From assembly GCA_002724675.1 (NCBI GenBank), contig PBPL01000213.1, positions 1-53,784 on the forward strand: a stretch of 53,784 nucleotides of DNA, read 5' to 3'. The stretch's first letter is position 1. Each line of letters opens with the position of its first letter. The notes beneath the pieces were generated by a model that searched no databases, was not told the origin of the DNA, and saw only the letters and a program-made list of their open reading frames with translations. Both the position numbers and the translations under genes were made by a program. This DNA comes from Deltaproteobacteria bacterium (lineage in GTDB: Bacteria; Myxococcota_A; UBA796; UBA9615). Shown one piece after another: positions 1-53,784 of this stretch.

Positions 1-406
<406 letters not shown>

Positions 407-509
407 GATCTCGCTCCCCTCGTCACCTGGTCGCCTCTCTCGGCGCAACCCGGACCATATCAGTTCGCTCAAAATAGGTCGTGGGCGAGCCGGACAAGCC
501 CTCCACACC

Positions 510-2366
510 TCAGCACACAGCCCATACCCGGCGCCGGGTCATCATGACGATCAACACGAGGCCCAGCCCTGCTTTCCAACCGTGACCATCGTCCCTTGGA
601 TAACCCCGAACTCCGCAGGTGCAACCGCTGCCCTCGAGGCTGTCTTCGAGCGCTGGTTCCCGCACATAGAACGCATGCGTTTGACTGGGCTCGCCCTCAC
701 CCCAGGCATCGGAAGCGACGACCCAGACTCCGTAGTCCCCACCGAGTTCGATGGACTCGCTCAGGTCAATGCTGGTCTCAGTGACTCCGTCAAAGATCCA
801 CCGAGCCGGAGCTGCGAGCGGAGCAGAGTCATCATCATCAGAGGCTTCCTCGGCTTGTCCCACGCTGTTCAGCAAGAACAGCTCCACCCGATAGCTCAGG
901 TAATCCTGGTCGGGATCATCGGACCGCCACTGCAGCACCAGTTCCCGGTCAACCCGCTCACCGTCGTCCGGGCTCAGCACTACCGGCGGAGCTGGCGCTC
1001 CCTCGTCGTAGACCGCCGCGACTGCGGCAGCCGCATCCACATTCCCGCAGCCGTAGCGTTCGCTCCACCCCTCGCTATCGTAGAGCGCATCGTCCACTTG
1101 AATTCGGTCGGCGGTAAAGCACAAGACCTCGCGAGCTTCCGCCTCAGTGAGCCGCTCGTTGGCGGCATACATCAAGGCCAAGACACCCGAGACTAGGGGA
1201 GCCGAGCCCGAGGTACCCCCCATTCTCGGCGTGTAGTCGTTGTCGTCGCCCAGACCGTTCATGCCCCGGTCGCCCAGCAGGTCTGTGGTCCGTAGCTGTT
1301 CTCCATTGTTCCCGTAGGCATCGCCGGAGGGCGTCACCACATCCAGAGCCGGCCCCGTGTTGCTGTAGCCCCACTTTTGACCGCGGTCATTCACCGCACC
1401 CACAGCGATCACCCCCGAAGATTCGAGGATGGGCTGGTCTCGCGCATCACAGCCGCCATTGCCCACCGAGAACACGACGCTCGTACCGAGGCCACCGCGC
1501 CCCTCCGTCAGGGCGTACTCCACCGGGTCCGTGATACTCGGCCCGCCAGGCCCCGGTCCGCAGGGGTCGTCCTCGTCGGCCGAGGCAAAGCCCCAGCTGT
1601 TGTTGAGCACCGCCGCCCCCCGATCGGTGGGTACGACAAAGGCATCCCAGTGATCAGCCGTTGTCGTGGGACCGCCGATGAGACGTACCGGCAGGATGCG
1701 GCTCTCCCAGGCCACACCAGCCACACCCATGCCATTGTTGCCCACGGCGGCAATCAGGCCAGCCACTGCGGTGCCGTGGGGGTTGCCGTCCTCGCCCTCG
1801 ATGGGCGATGGATCAGCGTCGTCATCCACGACATCGATTCCTTCGACCACATCGAGATCGGGGTGCGCCGCCTCCACCCCGCTGTCGAGCACAGCCACAA
1901 TCTGCCCACGCCCGGTCGACCACTGCCAAGCCGGAACCGCATGAATGTCCATGCCCGCCAGAGCACCCGCGAACTGACCCACGTTCTCGAGATGCCACAG
2001 TTGGTCCCAGTAGGGGTCGTTGAGCGGCGCGCCCTGCGGGACCCGGACCAACCACCTATCGGGCTCTGCCCAGCGCACTGCAGCTTGTTCGGAGAGACCG
2101 GCGGCCACCTTCGCGGGGTCCGTCCCCGCAGCTAGTAGCAAGCTGTAGACCGGCCACTTGCCAGGGCGACGGACCACCTCGTCCACGCGGGGATCGGCAG
2201 CCAGTGATTGTAGAAGTTCCTCATTGAGCGCGGGCTCATCCCCCAGCCTCGTCAGGACGTCTCCGGTGAGTTCCCCGTGTTTCTGGGCCATGGCCGAGCT
2301 CGGGGCAAAGCACACCACCAAGACACCCACCAACACGCAAACCGGGACGGGCACACTGGGGCGCAT
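510..2366 (-). CDS. Subtilisin-like serine protease (peptidase S8) with MYXO-CTERM-like C-terminal tail
   Basis: Catalytic triad motifs are VAVLDSGV (Asp), HGTAVAGLIAAVGNNG (His) and GGTSGSAPLVSGVLAL (Ser). The start was moved to the internal ATG at 2366, which gives signal peptide MRPSVPVPVCVLVGVLVVCFAPSSAMA. The C-terminus GSGCTCG...GLGLVLIVMMTRRR is a Cys motif + TM + basic cluster. Confidence 0.85.
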   Translation of the reverse strand: MRPSVPVPVCVLVGVLVVCFAPSSAMAQKHGELTGDVLTRLGDEPALNEELLQSLAADPRVDEVVRRPGKWPVYSLLLAAGTDPAKVAAGLSEQAAVRWAEPDRWLVRVPQGAPLNDPYWDQLWHLENVGQFAGALAGMDIHAVPAWQWSTGRGQIVAVLDSGVEAAHPDLDVVEGIDVVDDDADPSPIEGEDGNPHGTAVAGLIAAVGNNGMGVAGVAWESRILPVRLIGGPTTTADHWDAFVVPTDRGAAVLNNSWGFASADEDDPCGPGPGGPSITDPVEYALTEGRGGLGTSVVFSVGNGGCDARDQPILESSGVIAVGAVNDRGQKWGYSNTGPALDVVTPSGDAYGNNGEQLRTTDLLGDRGMNGLGDDNDYTPRMGGTSGSAPLVSGVLALMYAANERLTEAEAREVLCFTADRIQVDDALYDSEGWSERYGCGNVDAAAAVAAVYDEGAPAPPVVLSPDDGERVDRELVLQWRSDDPDQDYLSYRVELFLLNSVGQAEEASDDDDSAPLAAPARWIFDGVTETSIDLSESIELGGDYGVWVVASDAWGEGEPSQTHAFYVREPALEDSLEGSGCTCGVRGYPRDDGHGWKAGLGLVLIVMMTRRRVWAVC

Positions 2367-2394
2367 GCAGGCATGATGCCTGAGGCCGGATCCC

Positions 2395-3831
2395 ATGCGC
2401 CCACAAACCCACACCCTTCTTCTCGTTTTCATCCTGCCCCTCTGGGGAACGGGGCCCGCCTGTACCGCAAGCGAAGAGCCAGAGCCCTTCTGTGGGGATG
2501 GCATCGTCCAAGAGGAAGAAGAGTGCGACACCGGCTCGTCGCTGAGCGACACCACGGCCAACGCCTGTCGCACATCGTGCACCCGACCCAGTTGCGGAGA
2601 CGGCGTCACGGACCCTGATGCTGGAGAGACCTGTGACGACACCAACGCATGGGGGGGCGACGGATGCTCTCCAAACTGCCAGGACGACCTGGGTGGGCCA
2701 GAGCAGGAGCCCAACGACAACCTCGACCAAGCACAGGCCATCTCAGGCGGCGAACAAGTCACAGGCGCTCTACTGGACGGAGACCGGGACTGCTACGTCA
2801 TCCAAGTGGAGGCGAACGGTTGGCTGGCCGCCGACCTCGTGGGGGACGGCTTGGAGCACTGCCCCACGCCCAGCACCCTGACGCTCTATTCGCCAGACGG
2901 CAACCTCCTGGCCACCGGTAGCCCGGACAGTGATGAGGGCTGCTCGCCTATCCTGCCGTCCCGCGTAGAGGCCGCCAGGTTTATGGAGGCTGGGGAATGG
3001 ACCCTCTGTGTGGACGGGTTCCAGGGCCTGGTTGTTCCCACCTACACCCTGCAGTGGGAGTCGGGCTCGGACAGCTGCGCGCTGGACGGTGTCCCGGTCC
3101 TCCCCGCGGACGACCCCGACGACGACGGACTGATCAACCTCTGCGATGAGGACGACGACGGAGATGGAGTCGTCGACGAGGACGACAACTGTCCCCACGT
3201 CCCCAACGGACCCGCCGACCCCAACATCACCTCGGGCAGCTCGGGATTTCTTCGACATTGGCTCCTCGCAGGGCCCTACTTCGGGAACGACAGCGATGAA
3301 GCGTGCCGACCCTCGGAAGTCCCGCTGCTGGGCAGCGATGACGACGGCAACGTCAGTCCACACGTAGGAGACATAGCCGGAGACAGCGCCTGGTCCGTGC
3401 ACATCGACGACGACTTCCGCATTGACTTCGAACATCTGCGAACCGAGGACGCGCCTCGCGAGGTCTACATCCTGAACTGGCTCTACTCGGCCACGGACCG
3501 TCCCGTGGTGCTGGCCTTGGGCCCAGACGATGGCGTGCGGGCCTGGCTCAATGGTGAAGAAGTAGGAGAGGTAGACGGCTGCCAGGGCACCTCGGCAGAT
3601 CAGTTCCGCTTCAACGCACAGTTGCTCAACGGCTGGAACCCCCTGCTCCTGAAGGTCTACGACCAAGGTGGGGGCTGGGGCACCTACGTCCGACTCTACG
3701 ATGCAAAGAGCAACACCATTGTGGATGACCTCGGTGTCTCGCTGACACCTGACGGCCCGTGGGCGGACGACCAGACAGACACCGATGACGACGGCCTAGG
3801 CGACTACTGCGATCCCGACCCGCTCAACTGA
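2395..3831 (+). CDS. Secreted multidomain protein: Myxococcus-type Cys-rich repeats, PPC-like domain, thrombospondin type-3-like Asp repeats, C-terminal jelly-roll-like domain
   Basis: The signal peptide is MRPQTHTLLLVFILPLWGTGPAC. It has CGDGIVQEEEECD / CGDGVTDPDAGETCDD..GGDGCSPNC repeats and an EPNDNLDQAQ...GDRDCY (PPC-like) segment. The DDPDDDGLINLCDEDDDGDGVVDEDDNCPHVPN stretch is TSP3-like. The call on the C-terminal VRAWLNGEEV...LLKVYDQGGGWGTYVRL domain is inference only. Confidence 0.75.
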   Translation: MRPQTHTLLLVFILPLWGTGPACTASEEPEPFCGDGIVQEEEECDTGSSLSDTTANACRTSCTRPSCGDGVTDPDAGETCDDTNAWGGDGCSPNCQDDLGGPEQEPNDNLDQAQAISGGEQVTGALLDGDRDCYVIQVEANGWLAADLVGDGLEHCPTPSTLTLYSPDGNLLATGSPDSDEGCSPILPSRVEAARFMEAGEWTLCVDGFQGLVVPTYTLQWESGSDSCALDGVPVLPADDPDDDGLINLCDEDDDGDGVVDEDDNCPHVPNGPADPNITSGSSGFLRHWLLAGPYFGNDSDEACRPSEVPLLGSDDDGNVSPHVGDIAGDSAWSVHIDDDFRIDFEHLRTEDAPREVYILNWLYSATDRPVVLALGPDDGVRAWLNGEEVGEVDGCQGTSADQFRFNAQLLNGWNPLLLKVYDQGGGWGTYVRLYDAKSNTIVDDLGVSLTPDGPWADDQTDTDDDGLGDYCDPDPLN

Positions 3832-3890
3832 TTCGCCCTACCGAGGAGACAGCCTCGGTGCTCTCGAGGCCCACGAGGTGAGATTGCTGC

Positions 3891-4907
3891 ATGATGTTGG
3901 GCATGGTGGATTCCCAATCAGCACCAGCCAAGAGCCCCGCAGCGCTGGGCATCGATGTGGGCGGGCACGGGATCCGCGCGGTCCTGGTGGATGCTGCCGG
4001 GACGGTCCTGAAGGCAGACCAGCTGACACTCCACGGCGAGGCCGAACGAAGCCTGGTGTCGGTCGAAGACAAGATCGTGGGACTGGTGGAGCAATTGGAG
4101 GGTGGCCCGGGCACGACGACGGCAGAGAGACTTCCCCTTCCCGTGGGGATTGGGATTCCAGGCTTTCAGGACCGGCACGACCAGGTGATCCGAAGCTCGC
4201 CCAACTTTCCTGGCTGGGTCGACATCCCGGTGGGTCAACGTCTCAGCGAGCGGCTGGGCCGACCGGTGTCCGTAGAGAATGATGCGAACTGCGCCCTACT
4301 GGGTGAAGCCTGGGTGGGCGCCGCCCGCGCAGTGCAAGACGTAGTCCTTCTCACCCTTGGCACCGGAGTCGGAACAGGCTTCCTCGTGGGGGGCACGCTA
4401 GTACGGGGGCAGCGCGGGGCGGCAGGCGAAGGAGGACACATCACCTTGCATCCCAATGGCCGATCCTGCGGCTGCGGGCGCCTGGGTTGCCTCGAGACCT
4501 ACGCCTCGGGCCCGGGACTCGTCGCCACGGCCCGCGAGCTTTGGTCGAGCGATAAAGACTCCGATGGCGACGGGCCCACAACGGCGCAGTCGCTCTTCCT
4601 CCAGGTCTCTCAGGGGTCTACGCCGGCGCTCAAAGCTATGGAGAGGTGGTGCGATGACCTCGGCCGAGGGCTCGCGTCGCTCATCCACATCTTCGCCCCG
4701 GGCGCTGTCGTGCTGTCGGGCGGAATCACCGCAAACTTCCCGCTCTTCCAGGAGCCACTGGAGCGAGCGGTGCTACGCCACGCGATCCCCGCCTGTGTCC
4801 ATGGGCTCTTGCCCCTGCGCTGCAGCGAGCTCGGGCGCGTGGCCGGCGCCGTTGGTGCAGCCTTCGCTGCGCTCAATCCGGATCGCCCCCCGACTCCGTC
4901 CCCTTGA
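3891..4907 (+). CDS. ROK-family sugar kinase (glucokinase-like)
   Basis: Motifs are LGIDVGGHGIRAVLVD (ATP-binding N-terminus), ENDANCALLGEAW, LTLGTGVGTG and the ROK zinc motif GHITLHPNGRSCGCGRLGCLETYASG. SD-like GAGGTGA lies ~10 nt upstream. Confidence 0.85.
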   Translation: MMLGMVDSQSAPAKSPAALGIDVGGHGIRAVLVDAAGTVLKADQLTLHGEAERSLVSVEDKIVGLVEQLEGGPGTTTAERLPLPVGIGIPGFQDRHDQVIRSSPNFPGWVDIPVGQRLSERLGRPVSVENDANCALLGEAWVGAARAVQDVVLLTLGTGVGTGFLVGGTLVRGQRGAAGEGGHITLHPNGRSCGCGRLGCLETYASGPGLVATARELWSSDKDSDGDGPTTAQSLFLQVSQGSTPALKAMERWCDDLGRGLASLIHIFAPGAVVLSGGITANFPLFQEPLERAVLRHAIPACVHGLLPLRCSELGRVAGAVGAAFAALNPDRPPTPSP

Positions 4908-7350
4908 GCGGTCCATCGACTTCTTCCGGGTCCGATAGGGACACCGAATCCAAAGCAGAGGCCGACTGGTGAAGCAATGTCTTCTCCTGCAGGTTCTCAT
5001 TGGTTGACGGGATCTCCATCGTCTCCGCCGTCCCGCCTTCCCAGTCCTCTTCTGGACTCGGCGTTGCCGGCATGTCCGAGATCGAGTGGGGCCCACTGCC
5101 CTCTTTAAGGACCGGAGCCATGACCACACCGAACTCCGCGCTCGGGAGCGGAGGGAGTTCCTCGACCCTCAGGTACTGACTGTGGTCGCCGGGATCATCC
5201 TCGAGGTCCCGGAGCAGGCCAATGACCTCATCGAAGTCCTTCGCCCTCTCCTCCAGCTCCGCCGCCGTCAGCCGGCGCAACAAAGGCTCCCAGTTGGAGG
5301 GGACCCCCTCCCACGCCTCCTCCAGGATCCGGCCAGAAGGAACTGAGTTCACCTTCACCTGGGCAGGGGTCCTGGAACAGATGAGCCGATACAGCGTCAC
5401 TCCGAAGCTGAAGATGTCCGATTGGGGCCCTGGGAGCCCCAGCAAGTGCTCGGGTGCCATGAAGCCGAGCGTCCCCATGGTCTGGCCGACCTCCGTCAGC
5501 TCAATCGCGCCCTCGCTGATGTCCTTGGCGATACCGAAGTCGGTCAGCTTGGCGACTCCATCTGCCCGCAACAGGATGTTGTCCGGCTTCACGTCCCGAT
5601 GGACAATGCCCGCGGCGTGGACCGAGCGCAGCGCGGAGGCAACGGACAAGCCGTAGTAGCGCACATACTCCAGAGGCAGCGACCGACCAGCCTTCCACGA
5701 GTTCTTCAAGAGACCCACTAGGTCGCCCCGCTCCATCCACTCGAGCAAGACGTAGGGGGTTCCTCCATCCAGCTCGCCACAGTCATAGACCTGCAAGACG
5801 TGGGGGTGGCTGACCCGAGACGACAACATGAGTTCTCGCTCGAACCGCTCCAGGAACTTCTGCCGCTGGGACGAATCGCTGACCAACGCGACCTTGGCCG
5901 CTGCCAGTCGACCTAGGCGCGTGTCCCTCACCCGGTAGATCACCGCCTGTCCACCCTTTCCTGCCAGCTCCTCCACCACAAAGCGGTCGCCCTTGCGGCC
6001 GCCAAAGCTACCGCCCGGCTCCAGGGTCGTGTCCTCGACGCGCCCCGCCACGGGGAACGGAGGCGTGCTCTTGGCTGCGTGAGGAACGTCCTTGGGCAAG
6101 CGAAGCTCATGGCTCTTGCCAAACCGAGACGAGATGCCCTTGGGAATCTCCAGTCCCGCCACCGGCTCCGCTAGGACCCCCCACTCACTGAAGGGGCTCA
6201 GGCGCGGGGTTCTGTCCGGCCCAGAGTGATCCAACACCAGAGACTGCCCCAACTCCGGGTGCACCAGCATGCTACCGATGGGAACTCGCCCCTTCCAAGA
6301 CCGGAGGGCGCTGATGAACGAGCGGGCGGTGGGGACCGCTCGCTGCATACGTGACCACACATCGGCCACGTCCTCTTCCGAACCACCGCCCACCGGCTGA
6401 GAGAGGGTGACATAGTTGTCTATCAGGTGCAGGAGCTGGGCCAGTCGACCGCCCTTGCTGCCGTTGCGAATCAACTCCAGATCCCAGAGCGTCATCATCA
6501 CCCCCGGAGCCATGTCTCCTAAGCTCTGGTAGCGCGACAGTTGCTGAAAGACCTCGGCCGAGCCCTGGTGGGCAGTCACCCGATCAAGGATGGAGGCAAG
6601 CCCCAGTGTCATCAGCGCCGACCGGCTGAGCCCTAGACTGACTCCAAAGCCTACGGCCTCCACCGTGCGAAGCGTACAGTGAAGGCTGTCGCCCTCCTCG
6701 AGAGTCGCGGGGCGTTGTGAGCACAGCAACTGAAACACAGTAGGACGCTCGTCGATAATCTCAGTCAACAGTCGCAGGTGACGTGTGAATGGGACCATGG
6801 ACGGAACAAGGTCCTCATCATGAATCTCGCTGAGGCTATCGATCGCGCTCAGCAACCCCGAGAAGAGCCACACACAGCCCCGGTGGATCTCTGCTCCAGA
6901 CGCGCCCACCCCCGCCGAGTGCAGAGCCTGGAGGGTGAGACCCTCGAACTGCTCCGGAAGCGTCTCGGCCTTCTGATGGATGCAAGCGTAAATCGCCTCG
7001 GCAAACTGCTCGAGCCCAACCCGAGTGACATTGGGTGAGAAGGTGACCTCTCCCACATCGAAGCTCCTCAAGAGCCTCGTAAGTTCCTGAGCCCGCAAGA
7101 ACGACTGGAAGTCGACAGACAGCAGGTTGCCATTCAAGAACGTCTCACCCTCCAGGAACTGCAGCTGCAGCGGGGCCTTATTGTCCTTGAAGTGTGTAGT
7201 CAGCAAATCCTCTAGCTGATCCCGAGCCTGAACGACCATGGCGTTGTTGGACTGGTAGGTGCGTAGTGCCCGCAGATAGACCTGCACGCCCAGCACCAAC
7301 TGGGTGCCGAGCCGCTTCAGGCCCGCATCAATAACTTGAGTCTGCGTCAC
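4873..7350 (-). CDS. Ser/Thr protein kinase with ~440-aa N-terminal regulatory region
   Basis: The C-terminal Hanks kinase has GKGGQAVIYRV...AAK, HRDVKPDNILL, DFGIAKD and GTLGFMAPE. The N-terminus carries the module LRALRTYQSNN...LQFLEGETFLNGNLL that is shared with two other proteins in the window. The 4-nt ATGA overlap with the upstream gene lies at 7347-7350. Confidence 0.85.
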   Translation of the reverse strand: MTQTQVIDAGLKRLGTQLVLGVQVYLRALRTYQSNNAMVVQARDQLEDLLTTHFKDNKAPLQLQFLEGETFLNGNLLSVDFQSFLRAQELTRLLRSFDVGEVTFSPNVTRVGLEQFAEAIYACIHQKAETLPEQFEGLTLQALHSAGVGASGAEIHRGCVWLFSGLLSAIDSLSEIHDEDLVPSMVPFTRHLRLLTEIIDERPTVFQLLCSQRPATLEEGDSLHCTLRTVEAVGFGVSLGLSRSALMTLGLASILDRVTAHQGSAEVFQQLSRYQSLGDMAPGVMMTLWDLELIRNGSKGGRLAQLLHLIDNYVTLSQPVGGGSEEDVADVWSRMQRAVPTARSFISALRSWKGRVPIGSMLVHPELGQSLVLDHSGPDRTPRLSPFSEWGVLAEPVAGLEIPKGISSRFGKSHELRLPKDVPHAAKSTPPFPVAGRVEDTTLEPGGSFGGRKGDRFVVEELAGKGGQAVIYRVRDTRLGRLAAAKVALVSDSSQRQKFLERFERELMLSSRVSHPHVLQVYDCGELDGGTPYVLLEWMERGDLVGLLKNSWKAGRSLPLEYVRYYGLSVASALRSVHAAGIVHRDVKPDNILLRADGVAKLTDFGIAKDISEGAIELTEVGQTMGTLGFMAPEHLLGLPGPQSDIFSFGVTLYRLICSRTPAQVKVNSVPSGRILEEAWEGVPSNWEPLLRRLTAAELEERAKDFDEVIGLLRDLEDDPGDHSQYLRVEELPPLPSAEFGVVMAPVLKEGSGPHSISDMPATPSPEEDWEGGTAETMEIPSTNENLQEKTLLHQSASALDSVSLSDPEEVDGPLKGTESGGDPD

Positions 7351-9221
7351 GTGGAGGTCTCCTCAGAGCCATCCTCGACATCGCTTTCGCCATCAGCACC
7401 GTCCCCAGGATCGGCTTGAGCTGTGAGATCACCGGGCGTGTCGCCCCCCACCGAGCCCAGCATGTCCCGCCCAGAGAGGACGTCGGTGTCGCCAAGGCTC
7501 TGTCGCACTTGCTCGGCTCGAATGACCTGCTTGATCTCTGCGGGCACTCCCCAGCTAGCTAGGACCTTGCGAACGGTCTCCTCTGCCTCCTGCGATGGAC
7601 TGCCAACCACAAACTTCGCCACTTCACTCTGGAACTCGATCGTGGTCTTGCCGCTGAAGAGGCGAAAACCCAGCAGCAGCTTGCACAAGAAGCGAGTTAT
7701 CACCGGGAGGCGAGAGTGCCGGCCAAGAGTGCGCACGAAGGCAATACGCTCGTCGTGGTCACGACGAGCAAAGTCCCGATGCTTCATCAGGGCCATGACC
7801 TCGCGCAGGAGCTTGTTGCTTCCTTGTTCCGCGATGAAGGACAACGTGAGGATCCGATTGGCCTTGTGGGGGTCCTGGAGGATGGTGGGGATCATGTGAC
7901 CCAAGGTCGGGTCGTATTTTGCGAAGAGCCTCTTGAGCACCGCTCGACGGACTTCTGCGTGGGGAGATTCGTAGCCACCGAGCGCTAGCAAGAAGGCCTC
8001 ATCTGTTCCTAGGGCCACCAACGACTCCACCGCCTCGAGTGCTTCCGCGGGATCCGAACTCATGAGCCGGCTGGAGAAGAAATGCATGGGAGCGGTGTCC
8101 GGCGTGGCCACGAACTCACCGCTCTCCTCGGACGCCTCGGCGGCCTCTACATTCTCGAGCAGCTTCTCAGCTGCTTCCGCGTTGATGTCCGCGATGGCGG
8201 CCAACGAGTCATGAAACGCTGAGGGCTCGGACTCGACCAATGGCACAAGCGCATTGAGGGCTTCGGGGTCTTCCAGCAGCGCTTGTAGTGACCGTCCCTG
8301 AAACTCGCTGTGCGCGGCAACGGCACAGATCATTCGGTTGAGTTCGTGGACCATACCCATACGGGTCATGCCAGCCATCACGTTGAGAATCGTGGCGTCG
8401 GCGTCCTCTTCGAGCGCAACCGCCAGGTCCAGAAATCGATCCAGGTCGCGGATCTCGCGGTCTACCGAGGCTGCTAACTTCGGCTTCTTTCGTTCCTCTC
8501 GGAGCTCAGCGGAGACCTCAGTAGACAGCCGGCACCAATCGAACCCGTCCTCGTCGAGCGCCAGAATACGGAAGTCATCGGGGCTCAATTGGACGGCATC
8601 CACACCTTGTCTCAGCTTGGCACCCGAATGCAGCATCGACTTCCATCGACCGTACTGTTCCTGGAGACTGGCCGACTTGTCCTCGCCGAGATCAACCCCA
8701 CGGATGAGGACCCTCGCCACGAACACCTGCACATGCTTCAGTTCCTTGCGCCAGAGGGCCGTGACAATGTCCTCGCCGTCCTCGGCATCAGCGCTGAGAA
8801 TGTGGAGCAACTCCCGCAATTCATTGCGGTCGATGCCACGCTGAAAGACGATCTGACGGGCGCCCTCCTCGAACAACGTGAACCACTGCCGAGCGAACTC
8901 ACCATCAGACGGGGGAGAGTCTCCAGGCAAGAAGGGGCCAAAGGGACTGAGGTTGACCTCCACCGGCCGCATCTCGGTCGCCAGCGCGGCGTGGCTCGCC
9001 AATTCGTTGACGTGCGCGTCATACTGCGTGCCACGTGCCTCGTAGAGACGATAAGAGCGCAGCACTTTTTCCAGACTCAGCAGCAACTTCCGCTGCTCAC
9101 CACCGGGCTCACTAGCGCTCGGCGACGCACCACCCGCCGGTGCTTCGGCGGAAGCTGCGGACTCGTCGACAACCTCATCCTCAGCTAAAGGCTCTTCAAT
9201 GGGCTCGTTCGTATCCATCAC
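7347..9221 (-). CDS. HEAT/ARM-repeat protein with acidic N-terminus and shared N-terminal regulatory module
   Basis: This is a 624-aa ORF. The N-terminal module is LRSYRLYEARG...FARQWFTLFEEGARQIVFQRGIDRNELRELLHIL. The C-terminal half is helical-repeat-like (YESPHAEVRRAVLKRL, ILQDPHKANRILTLSF). It is translationally coupled to the kinase gene. Confidence 0.7.
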   Translation of the reverse strand: MMDTNEPIEEPLAEDEVVDESAASAEAPAGGASPSASEPGGEQRKLLLSLEKVLRSYRLYEARGTQYDAHVNELASHAALATEMRPVEVNLSPFGPFLPGDSPPSDGEFARQWFTLFEEGARQIVFQRGIDRNELRELLHILSADAEDGEDIVTALWRKELKHVQVFVARVLIRGVDLGEDKSASLQEQYGRWKSMLHSGAKLRQGVDAVQLSPDDFRILALDEDGFDWCRLSTEVSAELREERKKPKLAASVDREIRDLDRFLDLAVALEEDADATILNVMAGMTRMGMVHELNRMICAVAAHSEFQGRSLQALLEDPEALNALVPLVESEPSAFHDSLAAIADINAEAAEKLLENVEAAEASEESGEFVATPDTAPMHFFSSRLMSSDPAEALEAVESLVALGTDEAFLLALGGYESPHAEVRRAVLKRLFAKYDPTLGHMIPTILQDPHKANRILTLSFIAEQGSNKLLREVMALMKHRDFARRDHDERIAFVRTLGRHSRLPVITRFLCKLLLGFRLFSGKTTIEFQSEVAKFVVGSPSQEAEETVRKVLASWGVPAEIKQVIRAEQVRQSLGDTDVLSGRDMLGSVGGDTPGDLTAQADPGDGADGESDVEDGSEETST

Positions 9222-9515
9222 ACCGTTGGTCGTCTCAGGGCCATGCCGATAAAGCTTCGGCCAATACCCCAGAGTGCGCGCTCCCAGGAAGAAAGCATCC
9301 TAACAGTCTGTCGGGGGTAGAGGCCCTTCAACTGACCTGCAGCATCAATTCAGTCGCCCGCCTATACAGGTCCCGGCTCGACTCTCGGAACGAAGATAGA
9401 CATGCAGAATCACCGCAGAGATTGCCGAAGAGGCGATTCGGCCCCAAGCTTTCCGCGAAGCCCGGGGGCACCGACCCGCCCGATTCCAAGACCCATCGCA
9501 AGGTATCGTCTCCAC

Positions 9516-10934
9516 ATGAACCGACTCCCGTTCATCGCCTTAGTAGGGCTGTTGCTGACCCCCTCGGTAGCGTTCCCCCACGCTGGAGCACTGCCCCAAT
9601 CGCTGGATGTTCTCCGCTTTCCGGGAGACGAGGACGCGCTGTCGCTGGAGACAACCTTTGGAGTCGTGGTTTCCGCCGATAGCCAGCAGTGGAGATGGAT
9701 CTGCCACGAAACAATCATCCGAGACATGACAGCCGTCCTGCCGCGCTACACACAAAATCGGGACGGAGTGCTGTTGGCCTACACGAACCTACTGTCAGAG
9801 GCCCTCGCTGACCCCAGAGAGTCCGTCTATCGCTCAGAGGACGGCTGTGACTGGGTGGCCCCTCTCGGACTCACTGACGCCGTCGTAGCCGACGTGGCCT
9901 TCGACCCCGAAGACGGTAGCCTCGCAGTCGCAGCCCTCGCGAACTTGAAGCCTGAGAGCGACAACGGGCTCCGCTTCTCCAACGATGGGGGAGCGAGCTG
10001 GGCCCCCGCATTGGTCGATGACGACGACCGTATTTTTCGGAGTGTCCTCTTTGCTCCGGGGGGCAATGGCTTCGTGTGGGCGACTGCAGCGAGGTTCTCC
10101 GTGCTCCAGGCCTGGGTCGCCCGGAGCTCTGACTCCGGGCAGACATGGGAGTCGCAGCCCCTCGACTTCCCCGTCAACGAGTCCACCCAGGTTCTCATGG
10201 ACATTGCAGCAGCCTCAGCGGATGGAACTAGCGTCTGGGTTCGAGTGGACGCTCCCAACACCGACCACATACTCCGCAGCACAGACGGAGGCCTGAACTT
10301 CACAGAGGTCTTCTCTGTGGAGGACATCATCCACGACGCCGCACTCGACCCCTCGGGCACTCTGTGGATCATCACCGAAGAATCGGGACTCCATCGATCC
10401 GACGACGGGGTGACCTTCTCCCCGGTACCCGATGCACCGCGCGCCTTTGGCTTGGACGCCGACCAGCGCGGACTTCTGGTAGCGGCAAACATTTGGTACG
10501 AGGACTACTCCATGGCGGTGAGCGAGGACGGGTTGTCCTTCGAGCCACTCATGTCGCGGAACTACGCAGAGATCCAGGGCCCCGTGGAGTGCCCTGAGGA
10601 CAGCCTCTCCACCCAATTCTGCGATCCCGCCTGGCACATGCTGACCAACCAACTGGGACGGGGTGGTGATGACGACGACAGCGCTGGGGACGACGACACG
10701 GGAGACGACGATGACAACACCACCGATGAGCCGCCCGGCCCAGGGCCCGGCGACGATGACGACGACGGGACCGAAGAGGGCTGCCAGTGCGCAGCGAGCG
10801 CAGTGGCCCCGACGAAGCCATCAGCTAGGCTGCTTGGCTGTCTCACAGCTCTGTTCGTCATTGCGTGGCGACGCGACCGGGCCCTAGAATCTGCAATCCA
10901 TTGGACAACTGACACGGGAAGCAACAGCGCATGA
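9516..10934 (+). CDS. BNR/Asp-box repeat beta-propeller protein with poly-Asp linker and MYXO-CTERM-like tail
   Basis: The start was moved to ATG 9516 (MNRLPFIALVGLLLTPSVAFPHA signal peptide). Asp-box-like SxDxGxxW/F motifs are SEDGCDW, SNDGGASW, SSDSGQTW, STDGGLNF, RSDDGVTF and SEDGLSF. The tail is GGDDDDSAGDDDTGDDDD...GDDDDDGTEEGCQCAAS...LTALFVIAWRRDR. Confidence 0.8.
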   Translation: MNRLPFIALVGLLLTPSVAFPHAGALPQSLDVLRFPGDEDALSLETTFGVVVSADSQQWRWICHETIIRDMTAVLPRYTQNRDGVLLAYTNLLSEALADPRESVYRSEDGCDWVAPLGLTDAVVADVAFDPEDGSLAVAALANLKPESDNGLRFSNDGGASWAPALVDDDDRIFRSVLFAPGGNGFVWATAARFSVLQAWVARSSDSGQTWESQPLDFPVNESTQVLMDIAAASADGTSVWVRVDAPNTDHILRSTDGGLNFTEVFSVEDIIHDAALDPSGTLWIITEESGLHRSDDGVTFSPVPDAPRAFGLDADQRGLLVAANIWYEDYSMAVSEDGLSFEPLMSRNYAEIQGPVECPEDSLSTQFCDPAWHMLTNQLGRGGDDDDSAGDDDTGDDDDNTTDEPPGPGPGDDDDDGTEEGCQCAASAVAPTKPSARLLGCLTALFVIAWRRDRALESAIHWTTDTGSNSA

Positions 10935-11422
10935 GACCTTCTAACTCCTGCCTCCTGACAATCGGACCGCTCGTGCTCCTCGGTCTCGCCGCCGTTGGCT
11001 GTGGCTCCACATCCGATGGCGATGGACCCGCAACACAAGCTGGTTGCGCCGAAGACAGCCGCGTGGAGGCCTACGAGGTGGGCACCGAGAAGCTAGGCGA
11101 CGAAGAACTGGTGCTGTTTCGCATGGGCACTCTCGACCCCGACCCCGTCGATGTGGGCGACAACGGCTGGAACATAAGCCTAGAAGCTGCGGCAACCGGC
11201 GAACCGCTGACTGGTTGCAGCCTGAGCGCAACCCCTTGGATGCCCGATCACAACCATGGCTCCAACAATCCCACAGCCACCGAGGGAGCCGAGGCAGGCG
11301 ACTACCAGTTCACGGACATCGCTTTCATCATGGCGGGATACTGGGAAGTCACTCTGGCTGTGGACTGTCCAGACATCGAGGCGACGGACACCCTCATGGT
11401 CAACTTTTGCATCGAGGGCTGA
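10931..11422 (+). CDS. YtkA/FixH-like lipoprotein
   Basis: It has an ATGA overlap with the upstream stop and lipobox LGLAAVGC. The TPWMPDHNHG...GDYQFTDIAFIMAGYWEVTLAV segment matches my memory of the YtkA-like domain pattern. Confidence 0.65.
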   Translation: MRPSNSCLLTIGPLVLLGLAAVGCGSTSDGDGPATQAGCAEDSRVEAYEVGTEKLGDEELVLFRMGTLDPDPVDVGDNGWNISLEAAATGEPLTGCSLSATPWMPDHNHGSNNPTATEGAEAGDYQFTDIAFIMAGYWEVTLAVDCPDIEATDTLMVNFCIEG

Positions 11423-11449
11423 ACAGCCGCGACAGTGAACCGGCCTCGC

Positions 11450-12799
11450 TCATGGGCCGACACAGTCCCCCACATCGCCCTCCCAGACTAGAACCGTGCT
11501 TTCCAAGTCGAAGGTGGGGAAGTTGGCGCGAATGGACGGGTCGAGGTGACCCGACTCGATCAAGTCGTCGATGACTTCGAGGCCCATGGGGCGCAAGCGA
11601 ACCCGTGATGTGACCCGATCGGGGACCGCACCCAAGATGGGATAGCGAGCCTCCTGATAGTGGTAGTAAGCCGGGTCGGAAGGGTCGAGAGTGACCGAGG
11701 TGCCCAGGAGATTGCTCTCCACCGAGGCGATGTCCCAGAACATGTGCGCTTCCTCACCGTTCTCGTCGAAGCCCTTGTCTCGTAGCAGAAACAGGTACGG
11801 ATCTTCGATGCTCGTAATGGGCACCCCCTCCTCCACGTGGCCGCTCTGAAACAGCACCTCGTCACCACGCCAGGCCGTGACCTCAATCCAGCCCCGTCGG
11901 TCATGCGCAGCTCCACTGGGCCAGCTATGCCCGGCACCCACGTTGTCCAGCCGGACGACGACCTCCGAGCCCCCCGCAAACGGCGCCACACAGATCGTTG
12001 ACGCGAGCGTCGAGTCCAACTCCCGTTGTACATCCAGCCGTTGGTTGTCGGCATCGGGAAAGGGCGTCAATGCCACGTCGACCCCGGCCATACGGTGATC
12101 GTGAAGCCGGCGGATAGGAAGGCCTTCGAGATCAGCCGCCTGACCGTCGCGTCCGCGCGTGTGACAGTTCCCGCAGCTGAGCCGAAACACGGTGTCCTGG
12201 GCGAAGATGCTCTCCTTCCACTCGGCAAACGTGCGCTCCAGATGCACTCCGCGAGGCGTGACAATGTCATGGCAGGAGCCACACAAGGTCGACGACCGCA
12301 GATCGTTCCTGTCGTGGAGCGGTGAATACGCCAACTTGTGCGCCTCCGTAGGCACCGGGTCTGCCAGCCCGCCGAGGAGGATCCCATCCGTACCCAGTCG
12401 AATGGGCGCGTTGTGGTCCCCCTCCACCTCATTGGCAAGATGACAAAAAGCACAAGTGACGCCCTGCATCGGGGCATCTAGCTCATCGAGGTTGAGGCCG
12501 TCTTCCGTGACACCCTGCGCAACCGCCATAGGGGCGTGGCATTGCACACAGAAGTCACCGAGCTCACCGTCAGTCTCTTCCTGACCGCGCGCATTCATTG
12601 CTCGAAACACCGGATCTTCCGACGCGTATGCATGCATGCTGCCAGACCACTCTTGATAGTGATCTGGGTGGCAACTCTGACAGGCGTCGGGGTTGAGCAG
12701 TTGCTCGGCGGTCAAGAGCGTCTGCTGCTCACAACCAGCCAGGCCATGAGTCACCAGCACGCTACACACCAACCACAGAATTCTGCGCGTCATACACAT
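11450..12799 (-). CDS. Pentaheme c-type cytochrome lipoprotein
   Basis: Five CxxCH motifs are present: CQSCH, CVQCH, CAFCH, CGSCH and CGNCH. The start was moved to the internal ATG at 12799 or 12793, giving M(CM)TRRILWLVCSVLVTHGLAGC (signal peptide + lipobox). Confidence 0.85.
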   Translation of the reverse strand: MCMTRRILWLVCSVLVTHGLAGCEQQTLLTAEQLLNPDACQSCHPDHYQEWSGSMHAYASEDPVFRAMNARGQEETDGELGDFCVQCHAPMAVAQGVTEDGLNLDELDAPMQGVTCAFCHLANEVEGDHNAPIRLGTDGILLGGLADPVPTEAHKLAYSPLHDRNDLRSSTLCGSCHDIVTPRGVHLERTFAEWKESIFAQDTVFRLSCGNCHTRGRDGQAADLEGLPIRRLHDHRMAGVDVALTPFPDADNQRLDVQRELDSTLASTICVAPFAGGSEVVVRLDNVGAGHSWPSGAAHDRRGWIEVTAWRGDEVLFQSGHVEEGVPITSIEDPYLFLLRDKGFDENGEEAHMFWDIASVESNLLGTSVTLDPSDPAYYHYQEARYPILGAVPDRVTSRVRLRPMGLEVIDDLIESGHLDPSIRANFPTFDLESTVLVWEGDVGDCVGP

Positions 12800-12848
12800 G
12801 ATCTTAGCGTCAGTCCCACACCGTGACTCGACCACGAAGCAAAGAGCC

Positions 12849-13553
12849 ATGGCATCATCTTGTCTTATGCCGTGGCTCTGCTTGCTACTCCTGCTGTTCC
12901 TAACTGGCTGTTCTGCAGATGGCAACAGCCCTGGCGCGGCCCTCAACGATGACGACGGAGGAGCTGACGAAGGGGACAACACACCCGACTGTGCCTACCC
13001 CGAAGGGGCCACAGAACCCATGACACTGGGAGAGGTCCTGTACCCATACGCCTGGCCCAACGCCATTCACGGTGACGGAACGGAGGCAAGTCTGGACCTG
13101 GAGAACGCGGCCTGCGACACCGACGAGGTCCTAGACTGGAGCCCGTTTGATGTCTTGCTCTTCGTTTCATTGCCCGCCTGGTGACCGGCTTGCAGAACGC
13201 ACGCCGGGTCGGTTGCGAACTACGAAGACGCCATCATCGAGGCTGGGGCTCAGTTGATCTGGGTGCTGGAGTCGGGCTCCCTGGGCGGCGAGGGCACTGC
13301 AGAGTCCTGCCGGAGCACCCTGGACTTCCTCGGTAGCGAGAGCGGCTGGTGTGTGGGCGACAGTGAGACCCAGCCAGAACCTGGCACATTCGACGAGTCC
13401 CCATTCAGTGTGGGACGAGGATTCGACATCATCGTGACGCGGGACGACATGCGCATCGGCTACGCAACGAGCCACGGGACCCCCAATGGGAATGAAAATC
13501 TCGATGGCGAAGCCATTCTCGAGGCCGTCGAGACCATCATCAGCGGTAATTGA
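12849..13553 (+). CDS. Thioredoxin-fold (TlpA/ResA-like) lipoprotein, predicted selenoprotein with in-frame UGA at 13182-13184
   Basis: ORFs 12798-13184 and 13254-13553 are in the same frame, and I read no other stop between them. The join reads DVLLFVSLPAW-[TGA]-PACRTHAGSVANYEDAIIEAGAQLIWVLES, i.e. the redoxin WCxxC motif with TGA at the first Cys. The N-terminus MASSCLMPWLCLLLLLFLTGC is a signal peptide plus lipobox. Confidence 0.6.
13198..13217 (+). promoter_or_regulatory. Candidate bacterial SECIS-like hairpin downstream of the in-frame UGA
   Basis: CGCACG-CCGGGU-CG(GU)UGCG starts 16 nt after the UGA. It has a G/U-containing apical loop and bulged bases. An alternative hairpin CCGGC-U-UGC-AGAAC-GCA-C-GCCGG lies at 13185-13207. 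Both were folded by eye only. Confidence 0.3.
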
Positions 13554-13628
13554 ACCCTACTGCTAGCGACGCTGCGTCCTCAGGCATACAGCATTCGAGC
13601 TCTGACACGCTCTGCCAGTGGCAGTGCG

Positions 13629-14909
13629 TCAGCGGGGTGTGATCGTGGCTGAGGCCCAAACCGCCACCCCGTCGCCCGGGACACTGGCATACCAGTCGGC
13701 GATCGGAGTCGAGTTTGCGCAGCCAGCACCCAGGTAGAGCACTCCGCCGAACTGACCACCAATGGACGACAATGCGCGGATCTGAAAAGCAAGGGTGCCA
13801 GAGACCGTCGGCGTGAAGCTCTGCCAAGCGTGAGCGCTACTCATGCTTCCTGGGAGAAAGGGTGCCGTACTCACCGGGCTTGCCAAGCTGGTCGTCGACA
13901 CATCGACCACGCCATCCACATGGGTGACCAGGTCGAGGTCATAGGCTGAATTCCAATGCCCCATGGACTCCTTCATGTCCACTCCAGAAGCCACGTCGTA
14001 CATACCCGCAGCCCCACCCACATACCCCTGTATGTTCATGCCCGTGGAGAACGTGAGGCCGGTGTCCATGGTGTCGAACGACACGGTGTAGACCTCTGCC
14101 GTCGAGACCGTCACAGCGGGACATCCAGGGTCTGCCGTACAGTCGGGATCCGCGCAGTCCACCAAGAGATCCCCATCATCATCCACTCCATTGGAGCAGT
14201 CTTCATCGTCGGCACTGTCGTCGTCGTCGGCCGGGGTGTCCTCGTCACCCGAATCGTCATCATCCTGGGGGGGATCTTTGACCTCGTCATCTAGGGGGCC
14301 ATCCTTCCCGGTAGAACCTCCATCGGTAGGCACCTCTTCACTTGAGTCGTCGTCTCCTGTGTCCTCGTCGCCGGAGTCGTCGTCACCGACGTCCTGTTGC
14401 GCCGCAAGAACTCCGTAGTAGCTAAAGCTGGATGTCTGGAACTGGGCTACCCCCTCGGTCAGGGCGACGCCTGGCACGGTGATCCAGGTCGTGTCGTTGT
14501 CCGAGCCCAACGTCACCACGCCGATGCTCCCCAGGTCCACATCCAACTCCTCGGCCAGAGGCAAAGAAATCGTTACTGGCTGCGTAAACTGAGTGCCGTG
14601 TGGAGTGAAGGCATAGACACCACTCACCCATTGGAGTTCATCGGGTGCTGGCTGAGGAGGCGCGGCCTCTTGCACTTGGATGTCCACACTGGAATCCGTC
14701 AGAGCGCCTGGGGGAATCGAGACCCACGCACCATCGCCCGAGATGATGGTCGGCGAGCCGCTGGAGTTCTCAGTGCCGCACCCCGTACAAGCCATCCCAA
14801 CGATGAAGAGGACGAGCCCAACGACGGACCCATGGGTGCGGTCCAGTGAACGAAGCGGAACCGACTGGAGCCTGATGGCTATTTGGCTGAAGACGGATGG
14901 CGCTCCCAT
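13629..14909 (-). CDS. Lipoprotein with long Asp-rich linker and Cys/Asp calcium-type motif; function unknown
   Basis: The ORF is 426 aa, with N-terminus VVGLVLFIVGMACTGC (signal peptide/lipobox). An acidic linker GDDDSGDEDTGDDDSS...DDDDSGDEDTPADDDDSADDED is followed by CSNGVDDDGDLLVDCADPDCTADPGC. Confidence 0.65.
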   Translation of the reverse strand: MGAPSVFSQIAIRLQSVPLRSLDRTHGSVVGLVLFIVGMACTGCGTENSSGSPTIISGDGAWVSIPPGALTDSSVDIQVQEAAPPQPAPDELQWVSGVYAFTPHGTQFTQPVTISLPLAEELDVDLGSIGVVTLGSDNDTTWITVPGVALTEGVAQFQTSSFSYYGVLAAQQDVGDDDSGDEDTGDDDSSEEVPTDGGSTGKDGPLDDEVKDPPQDDDDSGDEDTPADDDDSADDEDCSNGVDDDGDLLVDCADPDCTADPGCPAVTVSTAEVYTVSFDTMDTGLTFSTGMNIQGYVGGAAGMYDVASGVDMKESMGHWNSAYDLDLVTHVDGVVDVSTTSLASPVSTAPFLPGSMSSAHAWQSFTPTVSGTLAFQIRALSSIGGQFGGVLYLGAGCANSTPIADWYASVPGDGVAVWASATITPR

Positions 14910-14964
14910 CCAACAACGATAACCCAGGAAGCGTTCAGCGGCAGTCGCTTCCGTGGGCGAAGAG

Positions 14965-17900
14965 TCAGAGCTTCGTGGCCAGCTCGTCGAGACGCTGCGC
15001 CAACTCGGACTCTCCCGACACGCCCAGTGTCACGGCCAGCTGACGAGCCTCGTTGACTGCATCAGTCGCCACATCCTTCTGCTCTTGGCTGAGAGCAAAG
15101 ACTGCCTTTCTGCAGAGCAGCTTCGCCAACTCCAGCAGGTCTCCGACAGTCCGCAGCATCCCCTCACCGGCATCGAGATGCTCGCGCGCGAGGCGCACAT
15201 CTCCGAGCCGGGCAGCTACCGTTCCCAGCGAACCCAAGAAGGCCCCGATAGCGACCTGATACTCCAGTTCTCGAGCCAGGCCGACGGCCTCGGTGAGCCT
15301 CATCTGCGCTTCCGCCAACTCACCCTGCTCGATGGCGAGGTCTCCCAGATTGCCCAAGAGCACCGCCTGCTCTCGCACGTTCCCAAGCTCCCGCTGAAGC
15401 GTGAGGGCAAGCTCCATCAAGGTACGTGCATCCTCCAACCGCCCCTCCTCCCGATGGAAGAGGGCGAGATTGTTGATCACGATCCCCTCCGAACGGCGGT
15501 CCCCGATGGACCGAAAGATGGCCAGAGACCGCTCCATGGATGCTCGCGCAAAGCCGCGCTCGCCCAGGCTCAGCTCCAGCAGCCCCAGCTCACCCAGATG
15601 GACAGCCTCTGCCCGACGGTCTCCAACATCGCGATGAATCTCCAGCGCCTGACGATACATGGCCCTCGCTTCCTCCATTTCACCCCGCTTGCGTAGCATT
15701 CCAGCGAGGCCGCCCAAGCCGTTCCCCTCCAAGCGTCGATGCCCCACATCACGAAAAATCCCGATGGCCTCCTGATAGCGTCTTCGAGCCACGGGCCCAT
15801 CGCCACGAGCCTTGGAGCGCCCTGCCTGGTTCAATGAGACAATCCCCTCCCAGAGCGGATCTCCGGTCGCCTTACAGAGCTTCAGAGCCCTGGCCAGATC
15901 GGCATCAGCCCTCTCCAGATCACCCAGGCCAGCCCGGAGCGCAGCCCGGTCGATGAGCAAGCGGACCTTGCTGGAATCGGCAACGCCATCCAGGGCCAAG
16001 ACGCGTGTCGCCAAACGAAGACCAGCATCGAACGGTCCAGCCATCCGAATTTCCTGGAGGATTGCACGGGCCGCCGACTCGGCGGTCCCCGAGTCTCCCC
16101 GCCCCACGGCGCGCTCGGCAGCAACCAATAAGTTGTCCAACTCGAGACGGAGGCTGTGGCGACGCTCCGTCCCACCCACCTCGTCCAAGCGGTCGAGAAA
16201 CGACGGCGCGCCGAGGGCAGCGTAGTAGACCCCATGACGCTGTTCGATGTCCGAGGGGCGGACCATCACCGCGAGACCGTCCTGGGTCTCTTCCGGGTCC
16301 TCCACACCGCGGAGTTGATCCGATGCGAACGACTGGATGGACAACAAGAGTCGGTACCGAGGCTCACCAGAGTGACGATCCGGCGCTTGGACATGCAAGA
16401 GGCTGTGATCCACTAGATGCTGCAGCGCATCCATCGCCCAGGGGGCGTCGGGCCACGGGCTGAGGTCAAGGACCTGCTCAGCAGCCTCTAGACCGAAGCC
16501 CCCTTCAAAGACGGAGCACTGAGCCAACGAGGCCTGTTCCCACGGATTGAGCAGGTCCCAAGACCAGCGAATCGCTCCCAAGAGCGTCGCCTGCTGGGGC
16601 TTCACCCCCCGACTCGATGACTGGAGGAGTTGGAATCGCGATGAAAGCCGCTCACGAATCGTCTTAGGCGGAATCAGGCGAACTCGCGCTGCGGCGAGCT
16701 CGATGGCCAGGGGCAAGCCATCCAATTCCTCCACAATGGCCCGGACATCCGCCGCATTCTTCCTCTCGAGGGCAAAGTCCGGACAAACCGACTGCGCCCG
16801 ATCCACAAAGAGCTGTATGGCCGGGTTGGCGGCCAATGTCTTGAGAGGAACCTTCTGCTGCGCGACGACAGGGAGGGGGGCTAGCGGGAGGAGTTGTTCG
16901 CCTTCCAGCTGGAGCTTCGACCGACTGGTCAACAGAAGCCGGGCTTGGGTGGCTGTCCGACTCCACTGGGCAACTGCAAGGGCAGACTCACTGTCGAGTT
17001 GCTCAAAGTTGTCCAGGATCAACAACACCTTGCCCCGACCCTGAAGAGCGTCTCCCAGGCGAGCAACAGGGTCCCGAGACGTCAGCGGCACCTGAAGGAC
17101 AGCGCCCACCACCGCGCAGAGGCCTGCCAAGTCACGAGCCAGGGTGAGGTCGCAAAACCAGACACCTCCGGGGAACTGCTCAACCGCCTCGACCCCAAAT
17201 CGCTGGGCCAACCGAGTCTTGCCAGCACCGGCAGCGCCCACCAGCGTCACCACCCGCGACCGCCCGTGGAAGAGACCAGCCAGCCTGTCTAGTTCTTCCT
17301 CTCGACCCACAAAGGTGGTGAGTCGCGCCTGAATGTTGGTGGTTTGAAGCACGCGAAAAGCAACGGTCACGGAGCCGCTCATGGCTCCGGGGTCGTTGGC
17401 ATCGTCCGCCGCTCCACCGCCGAGCCCCCAAGGCCCGCTGGGTGCCACCGTGTCGGCGGTGATGCTCCCATAGGGCACCTGCGGCCTAGAAGCGGCGTAG
17501 TTGGATGCCGTCACTCCCTCGTCGCGAGCCCACTTGAGCGCCTTTAGGACCTCATCACAGGAGGGGATCCGATCGGCTCGATGCTCCCGCACCATGGACT
17601 CGACGACTTCCACCAGGGCAGCAGGGACCCCCTTTTTCAAGAGACCATCCACATCACGCAAGGACAGTCGCCACTCCTTCACCCCGATGGGGCGCGAGCC
17701 ATATCCCGACAGCAGCTCCCAAAAAGTGACGCCCATCGAATAGATGTCCGCGCGAGCATCCAAGTCATCCATGGAGTTCAGCTGCTCGGGCGCCATGTAC
17801 ACGGGCGTGCCCACAGTGACTCCAGTGGTCGTAAGGCGATCGGAATCAATGAGACTAGCGATCCCGAAGTCGAGTACTTTCACCTGGTTGTTGGCCGTCA

Positions 17901-18324
17901 CCATGATGTTGCCGGGCTTGAGGTCCCGGTGCAGACAACCCTCCGCATGGGCATGGGACACCGCTTCGAGCACCTGCGTCATTAGTTGAACCGCCATCAG
18001 AGGCGCCATGGGCGCATCCACATGCTCGGCCATCACCTGGCGCAGTGTTCGACCGTGGACCAACTCCGTGACGATGGCGCACCGATCCCTAAGATCCACA
18101 AAGTCGTAGAGTTGGACGATGTTGTCGTGGTGGAGTCGAGAGAGCGCCTCGGCCTCGACCCGAAGGCGACGACGCAAGCTCGCATCGGAGGCGAGGTGCG
18201 GGTGGAGCATCTTGACGGCCGCCACTACACCGTCTTCTGCTGTGTTCTCCGCTCGGTACACGGTGGCCATGCCACCGCCTCCCAATACTCCCGTCAGCTT
18301 GTATTGACCAACGTACTCGCCCAT
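14965..18324 (-). CDS. STAND-type Ser/Thr protein kinase (kinase + P-loop NTPase + TPR repeats)
   Basis: The N-terminal Hanks kinase has GGGGMATVYRA...AVK, HRDLKPGNIMV, DFGIAS and GTPVYMAPE. The P-loop region is FVGREEELDRL...VTLVGAAGAGKTRLA, with LLILDNFE as Walker B-like. The C-terminal ~350 aa are TPR-like repeats (RGEMEEARAMYRQALEIHRDVGDRRAEA and similar). Confidence 0.9.
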   Translation of the reverse strand: MGEYVGQYKLTGVLGGGGMATVYRAENTAEDGVVAAVKMLHPHLASDASLRRRLRVEAEALSRLHHDNIVQLYDFVDLRDRCAIVTELVHGRTLRQVMAEHVDAPMAPLMAVQLMTQVLEAVSHAHAEGCLHRDLKPGNIMVTANNQVKVLDFGIASLIDSDRLTTTGVTVGTPVYMAPEQLNSMDDLDARADIYSMGVTFWELLSGYGSRPIGVKEWRLSLRDVDGLLKKGVPAALVEVVESMVREHRADRIPSCDEVLKALKWARDEGVTASNYAASRPQVPYGSITADTVAPSGPWGLGGGAADDANDPGAMSGSVTVAFRVLQTTNIQARLTTFVGREEELDRLAGLFHGRSRVVTLVGAAGAGKTRLAQRFGVEAVEQFPGGVWFCDLTLARDLAGLCAVVGAVLQVPLTSRDPVARLGDALQGRGKVLLILDNFEQLDSESALAVAQWSRTATQARLLLTSRSKLQLEGEQLLPLAPLPVVAQQKVPLKTLAANPAIQLFVDRAQSVCPDFALERKNAADVRAIVEELDGLPLAIELAAARVRLIPPKTIRERLSSRFQLLQSSSRGVKPQQATLLGAIRWSWDLLNPWEQASLAQCSVFEGGFGLEAAEQVLDLSPWPDAPWAMDALQHLVDHSLLHVQAPDRHSGEPRYRLLLSIQSFASDQLRGVEDPEETQDGLAVMVRPSDIEQRHGVYYAALGAPSFLDRLDEVGGTERRHSLRLELDNLLVAAERAVGRGDSGTAESAARAILQEIRMAGPFDAGLRLATRVLALDGVADSSKVRLLIDRAALRAGLGDLERADADLARALKLCKATGDPLWEGIVSLNQAGRSKARGDGPVARRRYQEAIGIFRDVGHRRLEGNGLGGLAGMLRKRGEMEEARAMYRQALEIHRDVGDRRAEAVHLGELGLLELSLGERGFARASMERSLAIFRSIGDRRSEGIVINNLALFHREEGRLEDARTLMELALTLQRELGNVREQAVLLGNLGDLAIEQGELAEAQMRLTEAVGLARELEYQVAIGAFLGSLGTVAARLGDVRLAREHLDAGEGMLRTVGDLLELAKLLCRKAVFALSQEQKDVATDAVNEARQLAVTLGVSGESELAQRLDELATKL

Positions 18325-18357
18325 TGTCGCCTGGTCAGGCCACCCCTTGTCGCTCAG

Positions 18358-18804
18358 TCAGGCGCCCCTGCATGCCGGGCACAATCCGTAGAGTTCCATC
18401 TTGTGGTGCTTCAACTCGAAGCCGTGCTGAGTGGCAACCTCATTCTGGAGTTGCTCGATCGCATCATTCTCAAACTCGACGATGGTTCGACAAGCCGTAC
18501 AGATCAGATGATCGTGATGGTCCTCGTGATGCTCACCAGGCTCGTAGCAGGCCGGGCCATTGAGGAAGTGACGCTCCGAAGCGACCCCAGAATCAACGAA
18601 CAATTTCATCGTCCGGTAAATGGTCGCATGCCCAACGCCTGGCGACACTTGCCGCACGGCATGCAGCAACTCCTCCACCGTGACGTGCTTCCCCAGCTCA
18701 ACGAACCGGCTGAGGATCTCCTCCCGTTGACGAGTGAGCTTGAGCCCATGATCTCGCATGTAGTCCGTCAGGCGACGATGCATATTGCCATACGTGTCAG
18801 TCAT
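18358..18804 (-). CDS. Fur-family metalloregulator (Fur/Zur/PerR type)
   Basis: Motifs are LKLTRQREEIL, GHATIYRTMKLFVDSG (wHTH), HHEDHHDHLICTAC and LCPAC. The start was moved to ATG 18804, with GGAGAGGGGTGGG immediately upstream. Confidence 0.85.
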   Translation of the reverse strand: MTDTYGNMHRRLTDYMRDHGLKLTRQREEILSRFVELGKHVTVEELLHAVRQVSPGVGHATIYRTMKLFVDSGVASERHFLNGPACYEPGEHHEDHHDHLICTACRTIVEFENDAIEQLQNEVATQHGFELKHHKMELYGLCPACRGA

Positions 18805-18826
18805 CCCACCCCTCTCCAAGCTCAGG

Positions 18827-19054
18827 TCAACTGCAGCCAGGACCGAGCTTGCCACAAGTTCCACAACTCATCCCTGGTTGCTCCGATGAAATCGACGTCG
18901 TCGCGACGCCGTCCCCACCCACATTGTGAGCGCTCAGGACCCGAATCAGGGTACCCGCATCCCGCGGGCAACTCTCGGGTGGCGGATCGGAGAGGCGCTG
19001 CAACACCTCAATCCGTTCACCACACGAATCACAGACGTACTCGTAGATGGGCAC
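18827..19054 (-). CDS. FmdB-family zinc-ribbon protein
   Basis: The N-terminus MPIYEYVCDSCGERIEVLQRLSD matches the FmdB/CxxC_CxxC_SSSS pattern. The second knuckle is atypical (CPRDAG instead of CPxCG), and an extra CGTCG lies near the C-terminus. Confidence 0.75.
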   Translation of the reverse strand: MPIYEYVCDSCGERIEVLQRLSDPPPESCPRDAGTLIRVLSAHNVGGDGVATTSISSEQPGMSCGTCGKLGPGCS

Positions 19055-19058
19055 GAGT

Positions 19059-21251
19059 TCAGGCCCTCAGGGGGAGACTCTCGCGCTGACGCACGGTCAA
19101 CGCCAAGTGCACTCGGTCCTGCTCGGCAATGGTCAAGCCCAGGAACTTGAACCCGTAGCGGGTTGCGCCACCACTCACAGGGGGAGGCTCCACCCGACTG
19201 CACTGGGCCCGCACGAGAAGAGGTTCATCAGGCAAGGGGAACTCGAGCTCGACGATCGAGTTCAACTCGATGTCCCGAGTCGCAAGAATCGAGCAACCAA
19301 TGAGGGCTAGGTCTTCCAAGGTGCACCTAAAGAAGTCACCTGTGGCCACCAAGTCCCCGTTCTCATCGGGCTCCAAGAACCGTGCCCGGCTCATCAACTG
19401 GAACGCCACTCGGAACGCTCCCCGACGATTCACGAAGCGCAGATCATCGGGGTACTGAACCACCAGGAGAAACTGGTCTTCGCGAACGACGTGCAGGGCA
19501 ACGCCTCCCACGGCGGACACAGCGGCCGCGTCCGCATCGCCCTCGGCAATGGCCTGAGGTGCGGACGGCTGCATGCCGTGCTGCGGGCTGTCGTCAAGAC
19601 GGACAATCGTCGAATCGAAGCGATAGACGCCATCATCCCGGCCGATCTCCACAAGGACCTCGGCGCCCTCCTCCAACTCGGAAGAGGGCAGGCCGGGATA
19701 GAAGATGCCGAGCCCATCAGGCTGCCGAAGCGTCTCAGCCGGAGCGATGCGCGCTACGACTCGGTGGTCCCTCTCGATGGCCACGTACTTCACCGGCCCC
19801 AGATTCCGGGGCAAGAACTCCAGGGTGATGGAGGAACTCTCACTGGCTCCGGGTTGGGGTTTGTCCGGATCGGGCTCGTCTACCGGGCCCACCACCTCTT
19901 CGACGCTTGCCCAGAAACGGCCTGTGAAGAGGTCCCCCCCTCGAGGCGAGAACCGAAGATGGCGACGCTTTGCGACAAACTGAAGCTGTGCGGTGAGTTC
20001 CTCACCAAAAGGTACTCGACGCAGACTGGTGATCTTCGCAGACTGAGGTGCATCCCCCTTGGCACCCGGGATAAAGAGGACTCGCTGGGTCGTCACCAAG
20101 ATCCAACCGCGGCGGACAGTCCACTCACCCACCCACTGCAGGCTCGGACCCAGCAACAACACCTCCTCATCAGCATCCATTGGGAGCTTGGGGGCCACCG
20201 AACCCAGAGCTTCTTCGGCCTGTTCACCCAACCAACCCAGAGGCCCGCTGTCATGAGGCTCGTTCTCGTCACGGAAGTGAAGAAGCAGGCTCATGAGGTC
20301 TTTCATGCGCTCTTCGGCATCGTTGAGCGCAAACATGAACTCGTTGTCACCAGCTGAGACTGTGATTCGGGCCTCAGGCCATCCACCCATGCTGATCTTC
20401 CGGACGTCCGCCAACGCGATCTCCGTCGTCTGAGCGCCCACAATGGCGTCTAGACGTCCCTCTGGCGTAAACGTCAGTCGATCGGCACCCACGACCAAGA
20501 GACCCGGCTGGGCCAACGGCCCCTTCAAGAGGGAGAGCTTCCAGGTGCCCAAGATCTGACGCTGACCATCCGTGGAGGCCGCGCTCCCATCCACCCCCAC
20601 CCCCATCGCAGCCAGTTGGGCATACAAGCGAGGGACCAAGTAGCCAGCGAATAGCTGATGTCGTTCCCCCAGCTCAATGCGCAACAGACGACGCACGGCG
20701 ACGATCTCGACGCCCGTAATCTCAGCGAGCATGACGTCAACTTCAAGGTTCTCGCCCACAATACGATTGAGAAAGCCATCGGGGAGAAAGCGGAAGCGCC
20801 GATCGGTCAGTGTCACAGTGCCACGCGAGGACAGCAGGTTGTTGACGTAGGCTTCCAGCTCCCCCTGGACGAGGACCTTCTCGCCGTCGTCAAAGGACGG
20901 ATCTTCTCGGTCGCTGGGGTCCAGCCCGGGCAAGAGGGCTCGCAGTCGAGCCCTTACATGGCCCGCACCTCTCCCACGGAAGAGCAGTTGCTGTCCCTTG
21001 TGCACCACGAGCAGCTGCTGGCTCCCGCCGTCGAGAGCGCTCAACTCGGCCAATGGAATGGCAAGGTCATTGGCCCCCGCCAGCTTGTCGATGAACCGGA
21101 TGGGCTCAAAGCGCAACTCGTCGGGCGTCAAACGCAGCACACCACGAACGTAAAGGACCCCCTTGACGAGCATTGCGTCCTGCTCGATGAGGTAGTCACG
21201 GCCAGCCCAGGGCCCATGGTGTGAGTCGACCATCCATAGAATTATAGACAC
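19059..21251 (-). CDS. Multi-PH/GRAM-like-repeat protein with C-terminal PilZ domain
   Basis: The C-terminus has RRGAFRV (RxxxR) and DLALIGCSI (D/NxSxxG-like), followed by the PilZ-like beta-barrel end VRAQCSRVE...RYGFKFLGL. Repeated xLTxDxLxFxP segments occur N-terminally (LRLTPDELRFEP, VTLTDRRFRFLP, RLTFTPEG, RVLFIPG). Confidence 0.7.
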   Translation of the reverse strand: MSIILWMVDSHHGPWAGRDYLIEQDAMLVKGVLYVRGVLRLTPDELRFEPIRFIDKLAGANDLAIPLAELSALDGGSQQLLVVHKGQQLLFRGRGAGHVRARLRALLPGLDPSDREDPSFDDGEKVLVQGELEAYVNNLLSSRGTVTLTDRRFRFLPDGFLNRIVGENLEVDVMLAEITGVEIVAVRRLLRIELGERHQLFAGYLVPRLYAQLAAMGVGVDGSAASTDGQRQILGTWKLSLLKGPLAQPGLLVVGADRLTFTPEGRLDAIVGAQTTEIALADVRKISMGGWPEARITVSAGDNEFMFALNDAEERMKDLMSLLLHFRDENEPHDSGPLGWLGEQAEEALGSVAPKLPMDADEEVLLLGPSLQWVGEWTVRRGWILVTTQRVLFIPGAKGDAPQSAKITSLRRVPFGEELTAQLQFVAKRRHLRFSPRGGDLFTGRFWASVEEVVGPVDEPDPDKPQPGASESSSITLEFLPRNLGPVKYVAIERDHRVVARIAPAETLRQPDGLGIFYPGLPSSELEEGAEVLVEIGRDDGVYRFDSTIVRLDDSPQHGMQPSAPQAIAEGDADAAAVSAVGGVALHVVREDQFLLVVQYPDDLRFVNRRGAFRVAFQLMSRARFLEPDENGDLVATGDFFRCTLEDLALIGCSILATRDIELNSIVELEFPLPDEPLLVRAQCSRVEPPPVSGGATRYGFKFLGLTIAEQDRVHLALTVRQRESLPLRA

Positions 21252-21359
21252 CAGCGCGAGCCGCGAGCGTCCATGCTGGACTCAGAGCACCGCTTAGAAC
21301 CCTCTAAATGGGGACTAGAGGCACTGCAGCACCCCGCTGTGGTGGTTGACCCCACCTTC

Positions 21360-22118
21360 TCAAAAAACGAACGGAACCAGCGCCTTTCGCTCCTTGGGGT
21401 ACTCGGGAAACTGCTCGTGATACCAGCGATGGTGGCTCCGCGACCTGGGAACCAGATTCGCCGCGGTGTACGCGGCAAAGGCAACGCCGGCCAACGACCA
21501 GGTCGCCAGTGCCCAGCCTATCCATTCCAGGATCTCCCCCAGGTAGTTGGGGCAACTGACCCACTTGTAGAGCCCACCCTCGGGCACCTTGTATCCGCTC
21601 TGACCGGGGCCACGAAGCTTGAGCAGGACCCCATCGGAGTACAAGTTGATCCCCATCCCCAATGCAAAGAGGGCTGCCCCCGCAACAAAACGCGGATTGG
21701 CCAGCCACTCCAGGGAATAGGTACCCAGGTGAGACACCCAGCGAGCGTTGATGTACGCATTCACAAGGGTGAACAGAAACGCCAACAGTGCGACAAAGAA
21801 AGGAGTCCGCCGACCCGTCGACTTCATGCGGAGAGGATAAATGAAGGTGCGGTGCACATAGTGGACCTGCCACATGGCCAAGAAAAGGAGCGGCACCGGC
21901 GCTGCCCGATGCTCTCCGAGGGCATACACCCCAAGAAAAACGAGAACTGAAGGCGACTCCATGACGAGCCAGGACCAACGAGCCGAAGCGGTCGGTCCCC
22001 AGCCAGCACGACCGTGCCGCCCATAGGGTGCGCTGATGACCATCAAGAGACACGCTGTCAGCGGCGCCAGGAGCAAGACCGCCCACACCAAAGCTGAGTG
22101 AAGACCTGTTTCGGTCAT
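21360..22118 (-). CDS. 3-oxo-5-alpha-steroid 4-dehydrogenase (steroid 5-alpha-reductase) family membrane protein
   Basis: The C-terminal signature is GLYKWVSCPNYLGEILEWIGWALATWS...VPRSRSHHRWYHEQFPEYPKERKALVPFVF, and the protein is multi-TM. The start was set at ATG 22118, forming an ATGA overlap with the upstream stop. Confidence 0.8.
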   Translation of the reverse strand: MTETGLHSALVWAVLLLAPLTACLLMVISAPYGRHGRAGWGPTASARWSWLVMESPSVLVFLGVYALGEHRAAPVPLLFLAMWQVHYVHRTFIYPLRMKSTGRRTPFFVALLAFLFTLVNAYINARWVSHLGTYSLEWLANPRFVAGAALFALGMGINLYSDGVLLKLRGPGQSGYKVPEGGLYKWVSCPNYLGEILEWIGWALATWSLAGVAFAAYTAANLVPRSRSHHRWYHEQFPEYPKERKALVPFVF

Positions 22119-23119
22119 TGCAACTCGCCCAATCGCAGTTCCTTCGGCAGCTGGTCGCGAGCTGCAAACCATGCGTACGTGTCTCGCACTGTTTCCTCCA
22201 TGGGTCGAGCGACATGGCCCAGCTCTGCCCGAGCCAGGCTATCGTCTACCTGCGGATTCGTCTCCAGAGCATCCAAGGCCTCCCGAGTGTAGAGGGGCTC
22301 CTTGCGAGTAGCCCGGGCGCTCCACTCCATGAGCGGGGCACCTAAGCGAGCCATCCAGAGAGGCGTGACCAGACGTGGCGGAACCACTCCGATGACCTGC
22401 TGGGCCACATCAGCCAACTGTTGGGTCGTCAAACGTGGACCACCCAAGAGGTAGTTCTGACCCGTCGATCCTCGCTCGGACGCCGCGACCATCGCTGTCA
22501 CGACATCGCGAACATCCACCCAGGTAAAGCCGCCTTCCACCAGCGCTGGTAGGCGGCGGTGCGCCAGGTCCAGGAAGAAGTGTCCCATTCTGGAGGGCCG
22601 GAAGTCCCCGGGACCGACAACCCCCACCGGGTTGACCAACACTCCGTCGAGGCCGTCAGCGATGACCGCCTTGACTCGAGCCTGCCCCAAGGCCTTCGAG
22701 TAATCGTAAGCGGGCCGGTCCGACCCGGAAGGGACACTGCTTTCGTCGATAGGAGCCCCACCACGGCTGAGGTCGTAGGCATGGACTGAGCTCACATGCA
22801 CAAAGCGCCCTACTCCCGCCTCCAGAGCGGCCCGGGCAGCGTTCTCGGCTCCATTCACGTTCGTACGACGAACCTGACCGTCGGGATCTCCCGTAATCGA
22901 GATGAGGGCCGCCAAGTGGTATGCGACATCGACACCCTCGAACAACCTCGACAGCGAGGCCTTGTCCAACACACTCCCTTCAACATGGTCCAACCCAAGC
23001 CCTTCGATGCCCCGTCGGTCCCGGTGGACCAGGACGCGCACCTCGATGCCCATCTGCATCAGATGCCTCACGAGATTGGCCCCGATGTGGCCGGTCGCTC
23101 CGGTCACCGCTGCTTTCAT
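22115..23119 (-). CDS. NAD(P)-dependent extended SDR (epimerase/dehydratase; 3-beta-HSD / dihydroflavonol-reductase-like)
   Basis: The N-terminal Rossmann motif is MKAAVTGATGHIGANLV. Catalytic YDYSK (YxxxK) and VHVSS are present. The product is 334 aa. Confidence 0.85.
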   Translation of the reverse strand: MKAAVTGATGHIGANLVRHLMQMGIEVRVLVHRDRRGIEGLGLDHVEGSVLDKASLSRLFEGVDVAYHLAALISITGDPDGQVRRTNVNGAENAARAALEAGVGRFVHVSSVHAYDLSRGGAPIDESSVPSGSDRPAYDYSKALGQARVKAVIADGLDGVLVNPVGVVGPGDFRPSRMGHFFLDLAHRRLPALVEGGFTWVDVRDVVTAMVAASERGSTGQNYLLGGPRLTTQQLADVAQQVIGVVPPRLVTPLWMARLGAPLMEWSARATRKEPLYTREALDALETNPQVDDSLARAELGHVARPMEETVRDTYAWFAARDQLPKELRLGELQ

Positions 23120-23243
23120 CCACTCGACTCCTGGCGAGCACGTCCATACCCAGCTTCTACTTCATACACTGGACAACCCCAGTTGGTGGACAAGTCCTTT
23201 AGAAACCTTTCCACTCCCTCAGAAAGCGTTCCCAAACGACGTC

Positions 23244-23273
23244 TTGACAGGCTTCTGAGCGCAACGCTACGGT
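23244..23273 (+). promoter_or_regulatory. Candidate sigma-70-type promoter for the riboswitch-led operon
   Basis: TTGACA at 23244-23249, an 18-nt spacer and TACGGT at 23268-23273 sit ~25 nt upstream of the riboswitch. This is sequence resemblance only. Confidence 0.3.
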
Positions 23274-23297
23274 TCGGCGGTTGCCAGAACTCTGGCG

Positions 23298-23478
23298 ACA
23301 GGACATCGACGGAAGTGGTGCTCGCGCGAGTGCGCGAGCAAGGGAAGCCGGTGAGAGACCGGCGCGGCCCCCGCCACTGTGACCGGGGACGGCCCTGCAC
23401 AAAGCCACCGGAGCTGACCGGGAAGGCGCAGGCAGCCGAGTGATCCGGAAGCCAGGAGACCGACCTCTCCCGTCCAGA
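23298..23478 (+). promoter_or_regulatory. Cobalamin (B12) riboswitch
   Basis: Conserved core elements include GGTG followed by the hairpin CTCGCGC-GAGT-GCGCGAG. The core also holds AAGGGAAGCCGGTGAGAGACCGGCGCGGCCCCCGCCACTGTGACCGGGGA and GCCACCGG..CCGGGAAGGCG. The B12 box AAGCCAGGAGACCGACC is at 23449-23465. It lies directly upstream of a TonB-dependent receptor gene. Confidence 0.85.
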
Positions 23479-23543
23479 ACTACGAGCCCCGGGGTGGTGG
23501 GATCGTGTCGCGACCCGGGCTGCAGCTCCCGTCTCGAACCGGA

Positions 23544-23576
23544 CCTCTCCTCTTCCGCAGGGCGTGGGAGGAGAGG
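23544..23576 (+). promoter_or_regulatory. SD-sequestering hairpin (putative riboswitch expression platform)
   Basis: A perfect 9-bp stem pairs CCTCTCCTC (23544-23552) with GAGGAGAGG (23568-23576), with a 15-nt loop. The 3' arm is the only SD-like sequence ahead of the receptor start (TTG 23580 or ATG 23598). Confidence 0.45.
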
Positions 23577-23579
23577 AAC

Positions 23580-25883
23580 TTGCGCTGTCTCCGCAGCATG
23601 ATGACGCTCCTCATGGGACTCGTGACCCTCGCATCACTCGTCCGCCCTAGCTGGTCTGCAGATCTGCACAACCAGGAGGGCCCGACCTGGACCACGGCTA
23701 TGTCCGATGATCGTTCGACTGAACAGGACGAAGAGGCGCAAGGCGAGGACGACGACAAAGACGACAACAACGAAGACGACGAAGAAGAAGAGGCCCAGGA
23801 CAACTCTGCCTCCAGGGAGAGCGCCACAGAGCAACCTAGCAAGGCTGCTTCTGAAGAGATCCATGCTCGTGTCCAAGTGGAAGAAGCGCGAAGAAGGCTG
23901 AGTCCTCGAGAGCGTCGTTTCGGAGCCCCGCTGGCTGTCTCGACAATGGACCTGGACGAGGACCTTGCCCCTGGCGCCACGCTGGCGGATGTCCTGGGAG
24001 GCCTCGCGGGGGTCCATGTGCGCCAATTCGGCGGACCTGGTGACCCCTCCACCGTCTCGCTCCGAGGCTCGACCGCCCGACAGGTGGAGATCTGGATCGA
24101 TGGGGTGCCACTGAATTCACTGGGCAGTTCCGTCATCGATCTGAGCGAGCTCCCCGTGGATTCATGGGATCAACTGGATGTGTTCCGAGGATTCGCACCG
24201 CCAGAGCTCGGTGGAGCGCCTATCGGCGGAGTCGTCCATCTGAGCAGCAAGCCGGGAAGAGTCCGTCCCTTTTCCGTGGAGGCCGGGATTGGGTCCTGGG
24301 CGACTCGCTTCCTACACCTGGGCGCGGGATCAAGCCGAACAACCCCTGGCGGAGGACTGGTGGATGTGCGGCTCGACGCTCGCTACGACGGCACCCGTGG
24401 GGACTTTCGCTACCTGGACAACCAGGGGACGATCTACAACTTGCTAGACGACCGGACCCGGTTTCGAGCCAACAACGCTCGGGATCAACTGCACCTAGCC
24501 GCACGCAGCACTCTGTTCCGAGGCCCTCTAGTACTGAACTTCTCGGACCTGCTCCTGTGGCGCGGGGAAGGGGTCCCCGGCCCAGCCCACGGCAGCACAG
24601 AGCAGGCCCGCTTCACGGTAATGCGCAACCTCGCCAGTGTGTCGGCGAAGATCACCCCGAGCTCGAAAACCTCTCTGCACCTGAGCTTGAGTCATATCGC
24701 TCGAGAAGAGAGGTTCCGCGATCTCTATGGAGAGATCGGCCCGGGTACCTCGGACAGCCGAGACCGCTACCATCAGCTGACGGGGGCAACCTCGGCACAG
24801 CTACATCCCGTGGACTGGCTCGCGCTCATCCCCGCCGTGCGACTGGTGGTCGACACCTATGCAGCATCGAACCGCCTGCTTGAGAGCACCACAGCGACGA
24901 CCCAGTTACGAGTCGCCACCGAGTTGGGGTTCAGCGCCAAGGCGACGTTCTGGGCCGAGCGCATATCGCTGCTGTCCGGGCTCTCATTTTATGGGCTGGG
25001 GAACCACCAATTGGGGGACGTGCCGTACCAGGACCAAACCACAACATCCGAGGGAATCGAGTGGGGCCGACACTTCCAGCCACGAATCGCGATCGCGTTT
25101 CGACCCAAGCCCTGGCTCACCCTCCGGAGCAGCCTCGCTAGAGGATTCCGACCGCCCACCTACGAGGAGCTCTTTGGCCAACACGGAACCATGGCCGGCA
25201 ACCCCTGGCTGCTCCCCGAGTCCTCCGAGTCCGCAGACCTGTCTCTGCGTGTGGGTGGGCGGCTTCACAAGTGGCTCAATGCCGGAGTCGAGATGGGCGG
25301 GTTCCTCGTGTTCACACGAGATGCCATCGTCTATCGACCCAATGCGTTCCGAGTCGCCGCGCCCACTAATTTTGGCCGCATCCGAGTGGGCGGTATCGAA
25401 CTGGCGGGCAGTGCGCAGGTCCTCGGATGGCTTCACCTGACCGGCGCTGCAACGTTTGTCGACTCCGAAATTCTGGAGGGAGAGACCGCCCATCTGGGGA
25501 ACCAGGTGCCAGCCACTCCCCGCTGGCAACTGGATGCTTCTGTGGCCATTGAGCTGGACCACCACCTCAAGCTGCGATGGCAGTTCGCCTATACAGACGG
25601 CACCTTCGACAGTCCCACCAACCTCTTTCGTGCAGCTCCCCGACCCATCCACTCCCTGCACCTCCGGGTTCAACCAGACATTCGCTTCCCCTGGGTGGCG
25701 CTCGACCTACGAAACCTGTTGGACACCACCATGGCGCCGCAGTACCGCAACCCCACGAATCCTGACCCGCAAGACCGCCATATCGTCTCTCTCGAGGACT
25801 TTCGTGGGAACCCGCTGCCCGGCCGGTCCGTGTTGATCACCGTAGGCTGGTCCCCCCCGAGAGCCGAAGGGCAACAACCATGA
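23580..25883 (+). CDS. TonB-dependent outer-membrane receptor (BtuB-like by context) with acidic N-terminal extension
   Basis: The plug motif is LADVLGGLAGVHVRQFGGPGDPSTVSLRGSTARQVEIWIDGVPLN, followed by a long beta-barrel-type sequence. The start is proposed at in-frame TTG 23580, 8 nt after GGAGG, giving MRCLRSMMTLLMGLVTLASLVRPSWSA. The alternative is ATG 23598. An acidic insert reads EEAQGEDDDKDDNNEDDEEEEAQD. Confidence 0.85.
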   Translation: MRCLRSMMTLLMGLVTLASLVRPSWSADLHNQEGPTWTTAMSDDRSTEQDEEAQGEDDDKDDNNEDDEEEEAQDNSASRESATEQPSKAASEEIHARVQVEEARRRLSPRERRFGAPLAVSTMDLDEDLAPGATLADVLGGLAGVHVRQFGGPGDPSTVSLRGSTARQVEIWIDGVPLNSLGSSVIDLSELPVDSWDQLDVFRGFAPPELGGAPIGGVVHLSSKPGRVRPFSVEAGIGSWATRFLHLGAGSSRTTPGGGLVDVRLDARYDGTRGDFRYLDNQGTIYNLLDDRTRFRANNARDQLHLAARSTLFRGPLVLNFSDLLLWRGEGVPGPAHGSTEQARFTVMRNLASVSAKITPSSKTSLHLSLSHIAREERFRDLYGEIGPGTSDSRDRYHQLTGATSAQLHPVDWLALIPAVRLVVDTYAASNRLLESTTATTQLRVATELGFSAKATFWAERISLLSGLSFYGLGNHQLGDVPYQDQTTTSEGIEWGRHFQPRIAIAFRPKPWLTLRSSLARGFRPPTYEELFGQHGTMAGNPWLLPESSESADLSLRVGGRLHKWLNAGVEMGGFLVFTRDAIVYRPNAFRVAAPTNFGRIRVGGIELAGSAQVLGWLHLTGAATFVDSEILEGETAHLGNQVPATPRWQLDASVAIELDHHLKLRWQFAYTDGTFDSPTNLFRAAPRPIHSLHLRVQPDIRFPWVALDLRNLLDTTMAPQYRNPTNPDPQDRHIVSLEDFRGNPLPGRSVLITVGWSPPRAEGQQP

Positions 25884-27019
25884 GCACACGGGCAACGCAG
25901 TCCCTGCTGCTGGCGGGAAGCACTGTGCTCGCAATCCTCTGCAGTGGCTGCGAACCAGGCCAAGGGATCACAACAGGTCCAGCGGGGCAAGAGGACGAGT
26001 CTGGCTCAGAGACAAGGAGCGCCGTCGTCGTAACCAGCGACTACACAGACACTCTCCTGGCCCGAGTCGGCGTCGATAGCCTCGAGGTGACCGACCAGCT
26101 CGTCGCCTACGCAGAAGGAGATGTTCGGGTCTTCGCGCAGGATGAAGATGTCTTTGTCGTGTCCCGAACTGGCGCGGACGTGGTGCGACGTTTTGACGGC
26201 AACACCATTGCCGAAGGGCCCACTCTAGAGTTCAGCACGGGAGCTGGGTCCAATCCTCACACCATCAAGGTCTGTAGAGACCGCCTGTTCGTCAGCCTCT
26301 ACGACGAAAGCGCCATCAGCATCAGAGAGCCCATCAACGGAGTAGAGGTGGGGCGCGTCGATCTCACGCAGTACGACGAGGGGAGCGACGGTAGCTGTGA
26401 GCCCTCCTCCATGGTGCTCTACGAAGACACTCTGTTGGTTGCTCTCGAGCGATTCAATCTCCAGACCCTCGAAGGAGACCCGGTGGGCTGGGTCGTCCAG
26501 GTGGACTGCGAGACGGGCGATGTCATCGACAGTTGGCAGACTGCACGGAATCCTTCGATTCAGGCCGACCCGAGCGAGGAGGGAAGACTCCTCGTGCGGG
26601 AGGGTGACTTCTTCCAGTTGGACGGGGCTGTCCGCGTGCTCGATATCCCATCGGGGTCCTGGATCCAGACCCTCGTGACAGAAGCCGATCTCCAAAGAGA
26701 CATCACCGGCGTCGCCGCCAACGATGGACAGCTGGTCGTGGTTGCCTGGGACTACGCAGCCACGCCCCAGACATTCGATATCCTCTGCCTCGACCGTACG
26801 ACAGGAAGCTGGCTCGACGGCCCGTCGGGGTTGCCGCAAAACATCTGGACGGTCCGAACGGCACCGGACGGCCGCGTCTGGATTGCTGCCTTGCCTCCTT
26901 ACGACGATCCAGCCGCAGAGCACGGCATCCTGGTACTCGACCCCACCTCGTGCGAGCTGAGTAACAACGGTGCATGGGTTCCCTTCAGCCTGCCGGCTAC
27001 GGACATGGCGTTTCCGTGA
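25880..27019 (+). CDS. Lipoprotein, probable beta-propeller (function unknown; operon partner of the receptor)
   Basis: It has an ATGA overlap with the receptor stop and lipobox LAILCSGC. The beta-rich sequence repeats strand-turn patterns (DVFVVSRTGADVV, RLFVSLYDE, TLLVALERF, GWVVQVD, QLVVVAWDY, RVWIAALP). The fold assignment is inference. Confidence 0.7.
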   Translation: MSTRATQSLLLAGSTVLAILCSGCEPGQGITTGPAGQEDESGSETRSAVVVTSDYTDTLLARVGVDSLEVTDQLVAYAEGDVRVFAQDEDVFVVSRTGADVVRRFDGNTIAEGPTLEFSTGAGSNPHTIKVCRDRLFVSLYDESAISIREPINGVEVGRVDLTQYDEGSDGSCEPSSMVLYEDTLLVALERFNLQTLEGDPVGWVVQVDCETGDVIDSWQTARNPSIQADPSEEGRLLVREGDFFQLDGAVRVLDIPSGSWIQTLVTEADLQRDITGVAANDGQLVVVAWDYAATPQTFDILCLDRTTGSWLDGPSGLPQNIWTVRTAPDGRVWIAALPPYDDPAAEHGILVLDPTSCELSNNGAWVPFSLPATDMAFP

Positions 27020-27381
27020 TGAGCACAGGACGCCCCCCCACAACCGCCTCCGTGATGATGGTCACTGCCGTCATTGGCCTGCTTCTGGTCATCAGCTGTC
27101 GTGCGCCGGACGCTTGCGACTCCCTCTGCGTCACGGCTCGAACGACCTACGAGCGTTGCCTAGAAGCCGAGGGGCGCACCTGGATCGACTCCGTCGAGTT
27201 CGACTCGGAGAGTGATTTCGACAACTGGTGCCATACATGGACTCTGGAGCGAAGACTGCTGGCTCGAACGGGCGAGGACGCCTCCGACGGAACAGAGGAA
27301 CTCCTACATGCCTGCGAAGCTCAACAACAGCGCCTGCAAGATGACAGCTGTGACGAGTTCTTCAGCATTCTCTTGGACTGA
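27019..27381 (+). CDS. Small Cys-rich lipoprotein
   Basis: The ATG at 27019 overlaps the upstream TGA by 1 nt (TGATG). The N-terminus MSTGRPPTTASVMMVTAVIGLLLVISC is a signal peptide plus lipobox. The mature part has 7 Cys. Confidence 0.6.
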   Translation: MSTGRPPTTASVMMVTAVIGLLLVISCRAPDACDSLCVTARTTYERCLEAEGRTWIDSVEFDSESDFDNWCHTWTLERRLLARTGEDASDGTEELLHACEAQQQRLQDDSCDEFFSILLD

Positions 27382-27383
27382 GC

Positions 27384-28955
27384 GTGCGCCATCCGATTCC
27401 CCTCCTCGTCTTATCCTGGGCCTTCTGCTCGTCACTCGGTGTGGGCTGCTCCCCCAGCCCCATAGACCAGAGCCCCCCATCACTTCGCTTTCTCCGTGAC
27501 GCGGTGCTGGTTCCCGGTGCAGAGGAGGGTCCACAAGTCGTCGAGCGGGAATGGAATGCTGGTGAGACGATAACCATGGACGGCTATACGGCCACCGCCC
27601 CCCGCCACCCAGAGTGTGTGCCCCTCTTCCAGGTGCCTCTGGGGGATGTCTCTCGCGTCGTCTCCATGGGCGGCACGGCCCCGGACACCGCGCTGGCCTG
27701 GTCACCAGACGAGCGCCTGCTCGCTGTAGGCAGTTACCGCGGTGAGGTGGTGGTGGTCGATGGAACCGACGGCACCATCCTGGCTCGGCGACGACTGGCT
27801 GAGACTATGGTCAAGCAAGTGGCATGGGCTGCAGACGGTCAAACTCTATACGCCACCGAGCAGTCCCCCGATGCCTTCTTGCACGCGCTCGATCCCGAAC
27901 ACTTAGGTTCGCGATGGACGGTTCGCTTGGCCGACGAGGTGGGGAGTTCCCCAGCTCCCGACGGGCAGGATGTCTTCGGCGTGTACACGCTCCCCACGGC
28001 CTACCAGCTTGCGGTACTGGAGGCAGGCGACCTCTTGGTCGGTGCAGCGCACGGATGGACTGACAAACACGGAGTCCGCCAGAACCTCTCCCGCCTGCTG
28101 CGATTCGGCCCCGACGGAACCGTTCGCGCCGCCTGGCCGAGCCAGGCGCTGGACGCAACCCTCATGCACTTTGCCATCGACGAGGCCGGCGACATGCTGG
28201 CGGTAGTCGTTGGCCGCACAGCCCATGGAGAGGCTCCTCCTGGACTCCCCATTGGCGGCCTGCAGTTGTTGAGCTTGGAGCAGTTGACGCCACTTCGTGC
28301 GTTGCCCATCGCCCCGCTGCCACCACACTTCAAGTCCACATTCATCTGGGAGGCTGTTGGCCTATCCGTAGCCAACGACCTCGTCATCGCCGGGATGGGG
28401 GACGGTCGTCTGATCGCCCAAGACCTCGCCGGCAAACCGAAGTGGCAGGTGGATCTAGGCACCCCACTGTCTTCGAGCACAGCCCCCATCTCCGCCTCCA
28501 TTGGCTTCGGCCTGCTTCGAGGGGATCAGTTCGTAGTCCACACATCTGGCACCAATGTGCCCTACGGCTCCTCCTCTCCAGCTGCACGGCCACCGTCGCC
28601 ACACCCCGGAGACAACACACTGTCCGTGTACGACGTGTCCGGCGCCCTCCAGTGGGCTCATCGCGGCATCGAGCAGTTGAATGGACTGGTCATGGGGGCG
28701 GATGGACGCACCCTGGTGGTAGGGACCACAGCGCGCCCCGATGACGGCAGAGAAGACCTCTTTGGAGCCGCGCTGTTCGACCTCGACCGCGAGCAGGCTG
28801 GAACCAAGGAGCGCATCGTCACGTGTCGCACGGAAGGACCGGTGTTCTTTCGCCCGAGCCTGAGCTCAGACGGTCGCCTCGCCCTCGCCGAACACCCATA
28901 CAGGCGGGCAGACGGAACTCTGAGTGGCACCTACCAGGTGACGGTGATGCGCTGA
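27384..28955 (+). CDS. Lipoprotein with WD40/PQQ-like beta-propeller repeats
   Basis: The GTG start lies 2 nt after the upstream stop. The N-terminus MRHPIPLLVLSWAFCSSLGVGC carries a lipobox. Repeats such as ALAWSPDERLLAVGSYRGEVVVVDGTDGTIL and VKQVAWAADGQTLYATE resemble WD40/YVTN blades. Confidence 0.7.
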   Translation: MRHPIPLLVLSWAFCSSLGVGCSPSPIDQSPPSLRFLRDAVLVPGAEEGPQVVEREWNAGETITMDGYTATAPRHPECVPLFQVPLGDVSRVVSMGGTAPDTALAWSPDERLLAVGSYRGEVVVVDGTDGTILARRRLAETMVKQVAWAADGQTLYATEQSPDAFLHALDPEHLGSRWTVRLADEVGSSPAPDGQDVFGVYTLPTAYQLAVLEAGDLLVGAAHGWTDKHGVRQNLSRLLRFGPDGTVRAAWPSQALDATLMHFAIDEAGDMLAVVVGRTAHGEAPPGLPIGGLQLLSLEQLTPLRALPIAPLPPHFKSTFIWEAVGLSVANDLVIAGMGDGRLIAQDLAGKPKWQVDLGTPLSSSTAPISASIGFGLLRGDQFVVHTSGTNVPYGSSSPAARPPSPHPGDNTLSVYDVSGALQWAHRGIEQLNGLVMGADGRTLVVGTTARPDDGREDLFGAALFDLDREQAGTKERIVTCRTEGPVFFRPSLSSDGRLALAEHPYRRADGTLSGTYQVTVMR

Positions 28956-30757
28956 TGACACACCTGCGCATCCGGATTGTGAGCTTGTGTTGGGCCTGGG
29001 CCCTAGCACTGGCCTGCGGCTGCGCTGACGAGCCCATGAGTCTCGAGGCAGACCCCGTCCCCGAGGGGCTGGACCTCAACGCAAGCCACGCCATGGAACG
29101 AATCGAGGTGCTAGCCGCTGACGGGAGCCCTGTCGCGTCCTTCCAACCGCCAGTGCCGCGGGCCAAAGTCCACTTCCCGGTACCTCTCGACCCGGGGGAG
29201 CGCTATAGGGTCGTCGGCCACTCTCGCCATGGCACCGCGCACACGATGGTGGCGGTGGTACGGGAACAAGAACAACTAGCAGTGGCCGTCGAGGCTCCCC
29301 TAGGACAGGTGGTGCGCAGGGTGAAGGACGGCCAGGTCCTCGAGTACCCCATTGTCGAGGGCAACCCCGCACAGGGCTTGCTGCTCCTCACCGCATCGAG
29401 CCCTCTGGAGGGAACTGTGTACCTGGGGCACGGGGGGGAAGGGGCCGACACAGCCGTCCCGCTCGTGTGGACAGCCAGCGGAGATCGACGGGTCGTGCCG
29501 CTCCCGTTGCCGGACAGTGGCGAGCAGTTCGTCCGAATCGCGGCAGGACAAGAACTGCTACGCATCACTCTTCGAGCGCGAACCACGACACTCGCAGAAG
29601 CCCAGCAGGCTCTGAAGATCACCGACATCGCCTTCCCGGCTGCATCGGACGGCCTGCCCGACGTGGGCCGCGAAGCCAGTCGGATCACGCTGCCATCGCG
29701 CCTCTGGGATCAGGTGCTACGCAAGACGGGTCTTGGCGCCCGAGCCAGAGCCGTGGAGCTTCCGTGGGCCTATCTCGGCGTCGAGCTCCAAAACAGTGGG
29801 GACCGCGCAATCTCGGTCCTGCTGGCTTCCCGCGTTGTGGACGGCTCAGGCCAAGACGCGCCGGCATTCCGCCCCAACCTGCGCAAGTACGACAGCGACA
29901 CCGGAGTGGTCACAGTTCTCCTGCGTGTTCCTCCCGGGCAGCGAGCGCGGGGGGCATTGCCCTTGTTTGTCGACCCTGGAGAGCTGGGCCATGGAGCATT
30001 AGAGTTCGAGCGGATCCTCGAGGTCACCCCGCTCGGCAGCAACGAGCCTCTGCTCGTGCGCAGGCAGGACCTCGTGGTGGACCAAGGCAACCCACTGGCC
30101 ACCTTCGGTTTCCTAGCTGTCGTCCTCGCCGCGCTTGTGGGCCTCGGGTTGGTGACACTCCGAGGGCCTGGGTGGCTTGGCAGCCAAGCTACCTCGACCC
30201 TGATGACTGTGGCCCTATTTGGCAACTTGATCTTTGTTCTGGCGGCTGCCTCGCACCTCGTGGGTATGGGGTTCGGGGCCTTCCTGGGTCCTTTCTCGTC
30301 CCTAGTAACAGGCCTACTGGATGAAGCGTTCCGCTTCGCACTCCTGGCAACATTGATCACCCTGCTGCCAGCACCCGGAATCGTCACCCTGACACTCGTC
30401 GTCAGTGCCCTGATGCGTGGCATCGCCCTCGGGGCCTTCACCCCCGGAGACCTGCTCGTCCTGTGCTCCTCGGTCGTTTGGCTGGAGGCCAGCCTCTGGC
30501 TCGTGGGGATCACTCGGGGAACCCGTTGGCGTGACGAAGGCCGCGTTCTTCGCTGGGCCCGCTTGTCCGTGGGCTTCGGGCTCGCGTCTGTTGCCAACGC
30601 TCTGTCGGGTCTTGCGGCCGCTGCCATCTTGTATCGCCTCTACTTTGCGACCTGGTATGTCCTGCTCATCGCTGGTGTGCCTGGCTTCCTGTACGTCCTG
30701 CTCGCCTGCTGGATGGCCACCGGCTTTGCAGCCTCGCTCCGAGAGGTGGAGGCATGA
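28955..30757 (+). CDS. Fusion: N-terminal lipoprotein/extracytoplasmic domain (~390 aa) + C-terminal 6-7 TM domain (putative ECF S-component)
   Basis: The ATG at 28955 overlaps the upstream TGA (TGATG). The N-terminus MTHLRIRIVSLCWAWALALACGC carries a lipobox. The C-terminal ~215 aa form successive hydrophobic helices (FGFLAVVLAALVGLGLVTL, LMTVALFGNLIFVLAAASHLV, FALLATLITLLPAPGIVTLTLVV, LLVLCSSVVWLEASLWLVGI, LSVGFGLASVANALSGLAAAAIL, WYVLLIAGVPGFLYVLLACWMATGF). The S-component role is inferred from its position directly before ecfA/ecfT. Confidence 0.65.
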   Translation: MTHLRIRIVSLCWAWALALACGCADEPMSLEADPVPEGLDLNASHAMERIEVLAADGSPVASFQPPVPRAKVHFPVPLDPGERYRVVGHSRHGTAHTMVAVVREQEQLAVAVEAPLGQVVRRVKDGQVLEYPIVEGNPAQGLLLLTASSPLEGTVYLGHGGEGADTAVPLVWTASGDRRVVPLPLPDSGEQFVRIAAGQELLRITLRARTTTLAEAQQALKITDIAFPAASDGLPDVGREASRITLPSRLWDQVLRKTGLGARARAVELPWAYLGVELQNSGDRAISVLLASRVVDGSGQDAPAFRPNLRKYDSDTGVVTVLLRVPPGQRARGALPLFVDPGELGHGALEFERILEVTPLGSNEPLLVRRQDLVVDQGNPLATFGFLAVVLAALVGLGLVTLRGPGWLGSQATSTLMTVALFGNLIFVLAAASHLVGMGFGAFLGPFSSLVTGLLDEAFRFALLATLITLLPAPGIVTLTLVVSALMRGIALGAFTPGDLLVLCSSVVWLEASLWLVGITRGTRWRDEGRVLRWARLSVGFGLASVANALSGLAAAAILYRLYFATWYVLLIAGVPGFLYVLLACWMATGFAASLREVEA

Positions 30758-32364
30758 CCAGCCCCACCCTCCAGATCGCTGGGCTCTCGTACCGGTACCC
30801 CAGTGGCAGTGCACCCGCTGTAGGTCCTCTGGACCTCGAGGTGAGCCGCGGAGAAGTCCTACTGGTCTCGGGGCCGACGGGCTGCGGAAAGTCCACGCTA
30901 GCTCGACTGATCGCCGGCCTGGTCCAACGTCACGGCCGCGGGGAGCTTCACGGCTCGGTTCTGCTGGATGGTGCCGATCCATCCCTGCTGCCCAGGCCAG
31001 AGATGCCGAGTCGACTTGGCTTCGTCTCCCAGGATCCGTCGGACCAGATCGTGGCAGCCACCATTGGCGATGAGATCGCCTTTGGTCTCGAGTCCTCGGG
31101 TTGGGAGCGGGGAGCCCTGGTCGCGCGAGTAGAGGAGATCATCCACAAGCTAGGCCTGCCCGCTGACCCCGAGCGGTCTTCTCGGGCGCTCTCGGGTGGC
31201 CAGAAGCAGCGCCTCGTCGTCGGCGCGGCCGTGGCTGCCGGCGCTCGCGTGCTGGTCCTGGACGAGCCCTTATCGCAGCTCGATCCTGCAGCAGGAAGAG
31301 ACCTGCTGGAACGCCTCCGCCGCGCCGCAGACGGAGGGATGGTGGTCGTCCTCGTCGAGCACCGCATCGAGAGTTGCCTGCCCTACTGCGACCGCGTGCT
31401 CCTATTGGACCAGGGACAGGCGGCGTTCCTAGGTCCCCGGTCCCAGTTGCCCACCGAGACGCTCAGAAAGCTCGGTCTGGCCGTCCCGGCCATGGACGAT
31501 CTGCAAGACCGCCTAGAGTGTGCGCCAGACGACCTGCCCCAGGCCTTGCTGGAGCTGCTGCAAAGGCCAAGAGTGGCCCACACAGCCTCCACCGAGCCCG
31601 AGAGAGTCTTCCTCCAGACAATAGAGCCCCTGAGCTACAGCTACGGCTCAAATGACAGCGGCCACCAAGCCCTTCAGGGGGTCGACCTGTGCCTCAAAGC
31701 TGGTGACCGCGTCGCCATCCTGGGCGCCAATGGCTCCGGGAAGTCGACCTTGCTTTCGTTGTTGGCCGGCCACCTGCCCGCCAGCTTGAACAGCACGGGC
31801 CGGATCCTCCACGTGCCCCAAGACCCGGACCTGACACTCTTCTGTGCCAGCGTCGAGGAAGAGCTGGCCTACGGTCCCATGGAGTGGGGACTAGACCCCG
31901 CAGCCTGCCAGCAGCGAGCCCTCCGAGCCGCACGTGCACTGTCCCTAGAGCCCTTACTGCATCGACCGCCTCAGGCCTTGTCCCGCGGACAGAGAGTCAG
32001 AACTGCCGTCGCAGCAGCACTGACGTGCCAGCCCACCGTATTGCTGGTCGATGAGCCCACCTCTGGCCAGGACGGGAGCCACGTCGCCGGAATGATGGAC
32101 ACGATCACGGAGGAACTCGCGAACGGCTCGCTAGTCTTCGCCACCCACGATGTGGATGTCGCTCTCCGCTACAGCACTCGGGTGCTGGTGCTTCACGAAG
32201 GCCGACAGGTACTCGCAGGTCCGCCCAGCAGAATCCTGTTCGACCTTCCCCCCGAGTTGCCTCTGCTGCTTCCCCCCCTGGCCCGCTGGTGCGAAGAGCA
32301 CGAGGTCCCCTATGCCAGCGTCCAAGAGCTCAACGATCGATGCAGTTCTGGGGGCCAACCGTGA
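30754..32364 (+). CDS. ecfA: Fused tandem ABC ATPase of an ECF transporter (EcfA-EcfA'/CbiO-like)
   Basis: There are two ABC cassettes. The first has GPTGCGKST, LSGGQKQRL and VLVLDEP. The second has GANGSGKST, LSRGQRVR and VLLVDEP. It has an ATGA overlap with the upstream gene. Confidence 0.9.
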   Translation: MTSPTLQIAGLSYRYPSGSAPAVGPLDLEVSRGEVLLVSGPTGCGKSTLARLIAGLVQRHGRGELHGSVLLDGADPSLLPRPEMPSRLGFVSQDPSDQIVAATIGDEIAFGLESSGWERGALVARVEEIIHKLGLPADPERSSRALSGGQKQRLVVGAAVAAGARVLVLDEPLSQLDPAAGRDLLERLRRAADGGMVVVLVEHRIESCLPYCDRVLLLDQGQAAFLGPRSQLPTETLRKLGLAVPAMDDLQDRLECAPDDLPQALLELLQRPRVAHTASTEPERVFLQTIEPLSYSYGSNDSGHQALQGVDLCLKAGDRVAILGANGSGKSTLLSLLAGHLPASLNSTGRILHVPQDPDLTLFCASVEEELAYGPMEWGLDPAACQQRALRAARALSLEPLLHRPPQALSRGQRVRTAVAAALTCQPTVLLVDEPTSGQDGSHVAGMMDTITEELANGSLVFATHDVDVALRYSTRVLVLHEGRQVLAGPPSRILFDLPPELPLLLPPLARWCEEHEVPYASVQELNDRCSSGGQP

Positions 32365-33200
32365 CCGCCGCTGGAGCCAGACGACACCCGACGAGCAAGC
32401 TGGACCCTCGTACGAAGCTGGGGCTGCTGATCTGCGCAGGAGTGCTCGCTCTCGTGCTGGAGCAACCAGCTTCACTGGGCGTTCTCTCCCTCGCATGCGG
32501 ACTCCCCCTGCTTCTCCTCCCCATGTCCTGGTCCTGGCGAGTGCGAGCGTTGGCTGCCACCGCTGCCGTGATCTGGGCTACGACCTTGTCCCAGGCGCTC
32601 TTCTTCGCGGATCTCCCCAGGACGGAACTCTTTCGCCTAGGCCCCCTATCCATCTGGTCGGAGGGCATCAGCTATGGACTTGTTCAGTCGCTCCGCTTCG
32701 TCGCCGTCACGATGGGGGGGATTGCCCTGGCTGCCAGCACGCCACTGGACAGAATGCTCGCAGCGCTCGTGCGACTACGGGTTCCCTATACGCTCGCATT
32801 CCTAGCAGTCACTGGGCTTCGGTTTGTCCCAGAGGTGGGCCAAGAGGTTCTGACCGTGCGTCGAGCCCGAGCCCGGCGTGGCCGGCCTGCCCACAAGCGG
32901 CCCCCATGGAAGTGGTTGGCTCTAGAGGTCTCGATGCTGCGACCGGTCGTGGCGCGTTCGGTCCGGCGCGCGCGCTCCATGGCCGAGTCCCTAGACGTCC
33001 GTGGCTTCGATGCGGCGGCACCTCGAGCGGTCCGACATCCCCTCTCCATGAGCCGCTGGGAGGTGGCCCTGGTCGTTTGTTGCGCCCTCATCACACTTGC
33101 GGCTCTGGGTGCTCGGCTGCTGTACCTGGCCTACCTGGCCGATCTGGTCTACGTCCCCTCTCTCAGACATCTGTATGGCTTTGTGCGGGTATGGCTCTAG
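32361..33200 (+). CDS. ecfT: ECF transporter transmembrane (T) component, EcfT/CbiQ family
   Basis: Motifs are KLDPRTKLGLLI, a multi-TM body, RRARARRG and AESLDVRGFD (the CbiQ/EcfT coupling-helix Arg motifs). The start is either GTG 32361 (GTGA overlap with the ecfA stop) or ATG 32340. Confidence 0.8.
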   Translation: MTAAGARRHPTSKLDPRTKLGLLICAGVLALVLEQPASLGVLSLACGLPLLLLPMSWSWRVRALAATAAVIWATTLSQALFFADLPRTELFRLGPLSIWSEGISYGLVQSLRFVAVTMGGIALAASTPLDRMLAALVRLRVPYTLAFLAVTGLRFVPEVGQEVLTVRRARARRGRPAHKRPPWKWLALEVSMLRPVVARSVRRARSMAESLDVRGFDAAAPRAVRHPLSMSRWEVALVVCCALITLAALGARLLYLAYLADLVYVPSLRHLYGFVRVWL

Positions 33201-33243
33201 TGAGAGCCACCACAACCAAGGCTTGGCTCGGTATTCTCCTCCC

Positions 33244-33708
33244 ATGGCAACGACTAGCCTTCAACAAGAGTATGGGGCCAAGGGCATCTGCTTTGGCTGC
33301 GGGCCTTCGAACGAGAAAGGGCTGCGCATCAACAGCTTTCCCGATGGCGACCAAGTCATCTGCCAATGGGACCCAGAGCAACACCATCAGGCCTTTCCGG
33401 GGATGCTCAATGGCGGGATCATCGGTGCACTGCTGGACTGCCACAGCAACTGGGCGGCCGCCTGGGCACTCATGAACGACCAAGGGCTCGATGAACCCCC
33501 CTGTACCGTGACTGCCAGTTTCTCAGTGCGCCTGCGTCGGCCCACCCCAGCCGACCAAACCGTCCACCTTCGAGCCTGGACGACTGAGATCAACGGGAAC
33601 AAGGCTGTGGTGGAATCCGAACTGTCCTGCGCCGGAAAAGTCTGTGCCACCTGCACTGGCACCTTCGTCGCTGTGGGGGCGGATCATCCGGCCTACCATC
33701 GCTGGTAG
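33244..33708 (+). CDS. PaaI-family (hotdog-fold) thioesterase
   Basis: The start was moved to ATG 33244 (MATTSLQQEYG...). Motifs are CFGCGPSN, GMLNGGIIGALLDCHSNWAA and ...GKVCATCTGTFVAV, typical of PaaI/DUF4442-type hotdog proteins. Confidence 0.7.
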   Translation: MATTSLQQEYGAKGICFGCGPSNEKGLRINSFPDGDQVICQWDPEQHHQAFPGMLNGGIIGALLDCHSNWAAAWALMNDQGLDEPPCTVTASFSVRLRRPTPADQTVHLRAWTTEINGNKAVVESELSCAGKVCATCTGTFVAVGADHPAYHRW

Positions 33709-33739
33709 CGGCAACTCGCTAATGAATAGTGAACCCATT

Positions 33740-34672
33740 ATGAGCCGCCAGCACACCCCCATTGGGTGGTTCCCGCCCAGGACCAACACATCCTTCGCTG
33801 CGCTCCTTTGGATAGTCCTCATCCTGGCTGGGTGTAGTGCCCACGAAGAGACCTGCTCCAGGGACGAGGACTGCCGCGAGGACTCCGTGTGCAACCTGGA
33901 GCGCAACATCTGCGTTGCTGTAGAGGCTCCCGACGACGACACCGAAGGAGCTGGCGAGCCGATCCCAGGTGACGACGACGACTCGGCAGAGAGCGACGAC
34001 GATGACTCGGCAGGAAGCGGCGAGATCCTTCCCGAGGAACAGGGCAGCCTCAAGACCACCAACTCCGTAGGTAGGAGCGGCTCGTACTTCCTGCCCGCCC
34101 GGGCCGCGGGCGAGCCCCTCGCTCTCCTGGCCGGCTACCACGCCACCGGGGGTGCAGGAAGTGGCTTCCTCAGCACCTTCGTGGATCTGGCTCGCACCCA
34201 CGGATTTGCCATCGTTGCGCCAGACTCACGCATCTCTCCCGATGGCCAGTACACGTGGGAGGTCGGCAATCTAGCGAACGAAGTTACGCCCGACTACAGC
34301 CACATGCTCGCATGCATTGACGAGCTGACGGCACGCCCGGATGCCACCTTGGGTGACGGGCGCATTCTGGCCGCAGGCCACTCGGGCGGGGCTAGCTCAG
34401 CCCCGTACATTGCCACCAATGAGGACCGCTTCCAGGCCTTTGCTGTGCTCCACGGCGGGGTCATCGCAGGCGGCATTGGCGAGCACCTCATTCCAGGATG
34501 GTTCTCCACCGGAGAGAACGACACGATTCGCTCGCCCGAGCACCTACAGGAACAAATGGACTACATGACTGCCCTGGGCTTCAGCGACTTGGAGCTTCAC
34601 ATCTATCCGGGCGGCCACGGGATCTCGGACCAGGAGGCCAGCGAAATGGTGGCCTGGTGGCTTGCCCTTTGA
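33740..34672 (+). CDS. Lipoprotein alpha/beta-hydrolase (carboxylesterase / PHB-depolymerase-like) with poly-Asp linker
   Basis: Lipobox LILAGC is present. The linker reads DDDTEGAGEPIPGDDDDSAESDDDDSAGSG. The nucleophile elbow is AAGHSGGAS, followed by GENDTI...IYPGGHGIS (Asp/His region). The start is ATG 33740 or 33722. Confidence 0.7.
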   Translation: MSRQHTPIGWFPPRTNTSFAALLWIVLILAGCSAHEETCSRDEDCREDSVCNLERNICVAVEAPDDDTEGAGEPIPGDDDDSAESDDDDSAGSGEILPEEQGSLKTTNSVGRSGSYFLPARAAGEPLALLAGYHATGGAGSGFLSTFVDLARTHGFAIVAPDSRISPDGQYTWEVGNLANEVTPDYSHMLACIDELTARPDATLGDGRILAAGHSGGASSAPYIATNEDRFQAFAVLHGGVIAGGIGEHLIPGWFSTGENDTIRSPEHLQEQMDYMTALGFSDLELHIYPGGHGISDQEASEMVAWWLAL

Positions 34673-34682
34673 GGAGTGCACC

Positions 34683-35114
34683 ATGACGCAGGACAAAAAA
34701 CCATTCATGGTCGCCGTGGAGATTCCTGTGTCGTGGGGGGATTTGGATGCTTTCCAGCACGTAAACAACACCGTCTACTTTCAGTGGTTCGAGACAGCCC
34801 GCATTCGCTATTTCGAGGAGATCGGATTCCTGGACCATCTGAAGGCCACCGGTGTGGGACCGATCTTGGCCGAGACGAGCTGCAAGTTTCGGCTCCCCCT
34901 GACCTATCCCGACACCGTTACGGCCTCGGCCCAAGCCATGGACCTGGGGCACGACCGGTTCACCATGCGTTATCGGGTCCACAGTGCTGAACACGGCCGC
35001 CTAGCGGCGGAGGGTGAGGGCCGGATCGTCTGTTTTGACTACCGAGGAAACAACAAGGCTCCCCTGCCCGACCCAATCCGAAAGGCCATCGAGACGCTGG
35101 AAGCCAGACGGTGA
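34683..35114 (+). CDS. Acyl-CoA thioesterase, 4HBT/YbgC-like hotdog fold
   Basis: SD GAGGAG lies 6 nt before ATG 34683. The motif VSWGDLDAFQHVNNTVYFQWFETARIRYFEEIG is characteristic of YbgC/4HBT thioesterases. Confidence 0.8.
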   Translation: MTQDKKPFMVAVEIPVSWGDLDAFQHVNNTVYFQWFETARIRYFEEIGFLDHLKATGVGPILAETSCKFRLPLTYPDTVTASAQAMDLGHDRFTMRYRVHSAEHGRLAAEGEGRIVCFDYRGNNKAPLPDPIRKAIETLEARR

Positions 35115-35995
35115 CCCGCTGGCTACTCCCCCTGGTCCCCCTCATGGGGGCGGCCCTTGTGCTGAGCTGCGCTGGGCCCTCCTCGACGCCGACAACAGAG
35201 ACAGCGACAACAGCGCTCACGTCCACAGCGCCTGCGAGTGGCGCCCCCGCTCGAGGAAGCAAGGAGCCAGCGCCATCCGACCGCCACACCGCGGTCCCAC
35301 CATCCCACGGCAGCGAAGAGCTGCGGGTGCTCTTCGTTGGCAATAGCTATACGTCCTCACACGACCTTCCGGTGCTGGTCAAGCAGATCGCCGAAGCATC
35401 CCAACCGCCGCCAACCATCCACACTCAGATGGTTTCCTTCCCCGGCTACAGCCTCGAACAACACTGGGAGCGAGGAGAGGCTCTGAAGACCATTCAGGAA
35501 AGCGCCTGGGACGTCGTGGTTCTTCAGGACCACAGCCTCCAGTCGATAGCAGCACCCGAGGCCTTGTTCCAGGCTAGCCAGAGCTTTGCGGAAGCCATCA
35601 AAGGCACCGGGGCTCGGGTCTTGTTCTTTGTCACGTGGGCCCGCCGAGATGTCCCTTCCATGCAAGACGGAATCACACTCGCCTACTCCCGGGCTGCCAG
35701 GCGGGCCGAAGGACACTTGGCCCCAGTCGGCCCAGCCTGGCGCTACGCCCGTGACCACCTCCCACACATTGCCCTCCACGATGAAGACGGAAGCCATCCG
35801 ACAACAGCGGGCACCTACTTGGCGGCGTGTGTGTTCTACTCCACCTTGTTCGGGCGTCCCCCGAACGGCGCTGAACAGCTGGGCTTCGGCGATCTATCCG
35901 AGGCTGAGCTGACTAGCCTTCAGAGCGCAGCGTGGACTGTCGTAGCATCGCGAACTGGAACCGACGGCGCCCCGCCCAACGAGACCGGTCGCTGA
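35111..35995 (+). CDS. SGNH/GDSL-like hydrolase lipoprotein
   Basis: It has a GTGA overlap with the upstream stop and lipobox ALVLSC. Block I-like VLFVGNSYT and block V-like EDGSHPT are present. Confidence 0.6.
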   Translation: MTRWLLPLVPLMGAALVLSCAGPSSTPTTETATTALTSTAPASGAPARGSKEPAPSDRHTAVPPSHGSEELRVLFVGNSYTSSHDLPVLVKQIAEASQPPPTIHTQMVSFPGYSLEQHWERGEALKTIQESAWDVVVLQDHSLQSIAAPEALFQASQSFAEAIKGTGARVLFFVTWARRDVPSMQDGITLAYSRAARRAEGHLAPVGPAWRYARDHLPHIALHDEDGSHPTTAGTYLAACVFYSTLFGRPPNGAEQLGFGDLSEAELTSLQSAAWTVVASRTGTDGAPPNETGR

Positions 35996-35996
35996 C

Positions 35997-38279
35997 TCAG
36001 TTCAGACCAAGGCGATGACTCAAGTCGCGGGCGGCCCGAGACGGCGAACCCTCCAGGAGATCATCCGCCCGACGAGCGACCGCCCTTGACGGGTCGTCCC
36101 GGCCGTCATCGAGTGCTGCGCGCGCCACAGCGTGATCGATCGTGGCCAACGCCTCCAGCGCAGCAATGCGCACCGGCTCCGGATGGGAGGGACGCCGGAG
36201 GACTCCACCCCGATCAATCAAGAGGCCCTTGAGGAAGGCCACGACAGAAGGGTCCTTCGCACCCGCAACTCCAAAGAGAGCTGCGAGGAGGCGCTCGGCC
36301 CCGACGCTCCGCTTGAGCATGTGCTCATCGATATCGTTGAGGGTCATCGCAGGCTCGACCCCACTCAAGTGACGCACGACCTCGTACACTCCAGGAGGAT
36401 CCGTCAGGTTGCCCTGAAACGCCGCCTTGCGAAGGAGTCCTCGCGCTGCCTTGCTGTCACTCCGCATGAGACCCCTGGCGACCTCCGTGATAATCCGGGT
36501 GTCCAGACCTCCATCTAAGGTCTGAACAAGGAGGCGCTGGAAATTCTCGTCCTCCACGTGGCTCAAGACACTCACCACGTTTCGGATCAGATACCAGGGC
36601 GCATTGTCAGGGGCCTTGAGCGTCTGAACAAGAGGGGCGAAGAGGTCCTCCACATCGCGCCCCTCGACCTTGGCGGTCTGACCCACGTCAGTCAGAGACT
36701 CCACTACAGCCATGCGCACGTCCTGATCTTCTGAGTCCTGGAGGACCTTCAGAAGGGTGGGGACGGCTCCCCTCCCCAACACCCGCAAGATCGACCGCAC
36801 CACGGTGGGGTTGCCCGGCGTACTGGTGTCGAGTTGATTCAAGACAGACGAAACCAATTCGGGAGAGCCCAAGTACTGCAAGGTGGTCGATGCTCGGGCG
36901 ACAACGGCTGGCTCATGAACCGGCAGTGTCGCCAGAACCACGCCCCCCAGGGCACTGGCGGCCGCGTGGAGAGCGCCCGTATTGATCGCCGCTGGGACCA
37001 ACTCTTCCGCCGCATGCAGACAACCGATCGCGCGGCCGACATCATCGAGAGTCGACAGACGGCTAGCAATCGATGTCAGCACTGGTGGGAGCCGCGGGTT
37101 GTCTTCCAGAGCCCGAAGTAGAGACACTCGCAGGCGTTGGCCGATCTCCGCCTCCGGCAAGGGCGTCGCCAGATAGGAAGCCAGGGCCTCGTGTGGTCCC
37201 TCCCAGAGGACTGAGCGCACCCCGTGCAGCAGCGGTTCGACGGCATCACCGTCGGCGGAGCTACCAGCCAGCAGGATCGAGGCAGCCTCCTCGAGCTTCT
37301 GATCTAGCGTTGCCGGCGGGATCGCAGCCCAGTCCACCCCGCCCACTTCGGTCGACAGGCCAGCTGCGGAAGCCTGCAGGGCTCGCTGACGCTGCACAGA
37401 GGGCAGGTCGTCCACGGTCTCCGGCTCATCGATCAATTCGAGAGAGCTGTCCGTTGGCCGGCGGTCCTCGTCATCTGCAACAGCCTCGAAACTCGGCGCC
37501 GCGGGGCTTCCCCCGTCGTCGGCATCCGAACTCCTCGCCGCCGCTAGATCGCGATGGTCATCGAGACCGTGGTAGGAGTCGAGCCAGTCCTCTTCGCGCT
37601 GCTCTGCCGGGGTCTCCGGGTGCTCCACCAGGTCTGCTGCACGCCCCCCCCCCGGAGCAGCATCTTCGGACTCCCACGGCGGGGCAGGGCTCGACTCGGC
37701 CCCTCCCTCGACCTCTCCCGACGGCTCCGGCATCGACTCCGAGCCAGACTGCTCTGCCTCCCAGGGCGGGTCACTGCCTTCTGCAGGTGTGGGCTGTGGC
37801 GATGGATCGCCCCGGTCCGACGAGGCGCCGGGATTCAAGCTCAAGCCGAACAGATCGAAGTGGGCGGGGCCTCCAGCTTCCAGGACCGCCCGAGCCTCAG
37901 AAGCCTCTATGCCTTGCAACCAGGTAACGACGGAGAGCAATTCCTCAGACCGTCCCCGACCATCGAACTCCATGGTCATCAGACCCCGCGTGCGAAGCCA
38001 CGAAGCAATCATCGCGCTGTCATCACGTTCACGGGAAGCCTTGAAGAGACTCTCGCCATTCAACTGAAGAACGTGCTCTCGACAGTCCACCACCAACACG
38101 CCAGAGCGCTCGACGATGGCTTGCATGAGATTCCACAGACGAACTGTTGCCTCGCCGATCAGCCGATGGCCCCGCGGGTAGACACGCATGTTGTTGAGCA
38201 GCGCACGCATCTGACGCACGAAGAGCAGCACCTCCTGCTGCGAGACACCCGACTTGGCTCCAGAACCGACGGAACTCAT
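35997..38279 (-). CDS. HEAT-repeat protein with shared N-terminal regulatory module (paralog of 7347-9221)
   Basis: The N-terminus is LLFVRQMRALLNNMRVYPRGH...VLQLNGESLF...WLRTRGLMTMEFDGRGRSEELLSVVTWL. An acidic/Pro-rich middle follows. The C-terminus has HEAT-like repeats (LQDSEDQDVRMAVVESLTDVG, PEPVRIAALEALATI). Confidence 0.7.
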   Translation of the reverse strand: MSSVGSGAKSGVSQQEVLLFVRQMRALLNNMRVYPRGHRLIGEATVRLWNLMQAIVERSGVLVVDCREHVLQLNGESLFKASRERDDSAMIASWLRTRGLMTMEFDGRGRSEELLSVVTWLQGIEASEARAVLEAGGPAHFDLFGLSLNPGASSDRGDPSPQPTPAEGSDPPWEAEQSGSESMPEPSGEVEGGAESSPAPPWESEDAAPGGGRAADLVEHPETPAEQREEDWLDSYHGLDDHRDLAAARSSDADDGGSPAAPSFEAVADDEDRRPTDSSLELIDEPETVDDLPSVQRQRALQASAAGLSTEVGGVDWAAIPPATLDQKLEEAASILLAGSSADGDAVEPLLHGVRSVLWEGPHEALASYLATPLPEAEIGQRLRVSLLRALEDNPRLPPVLTSIASRLSTLDDVGRAIGCLHAAEELVPAAINTGALHAAASALGGVVLATLPVHEPAVVARASTTLQYLGSPELVSSVLNQLDTSTPGNPTVVRSILRVLGRGAVPTLLKVLQDSEDQDVRMAVVESLTDVGQTAKVEGRDVEDLFAPLVQTLKAPDNAPWYLIRNVVSVLSHVEDENFQRLLVQTLDGGLDTRIITEVARGLMRSDSKAARGLLRKAAFQGNLTDPPGVYEVVRHLSGVEPAMTLNDIDEHMLKRSVGAERLLAALFGVAGAKDPSVVAFLKGLLIDRGGVLRRPSHPEPVRIAALEALATIDHAVARAALDDGRDDPSRAVARRADDLLEGSPSRAARDLSHRLGLN

Positions 38280-38337
38280 ATCTCAAGAATACCCGTACAA
38301 GCAGGCCCACTCCCAACGCCGGAGCAGATCGCTGGAC

Positions 38338-38706
38338 TCAATCAGAGCTCTGCTCCAGCCCCACAAGGGGCTTCAGTGGTGGGCCGTATTCGGTGATGTC
38401 TAGGCATGTGGGACAGGGACAGATACTGCGCATATAGCGATCGGCAAAGATGCCACTGTCATGACCATCGCTCCAGGCTGGATTGATCCCGTAGTTGCCC
38501 ACGAGACGCACCCCCTTGAGGTCCACATCCTCCGGATCAGTCCACTTTCGAGGCCCGCCTCCGTGTCCCTGACAGGACGCACAGGGGCAATAGCCTCGTA
38601 AGTAGAGAAACGGATAGACCGAGCGATGCCCGTCTCCCCACCGCACTTCGATCCCTCGACCATCCTCGCTCATGAGTCGTTCCAGCGGCTGGAATCGATC
38701 CGACAT
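38338..38706 (-). CDS. DUF971 (gamma-butyrobetaine-hydroxylase N-terminal-like) zinc-binding protein
   Basis: Motifs are IEVRWGDGHRSVYPFLYLRGYCPCASC and ...SICPCPTC. SD GGAGGA lies 5-6 nt upstream of the ATG. Confidence 0.75.
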   Translation of the reverse strand: MSDRFQPLERLMSEDGRGIEVRWGDGHRSVYPFLYLRGYCPCASCQGHGGGPRKWTDPEDVDLKGVRLVGNYGINPAWSDGHDSGIFADRYMRSICPCPTCLDITEYGPPLKPLVGLEQSSD

Positions 38707-38827
38707 GATGTTCCTCCAGACCTCCGATGCTACGGCTCGATCTTGACTGACGCCAGCCTTCGGCCTGATCTATGGTGGCTTCGGGAATGCGTGGCGCTCG
38801 GAACGGGGTCGGCGCAGGAGGACGCAC

Positions 38828-39424
38828 ATGGTGCATCTGGGCACGGCCAACGATCCACCGGCGGAGCAGGCGCACAGTCGGCGGCAGCGCCTCGCCCAGG
38901 TGCTGCACGGTCACAAGCCAAGGGATGACCGAGAGCGACGTCACAAAGCGCGCATGTTGGAGTTGGTGAACGCCCACTCCCATTGTTGTTCACGTTCTCT
39001 GTGGGAGCCGGGGCACTTCACCGCCTCCGCCTTCGTCCTCTCGCCCGAGGGAGACCGACTCCTGCTCATCTTTCACAAGAAGCTCAAGCTGTGGCTCCAG
39101 CCCGGCGGACACATCGACCCCCAAGATCAAGACATCGAAGCTGCCGCTCGACGGGAAGTACGAGAGGAAACAGGACTCGTCACCCTGCAGCGCTTATCAG
39201 GCCCTGGAACTCTTCTCGATCTGGACATTCACCCCATCCCAGCTCACCCCAAGCGTGACGAGCCAGCCCACGAGCACTTCGACATGCGGATCTTGTTCCG
39301 CGCAGGCTCGGAGGAACTGCGCCCAGGTGACGATGCCGCCGATGCCCGCTGGGTCCCCCTGGGCGACGTCGAGAAATCGGGAACCGACGAATCCGTACAG
39401 CGAGCCCTCAGCAAGCTCTGCTGA
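38828..39424 (+). CDS. NUDIX hydrolase
   Basis: The Nudix box is GGHIDPQDQDIEAAARREVREETGL. SD AGGAGG lies 6 nt upstream of ATG 38828. Confidence 0.8.
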   Translation: MVHLGTANDPPAEQAHSRRQRLAQVLHGHKPRDDRERRHKARMLELVNAHSHCCSRSLWEPGHFTASAFVLSPEGDRLLLIFHKKLKLWLQPGGHIDPQDQDIEAAARREVREETGLVTLQRLSGPGTLLDLDIHPIPAHPKRDEPAHEHFDMRILFRAGSEELRPGDDAADARWVPLGDVEKSGTDESVQRALSKLC

Positions 39425-39429
39425 GCCGA

Positions 39430-41757
39430 TCAGGCGCCCTCAGCCTGACGGACATTGGACGCCGGGAGGCGGTCCAGGATGGGAAGCCCGTCATGACCCA
39501 CGCGACCGAAGCTGAGCACCCCAGTGGGACAGCCCTGCACGCACGCGGAACAGCGCACACACTGCGGGTCCTCCATGGGCGCTCCCTTGTTGGCAAAAGC
39601 CATGACATCAATGCCCTGGTGACAGACTGAGGTGCACACATTGCAGGAGATGCACTTCTTCTTGTCCGAGAAGATTCGGAATCGCGAGAATCGACCGTAG
39701 ATGTTCATCAGCGCCGCGAGCGGACAGGCAAACCGACACCAGACACGACCACTGAACCAGAAGTAGAGACCGACTCCCACGATGCCGCCAAGGAAGACGT
39801 CCACCGCCCACTTGTAGGTCCAGGGTGACTTGGCATCGAGCAACCCAGAGAAGGCCTCTGCCGGCCACGAGCCCGGCGCAATCCAACCCACCACCCGCAG
39901 CAACAGCATGAGCGTCGCCACCACCAGGATGCCCTGGCCGACTAGGTTCAGGCGATTCCAGCGCGGACCATGGGGCATCTTGTGACGATGGGTATCTCCT
40001 AGCGTTTCCGCCAGCGCACCACAGGAGCAGATCCAACCACAGTAGGCGCCCTTGCCCCACCTTCGGATCATTAAGGGAATGAGCACGAAGGTCTGCAAGG
40101 AGCCCACCACAAGCCAACCCCACATCGGCTGATGCGTGAACCAGTTGTAGACCATCAAGGGCCACGCGAGGACGAATCCATAGGACCTCCAATAAGCCCT
40201 CTCGATGCCCAAGCCTCCGTCGTAAGGCTCGAAGAACAGATCGGCCAATGGCCGAAGCACGGCACCCTCCACAAACCACTCGTTTCGACCCATCCAGGGC
40301 AGCACCAGCTCGGGGAGTATGAACAGGGGCAAGCACTGGATCACCATGAGAGTGCTTGTCTGTAGCCGTACATAGGGTGTCCGACGCCGACGAATCCGCC
40401 GGAAGCCAAAGGCCACGACGAGAGAGCTGTACAGCAGCGTGTAGTAGAAGCTAGGGCCACTGGCTGAACGAAGTACGGTGTGCAGCAGAGTCGTCCGGTC
40501 GGTCGCCGCAGCGCCGAGCTGTTCGGTCAGCCAAGCGGTCCAGCCGCTGGGATCCATGGACTGCGCCGGGAACCAGGAATAGCTCTTCCAGTGGTAGATG
40601 GCCGCACACAGGGAGACAAACATCAGACAAGCTGCGATCTGAAGACGGCGCCACTCACCGTGGATCGGAACGCCGGAGCGGCGGAAGAAGTCGAGCGGGG
40701 CCTCCCGGCCAATCATGCTGAAGACAGCCTCTGCCTCGAGCGTCTCATCTCTTCCGTCCTGATGGGTCAGGCAAACAGTATCGGCGCGCACCTCCTGGAC
40801 CTGGGTAGCCAGAGCTAGCCGTAGGCTGCCAGTTCCACCGACCGTCGCCATCTCAGACGTGAACGCCGCCGTCACTCGTGGTGACGTGGGTCGCGCCACC
40901 TGGACATCTGCGTTGGGGTCCGCGGCCAGTTGTTCCAGCTTCTCCACGTTCTCTTGCTTGGGCCGAGTCAACTCCGGCCTTCGATAGCTGAGCGTGACCC
41001 GAGCACCACAGGCCGCCAACGCAATGGCGGCTTCAGCTGCCGAGTCCCCACCTCCCACCACAAGGACGCTCTGCCCGGCGAAGTCTTGGGGATCGTGAAG
41101 ACGGTTGGTCACGTGCGCGAGTTCTTCACCCGGCACACCGAGCGCTCGGAAGTTACCGGTGCGCCCGATCGCAACCACCACTCGGAGCGCAGGAACGGGT
41201 TCTTCGTCACCCGCCGGTATCAAGTAGAGCAACCCGTCGCGTCGCTCCACATGGTCGATGCGAAGGCACACGGGCAGAATCTCAGCCTGCCGCCGTTGCT
41301 CCTCGAGCTCGACCAACAACTCTTCGCGCCTCTCCGCTGTGACCTGAAACGAGCCCCGCGGTTCCATGTCACTGGGATAGGTAAAGATCGGCTTCCGTCG
41401 AGGAAAGTTGTGGATCGTCGCAAACGACTGAGCGGCCTCGTAGACCTTGCAATCAAGACCCGCCTCCCGGGCCGCGATGGCCGCCGAGATACCGGCCACA
41501 CCTCCACCCACCACGGCCACGTCGAGGACACCCTCCTCGCCCCGGCGATCGACAAACTCAGGTTCGCTGATGATCGCCTGAATTGCAGCAGCACCGCTGT
41601 CCACTGCAAACTTCAACAATGGAACCCCGCACAGGTCCCCGACCACTCGCAGCCCGGGCACAGACGTCCGCCCCAACTCCCCGACGACCGGCAGCCGTTC
41701 TGGTGTGCCAGCCGGCCAGCCCGTGTGGAGCCACCGCACGTATCGCCTCAAGACCAT
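39430..41757 (-). CDS. Fusion protein: FAD/NAD(P)-binding oxidoreductase + multi-TM NapH/MauN-like polyferredoxin (4Fe-4S)
   Basis: There are two dinucleotide-binding motifs, VAVVGGGVAGISAAIAA and VLVVGGGDSAAEAAIALA. These are followed by TM helices, then CGWICSCGALAE and CRFACPLAAL, and the ferredoxin motifs CISCNVCTSVC and CVRCSACVQGCP. Confidence 0.8.
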   Translation of the reverse strand: MVLRRYVRWLHTGWPAGTPERLPVVGELGRTSVPGLRVVGDLCGVPLLKFAVDSGAAAIQAIISEPEFVDRRGEEGVLDVAVVGGGVAGISAAIAAREAGLDCKVYEAAQSFATIHNFPRRKPIFTYPSDMEPRGSFQVTAERREELLVELEEQRRQAEILPVCLRIDHVERRDGLLYLIPAGDEEPVPALRVVVAIGRTGNFRALGVPGEELAHVTNRLHDPQDFAGQSVLVVGGGDSAAEAAIALAACGARVTLSYRRPELTRPKQENVEKLEQLAADPNADVQVARPTSPRVTAAFTSEMATVGGTGSLRLALATQVQEVRADTVCLTHQDGRDETLEAEAVFSMIGREAPLDFFRRSGVPIHGEWRRLQIAACLMFVSLCAAIYHWKSYSWFPAQSMDPSGWTAWLTEQLGAAATDRTTLLHTVLRSASGPSFYYTLLYSSLVVAFGFRRIRRRRTPYVRLQTSTLMVIQCLPLFILPELVLPWMGRNEWFVEGAVLRPLADLFFEPYDGGLGIERAYWRSYGFVLAWPLMVYNWFTHQPMWGWLVVGSLQTFVLIPLMIRRWGKGAYCGWICSCGALAETLGDTHRHKMPHGPRWNRLNLVGQGILVVATLMLLLRVVGWIAPGSWPAEAFSGLLDAKSPWTYKWAVDVFLGGIVGVGLYFWFSGRVWCRFACPLAALMNIYGRFSRFRIFSDKKKCISCNVCTSVCHQGIDVMAFANKGAPMEDPQCVRCSACVQGCPTGVLSFGRVGHDGLPILDRLPASNVRQAEGA

Positions 41758-41971
41758 GGAGCAAGTCTATGCCAGGGTCTTCCCACTCCTCCACTCTGCA
41801 GGCGATCTATGAATGTGCTGCTCCGGGAACGAAAATGCCCGAGATCGGCTTGGCTTGCTATAGTGCTACCTTGGCCGAACAGGACTCGGCTGGTGGCGTG
41901 CACAACAAGGCCGCAGGAAGGACCCGGCGGCATGCAACGTGGAAGGGCCCGTGCTTGACGCCAGTTGACCC

Positions 41972-42181
41972 ATGATTCAACTCACCCGATTCAACAACGA
42001 GACGATCACTGTCAACGTCGAGCTCGTCCTGCGTGTTGAAGCGAATCCGGATACGACGCTGCACATGACCAATGGCGACATCGTGAAGGTTCGAGAGACA
42101 CCCCAAGAGGTGGTCGACCGGACCATTGCATACAAGCAGCAGGTGTTCGCGCTCCACATCGATCCAAGGAAGGCCCCTTAG
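41972..42181 (+). CDS. flbD: FlbD-family flagellar protein
   Basis: MIQLTRFNNETITVNVELVLRVEANPDTTLHMTNGDIVKVRETPQEVVDR matches the FlbD pattern (MI.LTrlNg..f.lN..lIe.iE..PDT.i.l.nG....V.Es..EV). The product is 69 aa and lies immediately upstream of motA. Confidence 0.75.
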   Translation: MIQLTRFNNETITVNVELVLRVEANPDTTLHMTNGDIVKVRETPQEVVDRTIAYKQQVFALHIDPRKAP

Positions 42182-42184
42182 GTC

Positions 42185-43006
42185 GTGGCTGCCGCTGAAG
42201 AACGAGGCTTCGACATTGCCGCTGTCCTCGGCACGGGCCTCGCCGCCCTCTCCATCGTGGGAGGCCACCTTTTCGAGGGTGGCTACATGTACCAAATTGT
42301 GCAGCCCACAGCAGCGCTGATCGTATTTGGAGGTACCGTCGCAGGCATTCTCGTGCAGTTCTCCTGGGAAGCCTTTATCCAGGCAGGCAAAGACACACGC
42401 GATATCCTCCAGCCACCGAAGCAGGACCTTCGCGAGACCATGGACACCATCCTCGAGTTGGCCAAGCTGGCTCGTCGACAAGGGCTGGTCGCCATCGACC
42501 GTGAAGCCCAAAAAATCGCCGACCCCTTCTTACAACGTGCCCTGCGACTGACTGCTGATGGCATTGAGCCGAAGGCGCTCCGACAGGCGCTCCAAATGCA
42601 GATCAAGAACGTGAAGTCGGAACGCATCACATCGTCGAAGATCTACGAGGCAGGCGGCGGCTACTCGCCCACCATCGGTGTGTTGGGCGCTGTCATGGGC
42701 CTCATTCACGTGATGGGCCACCTGACCGAGCCCGACAAACTTGGGGCGGGCATTGCGGTGGCGTTCGTGGCCACTCTGTACGGCGTGGGTGTTGCCAACC
42801 TCTTCCTGCTGCCCATTGCCGGCAAGCTGAAGACACTGCTGGACAAACGCGTCAAGCGAATGGAGCTCATCATTGAGGGAGCCGCGGCCATCGCCGCCAG
42901 CGAGAACCCACTGATTGTGGAGCAAAAGCTCACCACCTACCTACCCTCGGCGGAGCAGGAAGCGATCGCTGCGGCCCAAGCCAAGCCGGCCGATGCGGCG
43001 GCGTGA
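42185..43006 (+). CDS. motA: Flagellar-type stator protein MotA (MotA/TolQ/ExbB proton channel family)
   Basis: It has four TM segments. The conserved C-terminal channel region is GGYSPTIGVLGAVMGLIHVM...VAFVATLYGVGVANLFLLPIAGKL. The start is GTG, with AAGGAAGG upstream. Confidence 0.85.
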   Translation: MAAAEERGFDIAAVLGTGLAALSIVGGHLFEGGYMYQIVQPTAALIVFGGTVAGILVQFSWEAFIQAGKDTRDILQPPKQDLRETMDTILELAKLARRQGLVAIDREAQKIADPFLQRALRLTADGIEPKALRQALQMQIKNVKSERITSSKIYEAGGGYSPTIGVLGAVMGLIHVMGHLTEPDKLGAGIAVAFVATLYGVGVANLFLLPIAGKLKTLLDKRVKRMELIIEGAAAIAASENPLIVEQKLTTYLPSAEQEAIAAAQAKPADAAA

Positions 43007-43044
43007 CACGGACTGAACCTCGATAGCCCGCTTTCGGAATTGGC

Positions 43045-43863
43045 ATGAGCGACGAAGAAGAACATGGCGACCACGAACGTTGGGTGATTTCCTACGCGGA
43101 CTTCATCACGCTCTTGTTTGCGACGTTCGTAGCCCTCTATGCCTGTTCCATCGTTGACCAGACAAAGATGGAGGCCTTCAGCGCATCGGTGCACTCGGCG
43201 CTGAACGCATCCTGGTCCGAGAAGGTGCTCTTCAAGCCTCTTTCAACCAACCCCGTTTACTCGGACAACCCCTCTGCAGCGGCGCCTCAGCGCACATTCA
43301 TCGTCGCTGAAGAGCGATGCATCGAGACTGCCGAGGACAAGGAAGAGCAAGAGAAGAAGGCACGGGTCATCACCGAGGAATTGCAGGACTTAGAAGAGAA
43401 CGAGGAACTCGCTGGTCACATGAAAGTCGAGCAGCGCGGCAAAGATGTCGTAGTCAGCCTCCTTTCGGCCGGTCTGTTCTCTTCTGCGCGTGCTGAGCTC
43501 CAAGCCGAAGGCGACGGGCTGATCTCCGAGTTGGCAAAGAGCCTCCAAGAATACGAAGACATCCAGCTGCGGGTTGAAGGGCACACGGACAACCGGCCCC
43601 TCATGCCGGGAGCGCGTTACCGGGACAACTGGGAGTTGTCTTCGGCCAGAGCGACCACCGTGGTCAACGAATTGGTCTCAAAGCACGGCTTTCAGCCAGA
43701 GAAGCTCGTAGTCGCGGGCCTCGGCGAGTTCCACCCGGTGGACACCAACGAAACCGATGAGGGGCGAGCCCGCAATCGTCGCATCGACATTGTCATCCAA
43801 CAGCCCAAGCCGCCCACAGAAGAGGTGGACGCTCGCGAGAAACCCAAGACCCAGCTCCGCTAA
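43045..43863 (+). CDS. motB: Stator protein MotB (OmpA-like peptidoglycan-binding C-terminus)
   Basis: The N-terminal region HERWVISYADFITLLFATFVALY is a TM segment with the conserved Asp. The OmpA-like region has RVEGHTDNRP, NWELSSARATTV and NRRIDIVI. Confidence 0.85.
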   Translation: MSDEEEHGDHERWVISYADFITLLFATFVALYACSIVDQTKMEAFSASVHSALNASWSEKVLFKPLSTNPVYSDNPSAAAPQRTFIVAEERCIETAEDKEEQEKKARVITEELQDLEENEELAGHMKVEQRGKDVVVSLLSAGLFSSARAELQAEGDGLISELAKSLQEYEDIQLRVEGHTDNRPLMPGARYRDNWELSSARATTVVNELVSKHGFQPEKLVVAGLGEFHPVDTNETDEGRARNRRIDIVIQQPKPPTEEVDAREKPKTQLR

Positions 43864-43985
43864 GACGTTCATGGGTCGGACTGAGCCAAGATCGGATTCA
43901 TACGTCCGTTGTGCCCTTCTCAAGATGGGTGAGCCTGGAGATGCCCCAGGCGGACTCAGCGGTTGCAGCTAGACTGTTGAGCAGG

Positions 43986-45863
43986 ATGGCATTCAACCTC
44001 GCGCAACTGAGCCCCCATGCCCATCGGCGGCGCGGGTTCTCGTTCCCCAAGTACACGCTGACGGCGGCCCCTCCTGTCCTGGTTCTGTTGATGGGAGGCT
44101 GCTCCATGAACATCGAGGGAGACATGCCCGGAGAGTGCCAGGACTCCATCGATGATGACGGGGATGGACTCACCGACTGTGAAGACCCGAACTGCTTCGG
44201 TTCGCCGAGCTGCAACGGAACAGGCGACTCGGATGTCGCTGTGGGGACTTCCGATGCACGTGTCCAAGAGTACGAGCACGTACCCTGCACGGCCTCCAGC
44301 GATGGAGTCGGTGGCTACGTAGACGGTCTCGCCGACTCTGGGATCACATTCCAAGCCTTCACTGCCTGGGGCGGTTTCGGTTCGGACGGAGTCGCACTCA
44401 ACGACCTGGACAACGACGGCTGCCCGGACCTGATCCTCACCCAACCCGATGGAGACGGTGAGTTGTACTGGAATCGTTGCCTAGGAGATGGTTCGGCCAC
44501 CTTCGAGCCGGCTTCAGGAGTGGCCGAGGGGCTCTTCCGAGGCGACATGCAGGGCAACCCCGCCGTTGGTGCCGCTGACATGGACGGGGATGGCTTGCAG
44601 GACGTCGTGCTGACTTCCGGCCATCAATCGGTGCGCTTGATGCGGAACTTGGGCAACCGCAGCTTCGAGAACATCACGAGTCAGGTGGGGCTGAACTCAG
44701 CGAACGCGTACAGCGCCGGAATTTCCTGGGGGGATATGGACCTCGACGGCGATCTGGACATGTTCATCCTGAGGCAGGGCGGCACCGAGGAAGAATGGCA
44801 GGCAGGAGTCGCAGACCACCTGTTCCGTAACGAGGGGGGCGGGTCCCTCACCCAGGTGACAGGGCGAGGCATCGGCGAGTTGTTGGGCGCCAGCAACCAC
44901 ACTGCCTGGTTCGATCTGGACCGCGACGGAGATCAGGACTTCTTCGAGTTCAACGACGATGGAAATATTCACCCCTCTCGATTCTGGGAGAACCTCGGCG
45001 TCGACGACACTGGGAACGTCGTTTGGGATGAGCGCAAGCCGGACACCGGCATGGGCATGCTCCTCGGTCCCATGGGTGTCGTGATCAACGACCTCAACCA
45101 AGACGGTCTCCCCGACATCTGGCTGAGTGATGTGGGACAGAACCGCGTCTTTCAGAACGTCGGCGGCCCTCGAGACGATGGCAGCTACGAATGGGCCTTT
45201 GTCGACGTGGGCCAGGGCAACTGGGTGGATGCAGCCGAGCACAGAGATGGCGACATCTCCTGGTCTGTGCTCCGGGTGGACCTCGAAGGGGATGGGCACC
45301 CCGAGATCTTCGTAACGTTTGGCTTCACCTTTGGCTTCGACTACTTCGGCTCAGAGGACCTCTCCGACATCCCGCAAGCCGACCGCATCTTCGTCAATCG
45401 CAACAATCCCGGCGAAGCCCCATTCTTCCAATCGGACCCCGATCTGATCCCAGTCGCACCGAGCAACGGGACAGGAGCCGGCATGGCCGACCTCAACCGA
45501 GACGGTGTGGCAGACATCATCGTGCACAACTACCTAGGTCCCCCCGATGTCTACCTGGGTAAGTGCACCGATAGCAGCCGGCTCGTGATCGCGCTGCAAG
45601 ACGACCGGGCCTTGAACCCGTTCGCGATCGGCGCTCGGGTGCGGGTCGAGGTGGACGGACACAGCCAAACCCAGCAGATGGACGCCGGCGGCACCGGCAG
45701 CTTTGGAACCAGCGAACCAGAGCTCTTCTACGGGCTAGGAACAGCCGATCGCGTCGACCGCATCGACATCTGGTGGCCCGACCAGGAACGGTCGCACGCC
45801 ACCTTGTTCGATGTGTGTGCCAACTGCCGTGTTGTCATCCACCACGACGAGCCCACGAAGTGA
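43986..45863 (+). CDS. CRTAC1-family lipoprotein (FG-GAP/VCBS repeats + ASPIC/UnbV domain)
   Basis: Lipobox LLMGGC is present. The Cys/Asp motif is CQDSIDDDGDGLTDCEDPNCFGSPSC. Multiple FG-GAP-like DxDxDGxxD loops occur (DLDNDGCPDL, DMDGDGLQDV, DMDLDGDLDM, DLDRDGDQDF, DLNQDGLPDI, DLNRDGVADI). The UnbV end is GARVRVEVDGHSQTQQMDAGGTGSFGTSEPELFYGLG...IDIWWPD. Confidence 0.8.
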   Translation: MAFNLAQLSPHAHRRRGFSFPKYTLTAAPPVLVLLMGGCSMNIEGDMPGECQDSIDDDGDGLTDCEDPNCFGSPSCNGTGDSDVAVGTSDARVQEYEHVPCTASSDGVGGYVDGLADSGITFQAFTAWGGFGSDGVALNDLDNDGCPDLILTQPDGDGELYWNRCLGDGSATFEPASGVAEGLFRGDMQGNPAVGAADMDGDGLQDVVLTSGHQSVRLMRNLGNRSFENITSQVGLNSANAYSAGISWGDMDLDGDLDMFILRQGGTEEEWQAGVADHLFRNEGGGSLTQVTGRGIGELLGASNHTAWFDLDRDGDQDFFEFNDDGNIHPSRFWENLGVDDTGNVVWDERKPDTGMGMLLGPMGVVINDLNQDGLPDIWLSDVGQNRVFQNVGGPRDDGSYEWAFVDVGQGNWVDAAEHRDGDISWSVLRVDLEGDGHPEIFVTFGFTFGFDYFGSEDLSDIPQADRIFVNRNNPGEAPFFQSDPDLIPVAPSNGTGAGMADLNRDGVADIIVHNYLGPPDVYLGKCTDSSRLVIALQDDRALNPFAIGARVRVEVDGHSQTQQMDAGGTGSFGTSEPELFYGLGTADRVDRIDIWWPDQERSHATLFDVCANCRVVIHHDEPTK

Positions 45864-45889
45864 GGCCGCAGAGAGCACCGCAAACGCTT

Positions 45890-45916
45890 CACTGGACGAC
45901 TGGACTCCAGTGATTT
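45890..45916 (+). terminator. Weak candidate intrinsic terminator after the CRTAC1-family gene
   Basis: The hairpin is CACTGGA-cgactggac-TCCAGTG (7-bp stem), followed by ATTTC. The U-tract is short and the stem is modest. Confidence 0.25.
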
Positions 45917-46547
45917 CAACGCTATCCTCCGACCGCGAGAGGACCACGTGACTCCAGAGCCCCCCGACAACAGAGCGACACCAGTGGTTGCAGCCATACC
46001 GTCGCTATTCCCACCGGAAGCCCCAGGTGCGTCCGAGGGCGAGGCCTCCTCATCGAGTTCTACCCATCACAACGACCAGGGCGAGCACCCCACAAACAAA
46101 GGCGGCGCGACCCAGCAAGCGCAACGTACAGAAGAACAAGGCTCGAGCCGGGGTGCCCGGCGTCTCCTCCCCCGTATAGGACGAGCCGTCCTGCGCAGGG
46201 CACGACGGCTCAAGCCAGGCAGGCAAACCAACAAGCGCCCACACCGAGAGACACCAGCAGAGACAACAAGCCAAGGACAGCCAGTAGACCGGCCGGGCTT
46301 GACACACGGCCCCGGCGAGCCCAGTGAGTCGAGTGCCATTCGCCGCCAAGGAATCGATCCCCGAAGCGCAGCGGCTCGGAAGATCAAGACCTCATCTCGG
46401 GACCTAGCCACCCAGGACCAACGGGCCCGGAGTGCTCGAGGCGAGCCTCTACCAACCCTGGAACATGCGGGCTGGTTGCCCGACCTACCAGGCATCCCCC
46501 CTTATCTGCTTCCCGAGGCACTGCAGGGCACTCACCTTGAAGGTCGA

Positions 46548-48938
46548 ATGTCGTGCGGCTTTTGCGGAGTGGGAGATAGCGGTGTGGTGCGGGGAAAGAG
46601 GCGCCCTCAAGGAGACGGCGCCCCCGATCGAGCTGGGGGACGCGTAGGACGCCGTTCTCCCACCAAGGGTTGCGCCAAGCTGCAGGTCTCCGCTGGCGAA
46701 CTAGGAACTCTGTTCCCCATTCACACGGCGCCATCCGTACTCTGGCGCTACGCCCGCGACCGGGAGCAGATGACCTATGAGGAGTCCATTGAGCGCTTTG
46801 CCGACCTGGTCCTGGACCATCGCGACCCAGACACCCAGATCCTAGTGTATGGCTGTGGCCAAATTGACTACTTCACCATCTTCGCCATGCAGGAAGTCTT
46901 TCGACTGCTCGGGGTTCGCAACATTGCAGGGAATGCTGAGCACTGTCTCAACGCAGGAGCTGTCCACAACGAAATGTTGACTGGGCAGGAGGGGCCCTTT
47001 CTCACCTTTGACAGCGCGTTCGATGGCTCCAATCGCTTCTTCATCCTCAATGGCTGGAATGGCCAGATCACCCACCCCGGTGCCTGGCACCGCATGCTGG
47101 GCGACAAGAACTTTGATGGATACCTGATTGACGTCATGGAGTCTGAGTCGGCCCAGACCATCGGCCGGCGCTTCGGCCGAGACCGCGTCGTCCTGATTCG
47201 CTCGGGGGGCGATCCACACCTAGCCCTCGGGGTGGCACACCAGATCCTGACGGTCCATCCCGAGGCCATCGAAGAACGGTTCATCGACCAGTTCGCTGAT
47301 CAGGGAAGCTGGGAGGCCTTCTCGACCTTGGCCGCCTCGGACGACTTCAGCCCCGGTCAGGTGGCCGACAGAATTGCCCCAGAGCCCCAAGAGGTGCCTC
47401 GGATTGAAGCAGCAATCAAGGACATCGCGGCTCGCATTGCAGCGCCAGAGGCCGTGCCCATCAACATCCCCTCTGTAGGCCTGTCTCAAACCAAGGGCGC
47501 CGTGAGTCACTGCCTCTGGGGCTGCGCCATGGCCATGGTCGGCAAGTACGGCTTGAAAGCCGACGGAAGCGCAGCGGGGGGCACTCTCCGAGTGCCAGGG
47601 CAGATCAATGCTCAGAGCGAGGTCCAAGCGCTGTCGAGGTTGTTCTTCTTCGGACGAATCCCGGTGGACGATCAGGGAGCTGTGGAGGCAGCTCGCCGCA
47701 TGGGGCTGCCCGATGACTCCTACGAGCTTGCGGTACGAGATCAGCCTAGAGCGGTCCTGGACTACTCGGATCCAGCAACCCGCTTCGACCGACAGTTGAT
47801 CATCGCCTTCGGCACTCAGTTCGAGGCCAACATGATGGACCGAGATCGCTGGCTGGAGAAGCTGAAGAGCGAGGGAACAACGCTAGTCGTCGTCGACCCA
47901 ATCCCAGACCCCTACACACTCGACAATGCCCACCTCGTGATCCCCTCGCCACCCCATTCGGCGACCCCCAAGCTCTACCAGAATGGAGAGTGGCGACTCA
48001 CCCTGTCCGCTCCCAGACGTCAGATGGCCCCGGAGACACGGTCGGACGCCACCATCCTCTACGACATGATGGCCGTCATCTCCCGGCGTATCCGAGAAGA
48101 CTCCATGCTTCGTATGGTGCACCCAGATCTCGGGTTTCACTCCCAGTCGGGCTATCTTCGCGAGCGCTTCGAGGACCCCGCCGACGGGGGCGGCCTTCCT
48201 CGCTATGGCGGGGAGGTCAGTCGAGCCCACCTGTGGCAGCGCGTTCTGGACTACATGGACGACGGACCCGGACGAAGCGGCCCCCTTTACTGCAGACCAG
48301 TGGACGACAGCGGCGCCCCCATCACCTGGACACAGTTGGTGGAAGACGGGGACCAGGTGTACGGCGGTGTGGGCACGAGCCGGTACCGGCTGGACTATGA
48401 CAGCCCAGGACACAGCCCCTTCGGGGACATCTATGAACGTCCGTACCGCTTCCGGTTCTTCATCCCCACCGAGCAGGACCTCGAGCTACCTACGGGTATT
48501 GTCTTGAACTCGGGTCGGTCCGCGCTATCGGAGAATCCAGCGGACCTGCGCTACGCAATCCACAGCTTTAACTCTGGAAAGGCGACGCCCGCCACGGGAA
48601 TGCCGGAAGAACACCCCCTCTACATTTCCCCCATGCTTGCCGAACAAGAGCAGCTGGAGTGTGGAGACAAGGTCCTGGTTCAGAACACTGAGACCACCAA
48701 GTCCGTTCCTTTCCAGGTGCAGGTCACAGAACGCCTCCGGGGCCAGCTCGCCTATATTCCGTTCCATAAAGACCGCGCTCAGCTGGACCACGGTCGCTAC
48801 CTCAACAACATCACGTCCCAGGCAGGGCGATGCCCCTACACCGCCCAGAGCAACTTCAAGCTCACCTCCATCAGCATTGAGAGGCTTGAGGCTGAGAGCA
48901 CAGGGCCCCGTGACGGAGACCTGCCTAGCTCCTCATGA
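46548..48938 (+). CDS. Molybdopterin oxidoreductase, YdeP/FdhF-like alpha subunit family
   Basis: The N-terminal Cys cluster is SCGFCGVGD...TKGCAK. The MopB-like core reads ILVYGCGQIDYFTIFAMQEVFRLLGVRNIAGNAEHCLNAGAVHNEMLTG. The C-terminal molybdopterin-dinucleotide-binding-like barrel reads LYISPMLAEQEQLECGDKVLVQNTETTKSVPFQVQVTERLRGQLAYIPFH. ATG 46548 has GAAGG 4-5 nt upstream. The ORF is also open upstream to GTG 45948, so the true start is uncertain. Confidence 0.7.
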   Translation: MSCGFCGVGDSGVVRGKRRPQGDGAPDRAGGRVGRRSPTKGCAKLQVSAGELGTLFPIHTAPSVLWRYARDREQMTYEESIERFADLVLDHRDPDTQILVYGCGQIDYFTIFAMQEVFRLLGVRNIAGNAEHCLNAGAVHNEMLTGQEGPFLTFDSAFDGSNRFFILNGWNGQITHPGAWHRMLGDKNFDGYLIDVMESESAQTIGRRFGRDRVVLIRSGGDPHLALGVAHQILTVHPEAIEERFIDQFADQGSWEAFSTLAASDDFSPGQVADRIAPEPQEVPRIEAAIKDIAARIAAPEAVPINIPSVGLSQTKGAVSHCLWGCAMAMVGKYGLKADGSAAGGTLRVPGQINAQSEVQALSRLFFFGRIPVDDQGAVEAARRMGLPDDSYELAVRDQPRAVLDYSDPATRFDRQLIIAFGTQFEANMMDRDRWLEKLKSEGTTLVVVDPIPDPYTLDNAHLVIPSPPHSATPKLYQNGEWRLTLSAPRRQMAPETRSDATILYDMMAVISRRIREDSMLRMVHPDLGFHSQSGYLRERFEDPADGGGLPRYGGEVSRAHLWQRVLDYMDDGPGRSGPLYCRPVDDSGAPITWTQLVEDGDQVYGGVGTSRYRLDYDSPGHSPFGDIYERPYRFRFFIPTEQDLELPTGIVLNSGRSALSENPADLRYAIHSFNSGKATPATGMPEEHPLYISPMLAEQEQLECGDKVLVQNTETTKSVPFQVQVTERLRGQLAYIPFHKDRAQLDHGRYLNNITSQAGRCPYTAQSNFKLTSISIERLEAESTGPRDGDLPSSS

Positions 48939-50161
48939 CAACCGGCCGGGACAACCAAGCTGCACAGCAGAAAAGGTCACAAAACGGTGGCCTAATGGTG
49001 ATTGGTGGCCTGTTGCCCGTCATGTTGACGACAACGGTGCTGTTGGGCCTGGGTTCGCTCAGAGGGCTGGCCACCGGGGTGGCGTTGCTGCTGGCAGTTG
49101 CCGGCATGGTGCTTCCCATCATCGGTCTCTGGACTCTCCTTGGTCGGAGGAGACTCAGCCTGGCCGTGGGGCTCTGGGTCTGGAGCTTGCTTGTCTGGGC
49201 GCTCATGCCTACCTACTTCCCTGGAGAGAAGACCGAAGCGTTGCTGACAGGCAGTCGACTCGTCGCCTCCCCATTCGGTGGGCAGCACTCTGAGAGCTTT
49301 GTAGACCTAGCCCAGAGCATCGCTGAGTTCATCGATGCTCCGTTTGCAGTCTTTGGGCCCACCTCACCGCCCGCAGAACCCATCGATGCAGTAACGACCA
49401 CGGCGATGGCCATCGGCGAGCCGAACTCGGAGCGCCATGACGCCGTTCCTACAGACGACACGGCACCAACGGCCAAGGACGAGCCTCAGGCGGCGATCCT
49501 CGCAACAGACGGAGAGGGGCGCAGTCTCCGTGTCAGTGTGGGCATCGAGATCGACGGGCAGGTGACCGATATACCCCTGCTCTTCGACACCGGGGCGACC
49601 TTGACTACGCTGAATTCGGCCACCTTAGAGCAGCTGGGGATTGCGGTCCCCGAACACGCCCCTCGCGCAACCCTCCAAACAGCCGGAGGTCCTGTCGAGA
49701 GCGTCGTGGTACTCATCGAGCGCCTCTGGCTCGACAATATCCCCATCGAGAATGTGTCCGCGGCAATCTGTGACAGTTGTGCCCAGGAGGATGCGAGGGG
49801 ACTCTTGGGACTCAACGCCACCGGATTGTTCGAGGTCACGCTCCGCAGCTCCGAGAGGGAAATTCAGTTGATTCCCACCGACCTATTCGGTGATCGACAA
49901 CTGGATGTTGGCCATTGGCTCTCGCTGGGCTCCACCGCAACTATCAAGTGGAACGGAGGCATCGAGGTCGAAGTGGTCGTCGACAACAGCGCATCGGTTG
50001 GCGTCAGCGAAGTGGTCACAGAGGTGGGATGCGTCAGCCGAAGCTTTGCCGTCCAACTCAGTTCCATTCCAGCCAGGAGTCAGCGGAGCACGCGTGCATC
50101 CTTGCCCGCTGGAACCGACTGCAGCACCTACCAGGTGTCCCTACTCAGCGCGCGCTGGTGA
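48935..50161 (+). CDS. Membrane-anchored retropepsin-like (clan AA) aspartic protease
   Basis: It has an ATGA overlap with the upstream stop. There are three N-terminal TM helices (LMVIGGLLPVMLTTTVLLGL, VALLLAVAGMVLPIIGLWTLL, LAVGLWVWSLLVWALM). The retropepsin active-site motif is LLFDTGATLTTL, followed by ...GLLGLN. Confidence 0.7.
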   Translation: MTTGRDNQAAQQKRSQNGGLMVIGGLLPVMLTTTVLLGLGSLRGLATGVALLLAVAGMVLPIIGLWTLLGRRRLSLAVGLWVWSLLVWALMPTYFPGEKTEALLTGSRLVASPFGGQHSESFVDLAQSIAEFIDAPFAVFGPTSPPAEPIDAVTTTAMAIGEPNSERHDAVPTDDTAPTAKDEPQAAILATDGEGRSLRVSVGIEIDGQVTDIPLLFDTGATLTTLNSATLEQLGIAVPEHAPRATLQTAGGPVESVVVLIERLWLDNIPIENVSAAICDSCAQEDARGLLGLNATGLFEVTLRSSEREIQLIPTDLFGDRQLDVGHWLSLGSTATIKWNGGIEVEVVVDNSASVGVSEVVTEVGCVSRSFAVQLSSIPARSQRSTRASLPAGTDCSTYQVSLLSARW

Positions 50162-50218
50162 TCCATTCAGACAAACGCTCCGCTCGACTCGAGCCGAAGC
50201 CCCATCTAGAGCACTGCC

Positions 50219-52519
50219 CTACGGGTTGATGCGGAAGTCTGTTTCCTTGCTACGCCAGCCCTTCTCTCGACCATCCCGTTGCCTGCCCTTGACGGAGACA
50301 TAGTAGACAACACGGCCTTTGCTGACGCCTTCGAGAGACACGACTGTGGAGCACCAACGGTCACCACCACAGTCCATTTTCCGCTTCAGCCACCGCGCCT
50401 TGGGGGGATTGTAATAGAGGGTCGCCCGCCCCTCAGTCGCACCGTAGATGCGGCCCTTGAATTCAATCCGCGTGCCTCGCGTCGAGCGCTCGATGACCCG
50501 CCCCTTCAGTTCTCCCATGTGCAGATGCTTGGGGCGACTCACCGTGTTCTTCGAGGACGCAGGTGGGGAAGGATTGGATGCAGGCAAAGACCGCGGCGGT
50601 GAGGCAGGCGGCGGGCTGGGGGATGCGACCGGGGCAGGCGGACTCGCAAGCGGCTTCCGAGGCTCGTCAGGCGGCTGCACAGAATCCTCCGCAGCAACCG
50701 TCTCCATCCCACCCGCAGGACCAGTAGCCGATGTATCCGTGCTTGCTCCCTCCGCCGCGCCCGTCTCCGAGTTCTTTGCGGACGCTCCCCCAGTCGATCG
50801 GGAAGGAGTCATCACGTTGTCAGGCGACGACTCTGTACTGGTAGTCGCTCCCGGTTTCCGCCGAACTGGGGCGCGAGCAGAAGCCGACTTCTTCGTGCTC
50901 GTGGCCAGATCGTCTCCCCGGGCAGCTACGGGGAAAGAATCAAGACCTCCCAGGTCCGACTCTTCTGCCGGCTGCTCAGTGAGCCCATCCTTTTGGGCAT
51001 CGGATGACTTCCAGATCAACACCGCACCCACTCCAACGGCAACCGCAAGCAACAGCCCCACAGCGAGTCCAAACAGAAGCACCCACAAGGCAGAACGACG
51101 ATTCTCTGGCGTCGCCCAGAGCGTACCGTCTCCCTGAGAGGGTGTGCCAGCCGCCGGAGTGGGAGGCAGCGAGGGCATGGCAGGCGCAGGCGCATTGCCT
51201 ACCAATCGAGTCGGCGGAACGGGCTCGATGGCCGCAGATCCAATAATCGAGGCGTCGGGCGCAACGGTGCGAGTGTCCGCCATGTCTGCTGCAGAGAACT
51301 CGGGCTCAAACGACACGGAACCACCCACACGAGCTGCGCCTTCCGACGAGACACTCGGCGCCTGCGGAGTCGGCTCGGAGTGACTCTCCGAGTGGCCGGA
51401 GTTCTCTCTTCCCGAGCCATAGCCTCGCTGCTCTACTGTGGGGCCCACAGCCTGGGCAACGCCACCGGAGGTTCCCTGGGCTGCCATCAAGGCAGCATCG
51501 GGAGTAGCCAGCGTCGGAGCAACCTCGACACCCGAATCGGTGCTCATCGAACCCTGAGCGCCTGGGTGTTGTTTCAGGAAACCACGAACAAACGACCTCA
51601 GGCTCTCGCCGGACTCCTGATGCTTGAGCAGCGCCTTCAGAGCATCTTCCACCTCAGCTGCGTCGCTGTAGCGGTCTGCAGGCTCCTTCCGCATGCATCG
51701 GAACACGATGTCCGCCAGGCCAGGCACCACGGAATCAAGGCGAGTTCGCGAATCCGACCGCTCGAGGCGCTCCTCCACTTGGAGCACGGCAGCGAGCACC
51801 GTCATTAGCGAGTCCCCCGAGAACATTCGAGAGCCAAGGGCCAACTCATACACGATTGCGCCCATGGCAAAGATGTCCGAGCGACGATCGAGGGGGTCTC
51901 CACCTACCTGCTCTGGAGACATGTACGCGGGCGTCCCCTTCGTCATACCGGTCTGCGTCATGCTCGTGGATAGAGCAGCCGCCTTGGCAATGCCAAAGTC
52001 CATCACCTTTACGAGACCGTCCCGGCTCAACAAGATGTTGCTGGGTTTCAGGTCCCGGTGAACGAGCTCGGTCTCGACACCCGCATCTTCCAGGTTGTGA
52101 GCGTGATCAAGGCCAGCGCAGATCTGCGCCGCGATCTCCAGGATGTGCCCGGGTGTCAGCTGAGAACCGTGATTGAGGATTTCGTCCAGCCCGATGCCAC
52201 GCACGTACTCCATCGCAATGAAGGGAAGATTGTCGACGACACCGTACTCATAGGTCTCGACAACATTCGGGTGATGCAGCAGCCCTCCCAGACGAGCCTC
52301 GTTCACCAACGCCTTACCGAGGTCAGCATTGCTCGCTGCCACCGAGGCCCGGATAATCTTGATTGCAGCCTTCTTGCGGAAGCCCTCCAGACCCTGAAGT
52401 TCTGCACGAAATACCCGGGCCATGCCTCCCTCGCCCAGGACCCCAAGGAGTGTGTATCTGCCAAAAACAACCGGGAAGTCGTCACTAGCAGAGAGCAGAT
52501 CGGGCTGAATTCTCGCCAT
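50219..52519 (-). CDS. Ser/Thr protein kinase with single TM and Pro/Ser-rich region plus C-terminal extracytoplasmic domain
   Basis: Kinase motifs are GEGGMARVFRA...AIK, HRDLKPSNILL, DFGIAKA and GTPAYMSPE. The TM segment is ALWVLLFGLAVGLLLAVAVGVGAVLIW. A low-complexity PPAPVASPSPPPASPP stretch follows. Confidence 0.85.
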   Translation of the reverse strand: MARIQPDLLSASDDFPVVFGRYTLLGVLGEGGMARVFRAELQGLEGFRKKAAIKIIRASVAASNADLGKALVNEARLGGLLHHPNVVETYEYGVVDNLPFIAMEYVRGIGLDEILNHGSQLTPGHILEIAAQICAGLDHAHNLEDAGVETELVHRDLKPSNILLSRDGLVKVMDFGIAKAAALSTSMTQTGMTKGTPAYMSPEQVGGDPLDRRSDIFAMGAIVYELALGSRMFSGDSLMTVLAAVLQVEERLERSDSRTRLDSVVPGLADIVFRCMRKEPADRYSDAAEVEDALKALLKHQESGESLRSFVRGFLKQHPGAQGSMSTDSGVEVAPTLATPDAALMAAQGTSGGVAQAVGPTVEQRGYGSGRENSGHSESHSEPTPQAPSVSSEGAARVGGSVSFEPEFSAADMADTRTVAPDASIIGSAAIEPVPPTRLVGNAPAPAMPSLPPTPAAGTPSQGDGTLWATPENRRSALWVLLFGLAVGLLLAVAVGVGAVLIWKSSDAQKDGLTEQPAEESDLGGLDSFPVAARGDDLATSTKKSASARAPVRRKPGATTSTESSPDNVMTPSRSTGGASAKNSETGAAEGASTDTSATGPAGGMETVAAEDSVQPPDEPRKPLASPPAPVASPSPPPASPPRSLPASNPSPPASSKNTVSRPKHLHMGELKGRVIERSTRGTRIEFKGRIYGATEGRATLYYNPPKARWLKRKMDCGGDRWCSTVVSLEGVSKGRVVYYVSVKGRQRDGREKGWRSKETDFRINP

Positions 52520-52554
52520 AGTCAGTTGACCGGTCCGGTCGCCGCGAGCCGCGT

Positions 52555-53454
52555 TCAGCGGCTACTACCCCCCGCTTCAGTAGACGAGTCATCATCATCC
52601 CCGCTCGAGTCATCATCATCCCCGATCGAGTCATCATCGTCCCCGCTCGAGTCATCATCACCCTCGGCCGTGTCGTCATCACCCTCAGCCGTGTCGTCAT
52701 CACCCTCAGCCGTGTCGTCATCACCCTCAGCTGTGTCGTCATCACCCTCAACCGTGTCGTCAGCGGCCTCACCGGAGTCGTCGTCGTCTCCATCGCCGGG
52801 GCACTCCCCCTCTCCACCATCCCAACTGATAGTCAGTTCCCAGTCCGAAGGAGCACCGTCCCAACACAGTACAGACACCTCAAGCCTCCCGAACGTCTCA
52901 AACGGCGCGTCCCGCCAACACTCCGATGGCTCCATCCCCGACTCATAATCCACAACCAAGAAATCCGTTGCCAGGACATCCGGCGCAAAGACATTGAAGT
53001 CCAGATCCGTGCCCTCGCCCGCCCAGTCCAAGTTGAAACGCGGGGTTCCAATGCAAGGAAGCTCGATCGCAAACACATCACGGTCACCTGTCCACTCATA
53101 CAAGCCATCATTGGAACAGCCCGAAGCGCTGCCCCGGACTACGATCTGCCCTTGTCCCGACTTGGCTCCCGGACGATGAGACTCGAAAGCCACCTGATTG
53201 GGTGAGCTCTCATTGGGCTCCACCTCTTCATAGAGGACGGAAGCAAAGTTCTCACAAGCGTTCGAAGGAACCACGCGGTCAGGGACCGGATCCGCAGGCT
53301 GACGCTTCGCACCATCGGGAGGCGAGCAGGACCAGCACAGCAAAGCCAGGACCAACCAAGACACGGTCGAGTTCAAGGGGCCCCTAGAGCCCGTCACGAG
53401 TCGTCCTCTGCGAGCGTCAATACAGCTCAACCCGCTCCCTCCACAGACTCGCAC
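52555..53454 (-). CDS. Lipoprotein with PPC-like domain and C-terminal heptad Asp-rich repeats
   Basis: Lipobox ALLCWSC is present, as is EVEPNESSPNQ (PPC-like EPN motif). The C-terminus is (GDDDTAE)x4-5 followed by (GDDDDSx)x3-4, encoded by 21-bp tandem repeats. Confidence 0.65.
   Translation of the reverse strand: MRVCGGSGLSCIDARRGRLVTGSRGPLNSTVSWLVLALLCWSCSPPDGAKRQPADPVPDRVVPSNACENFASVLYEEVEPNESSPNQVAFESHRPGAKSGQGQIVVRGSASGCSNDGLYEWTGDRDVFAIELPCIGTPRFNLDWAGEGTDLDFNVFAPDVLATDFLVVDYESGMEPSECWRDAPFETFGRLEVSVLCWDGAPSDWELTISWDGGEGECPGDGDDDDSGEAADDTVEGDDDTAEGDDDTAEGDDDTAEGDDDTAEGDDDSSGDDDDSIGDDDDSSGDDDDSSTEAGGSSR
52586..52774. repeat. Nine tandem 21-bp coding repeats (two subfamilies)
   Basis: The first subfamily comprises the units gagtcatcatcatccccgctc (52586), gagtcatcatcatccccgatc, gagtcatcatcgtccccgctc and gagtcatcatcaccctcggcc. 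The second comprises gtgtcgtcatcaccctcagcc x2, ...agct, ...aacc and a degenerate last unit. All are in phase with the minus-strand CDS. Confidence 0.9.
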
Positions 53455-53589
53455 TCAGTCACTCGGAGCGCGCAAGCACACCTAAGGCAAGTAGGAGCGG
53501 CAAGCATACTGCCCCAGCCACCCCAGAGGGAAGCGACTCCATACCACCCAATGCGCCTGGTCCCGCCAACCTGCTCTTAGTAAGCCGGA

Positions 53590-53633
53590 CAAAAAGAGGG
53601 GGCGAAGTCCGCTCTCGCCGACTTCGCCCCCTC
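53590..53633 (-). terminator. Rho-independent terminator (minus strand)
   Basis: A perfect 14-bp GC-rich stem GAGGGGGCGAAGTC / GACTTCGCCCCCTC (53596-53609 / 53620-53633) has a 10-nt loop. On the minus strand it is followed by TTTTT (53591-53595). It lies 35 nt downstream of the stop at 53669-53671. Confidence 0.85.
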
Positions 53634-53668
53634 AAAAGGCAATAGGTTTGCTCTTACGAGCTAACGAT

Positions 53669-53784
53669 CACGCGGAGTCGTCGTCGTCGCCGGAGTCGTC
53701 GTCGTCGTCGTCGTCACCGGAGTCGTCGTCGTCACCAGCGTCGTCGTCGTCACCGGAGTCGTCGTCGTCGCCGGAGTCGTCGTC
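53669..53784 (-). CDS. C-terminal end of an Asp-rich protein (ORF enters from beyond the window end)
   Basis: The minus-strand frame reads ...DDDSGDDDDSGDDDDAGDDDDSGDDDDDDDSGDDDDSA-stop (TGA at 53671-53669). Orientation is supported by the strong minus-strand terminator just downstream. It is too short to assign a function. Confidence 0.5.

Follow-up and report, generated by a model that had tools for sequence, protein, structure and literature searches.

The locus and its reading frame

The window analyzed here is the whole 53,784-nucleotide stretch of contig PBPL01000213.1, taken from a deltaproteobacterial genome that is classified in Myxococcota_A. In a program-made list of its open reading frames, two pieces (12798-13184 and 13254-13553) share a common frame. 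Translation of 12798-13556 showed that the sole internal stop is the TGA at 13182-13184, which reproduces the claim of an initial annotation of this DNA that the two pieces are split by that codon only. The peptide across the junction is DVLLFVSLPAW*PACRTHAGSVANYEDAIIEAGAQLIWVLES, where the asterisk stands for the TGA; it reads ...LLFVSLPAW-U-PAC... with selenocysteine (Sec; U) at that codon and W-*-PACRTHAGSV... with a stop. The true stop of the gene, at 13551-13553, is also a TGA.

Because an SD-like AAAGAG lies just 5' of the ATG at 12849 and none lies 5' of the ATG at 12798, we took the former as the better start and regard the upstream ATG as less likely. The leader that begins at 12849 is MASSCLMPWLCLLLLLFLTGC. 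It contains a lipobox, L-T-G-C, with its Cys at 12909-12911, in keeping with the lipoprotein that had been predicted earlier. A crude lipobox search was positive in 33 of 59 homologues, and distant Cys-form relatives carry a lipobox as well. A promoter and terminator scan found nothing. The features of the locus are collected in Table 1.

Table 1. Features of the predicted selenoprotein gene, in window coordinates
Feature	Position	Strand	Basis and remarks
Predicted selenoprotein CDS, complete	12849..13553	+	234 residues including Sec112; single frame with one internal TGA; homologues at 57 loci
Predicted lipoprotein signal peptide	12849..12911	+	Lipobox L-T-G-C, putative lipidated Cys21 at 12909-12911; read from sequence
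Conserved N-terminal region, C-x-Y-P-x-G-x-x-E-P-M ... Y-x-W ... C ... D-W-S	12990..13148	+	Alignments A4 and A6; low AlphaFold confidence
Predicted beta-strand 1, D-V-L-L-F-V-S	13149..13169	+	AF2 strand 111-118 of P0001, directly before Cys121; alignments
In-frame UGA, predicted Sec112	13182..13184	+	TGA in 58 of 59 homologous copies, TGC in one; three assemblies agree
Predicted redox motif U-P-A-C, preceded by Trp	13182..13193	+	N-terminus of helix 1; putative resolving Cys115 at 13191-13193; aligns with WCPDC of P0001
bSECIS-like hairpin, CGCA(C)GCCG-GGU-CGGUUGCG	13198..13217	+	8 bp with one bulged C (13202); conserved position
Cysteine pair of the Sec clade	13308..13352	+	Cys154 (13308-13310) and Cys168 (13350-13352); invariant in A4, absent from the Cys-form clade
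R-G-F-D-I-I-V, then predicted beta-strand 3	13416..13436	+	Alignment A6; AF2 strand 204-210 of P0001

The same locus is present in a Tara Oceans scaffold and in a contig of MAG GCA_003533695.1. The TGA is identical in all three assemblies, and both additional records call the gene as two fragments. Of the 23 confident gene calls within the window, 15 end in TGA, so this codon keeps its ordinary stop function and has not been reassigned; no further convincing TGA-split genes were found there. Divergently oriented, at 11450-12793 on the minus strand, lies a gene for a cytochrome c554-like protein in which we counted five CxxCH motifs, as expected for the pentaheme neighbor that had been described.

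Homologues and conservation of the UGA

A first protein search returned one full-length orthologue, P0001, from a Myxococcota MAG, in which the site reads W-C-P-D-C, and two gene calls that stop exactly at ...PAW or ...PAF. The DNA behind those two calls contains TGA followed by conserved in-frame sequence, and the gene for P0001 (locus L004) has TGC at the position of the UGA codon. A further 54 loci came from scanning collections of genomes and metagenomes. By record title, most loci belong to Myxococcota (Polyangia, Sandaracinaceae, Nannocystaceae, and Plesiocystis pacifica SIR-1, the last with two tandem copies); several carry non-Myxococcota labels, probably in error. The carriers span myxobacteria of both sea and soil, and they also include Enhygromyxa salina, Nannocystaceae ST9 (JBLWFJ01), and MAG OZ245034.1. 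Paralogues were also observed, with up to three copies per genome.

The homologue set thus consists of 59 gene copies, from the window and 57 loci. At the UGA column, 58 copies have TGA and one has TGC, with TAA and TAG in none, and the frame stays open for 119 to 133 codons past this column in all 59. The homologous proteins are only about 50 to 60% identical. Nucleotide diversity at the three codon positions 3' of the UGA is 0.30/0.22/0.47, with a like pattern upstream, and the substitutions after the UGA are of the coding type. Judged from these alignments, conservation of the UGA together with an open frame is far beyond what chance would produce. The initial annotation had set against a selenoprotein any orthologues that end or shift frame at this position and any TGC or TGT in other reads of the same locus; what we found were open frames throughout the homologues and TGA in three assemblies. 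The alignment of Cys- and Sec-containing orthologues that it proposed places the TGC of P0001, and the WCPxC of deeper relatives, at the position of the UGA.

A lone in-frame stop in one metagenomic contig would, by itself, fit a pseudogene or a TGA that is a sequencing or assembly error. However, TGA occurs in three assemblies and in 57 other copies from different genomes and metagenomes, and the downstream frame is intact and under purifying selection. We give this explanation almost no credence.

We also examined how the family appears in protein databases. A profile search of 5.8 billion proteins returned 251 members. Among the best 120 of these, P0001 alone is full length; the rest are C-terminal fragments of 104 to 129 amino acids that are unnamed or called "hypothetical protein," one of them from Enhygromyxa salina. 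In an exhaustive phmmer search of 1.84 billion representatives, the close relatives either stop at residue 120 of the query or begin near residue 131, whereas approximately 30 distant relatives (25 to 34% identity, 250 to 770 amino acids) are continuous through the site. These distant relatives are lipoproteins with the C-x-Y-P N-terminal motif and W-C-P-x-C-P, often with Big_2 domains and a C-terminal extension, and their scores come up to, or close to, the Pfam cutoff for AhpC-TSA. In comparison with this distant Cys clade, the Sec clade has an extra conserved Cys pair. As far as the sequences indicate, Cys forms are almost absent from the close clade, which is atypical among bacterial selenoprotein families.

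Predicted fold and active-site residues

To place the UGA within a structure, we used an AlphaFold2 model of the Cys orthologue P0001, with an alignment of database fragments as input. The pLDDT is >90 over about residues 101 to 247, and the N-terminal 100 residues are poorly modeled. The order of elements is b1-[C121 = C/U]-a1-b2-a2-b3-b4-a3, with helix 122-133 beginning right after Cys121. A Foldseek search of the PDB with this model returned peroxiredoxins, ResA, AhpC, BCP, and GPX4 with a probability of 1.0; among the matches listed, ResA had the best TM-score normalized by target length (0.67 to 0.68). On this model, the protein has a thioredoxin fold in which Sec would occupy the canonical nucleophile position at the N-terminus of helix 1. 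The model, the Foldseek matches, and the WCPxC alignment thus agree with the earlier reading of a UxxC thioredoxin-fold protein with Sec in place of the nucleophilic Cys.

Sequence profiles gave weaker signals. Against Pfam PF00578 and PF08534, the window protein scored 14.3 to 14.7 bits at the active-site segment, compared with cutoffs of 26 to 26.6, and P0001 scored 19 to 20 bits against Redoxin/AhpC-TSA; the distant Cys relative P0179 alone passes, at 26.7 bits. NCBIfam gave no match at E values up to 1. The family profile matched PDB sequences weakly (E of 0.06 to 0.5), to the Prx5-type protein Asp f3 and to a nucleoredoxin-like protein, and these matches span strand 1, CxxC, helix 1, and strand 2.

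Outside the redox motif, two cysteines of the N-terminal region are invariant, Cys48 (12990-12992) and Cys89 (13113-13115). Cys154 and Cys168 probably form a structural disulfide. Before strand 3, the Arg-Gly of the Sec clade occupies the place of the cis-Pro loop F-P-T-x-F-V-V of the Cys forms.

If the UGA were instead a genuine stop, the locus would hold two genes, or would give a truncated N-terminal product and an independently initiated C-terminal one. Every gene caller splits the gene in this way, and there is an in-frame TTG at 13254. However, over the 23 codons from the UGA to this first start, the encoded peptide (P-x-C-x-x-H-A-G-S-V...) is strongly conserved and the substitutions are of the coding type. 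The split would also separate strand 1 of the thioredoxin fold from helix 1, with the loss of half of the CxxC. In addition, neither the TGC orthologue nor the distant relatives are interrupted, and no copy replaces TGA with another stop codon (TAA/TAG, 0 of 59). We consider termination at this UGA highly improbable. Taken together, the conserved UGA, the open and conserved frame, the coding pattern of diversity, and the ordinary use of TGA elsewhere in the window argue for excluding a pseudogene, an error in the sequence, and two separate genes.

A conserved hairpin downstream of the UGA

Two hairpins directly downstream, at 13185-13207 and 13198-13217, had been put forward as candidate SECIS elements. 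These overlap, and they fared differently: the first pairs perfectly in just 7 of 51 distinct homologues and was set aside, while the second is conserved, covaries, and has the properties of a bSECIS element. The hairpin at 13198-13217 has a 3-nucleotide apical loop, GGU, at 13207-13209, which is 22 nucleotides past the UGA. Its upper stem comprises 4 bp or more, and the hairpin folds at -8.6 kcal/mol. Its place, columns 17 to 36 after the U of the UGA, is fixed across homologues. Published criteria for bSECIS elements are a small apical loop with G and then G/U, a spacing of 16 to 37 nucleotides, and an MFE of -7.5 or lower (PMC13188914). With its GGU loop, upper stem, spacing, and folding energy, the window hairpin falls within all four criteria given there.

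Next, we compared the hairpin with expectations from the coding sequence. A hairpin of at least 7 bp centered at this place was found in 84% of 50 distinct sequences, compared with 19% of same-peptide synonymous resamplings (32% in the top replicate). With the specified structure, 75.6% of cells are paired, as opposed to 22 to 57% in controls with a slid 3' side. Covariation scored 0.172, compared with 0.105 +/- 0.010 for shuffles, and 0 of 500 shuffles reach 0.172, although the sequences are related and this significance is overstated. The pair 17-36 is CG in 15, GC in 13, AU in 6, and UA in 1, which 0 of 20,000 permutations match, again among related sequences; one partner is at a nonsynonymous site, and the other at the third, synonymous site of an Ala/Val codon. 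Codon choice is biased at the same place: the Gly codon of the loop is GGT in 23 of 30 cases (12% family-wide), and the Ser codon at the hairpin is TCG in 38 of 43 (34% family-wide). In these sequence comparisons, the hairpin appears as an element maintained through covariation and a bias among synonymous codons.

Folding energy is not evidence here, because this GC-rich coding sequence folds no better than controls. Synonymous resamplings of the same peptide reach folding energies as low as those of the real post-UGA segments (mean z of -0.25), and an 85-nucleotide segment of the window is no more stable than shuffles (z = +0.77). As evidence for a SECIS, folding energy was replaced by the positional-hairpin test and covariation. 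RNAalifold found no consensus on the ungapped codon alignment, because homologues use two or three helix registers (with a bulged A, with a bulged C, or unbulged). Rfam, at gathering and permissive thresholds, gave nothing relevant and one chance subthreshold match to an sRNA. A covariance model (R1) run over 672 kb recovered the family's own sites only and no further selenoprotein genes. Like the E. coli fdhF-type SECIS and the bSECISearch consensus, the hairpin is a stem-loop within the coding sequence, right after the UGA, with a small G(G/U) loop. Unlike them, it has a family-specific sequence that no Rfam model matches, and its register varies among homologues.

Genomic neighborhood and Sec decoding

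From the divergent cytochrome gene, a role in cytochrome maturation or protection had been suggested. Comparison did not support this suggestion, as the adjacency is seen in the window alone (1 of 47 loci). Across the 47 loci, we found no conserved neighboring gene, none that points to a substrate or reductant, and no operon partner; the large clusters in the neighbor analysis were the gene's own halves and antisense artifacts. A Ser/Thr kinase-AAA-TPR gene lies nearby at six loci and is also found beside the Cys orthologue in L004.

Searches were also made for Sec-decoding genes. ARAGORN detected no tRNA-Sec, either in the window or at 45 loci. A tblastn search of 731 kb of fetched DNA (the window and flanks of the loci) with E. 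coli SelD and SelA queries gave no matches, which is expected because a small part of each genome was sampled. In Table S2 of Peng et al. (2016; PMC5029168), Plesiocystis pacifica SIR-1 appears among the Sec users, with six selenoprotein genes, and Haliangium and several Myxococcus species are listed as well. The supplement gives selenoprotein totals only, and the families of the six P. pacifica genes are not itemized. Furthermore, the fdhA operon of a planctomycete with an fdhA that encodes a selenoprotein has been reported to have a well-conserved counterpart in P. pacifica (PMC4807772).

These data bear on another explanation, in which the UGA is read through with Trp, Cys, Arg, or Gly by a near-cognate or suppressor tRNA in a leaky UGA-C context and the hairpin merely slows termination. 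UGA followed by C is known as the leakiest stop context, and C follows the UGA in 39 of 51 distinct homologues; the lack of matches for tRNA-Sec, selD, and selA in the DNA named above also counts in its favor. On the other hand, the TGC orthologue and all deeper relatives have the nucleophilic Cys of CxxC at this site, where a functional redox center would require Sec or Cys. The hairpin has a SelB-type position and a G(G/U) apical loop, and the Sec users on record include at least one cultured host. We regard readthrough with an amino acid other than Sec as very unlikely.

Relation to known redoxins and selenoproteins

Thioredoxin-fold proteins with UxxC are the commonest outcome of selenoprotein searches. 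We compared the family with those already described. A 2026 inventory (PMC13188914, Table 1) has 119 selenoprotein families, including the Prx-like thiol:disulfide oxidoreductase (PF00578), the Redoxin family protein (PF08534), and DsbA-like and DsbG-like proteins. The Sargasso and GOS surveys reported "Prx-like" selenoprotein families with UxxC and weak Pfam similarity. Our family resembles these "Prx-like" UxxC selenoproteins (PF00578; GOS Prx-like 1 and Prx-like 3) in its Trx/Prx scaffold, in the UxxC that starts helix 1, in its weak AhpC-TSA/Redoxin Pfam similarity, and in its occurrence in marine samples. GOS Prx-like 3, which is the "Redoxin family protein," additionally has a lipoprotein-like leader, an upstream Cys, and W-U-x-x-C. 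However, the relation is at the superfamily level only, with hhalign probabilities of 75% over 64 columns for Prx-like 3 and 85% for Prx-like 1. The family also differs from the Prx-like selenoproteins in being restricted to Myxococcota, in its 58:1 ratio of Sec to Cys, in having R-G rather than a cis-Pro loop, and in scoring below Pfam thresholds. An identity with GOS Prx-like 3 or Prx-like 1 was considered and rejected.

With the TlpA/ResA/CcmG redoxins, the family shares a membrane-anchored or lipoprotein thioredoxin fold, and their W-C-x-x-C is the counterpart of its motif. Unlike these redoxins, it has a Sec nucleophile, R-G-F replaces the cis-Pro (P-T) loop before strand 3, and it has no conserved tie to cytochromes or cytochrome c biogenesis genes in 47 loci. 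Peroxiredoxins (AhpC/TSA, BCP, and Prx5) and glutathione peroxidases are its top structural matches, and its weak profile matches are to Asp f3 and AhpC-TSA. Peroxiredoxins carry R-G-x-F-I-I-D before or at strand 3, and in our family an Arg-Gly likewise precedes that strand, with a conserved Arg near strand 3 by alignment. In contrast to peroxiredoxins, the HMM alignment puts Sec at the Prx Thr and the second Cys at the peroxidatic Cys, and the motif is UxxC rather than PxxxTxxC or TxxU.

The family's signature peptides did not occur in the part of the GOS sequence sets that was searched. On the strength of this result, of the hhalign probabilities of only 75 to 85%, and of the missing NCBIfam match, we would file the family as a new family-level selenoprotein of the well-established UxxC thioredoxin-fold sort, with no Pfam or NCBIfam model matched at threshold. 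It may already be lumped under a generic name, such as the CDD model cd02966.

Discussion

We consider it highly probable that 12849-13553 is a genuine, unannotated selenoprotein gene. The Sec/Cys pairing among orthologues, the coding constraint past the UGA, the conserved hairpin, the fold, and the lipoprotein leader all agree with the UxxC selenoprotein that the initial annotation had proposed. From these features, we infer Sec insertion, an extracytoplasmic location, and redox chemistry. During translation, the hairpin at 13198-13217 would be bound by SelB with Sec-tRNA(Sec), and Sec would be delivered at the UGA at 13182-13184 in competition with RF2; the ribosome would then continue through the frame as far as the stop codon at 13551. 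Once mature, the protein would be held by Cys21 outside the cytoplasmic membrane, with W-U-P-A-C as its active center. There, the selenolate could attack an oxidized substrate (a disulfide or peroxide), Cys115 would resolve the intermediate into a selenenylsulfide, and a separate reductant would then recycle the latter.

The weakest step in this scheme is the type of reaction. Since the Sec clade has Arg-Gly where the Cys forms have cis-Pro, we lean toward a peroxidase-like or hybrid activity over a classical cytochrome-maturation reductase. The exchange, read against the peroxiredoxin motif, hints at a shift toward peroxidase-like chemistry. A broader reading is that the locus belongs to a Myxococcota-restricted, nearly obligate-Sec (58:1) family of extracytoplasmic lipoproteins that is absent from catalogues and that arose from a TlpA-like CxxC redoxin by exchange of Cys for Sec and of cis-Pro for a peroxiredoxin-like Arg-Gly. 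We offer this reading tentatively, as a possibility that we think is rather doubtful in its full form.

A UxxC thioredoxin-fold selenoprotein is of an expected sort. What is noteworthy here is the 58:1 preference for Sec, the restriction to Myxococcota, the paralogues, the replacement of cis-Pro by Arg, and the complete misannotation. The annotation error is systematic: at least 250 database entries would be halves of one selenoprotein, including entries from the cultured species Plesiocystis pacifica and Enhygromyxa salina. The finding would add a family to the bacterial selenoproteome in Myxococcota, a phylum that the 2026 review does not mention (PMC13188914). The near-total preference for Sec, together with the exchange of Arg for cis-Pro relative to the Cys-containing relatives, provides a natural contrast for the question of why Sec is used over Cys. 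If the reading of a family missing from the catalogues is true, these largely aerobic, predatory bacteria would have a periplasmic or cell-surface selenoperoxidase, and the expansion of paralogues would hint at an unrecognized selenium requirement in myxobacteria.

Genes flanking the selenoprotein gene

We compared the surroundings of the selenoprotein gene with those of its homologues, and features of the window are listed below. Among 47 loci compared, the cytochrome c554-like gene adjoins the selenoprotein gene in the window only. The neighbor on the other side encodes a protein that is Asp/Glu-rich in its central part and is without a Pfam match. The Ser/Thr kinase-AAA-TPR gene was found again within a few kilobases of the selenoprotein gene in six loci, and at L004, the locus of the lone Cys-form orthologue, it adjoins that orthologue (positions 1-1996). 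This recurrence may reflect either the synteny of close relatives or a regulatory link.

Features near the selenoprotein gene and elsewhere in the window
Feature	Position	Strand	Remarks
Pentahaem cytochrome c554-like lipoprotein gene	11450-12793	-	Five CxxCH motifs; divergent from the selenoprotein gene
426-aa protein gene	13629-14909	-	Convergent with the selenoprotein gene
Large Ser/Thr kinase-AAA-TPR protein gene	14965-18324	-	
Cobalamin riboswitch aptamer	23299-23482	+	Rfam match, 101 bits, well over the gathering score

Copy number and carriers of the family

The selenoprotein family is multicopy, and TGA is present in every copy of the multicopy genomes. Plesiocystis pacifica SIR-1 (L013) has two tandem copies, with UGA at 10310 and 11195, the 9.4-Mb metagenome-assembled genome (MAG) OZ245034.1 has three dispersed copies (L009, L017, and L019), and the MAG JADJBV01 has two (L018 and L030). 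The gene is otherwise myxobacterial, but the record titles for loci L015, L020, L022, L025, L026, L027, L029, L031, L032, and L034 are those of Rickettsiales, Enterobacteriaceae, Alphaproteobacteria, or Rhodobacterales MAGs. Because the isolate names of two of these contigs contain "MYXO," the nonmyxobacterial titles seem to stem from mistakes in taxonomic labeling or in binning.

Cys-form relatives

The Cys-form orthologue at L004 keeps the bSECIS-like hairpin in a weakened version (positions 4687-4734), and its score of 39 bits with the covariance model is the family minimum. Both features are compatible with a recent Sec-to-Cys conversion. The more distant full-length relatives with Cys at the Sec position (P0179, P0188, P0194, P0200, P0205, and P0262) are lipoproteins that form a deeper clade, with a W-C-P-x-C-P motif and a cis-Pro loop. 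In many of them, Big_2 domains are present at the N terminus and the C terminus is extended by an "EEASEPND...GDLD" sequence, and P0262 contains two redoxin modules in one protein.

The Sec codon and the terminator

The real stop of the selenoprotein gene is also TGA (window 13551-13553), as is the terminal stop in 31 of 47 homologues. No SECIS-type hairpin follows the terminal TGA of the window gene. With the internal TGA read as Sec and the terminal TGA as a stop, one codon would therefore have two readings in a single mRNA.

Follow-up and report, generated by a model that had tools for sequence, protein, structure and literature searches.

A cobalamin-riboswitch-led operon predicted to couple BtuG-like capture to an unusual ECF-type importer

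For many bacteria without BtuFCD, the route of B12 and cobalt across the envelope is an open problem, according to genomic surveys (PMC6593275). In E. coli, the task falls to BtuBFCD, in which a riboswitch-controlled TonB-dependent receptor (TBDR) is combined with periplasmic capture by the soluble BtuF and with an ATP-driven inner-membrane importer of the type-II ABC class. To our knowledge, surface capture complexes of the BtuBG type have previously been described in Bacteroidota only, where the BtuB–BtuG complex of Bacteroides was reportedly described by Wexler in 2018 and by Abellon-Ruiz in 2023 (PMC10404256). In that system, a riboswitch-led TBDR gene is followed immediately by the gene of a lipoprotein β-propeller. 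ECF-type import of B12 and cobinamide from loci without BtuFCD is represented by ECF-CbrT of Lactobacillus delbrueckii (PMC5997447) and by the CbrTUV predictions, and BtuM of Thiobacillus denitrificans (PMC6072759), solitary, small and with cysteine-ligated cobalt, is a Gram-negative example of an S-component-like B12 transporter. Two further systems are group-I ECF transporters. YkoEDC of Bacillus subtilis, with the fused double ATPase YkoD, is under TPP control and takes a thiamine precursor as the substrate of YkoE without an ectodomain or accessory protein; CbiMNQO and NikMNQO (with NikK/L) are often found within cob/cbi operons and downstream of B12 riboswitches and have extracytoplasmic accessory parts. 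B12 riboswitches also control cobalt importers, and extracytoplasmic accessory subunits (CbiN, NikK and NikL) are a hallmark of metal ECFs.

In a window of 53,784 nucleotides from a Myxococcota-like host, the window being the whole stretch of DNA that we analysed, seven translationally coupled ORFs follow a cobalamin riboswitch in the order G1 to G7 (Table 1). The ORF positions of the first-pass annotation hold, as do all six of the junctions it listed, which read ATGA at 25880, TGATG at 27017 and 28953, ATGA at 30754, GTGA at 32361 and, between G3 and G4, TGA-GC-GTG with a 2-nt gap (27379–27386). It had counted eight genes; there are seven, EcfA–EcfA′ being one fused gene. Pfam and NCBIfam agree with its assignment of a TBDR, a double ECF-type ABC ATPase and an EcfT, and neither gave a match to BtuF, FecCD, CbiM or CbiN among the operon proteins, as it had claimed for BtuF, BtuC/D and CbiM/CbiN; the CbiM motif is also absent from 85 related loci. 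Because the operon holds no btuF, btuC or btuD, unlike the E. coli machine, the ECF module is the sole inner-membrane transporter offered there. G2, G3 and G5 are without a Pfam or NCBIfam match, which puts the cluster outside curated families, and we found no description of this architecture in the literature, in line with its having gone unrecognized at first reading. By gene content, the predicted operon consists of two separable modules, TBDR–G2–G3 and G4–G5–(G6–G7).

Table 1. Positions of the leader elements and genes of the operon in the window.
Feature	Position	Strand	Basis
Promoter-like site, candidate	23244..23273	+	Putative; read from the sequence
Cobalamin riboswitch aptamer (RF00174)	23299..23482	+	cmscan, 101.3 bits, E 2.9e-24
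Hairpin CCUCUCCUCUU/GGGAGGAGAGG with GGAGG buried	23544..23576	+	MFE and centroid folds of 23470–23615
G1, TonB-dependent receptor, BtuB-like	23598..25883	+	Pfam Plug and TonB_dep_Rec_b-barrel
G2, lipoprotein-type β-propeller, distant BtuG (PF16819/YncE-like) homologue	25880..27019	+	Profile comparison
G3, small lipoprotein, lipobox LVIS-C	27019..27381	+	Alignment of 15 homologues
G4, extracytoplasmic WD40/PQQ-like β-propeller lipoprotein	27384..28955	+	Weak PQQ_2/WD40 Pfam matches
G5, N-terminal part (residues ~1–377), signal/lipobox and all-β Ig/FN3-like predicted periplasmic ectodomain	28955..30085	+	AlphaFold2
G5, C-terminal part (residues ~378–600), TM0 and six-helix ECF S-component-like domain	30086..30757	+	TM-only model
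G6, fused EcfA–EcfA′ ATPase	30754..32364	+	Two ABC_tran (PF00005) domains
G7, EcfT (CbiQ family) transmembrane coupling subunit	32361..33200	+	PF02361 CbiQ, E 1.5e-23

The cobalamin riboswitch claimed upstream of the operon is present: the aptamer covers the full RF00174 model (1–189), lies well above the gathering score of 31.5 and reaches 138.7 bits under our own covariance model R1. Ahead of it is a perfect −35 element (TTGACA, 23244–23249) separated by an 18-nt spacer from a weak −10 element (TACGGT, 23268–23273), a site that did not pass a consensus scan, which returned no promoter. The hairpin between the aptamer and G1 is a possible expression platform that, as folded, would sequester the ribosome-binding site. 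Taken over its full length, the leader region 23470–23615 folds no more stably than shuffled sequences (z = 0.4), and we found no intrinsic terminator, terminator-like sites (6 against 4.7 expected) being at the level of shuffled sequence.

The ORF of the receptor opens with a GTG at 23505, and its likely start is the ATG at 23598, directly ahead of a signal peptide; an acidic low-complexity linker lies N-terminal to the plug. G1 scores 96 bits against the TonB-B12 model TIGR01779 (cutoff 599.7) and 59 bits against PRK10641 (cutoff 836), far under the BtuB equivalog cutoffs, and would by these models stand outside the equivalog. Its best solved relatives in the PDB are 9GBC, an unnamed receptor, followed by E. 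coli BtuB and B. thetaiotaomicron BtuB1–3. With BtuB proteins as its best named solved relatives and a B12 riboswitch upstream, we classify G1 as a predicted BtuB-like receptor. The start of G2 overlaps the end of G1 and encodes a signal peptide plus Cys. None of the 19 members of the G2 family matched PF16819 (DUF5074) at E ≤ 1. When the family profile was compared with the PDB, the top three and 10 of the 13 top chains were of the BtuG type, the matched chains including 8BLW_B, 8P97_B, 8OKV, 8BMX, 8BMY and 3DSM; the PDB IDs cited were confirmed as BtuG in PMC10404256. HHalign aligned G2 with PF16819 over its full length (97.5%, E 6.8e-12, 284 columns), whereas the control propeller G4 reached merely 80% and E 1.4e-5 against BtuG. 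At the profile level, G2 is clearly, if distantly, homologous to BtuG, the B12-capturing lipoprotein of Bacteroides. The first-pass annotation had called this BtuG relative a lipoprotein; its “propeller lipoprotein” is G4, a different protein. We rejected G4 as the BtuG equivalent: its 80% is the level of a generic propeller, and its Negativicutes homologues have an N-terminal TM anchor. YncE-like propellers are diverse in function.

Compared with the Bacteroides system, the present operon has a host outside Bacteroidota, a propeller that fails PF16819, an extra Cys-rich lipoprotein and an ECF module in place of BtuFCD; G2 is predicted to bind B12 and to be exposed at the surface. The extra lipoprotein, G3, has seven cysteines that are invariant among the 15 homologues, C27 in the lipobox and C33, C37, C47, C71, C99 and C111, and occurs only adjoining G2 in the loci examined. 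In loci that carry a G2 homologue, a G1-type TBDR is directly paired with it, and in one locus (L087) TBDR–G2(–G3) stands alone behind a B12 riboswitch, like btuBG.

In the inner-membrane module, the G4 family profile matches WD40 propellers with E-values down to 5e-43, and all G4 homologues checked have an N-terminal hydrophobic segment, by eye a signal peptide, lipobox or TM anchor. The AlphaFold2 model of full-length G5 (pLDDT 83.5) has strands from residue 30 to residue 377. A weak phmmer match of residues 38–128 to the helical ClpC N-domain in the PDB (E 9e-5) was dropped as spurious, the model being confidently all-β there. In Foldseek, the full-length model matched solely MG, FN3 and Ig-domain proteins, so we modeled the TM domain separately (pLDDT 84.7, pTM 0.81, seven helices). 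Its top PDB match is YkoE (5EDL; TMq 0.64, TMt 0.71, rmsd 3.4, prob 1.0), for which the TM-score and probability are high and the E-value is just 0.05; ThiT and NikM are also among the matches. As modeled, the domain has the six-helix S-component fold that had been proposed for the TM half of the product. The sequence identity to YkoE is 14%, and the TM-domain profile found no PDB chain at E ≤ 10, CbrT included, and no Pfam family at the same threshold.

These features set G5 apart from the described B12 transporters of similar design. Its S-domain bears no sequence similarity to CbrT that we could detect and falls outside the CbrT type, and unlike ECF-CbrT it comes with an additional TM0, the ectodomain and a dedicated propeller partner, in a diderm host with a TBDR in the operon. 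It has no conserved Cys, unlike BtuM, and no sequence match to that protein. In an alignment of 129 sequences, G5 shows no conserved His, Cys or Met at any position; the conserved polar residues of the S-domain are E511, R521, Y560, R561, W567, Y568 and Y580. This pattern would suit an organic ligand, unlike the N-terminal His site of CbiM/NikM. We read the topology as placing LGPFSS and LYRLYxxxWY, the motifs with the highest conservation, in periplasmic loops L1 and L5.

The energizing components are predicted to form a standard ECF module, with two ECF-type ATPase domains fused in G6, as in YkoD, and an EcfT/CbiQ subunit in G7. G6 scores 274 bits against TIGR04520 and 269 bits against TIGR04521, both just below the equivalog cutoffs, and 238 bits against the cbiO model TIGR01166, above the cutoff; the best NCBIfam match of G7 is TIGR02454, the cobalt ECF T component CbiQ (68.5 bits). 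As regards the ECF rule of no extracytoplasmic binding protein, G5 carries an ectodomain of ~375 residues and has the exported propeller G4 within 6 kb in 49 of the 55 complete loci; either part may bind the substrate. EcfA-A′ adjoins G5 in 43 and EcfT in 37 of these 55. The inner-membrane pump appears to be an undescribed variant of ECF transporter, set apart by a large domain in the periplasm and by a propeller-shaped partner of its own.

The scores of G6 and G7 bear on whether the substrate is a corrinoid or cobalt, an ambiguity raised by the first-pass annotation that is real. If it were cobalt or a cobalt chelate, the TBDR and the lipoproteins would carry it across the outer membrane, and G4–G7 would be a new group-I metal ECF feeding B12 biosynthesis in place of CbiMNQO, with G4 and the G5 ectodomain in the role of CbiN, NikK or NikL, accessory subunits of the kind typical of metal ECFs. 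The lack of any CbiM motif among the 85 loci fits such a replacement. B12-riboswitch-led TBDRs have also been predicted for cobalt, none of them confirmed (PMC7689651). We nonetheless consider cobalt uptake rather unlikely. G5 has none of the conserved metal ligands, the N-terminal MHxxEG or the CbiM and CbiN domains that would place it with CbiMNQO/NikMNQO, and its S-domain is far nearer YkoE than NikM (TM 0.40/0.42). The homology of G2 to BtuG and the BtuB proteins as best named solved relatives of G1 also argue against a metal substrate.

We lean, by somewhat more than an even chance, toward a system that combines BtuBG-like capture with a new ECF importer, takes up a corrinoid (cobalamin, cobinamide or a related intermediate) across two membranes and is repressed through the riboswitch. 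The corrinoid reading is supported because RF00174 leads the operon, G2 resembles BtuG and G1 BtuB, the TM domain of G5 has an S-fold with organic-type residues, and cobSTU genes adjoin a close relative. At the outer membrane, the BtuB-like receptor would be capped or served by the propeller lipoprotein G2, with the small disulfide-rich G3 as an accessory. At the inner membrane, G4–G7 would act in place of BtuFCD. G5 would be the S-component, its TM0 joining the six-helix core to the lipid-anchored Ig-like ectodomain, on which the membrane-tethered periplasmic propeller G4 may dock to capture the ligand or hand it over as an analogue of a binding protein. G6 and G7 would then drive toppling of the S-domain, releasing the ligand into the cytoplasm. 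Abundant AdoCbl would cause the aptamer to shut the operon off.

The same gene order recurs behind RF00174 in unrelated metagenome-assembled genomes at 35–45% protein identity (L001, L006, L014, L020, L025 and L086 among them), a recurrence that the first-pass annotation had proposed to look for, and the arrangement of the predicted genes is far beyond chance. The small G5 family comprises 443 cluster representatives among 1.84 billion. Its members come from eight phyla or more, nearly all of them as fusions. Of the 67 related loci with DNA available upstream, 27 (~40%) have a B12 riboswitch on the same strand, and 42 of 43 B12 riboswitch matches lie on the strand of the cluster; the riboswitch-bearing loci belong to Myxococcota, Poribacteria, Negativicutes, Desulfobulbaceae and Lentisphaeria. 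On seven loci negative under our own covariance model, Rfam found no riboswitch that it had missed, and a B12-box regex site in L048 (4218–4294) was dropped as false on alignment.

Counting against the corrinoid reading are the absence of the riboswitch from ~60% of the loci, the chelatase neighbors in the distant half of the G5 family, and the scores of G1 and G2 below the model cutoffs. In that distant half (≤31% identity), the genes of cytoplasmic CobN, ChlI and ChlD, a class-I chelatase, lie alongside in at least 12 loci, as in the order TBDR–CobN–G4–G5–G6–G7–ChlD–ChlI of L067; L041 has riboswitch–CobN. In Phascolarctobacterium, the cluster lies beside CbiK, CbiD, CbiG and methylases, the usual place of cbiMNQO. 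Cobalt uptake is the main rival because distant members of the family adjoin CobN–ChlID or CbiK chelatases. Such adjacency is not decisive, since B12 biosynthetic operons often have corrinoid salvage transporters too, and one close relative directly adjoins not chelatases but cobS–cobT–cobU, which serve to assemble the nucleotide loop during cobinamide salvage. We also considered the neighboring CobN as a periplasmic dechelatase like HmuS (PMC12583661) and rejected this; by eye, it has no N-terminal signal-like segment, and ChlI/ChlD are alongside.

Taking the corrinoid reading further, we tentatively suggest, as a possibility somewhat short of an even chance, that ECF importers with G4 and G5 form a new class, an exception to the rule of no extracytoplasmic binding protein. 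In this class, an Ig-like periplasmic stalk would be a permanent part of the S-component, and an obligate membrane-tethered propeller would capture periplasmic corrinoids; the class would replace BtuFCD in diderms of at least eight phyla and, in Myxococcota, be linked to a surface complex that captures corrinoids in the manner of BtuBG. If true, the G5 family would give Myxococcota, Poribacteria, Negativicutes, Planctomycetota and others a route across the inner membrane, and BtuG-type capture would extend beyond Bacteroidota. S-component loading in the diderm periplasm would also become directly testable, in an ECF system that brings its own periplasmic domain and partner. Annotation pipelines gain four unnamed families (G2, G3, G4 and G5) with clear context.

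The ligand could also be something else: a metal-free or early corrinoid (hydrogenobyrinic or cobyrinic acid diamide, metalated by the neighboring chelatase), a lower-ligand base or an unrelated compound, or G4 and G5 could be merely co-regulated and have no part in transport. A carboxylate-rich corrinoid intermediate would fit both the chelatase link and an organic-type pocket with conserved Arg, and the many loci without a riboswitch are compatible with such alternatives. Complete corrinoids are the simplest ligand given the BtuBG-like module and the riboswitch, and the ECF module adjoins in most loci; we judge the alternatives improbable. The genomes in which G4/G5 occur without A/T genes could be read in favor of such alternatives. 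In Poribacteria and two Myxococcota metagenome-assembled genomes, riboswitch–G4/G5 pairs stand without a dedicated A/T module, a modularity that is typical of vitamin S-components and speaks for the corrinoid reading.

A complete cobalamin riboswitch aptamer (RF00174; 101.3 bits, E 2.9e-24) lies at 23299-23482 on the plus strand, where the first-pass annotation had proposed one, and is the only Rfam match above threshold in the whole window. Upstream of it, a perfect TTGACA at 23244 is followed, after an 18-nt spacing, by a weak TACGGT. Downstream, we observe seven ORFs in the same direction rather than the eight first counted, the fused ATPase having been taken twice. The six junctions previously read (ATGA, TGATG, a 2-nt gap, TGATG, ATGA and GTGA) are each correct base by base. 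The ligand, protein contacts, co-transcription and regulation of the operon are inferred here.

Genes behind the cobalamin riboswitch, with the number of loci, among 55 with complete flanks, that have a same-strand homologue no more than 6 kb from G5
Gene	Coordinates	Strand	Type	Assignment	Loci near G5
G1	23505/23598-25883	+	ORF	TonB-dependent receptor (TBDR)	18/55 (a TBDR)
G2	25880-27019	+	ORF	predicted BtuG-like lipoprotein	15/55
G3	27019-27381	+	ORF	small Cys-rich lipoprotein	10/55
G4	27384-28955	+	ORF	predicted WD40-like propeller	49/55
G5	28955-30757	+	ORF	predicted ectodomain and S-component	
G6	30754-32364	+	ORF	EcfA-A'	43/55
G7	32361-33200	+	ORF	EcfT	37/55

The receptor G1 carries Plug and TonB-barrel domains (Pfam) and falls under every cutoff of the NCBIfam equivalog models; its closest relative of solved structure is an unnamed receptor, followed by E. 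coli BtuB and the three B. thetaiotaomicron BtuBs. Between its signal peptide and plug, residues ~35-70 (window 23700-23810) form a strongly acidic low-complexity stretch, DEEAQGEDDDKDDNNEDDEEEEAQD, common to the nearest relatives (loci L001, L006, L007, L016 and L040) and absent in more distant ones. G2, G3 and G5 gave zero matches to Pfam and NCBIfam. When a G2 family profile was compared with the PDB, BtuG-type chains made up the top three and 10 of the 13 top matches (8BLW_B, 8P97_B, 8OKV, 8BMX, 8BMY and 3DSM; the cited IDs are BtuG according to the BtuBG paper, PMC10404256). Alignment of G2 by hhalign to PF16819, represented by proteins retrieved using a BtuG1 fragment, gave a probability of 97.5% and an E of 6.8e-12 over 284 columns; G4, aligned to the same set as a control, reached 80% and 1.4e-5. 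These profile comparisons indicate that G2 is a BtuG homologue and the BtuG-like partner of G1, and that G4 is a propeller of another kind. Found only beside G2, the lipoprotein G3 has six invariant cysteines in addition to that of its lipobox.

Against Pfam, G4 has weak PQQ/WD40 matches and nothing stronger; its family profile (28 sequences) matches WD40 propellers strongly. Every G4 homologue examined has an N-terminal hydrophobic segment that looks by eye like a signal peptide or lipobox, or like a TM anchor in the case of Negativicutes, and G4 is therefore predicted to be extracytoplasmic and membrane-held. Pfam and NCBIfam place G6 as a double ABC ATPase of the ECF type and G7 as a CbiQ/EcfT protein.

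The AlphaFold2 model of G5 (pLDDT 83.5) comprises a signal/lipobox helix, an all-beta region (residues 30-377) for which Foldseek returned Ig, FN3 and macroglobulin domains, and a helical membrane domain. Modeled separately, the membrane domain has seven helices (pLDDT 84.7, pTM 0.81); by sequence it matches no PDB chain. Its top structural match in the PDB, and nearest fold, is YkoE (5EDL; TM 0.64/0.71, rmsd 3.4 Å, probability 1.0), the S-component of a group-I ECF transporter, with ThiT and NikM ranking lower. Because the model best matches YkoE, the S-component-like fold suspected in the first-pass annotation is borne out by prediction, and G5 would be a fused S-component. The distribution of positive charge would put the ectodomain outside, with TM0 leading to the cytoplasm and a canonical N-in/C-in six-helix core thereafter. 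Residues 38-128 are predicted with confidence to be beta strands, yet repeatedly gave weak phmmer matches (E about 1e-4) to the helical ClpC N-domain, probably a compositional artefact.

A word-indexed search of 5.8 billion proteins returned only 15 relatives of G5, whereas an exhaustive HMM search of 1.84 billion cluster representatives with its membrane domain found 443, the shorter of which look like fragments. Since full-length representatives have 520-660 residues with the membrane domain C-terminal, fusion to an ectodomain is the norm in this family, with no gradation into known S-component families. Scanning one genome per species yielded 295 G5 loci; the best 80 are MAGs without exception, from Myxococcota, Planctomycetota, Poribacteria, Negativicutes, Hydrogenedentota, Lentisphaeria, Fibrobacter, Desulfobulbaceae, Nitrospirae and others. 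The riboswitch, TBDR, BtuG-like propeller and ECF module are parts of known kinds. We found no description in Pfam, NCBIfam or the literature of the S-component family with its fused ectodomain, of an exported propeller as the obligate partner of that family, or of an ECF importer coupled to a BtuBG-like outer-membrane module within a single riboswitch operon.

Partner frequencies around G5, obtained from phmmer searches of every ORF in the loci with G1-G7 as queries, show that the window operon consists of two modules, a G4-G5(-G6-G7) core and TBDR-G2-G3. Within the core, G4 lies ahead of G5 or behind G7. We find TBDR-G2-G3 solely in the Myxococcota-like clade, before or after the core, or by itself (loci L087 and L088). 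The latter (2595-11140, a Tara Oceans MAG) has a PilZ protein, an epimerase and the TBDR-G2 pair in common with window 19059-27019; G3-G7 are absent at that site, and a riboswitch search gave zero matches. Because L088 keeps the upstream synteny and TBDR-G2 without G3-G7, the comparison suggests that the ECF module was gained or lost as one block. In Poribacteria and in two MAGs of Myxococcota, riboswitch-G4/G5 stands without an adjoining ECF module. The poribacterial locus L055 (7549-13277) encodes, behind its riboswitch, a 426-aa protein with a dockerin-like C-terminus, G5 and G4, with no adjacent EcfA/T; L056, L059, L061, L065, L070, L071, L074, L079 and L082 share this arrangement, and further downstream the opposite strand of these loci carries tandem PD40 propeller genes.

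A covariance model built from 12 leaders of these loci detected 43 riboswitches across 1.4 Mb of loci, of which 42 share the strand of the cluster. Rfam confirmed two, and found none in seven riboswitch-negative loci, which are truly negative. In 27 of 67 loci with upstream DNA, a riboswitch lies ≤2.6 kb upstream of the cluster or inside it. A stand-alone TBDR-G2-G3 locus and a full operon, L086, are both riboswitch-led. The gene order recurs behind a B12 riboswitch elsewhere. In a Selenomonadales MAG (L077; 6221-9448, 19859-20028), 21 kb hold five B12 riboswitch matches, and four of these fall in the 3.3 kb ahead of G5; one pair, 7405-7616 and 7755-7948, is separated by only about 140 nt. At L089 (8922-12955), a G2 homologue lies between two divergent B12 riboswitches, the first leading to a 258-aa protein and G2, the other, on the opposite strand, to a 458-aa protein without a Pfam match.

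We lean toward a corrinoid as the substrate of the window system. The BtuB/BtuG likeness of G1/G2, cobS-cobT-cobU adjoining one close relative, and a conserved Glu/Arg/Tyr/Trp signature in the S-domain, together with the lack of any His, Cys or Met conserved across 129 sequences, point this way, as does the absence, already remarked in the first-pass annotation, of BtuFCD from the operon (Pfam, NCBIfam) and of CbiM or CbiN features. Cobalt is a less probable alternative: cytoplasmic CobN, ChlI and ChlD chelatase genes are interleaved with the cluster in at least 12 distant-clade loci (≤31% identity), as are CbiK, CbiD and CbiG in Phascolarctobacterium; a Veillonellaceae locus has the order riboswitch-TBDR-ExbB-TonB-G5-G6-G7-G4; and riboswitch-led receptors with a predicted, unproven cobalt role are known (PMC7689651). 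Other readings seem improbable.

In five distant G5-family loci (L067 1625-17008, L069 16-17014, L041 15749-19947, L046 899-12220 and L048 25-15786), the ECF cluster is interleaved with cytoplasmic class-I chelatase genes (CobN, ChlD and ChlI) and a TBDR, sometimes with a separate B12 riboswitch for each; among distant loci, CobN-type chelatase is found in apparent anaerobes. In a Veillonellaceae MAG (L084; 15474-21234), a NikA/Opp-type (SBP_bac_5) ABC importer right after TBDR-ExbB-TonB-G5-G6-G7-G4 could be the cobalt/nickel arm of that locus.

Among its annotated ORFs, the 53.8-kb window showed no further B12 gene. Four co-directional genes (33244-35995) begin 44 nt past G7 with no intervening terminator and are not conserved beside the cluster elsewhere; the first encodes a hotdog thioesterase, and the other three, for a PHA-depolymerase-like esterase lipoprotein, another thioesterase and a DUF4886 lipoprotein, overlap by 4-11 nt. 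Elsewhere (window 10931-12982 and 42185-43863) lie a YtkA-like protein adjoining a multihaem cytochrome (c554/MtrC-like) and, separately, a MotA/ExbB-like and MotB/OmpA-like pair.
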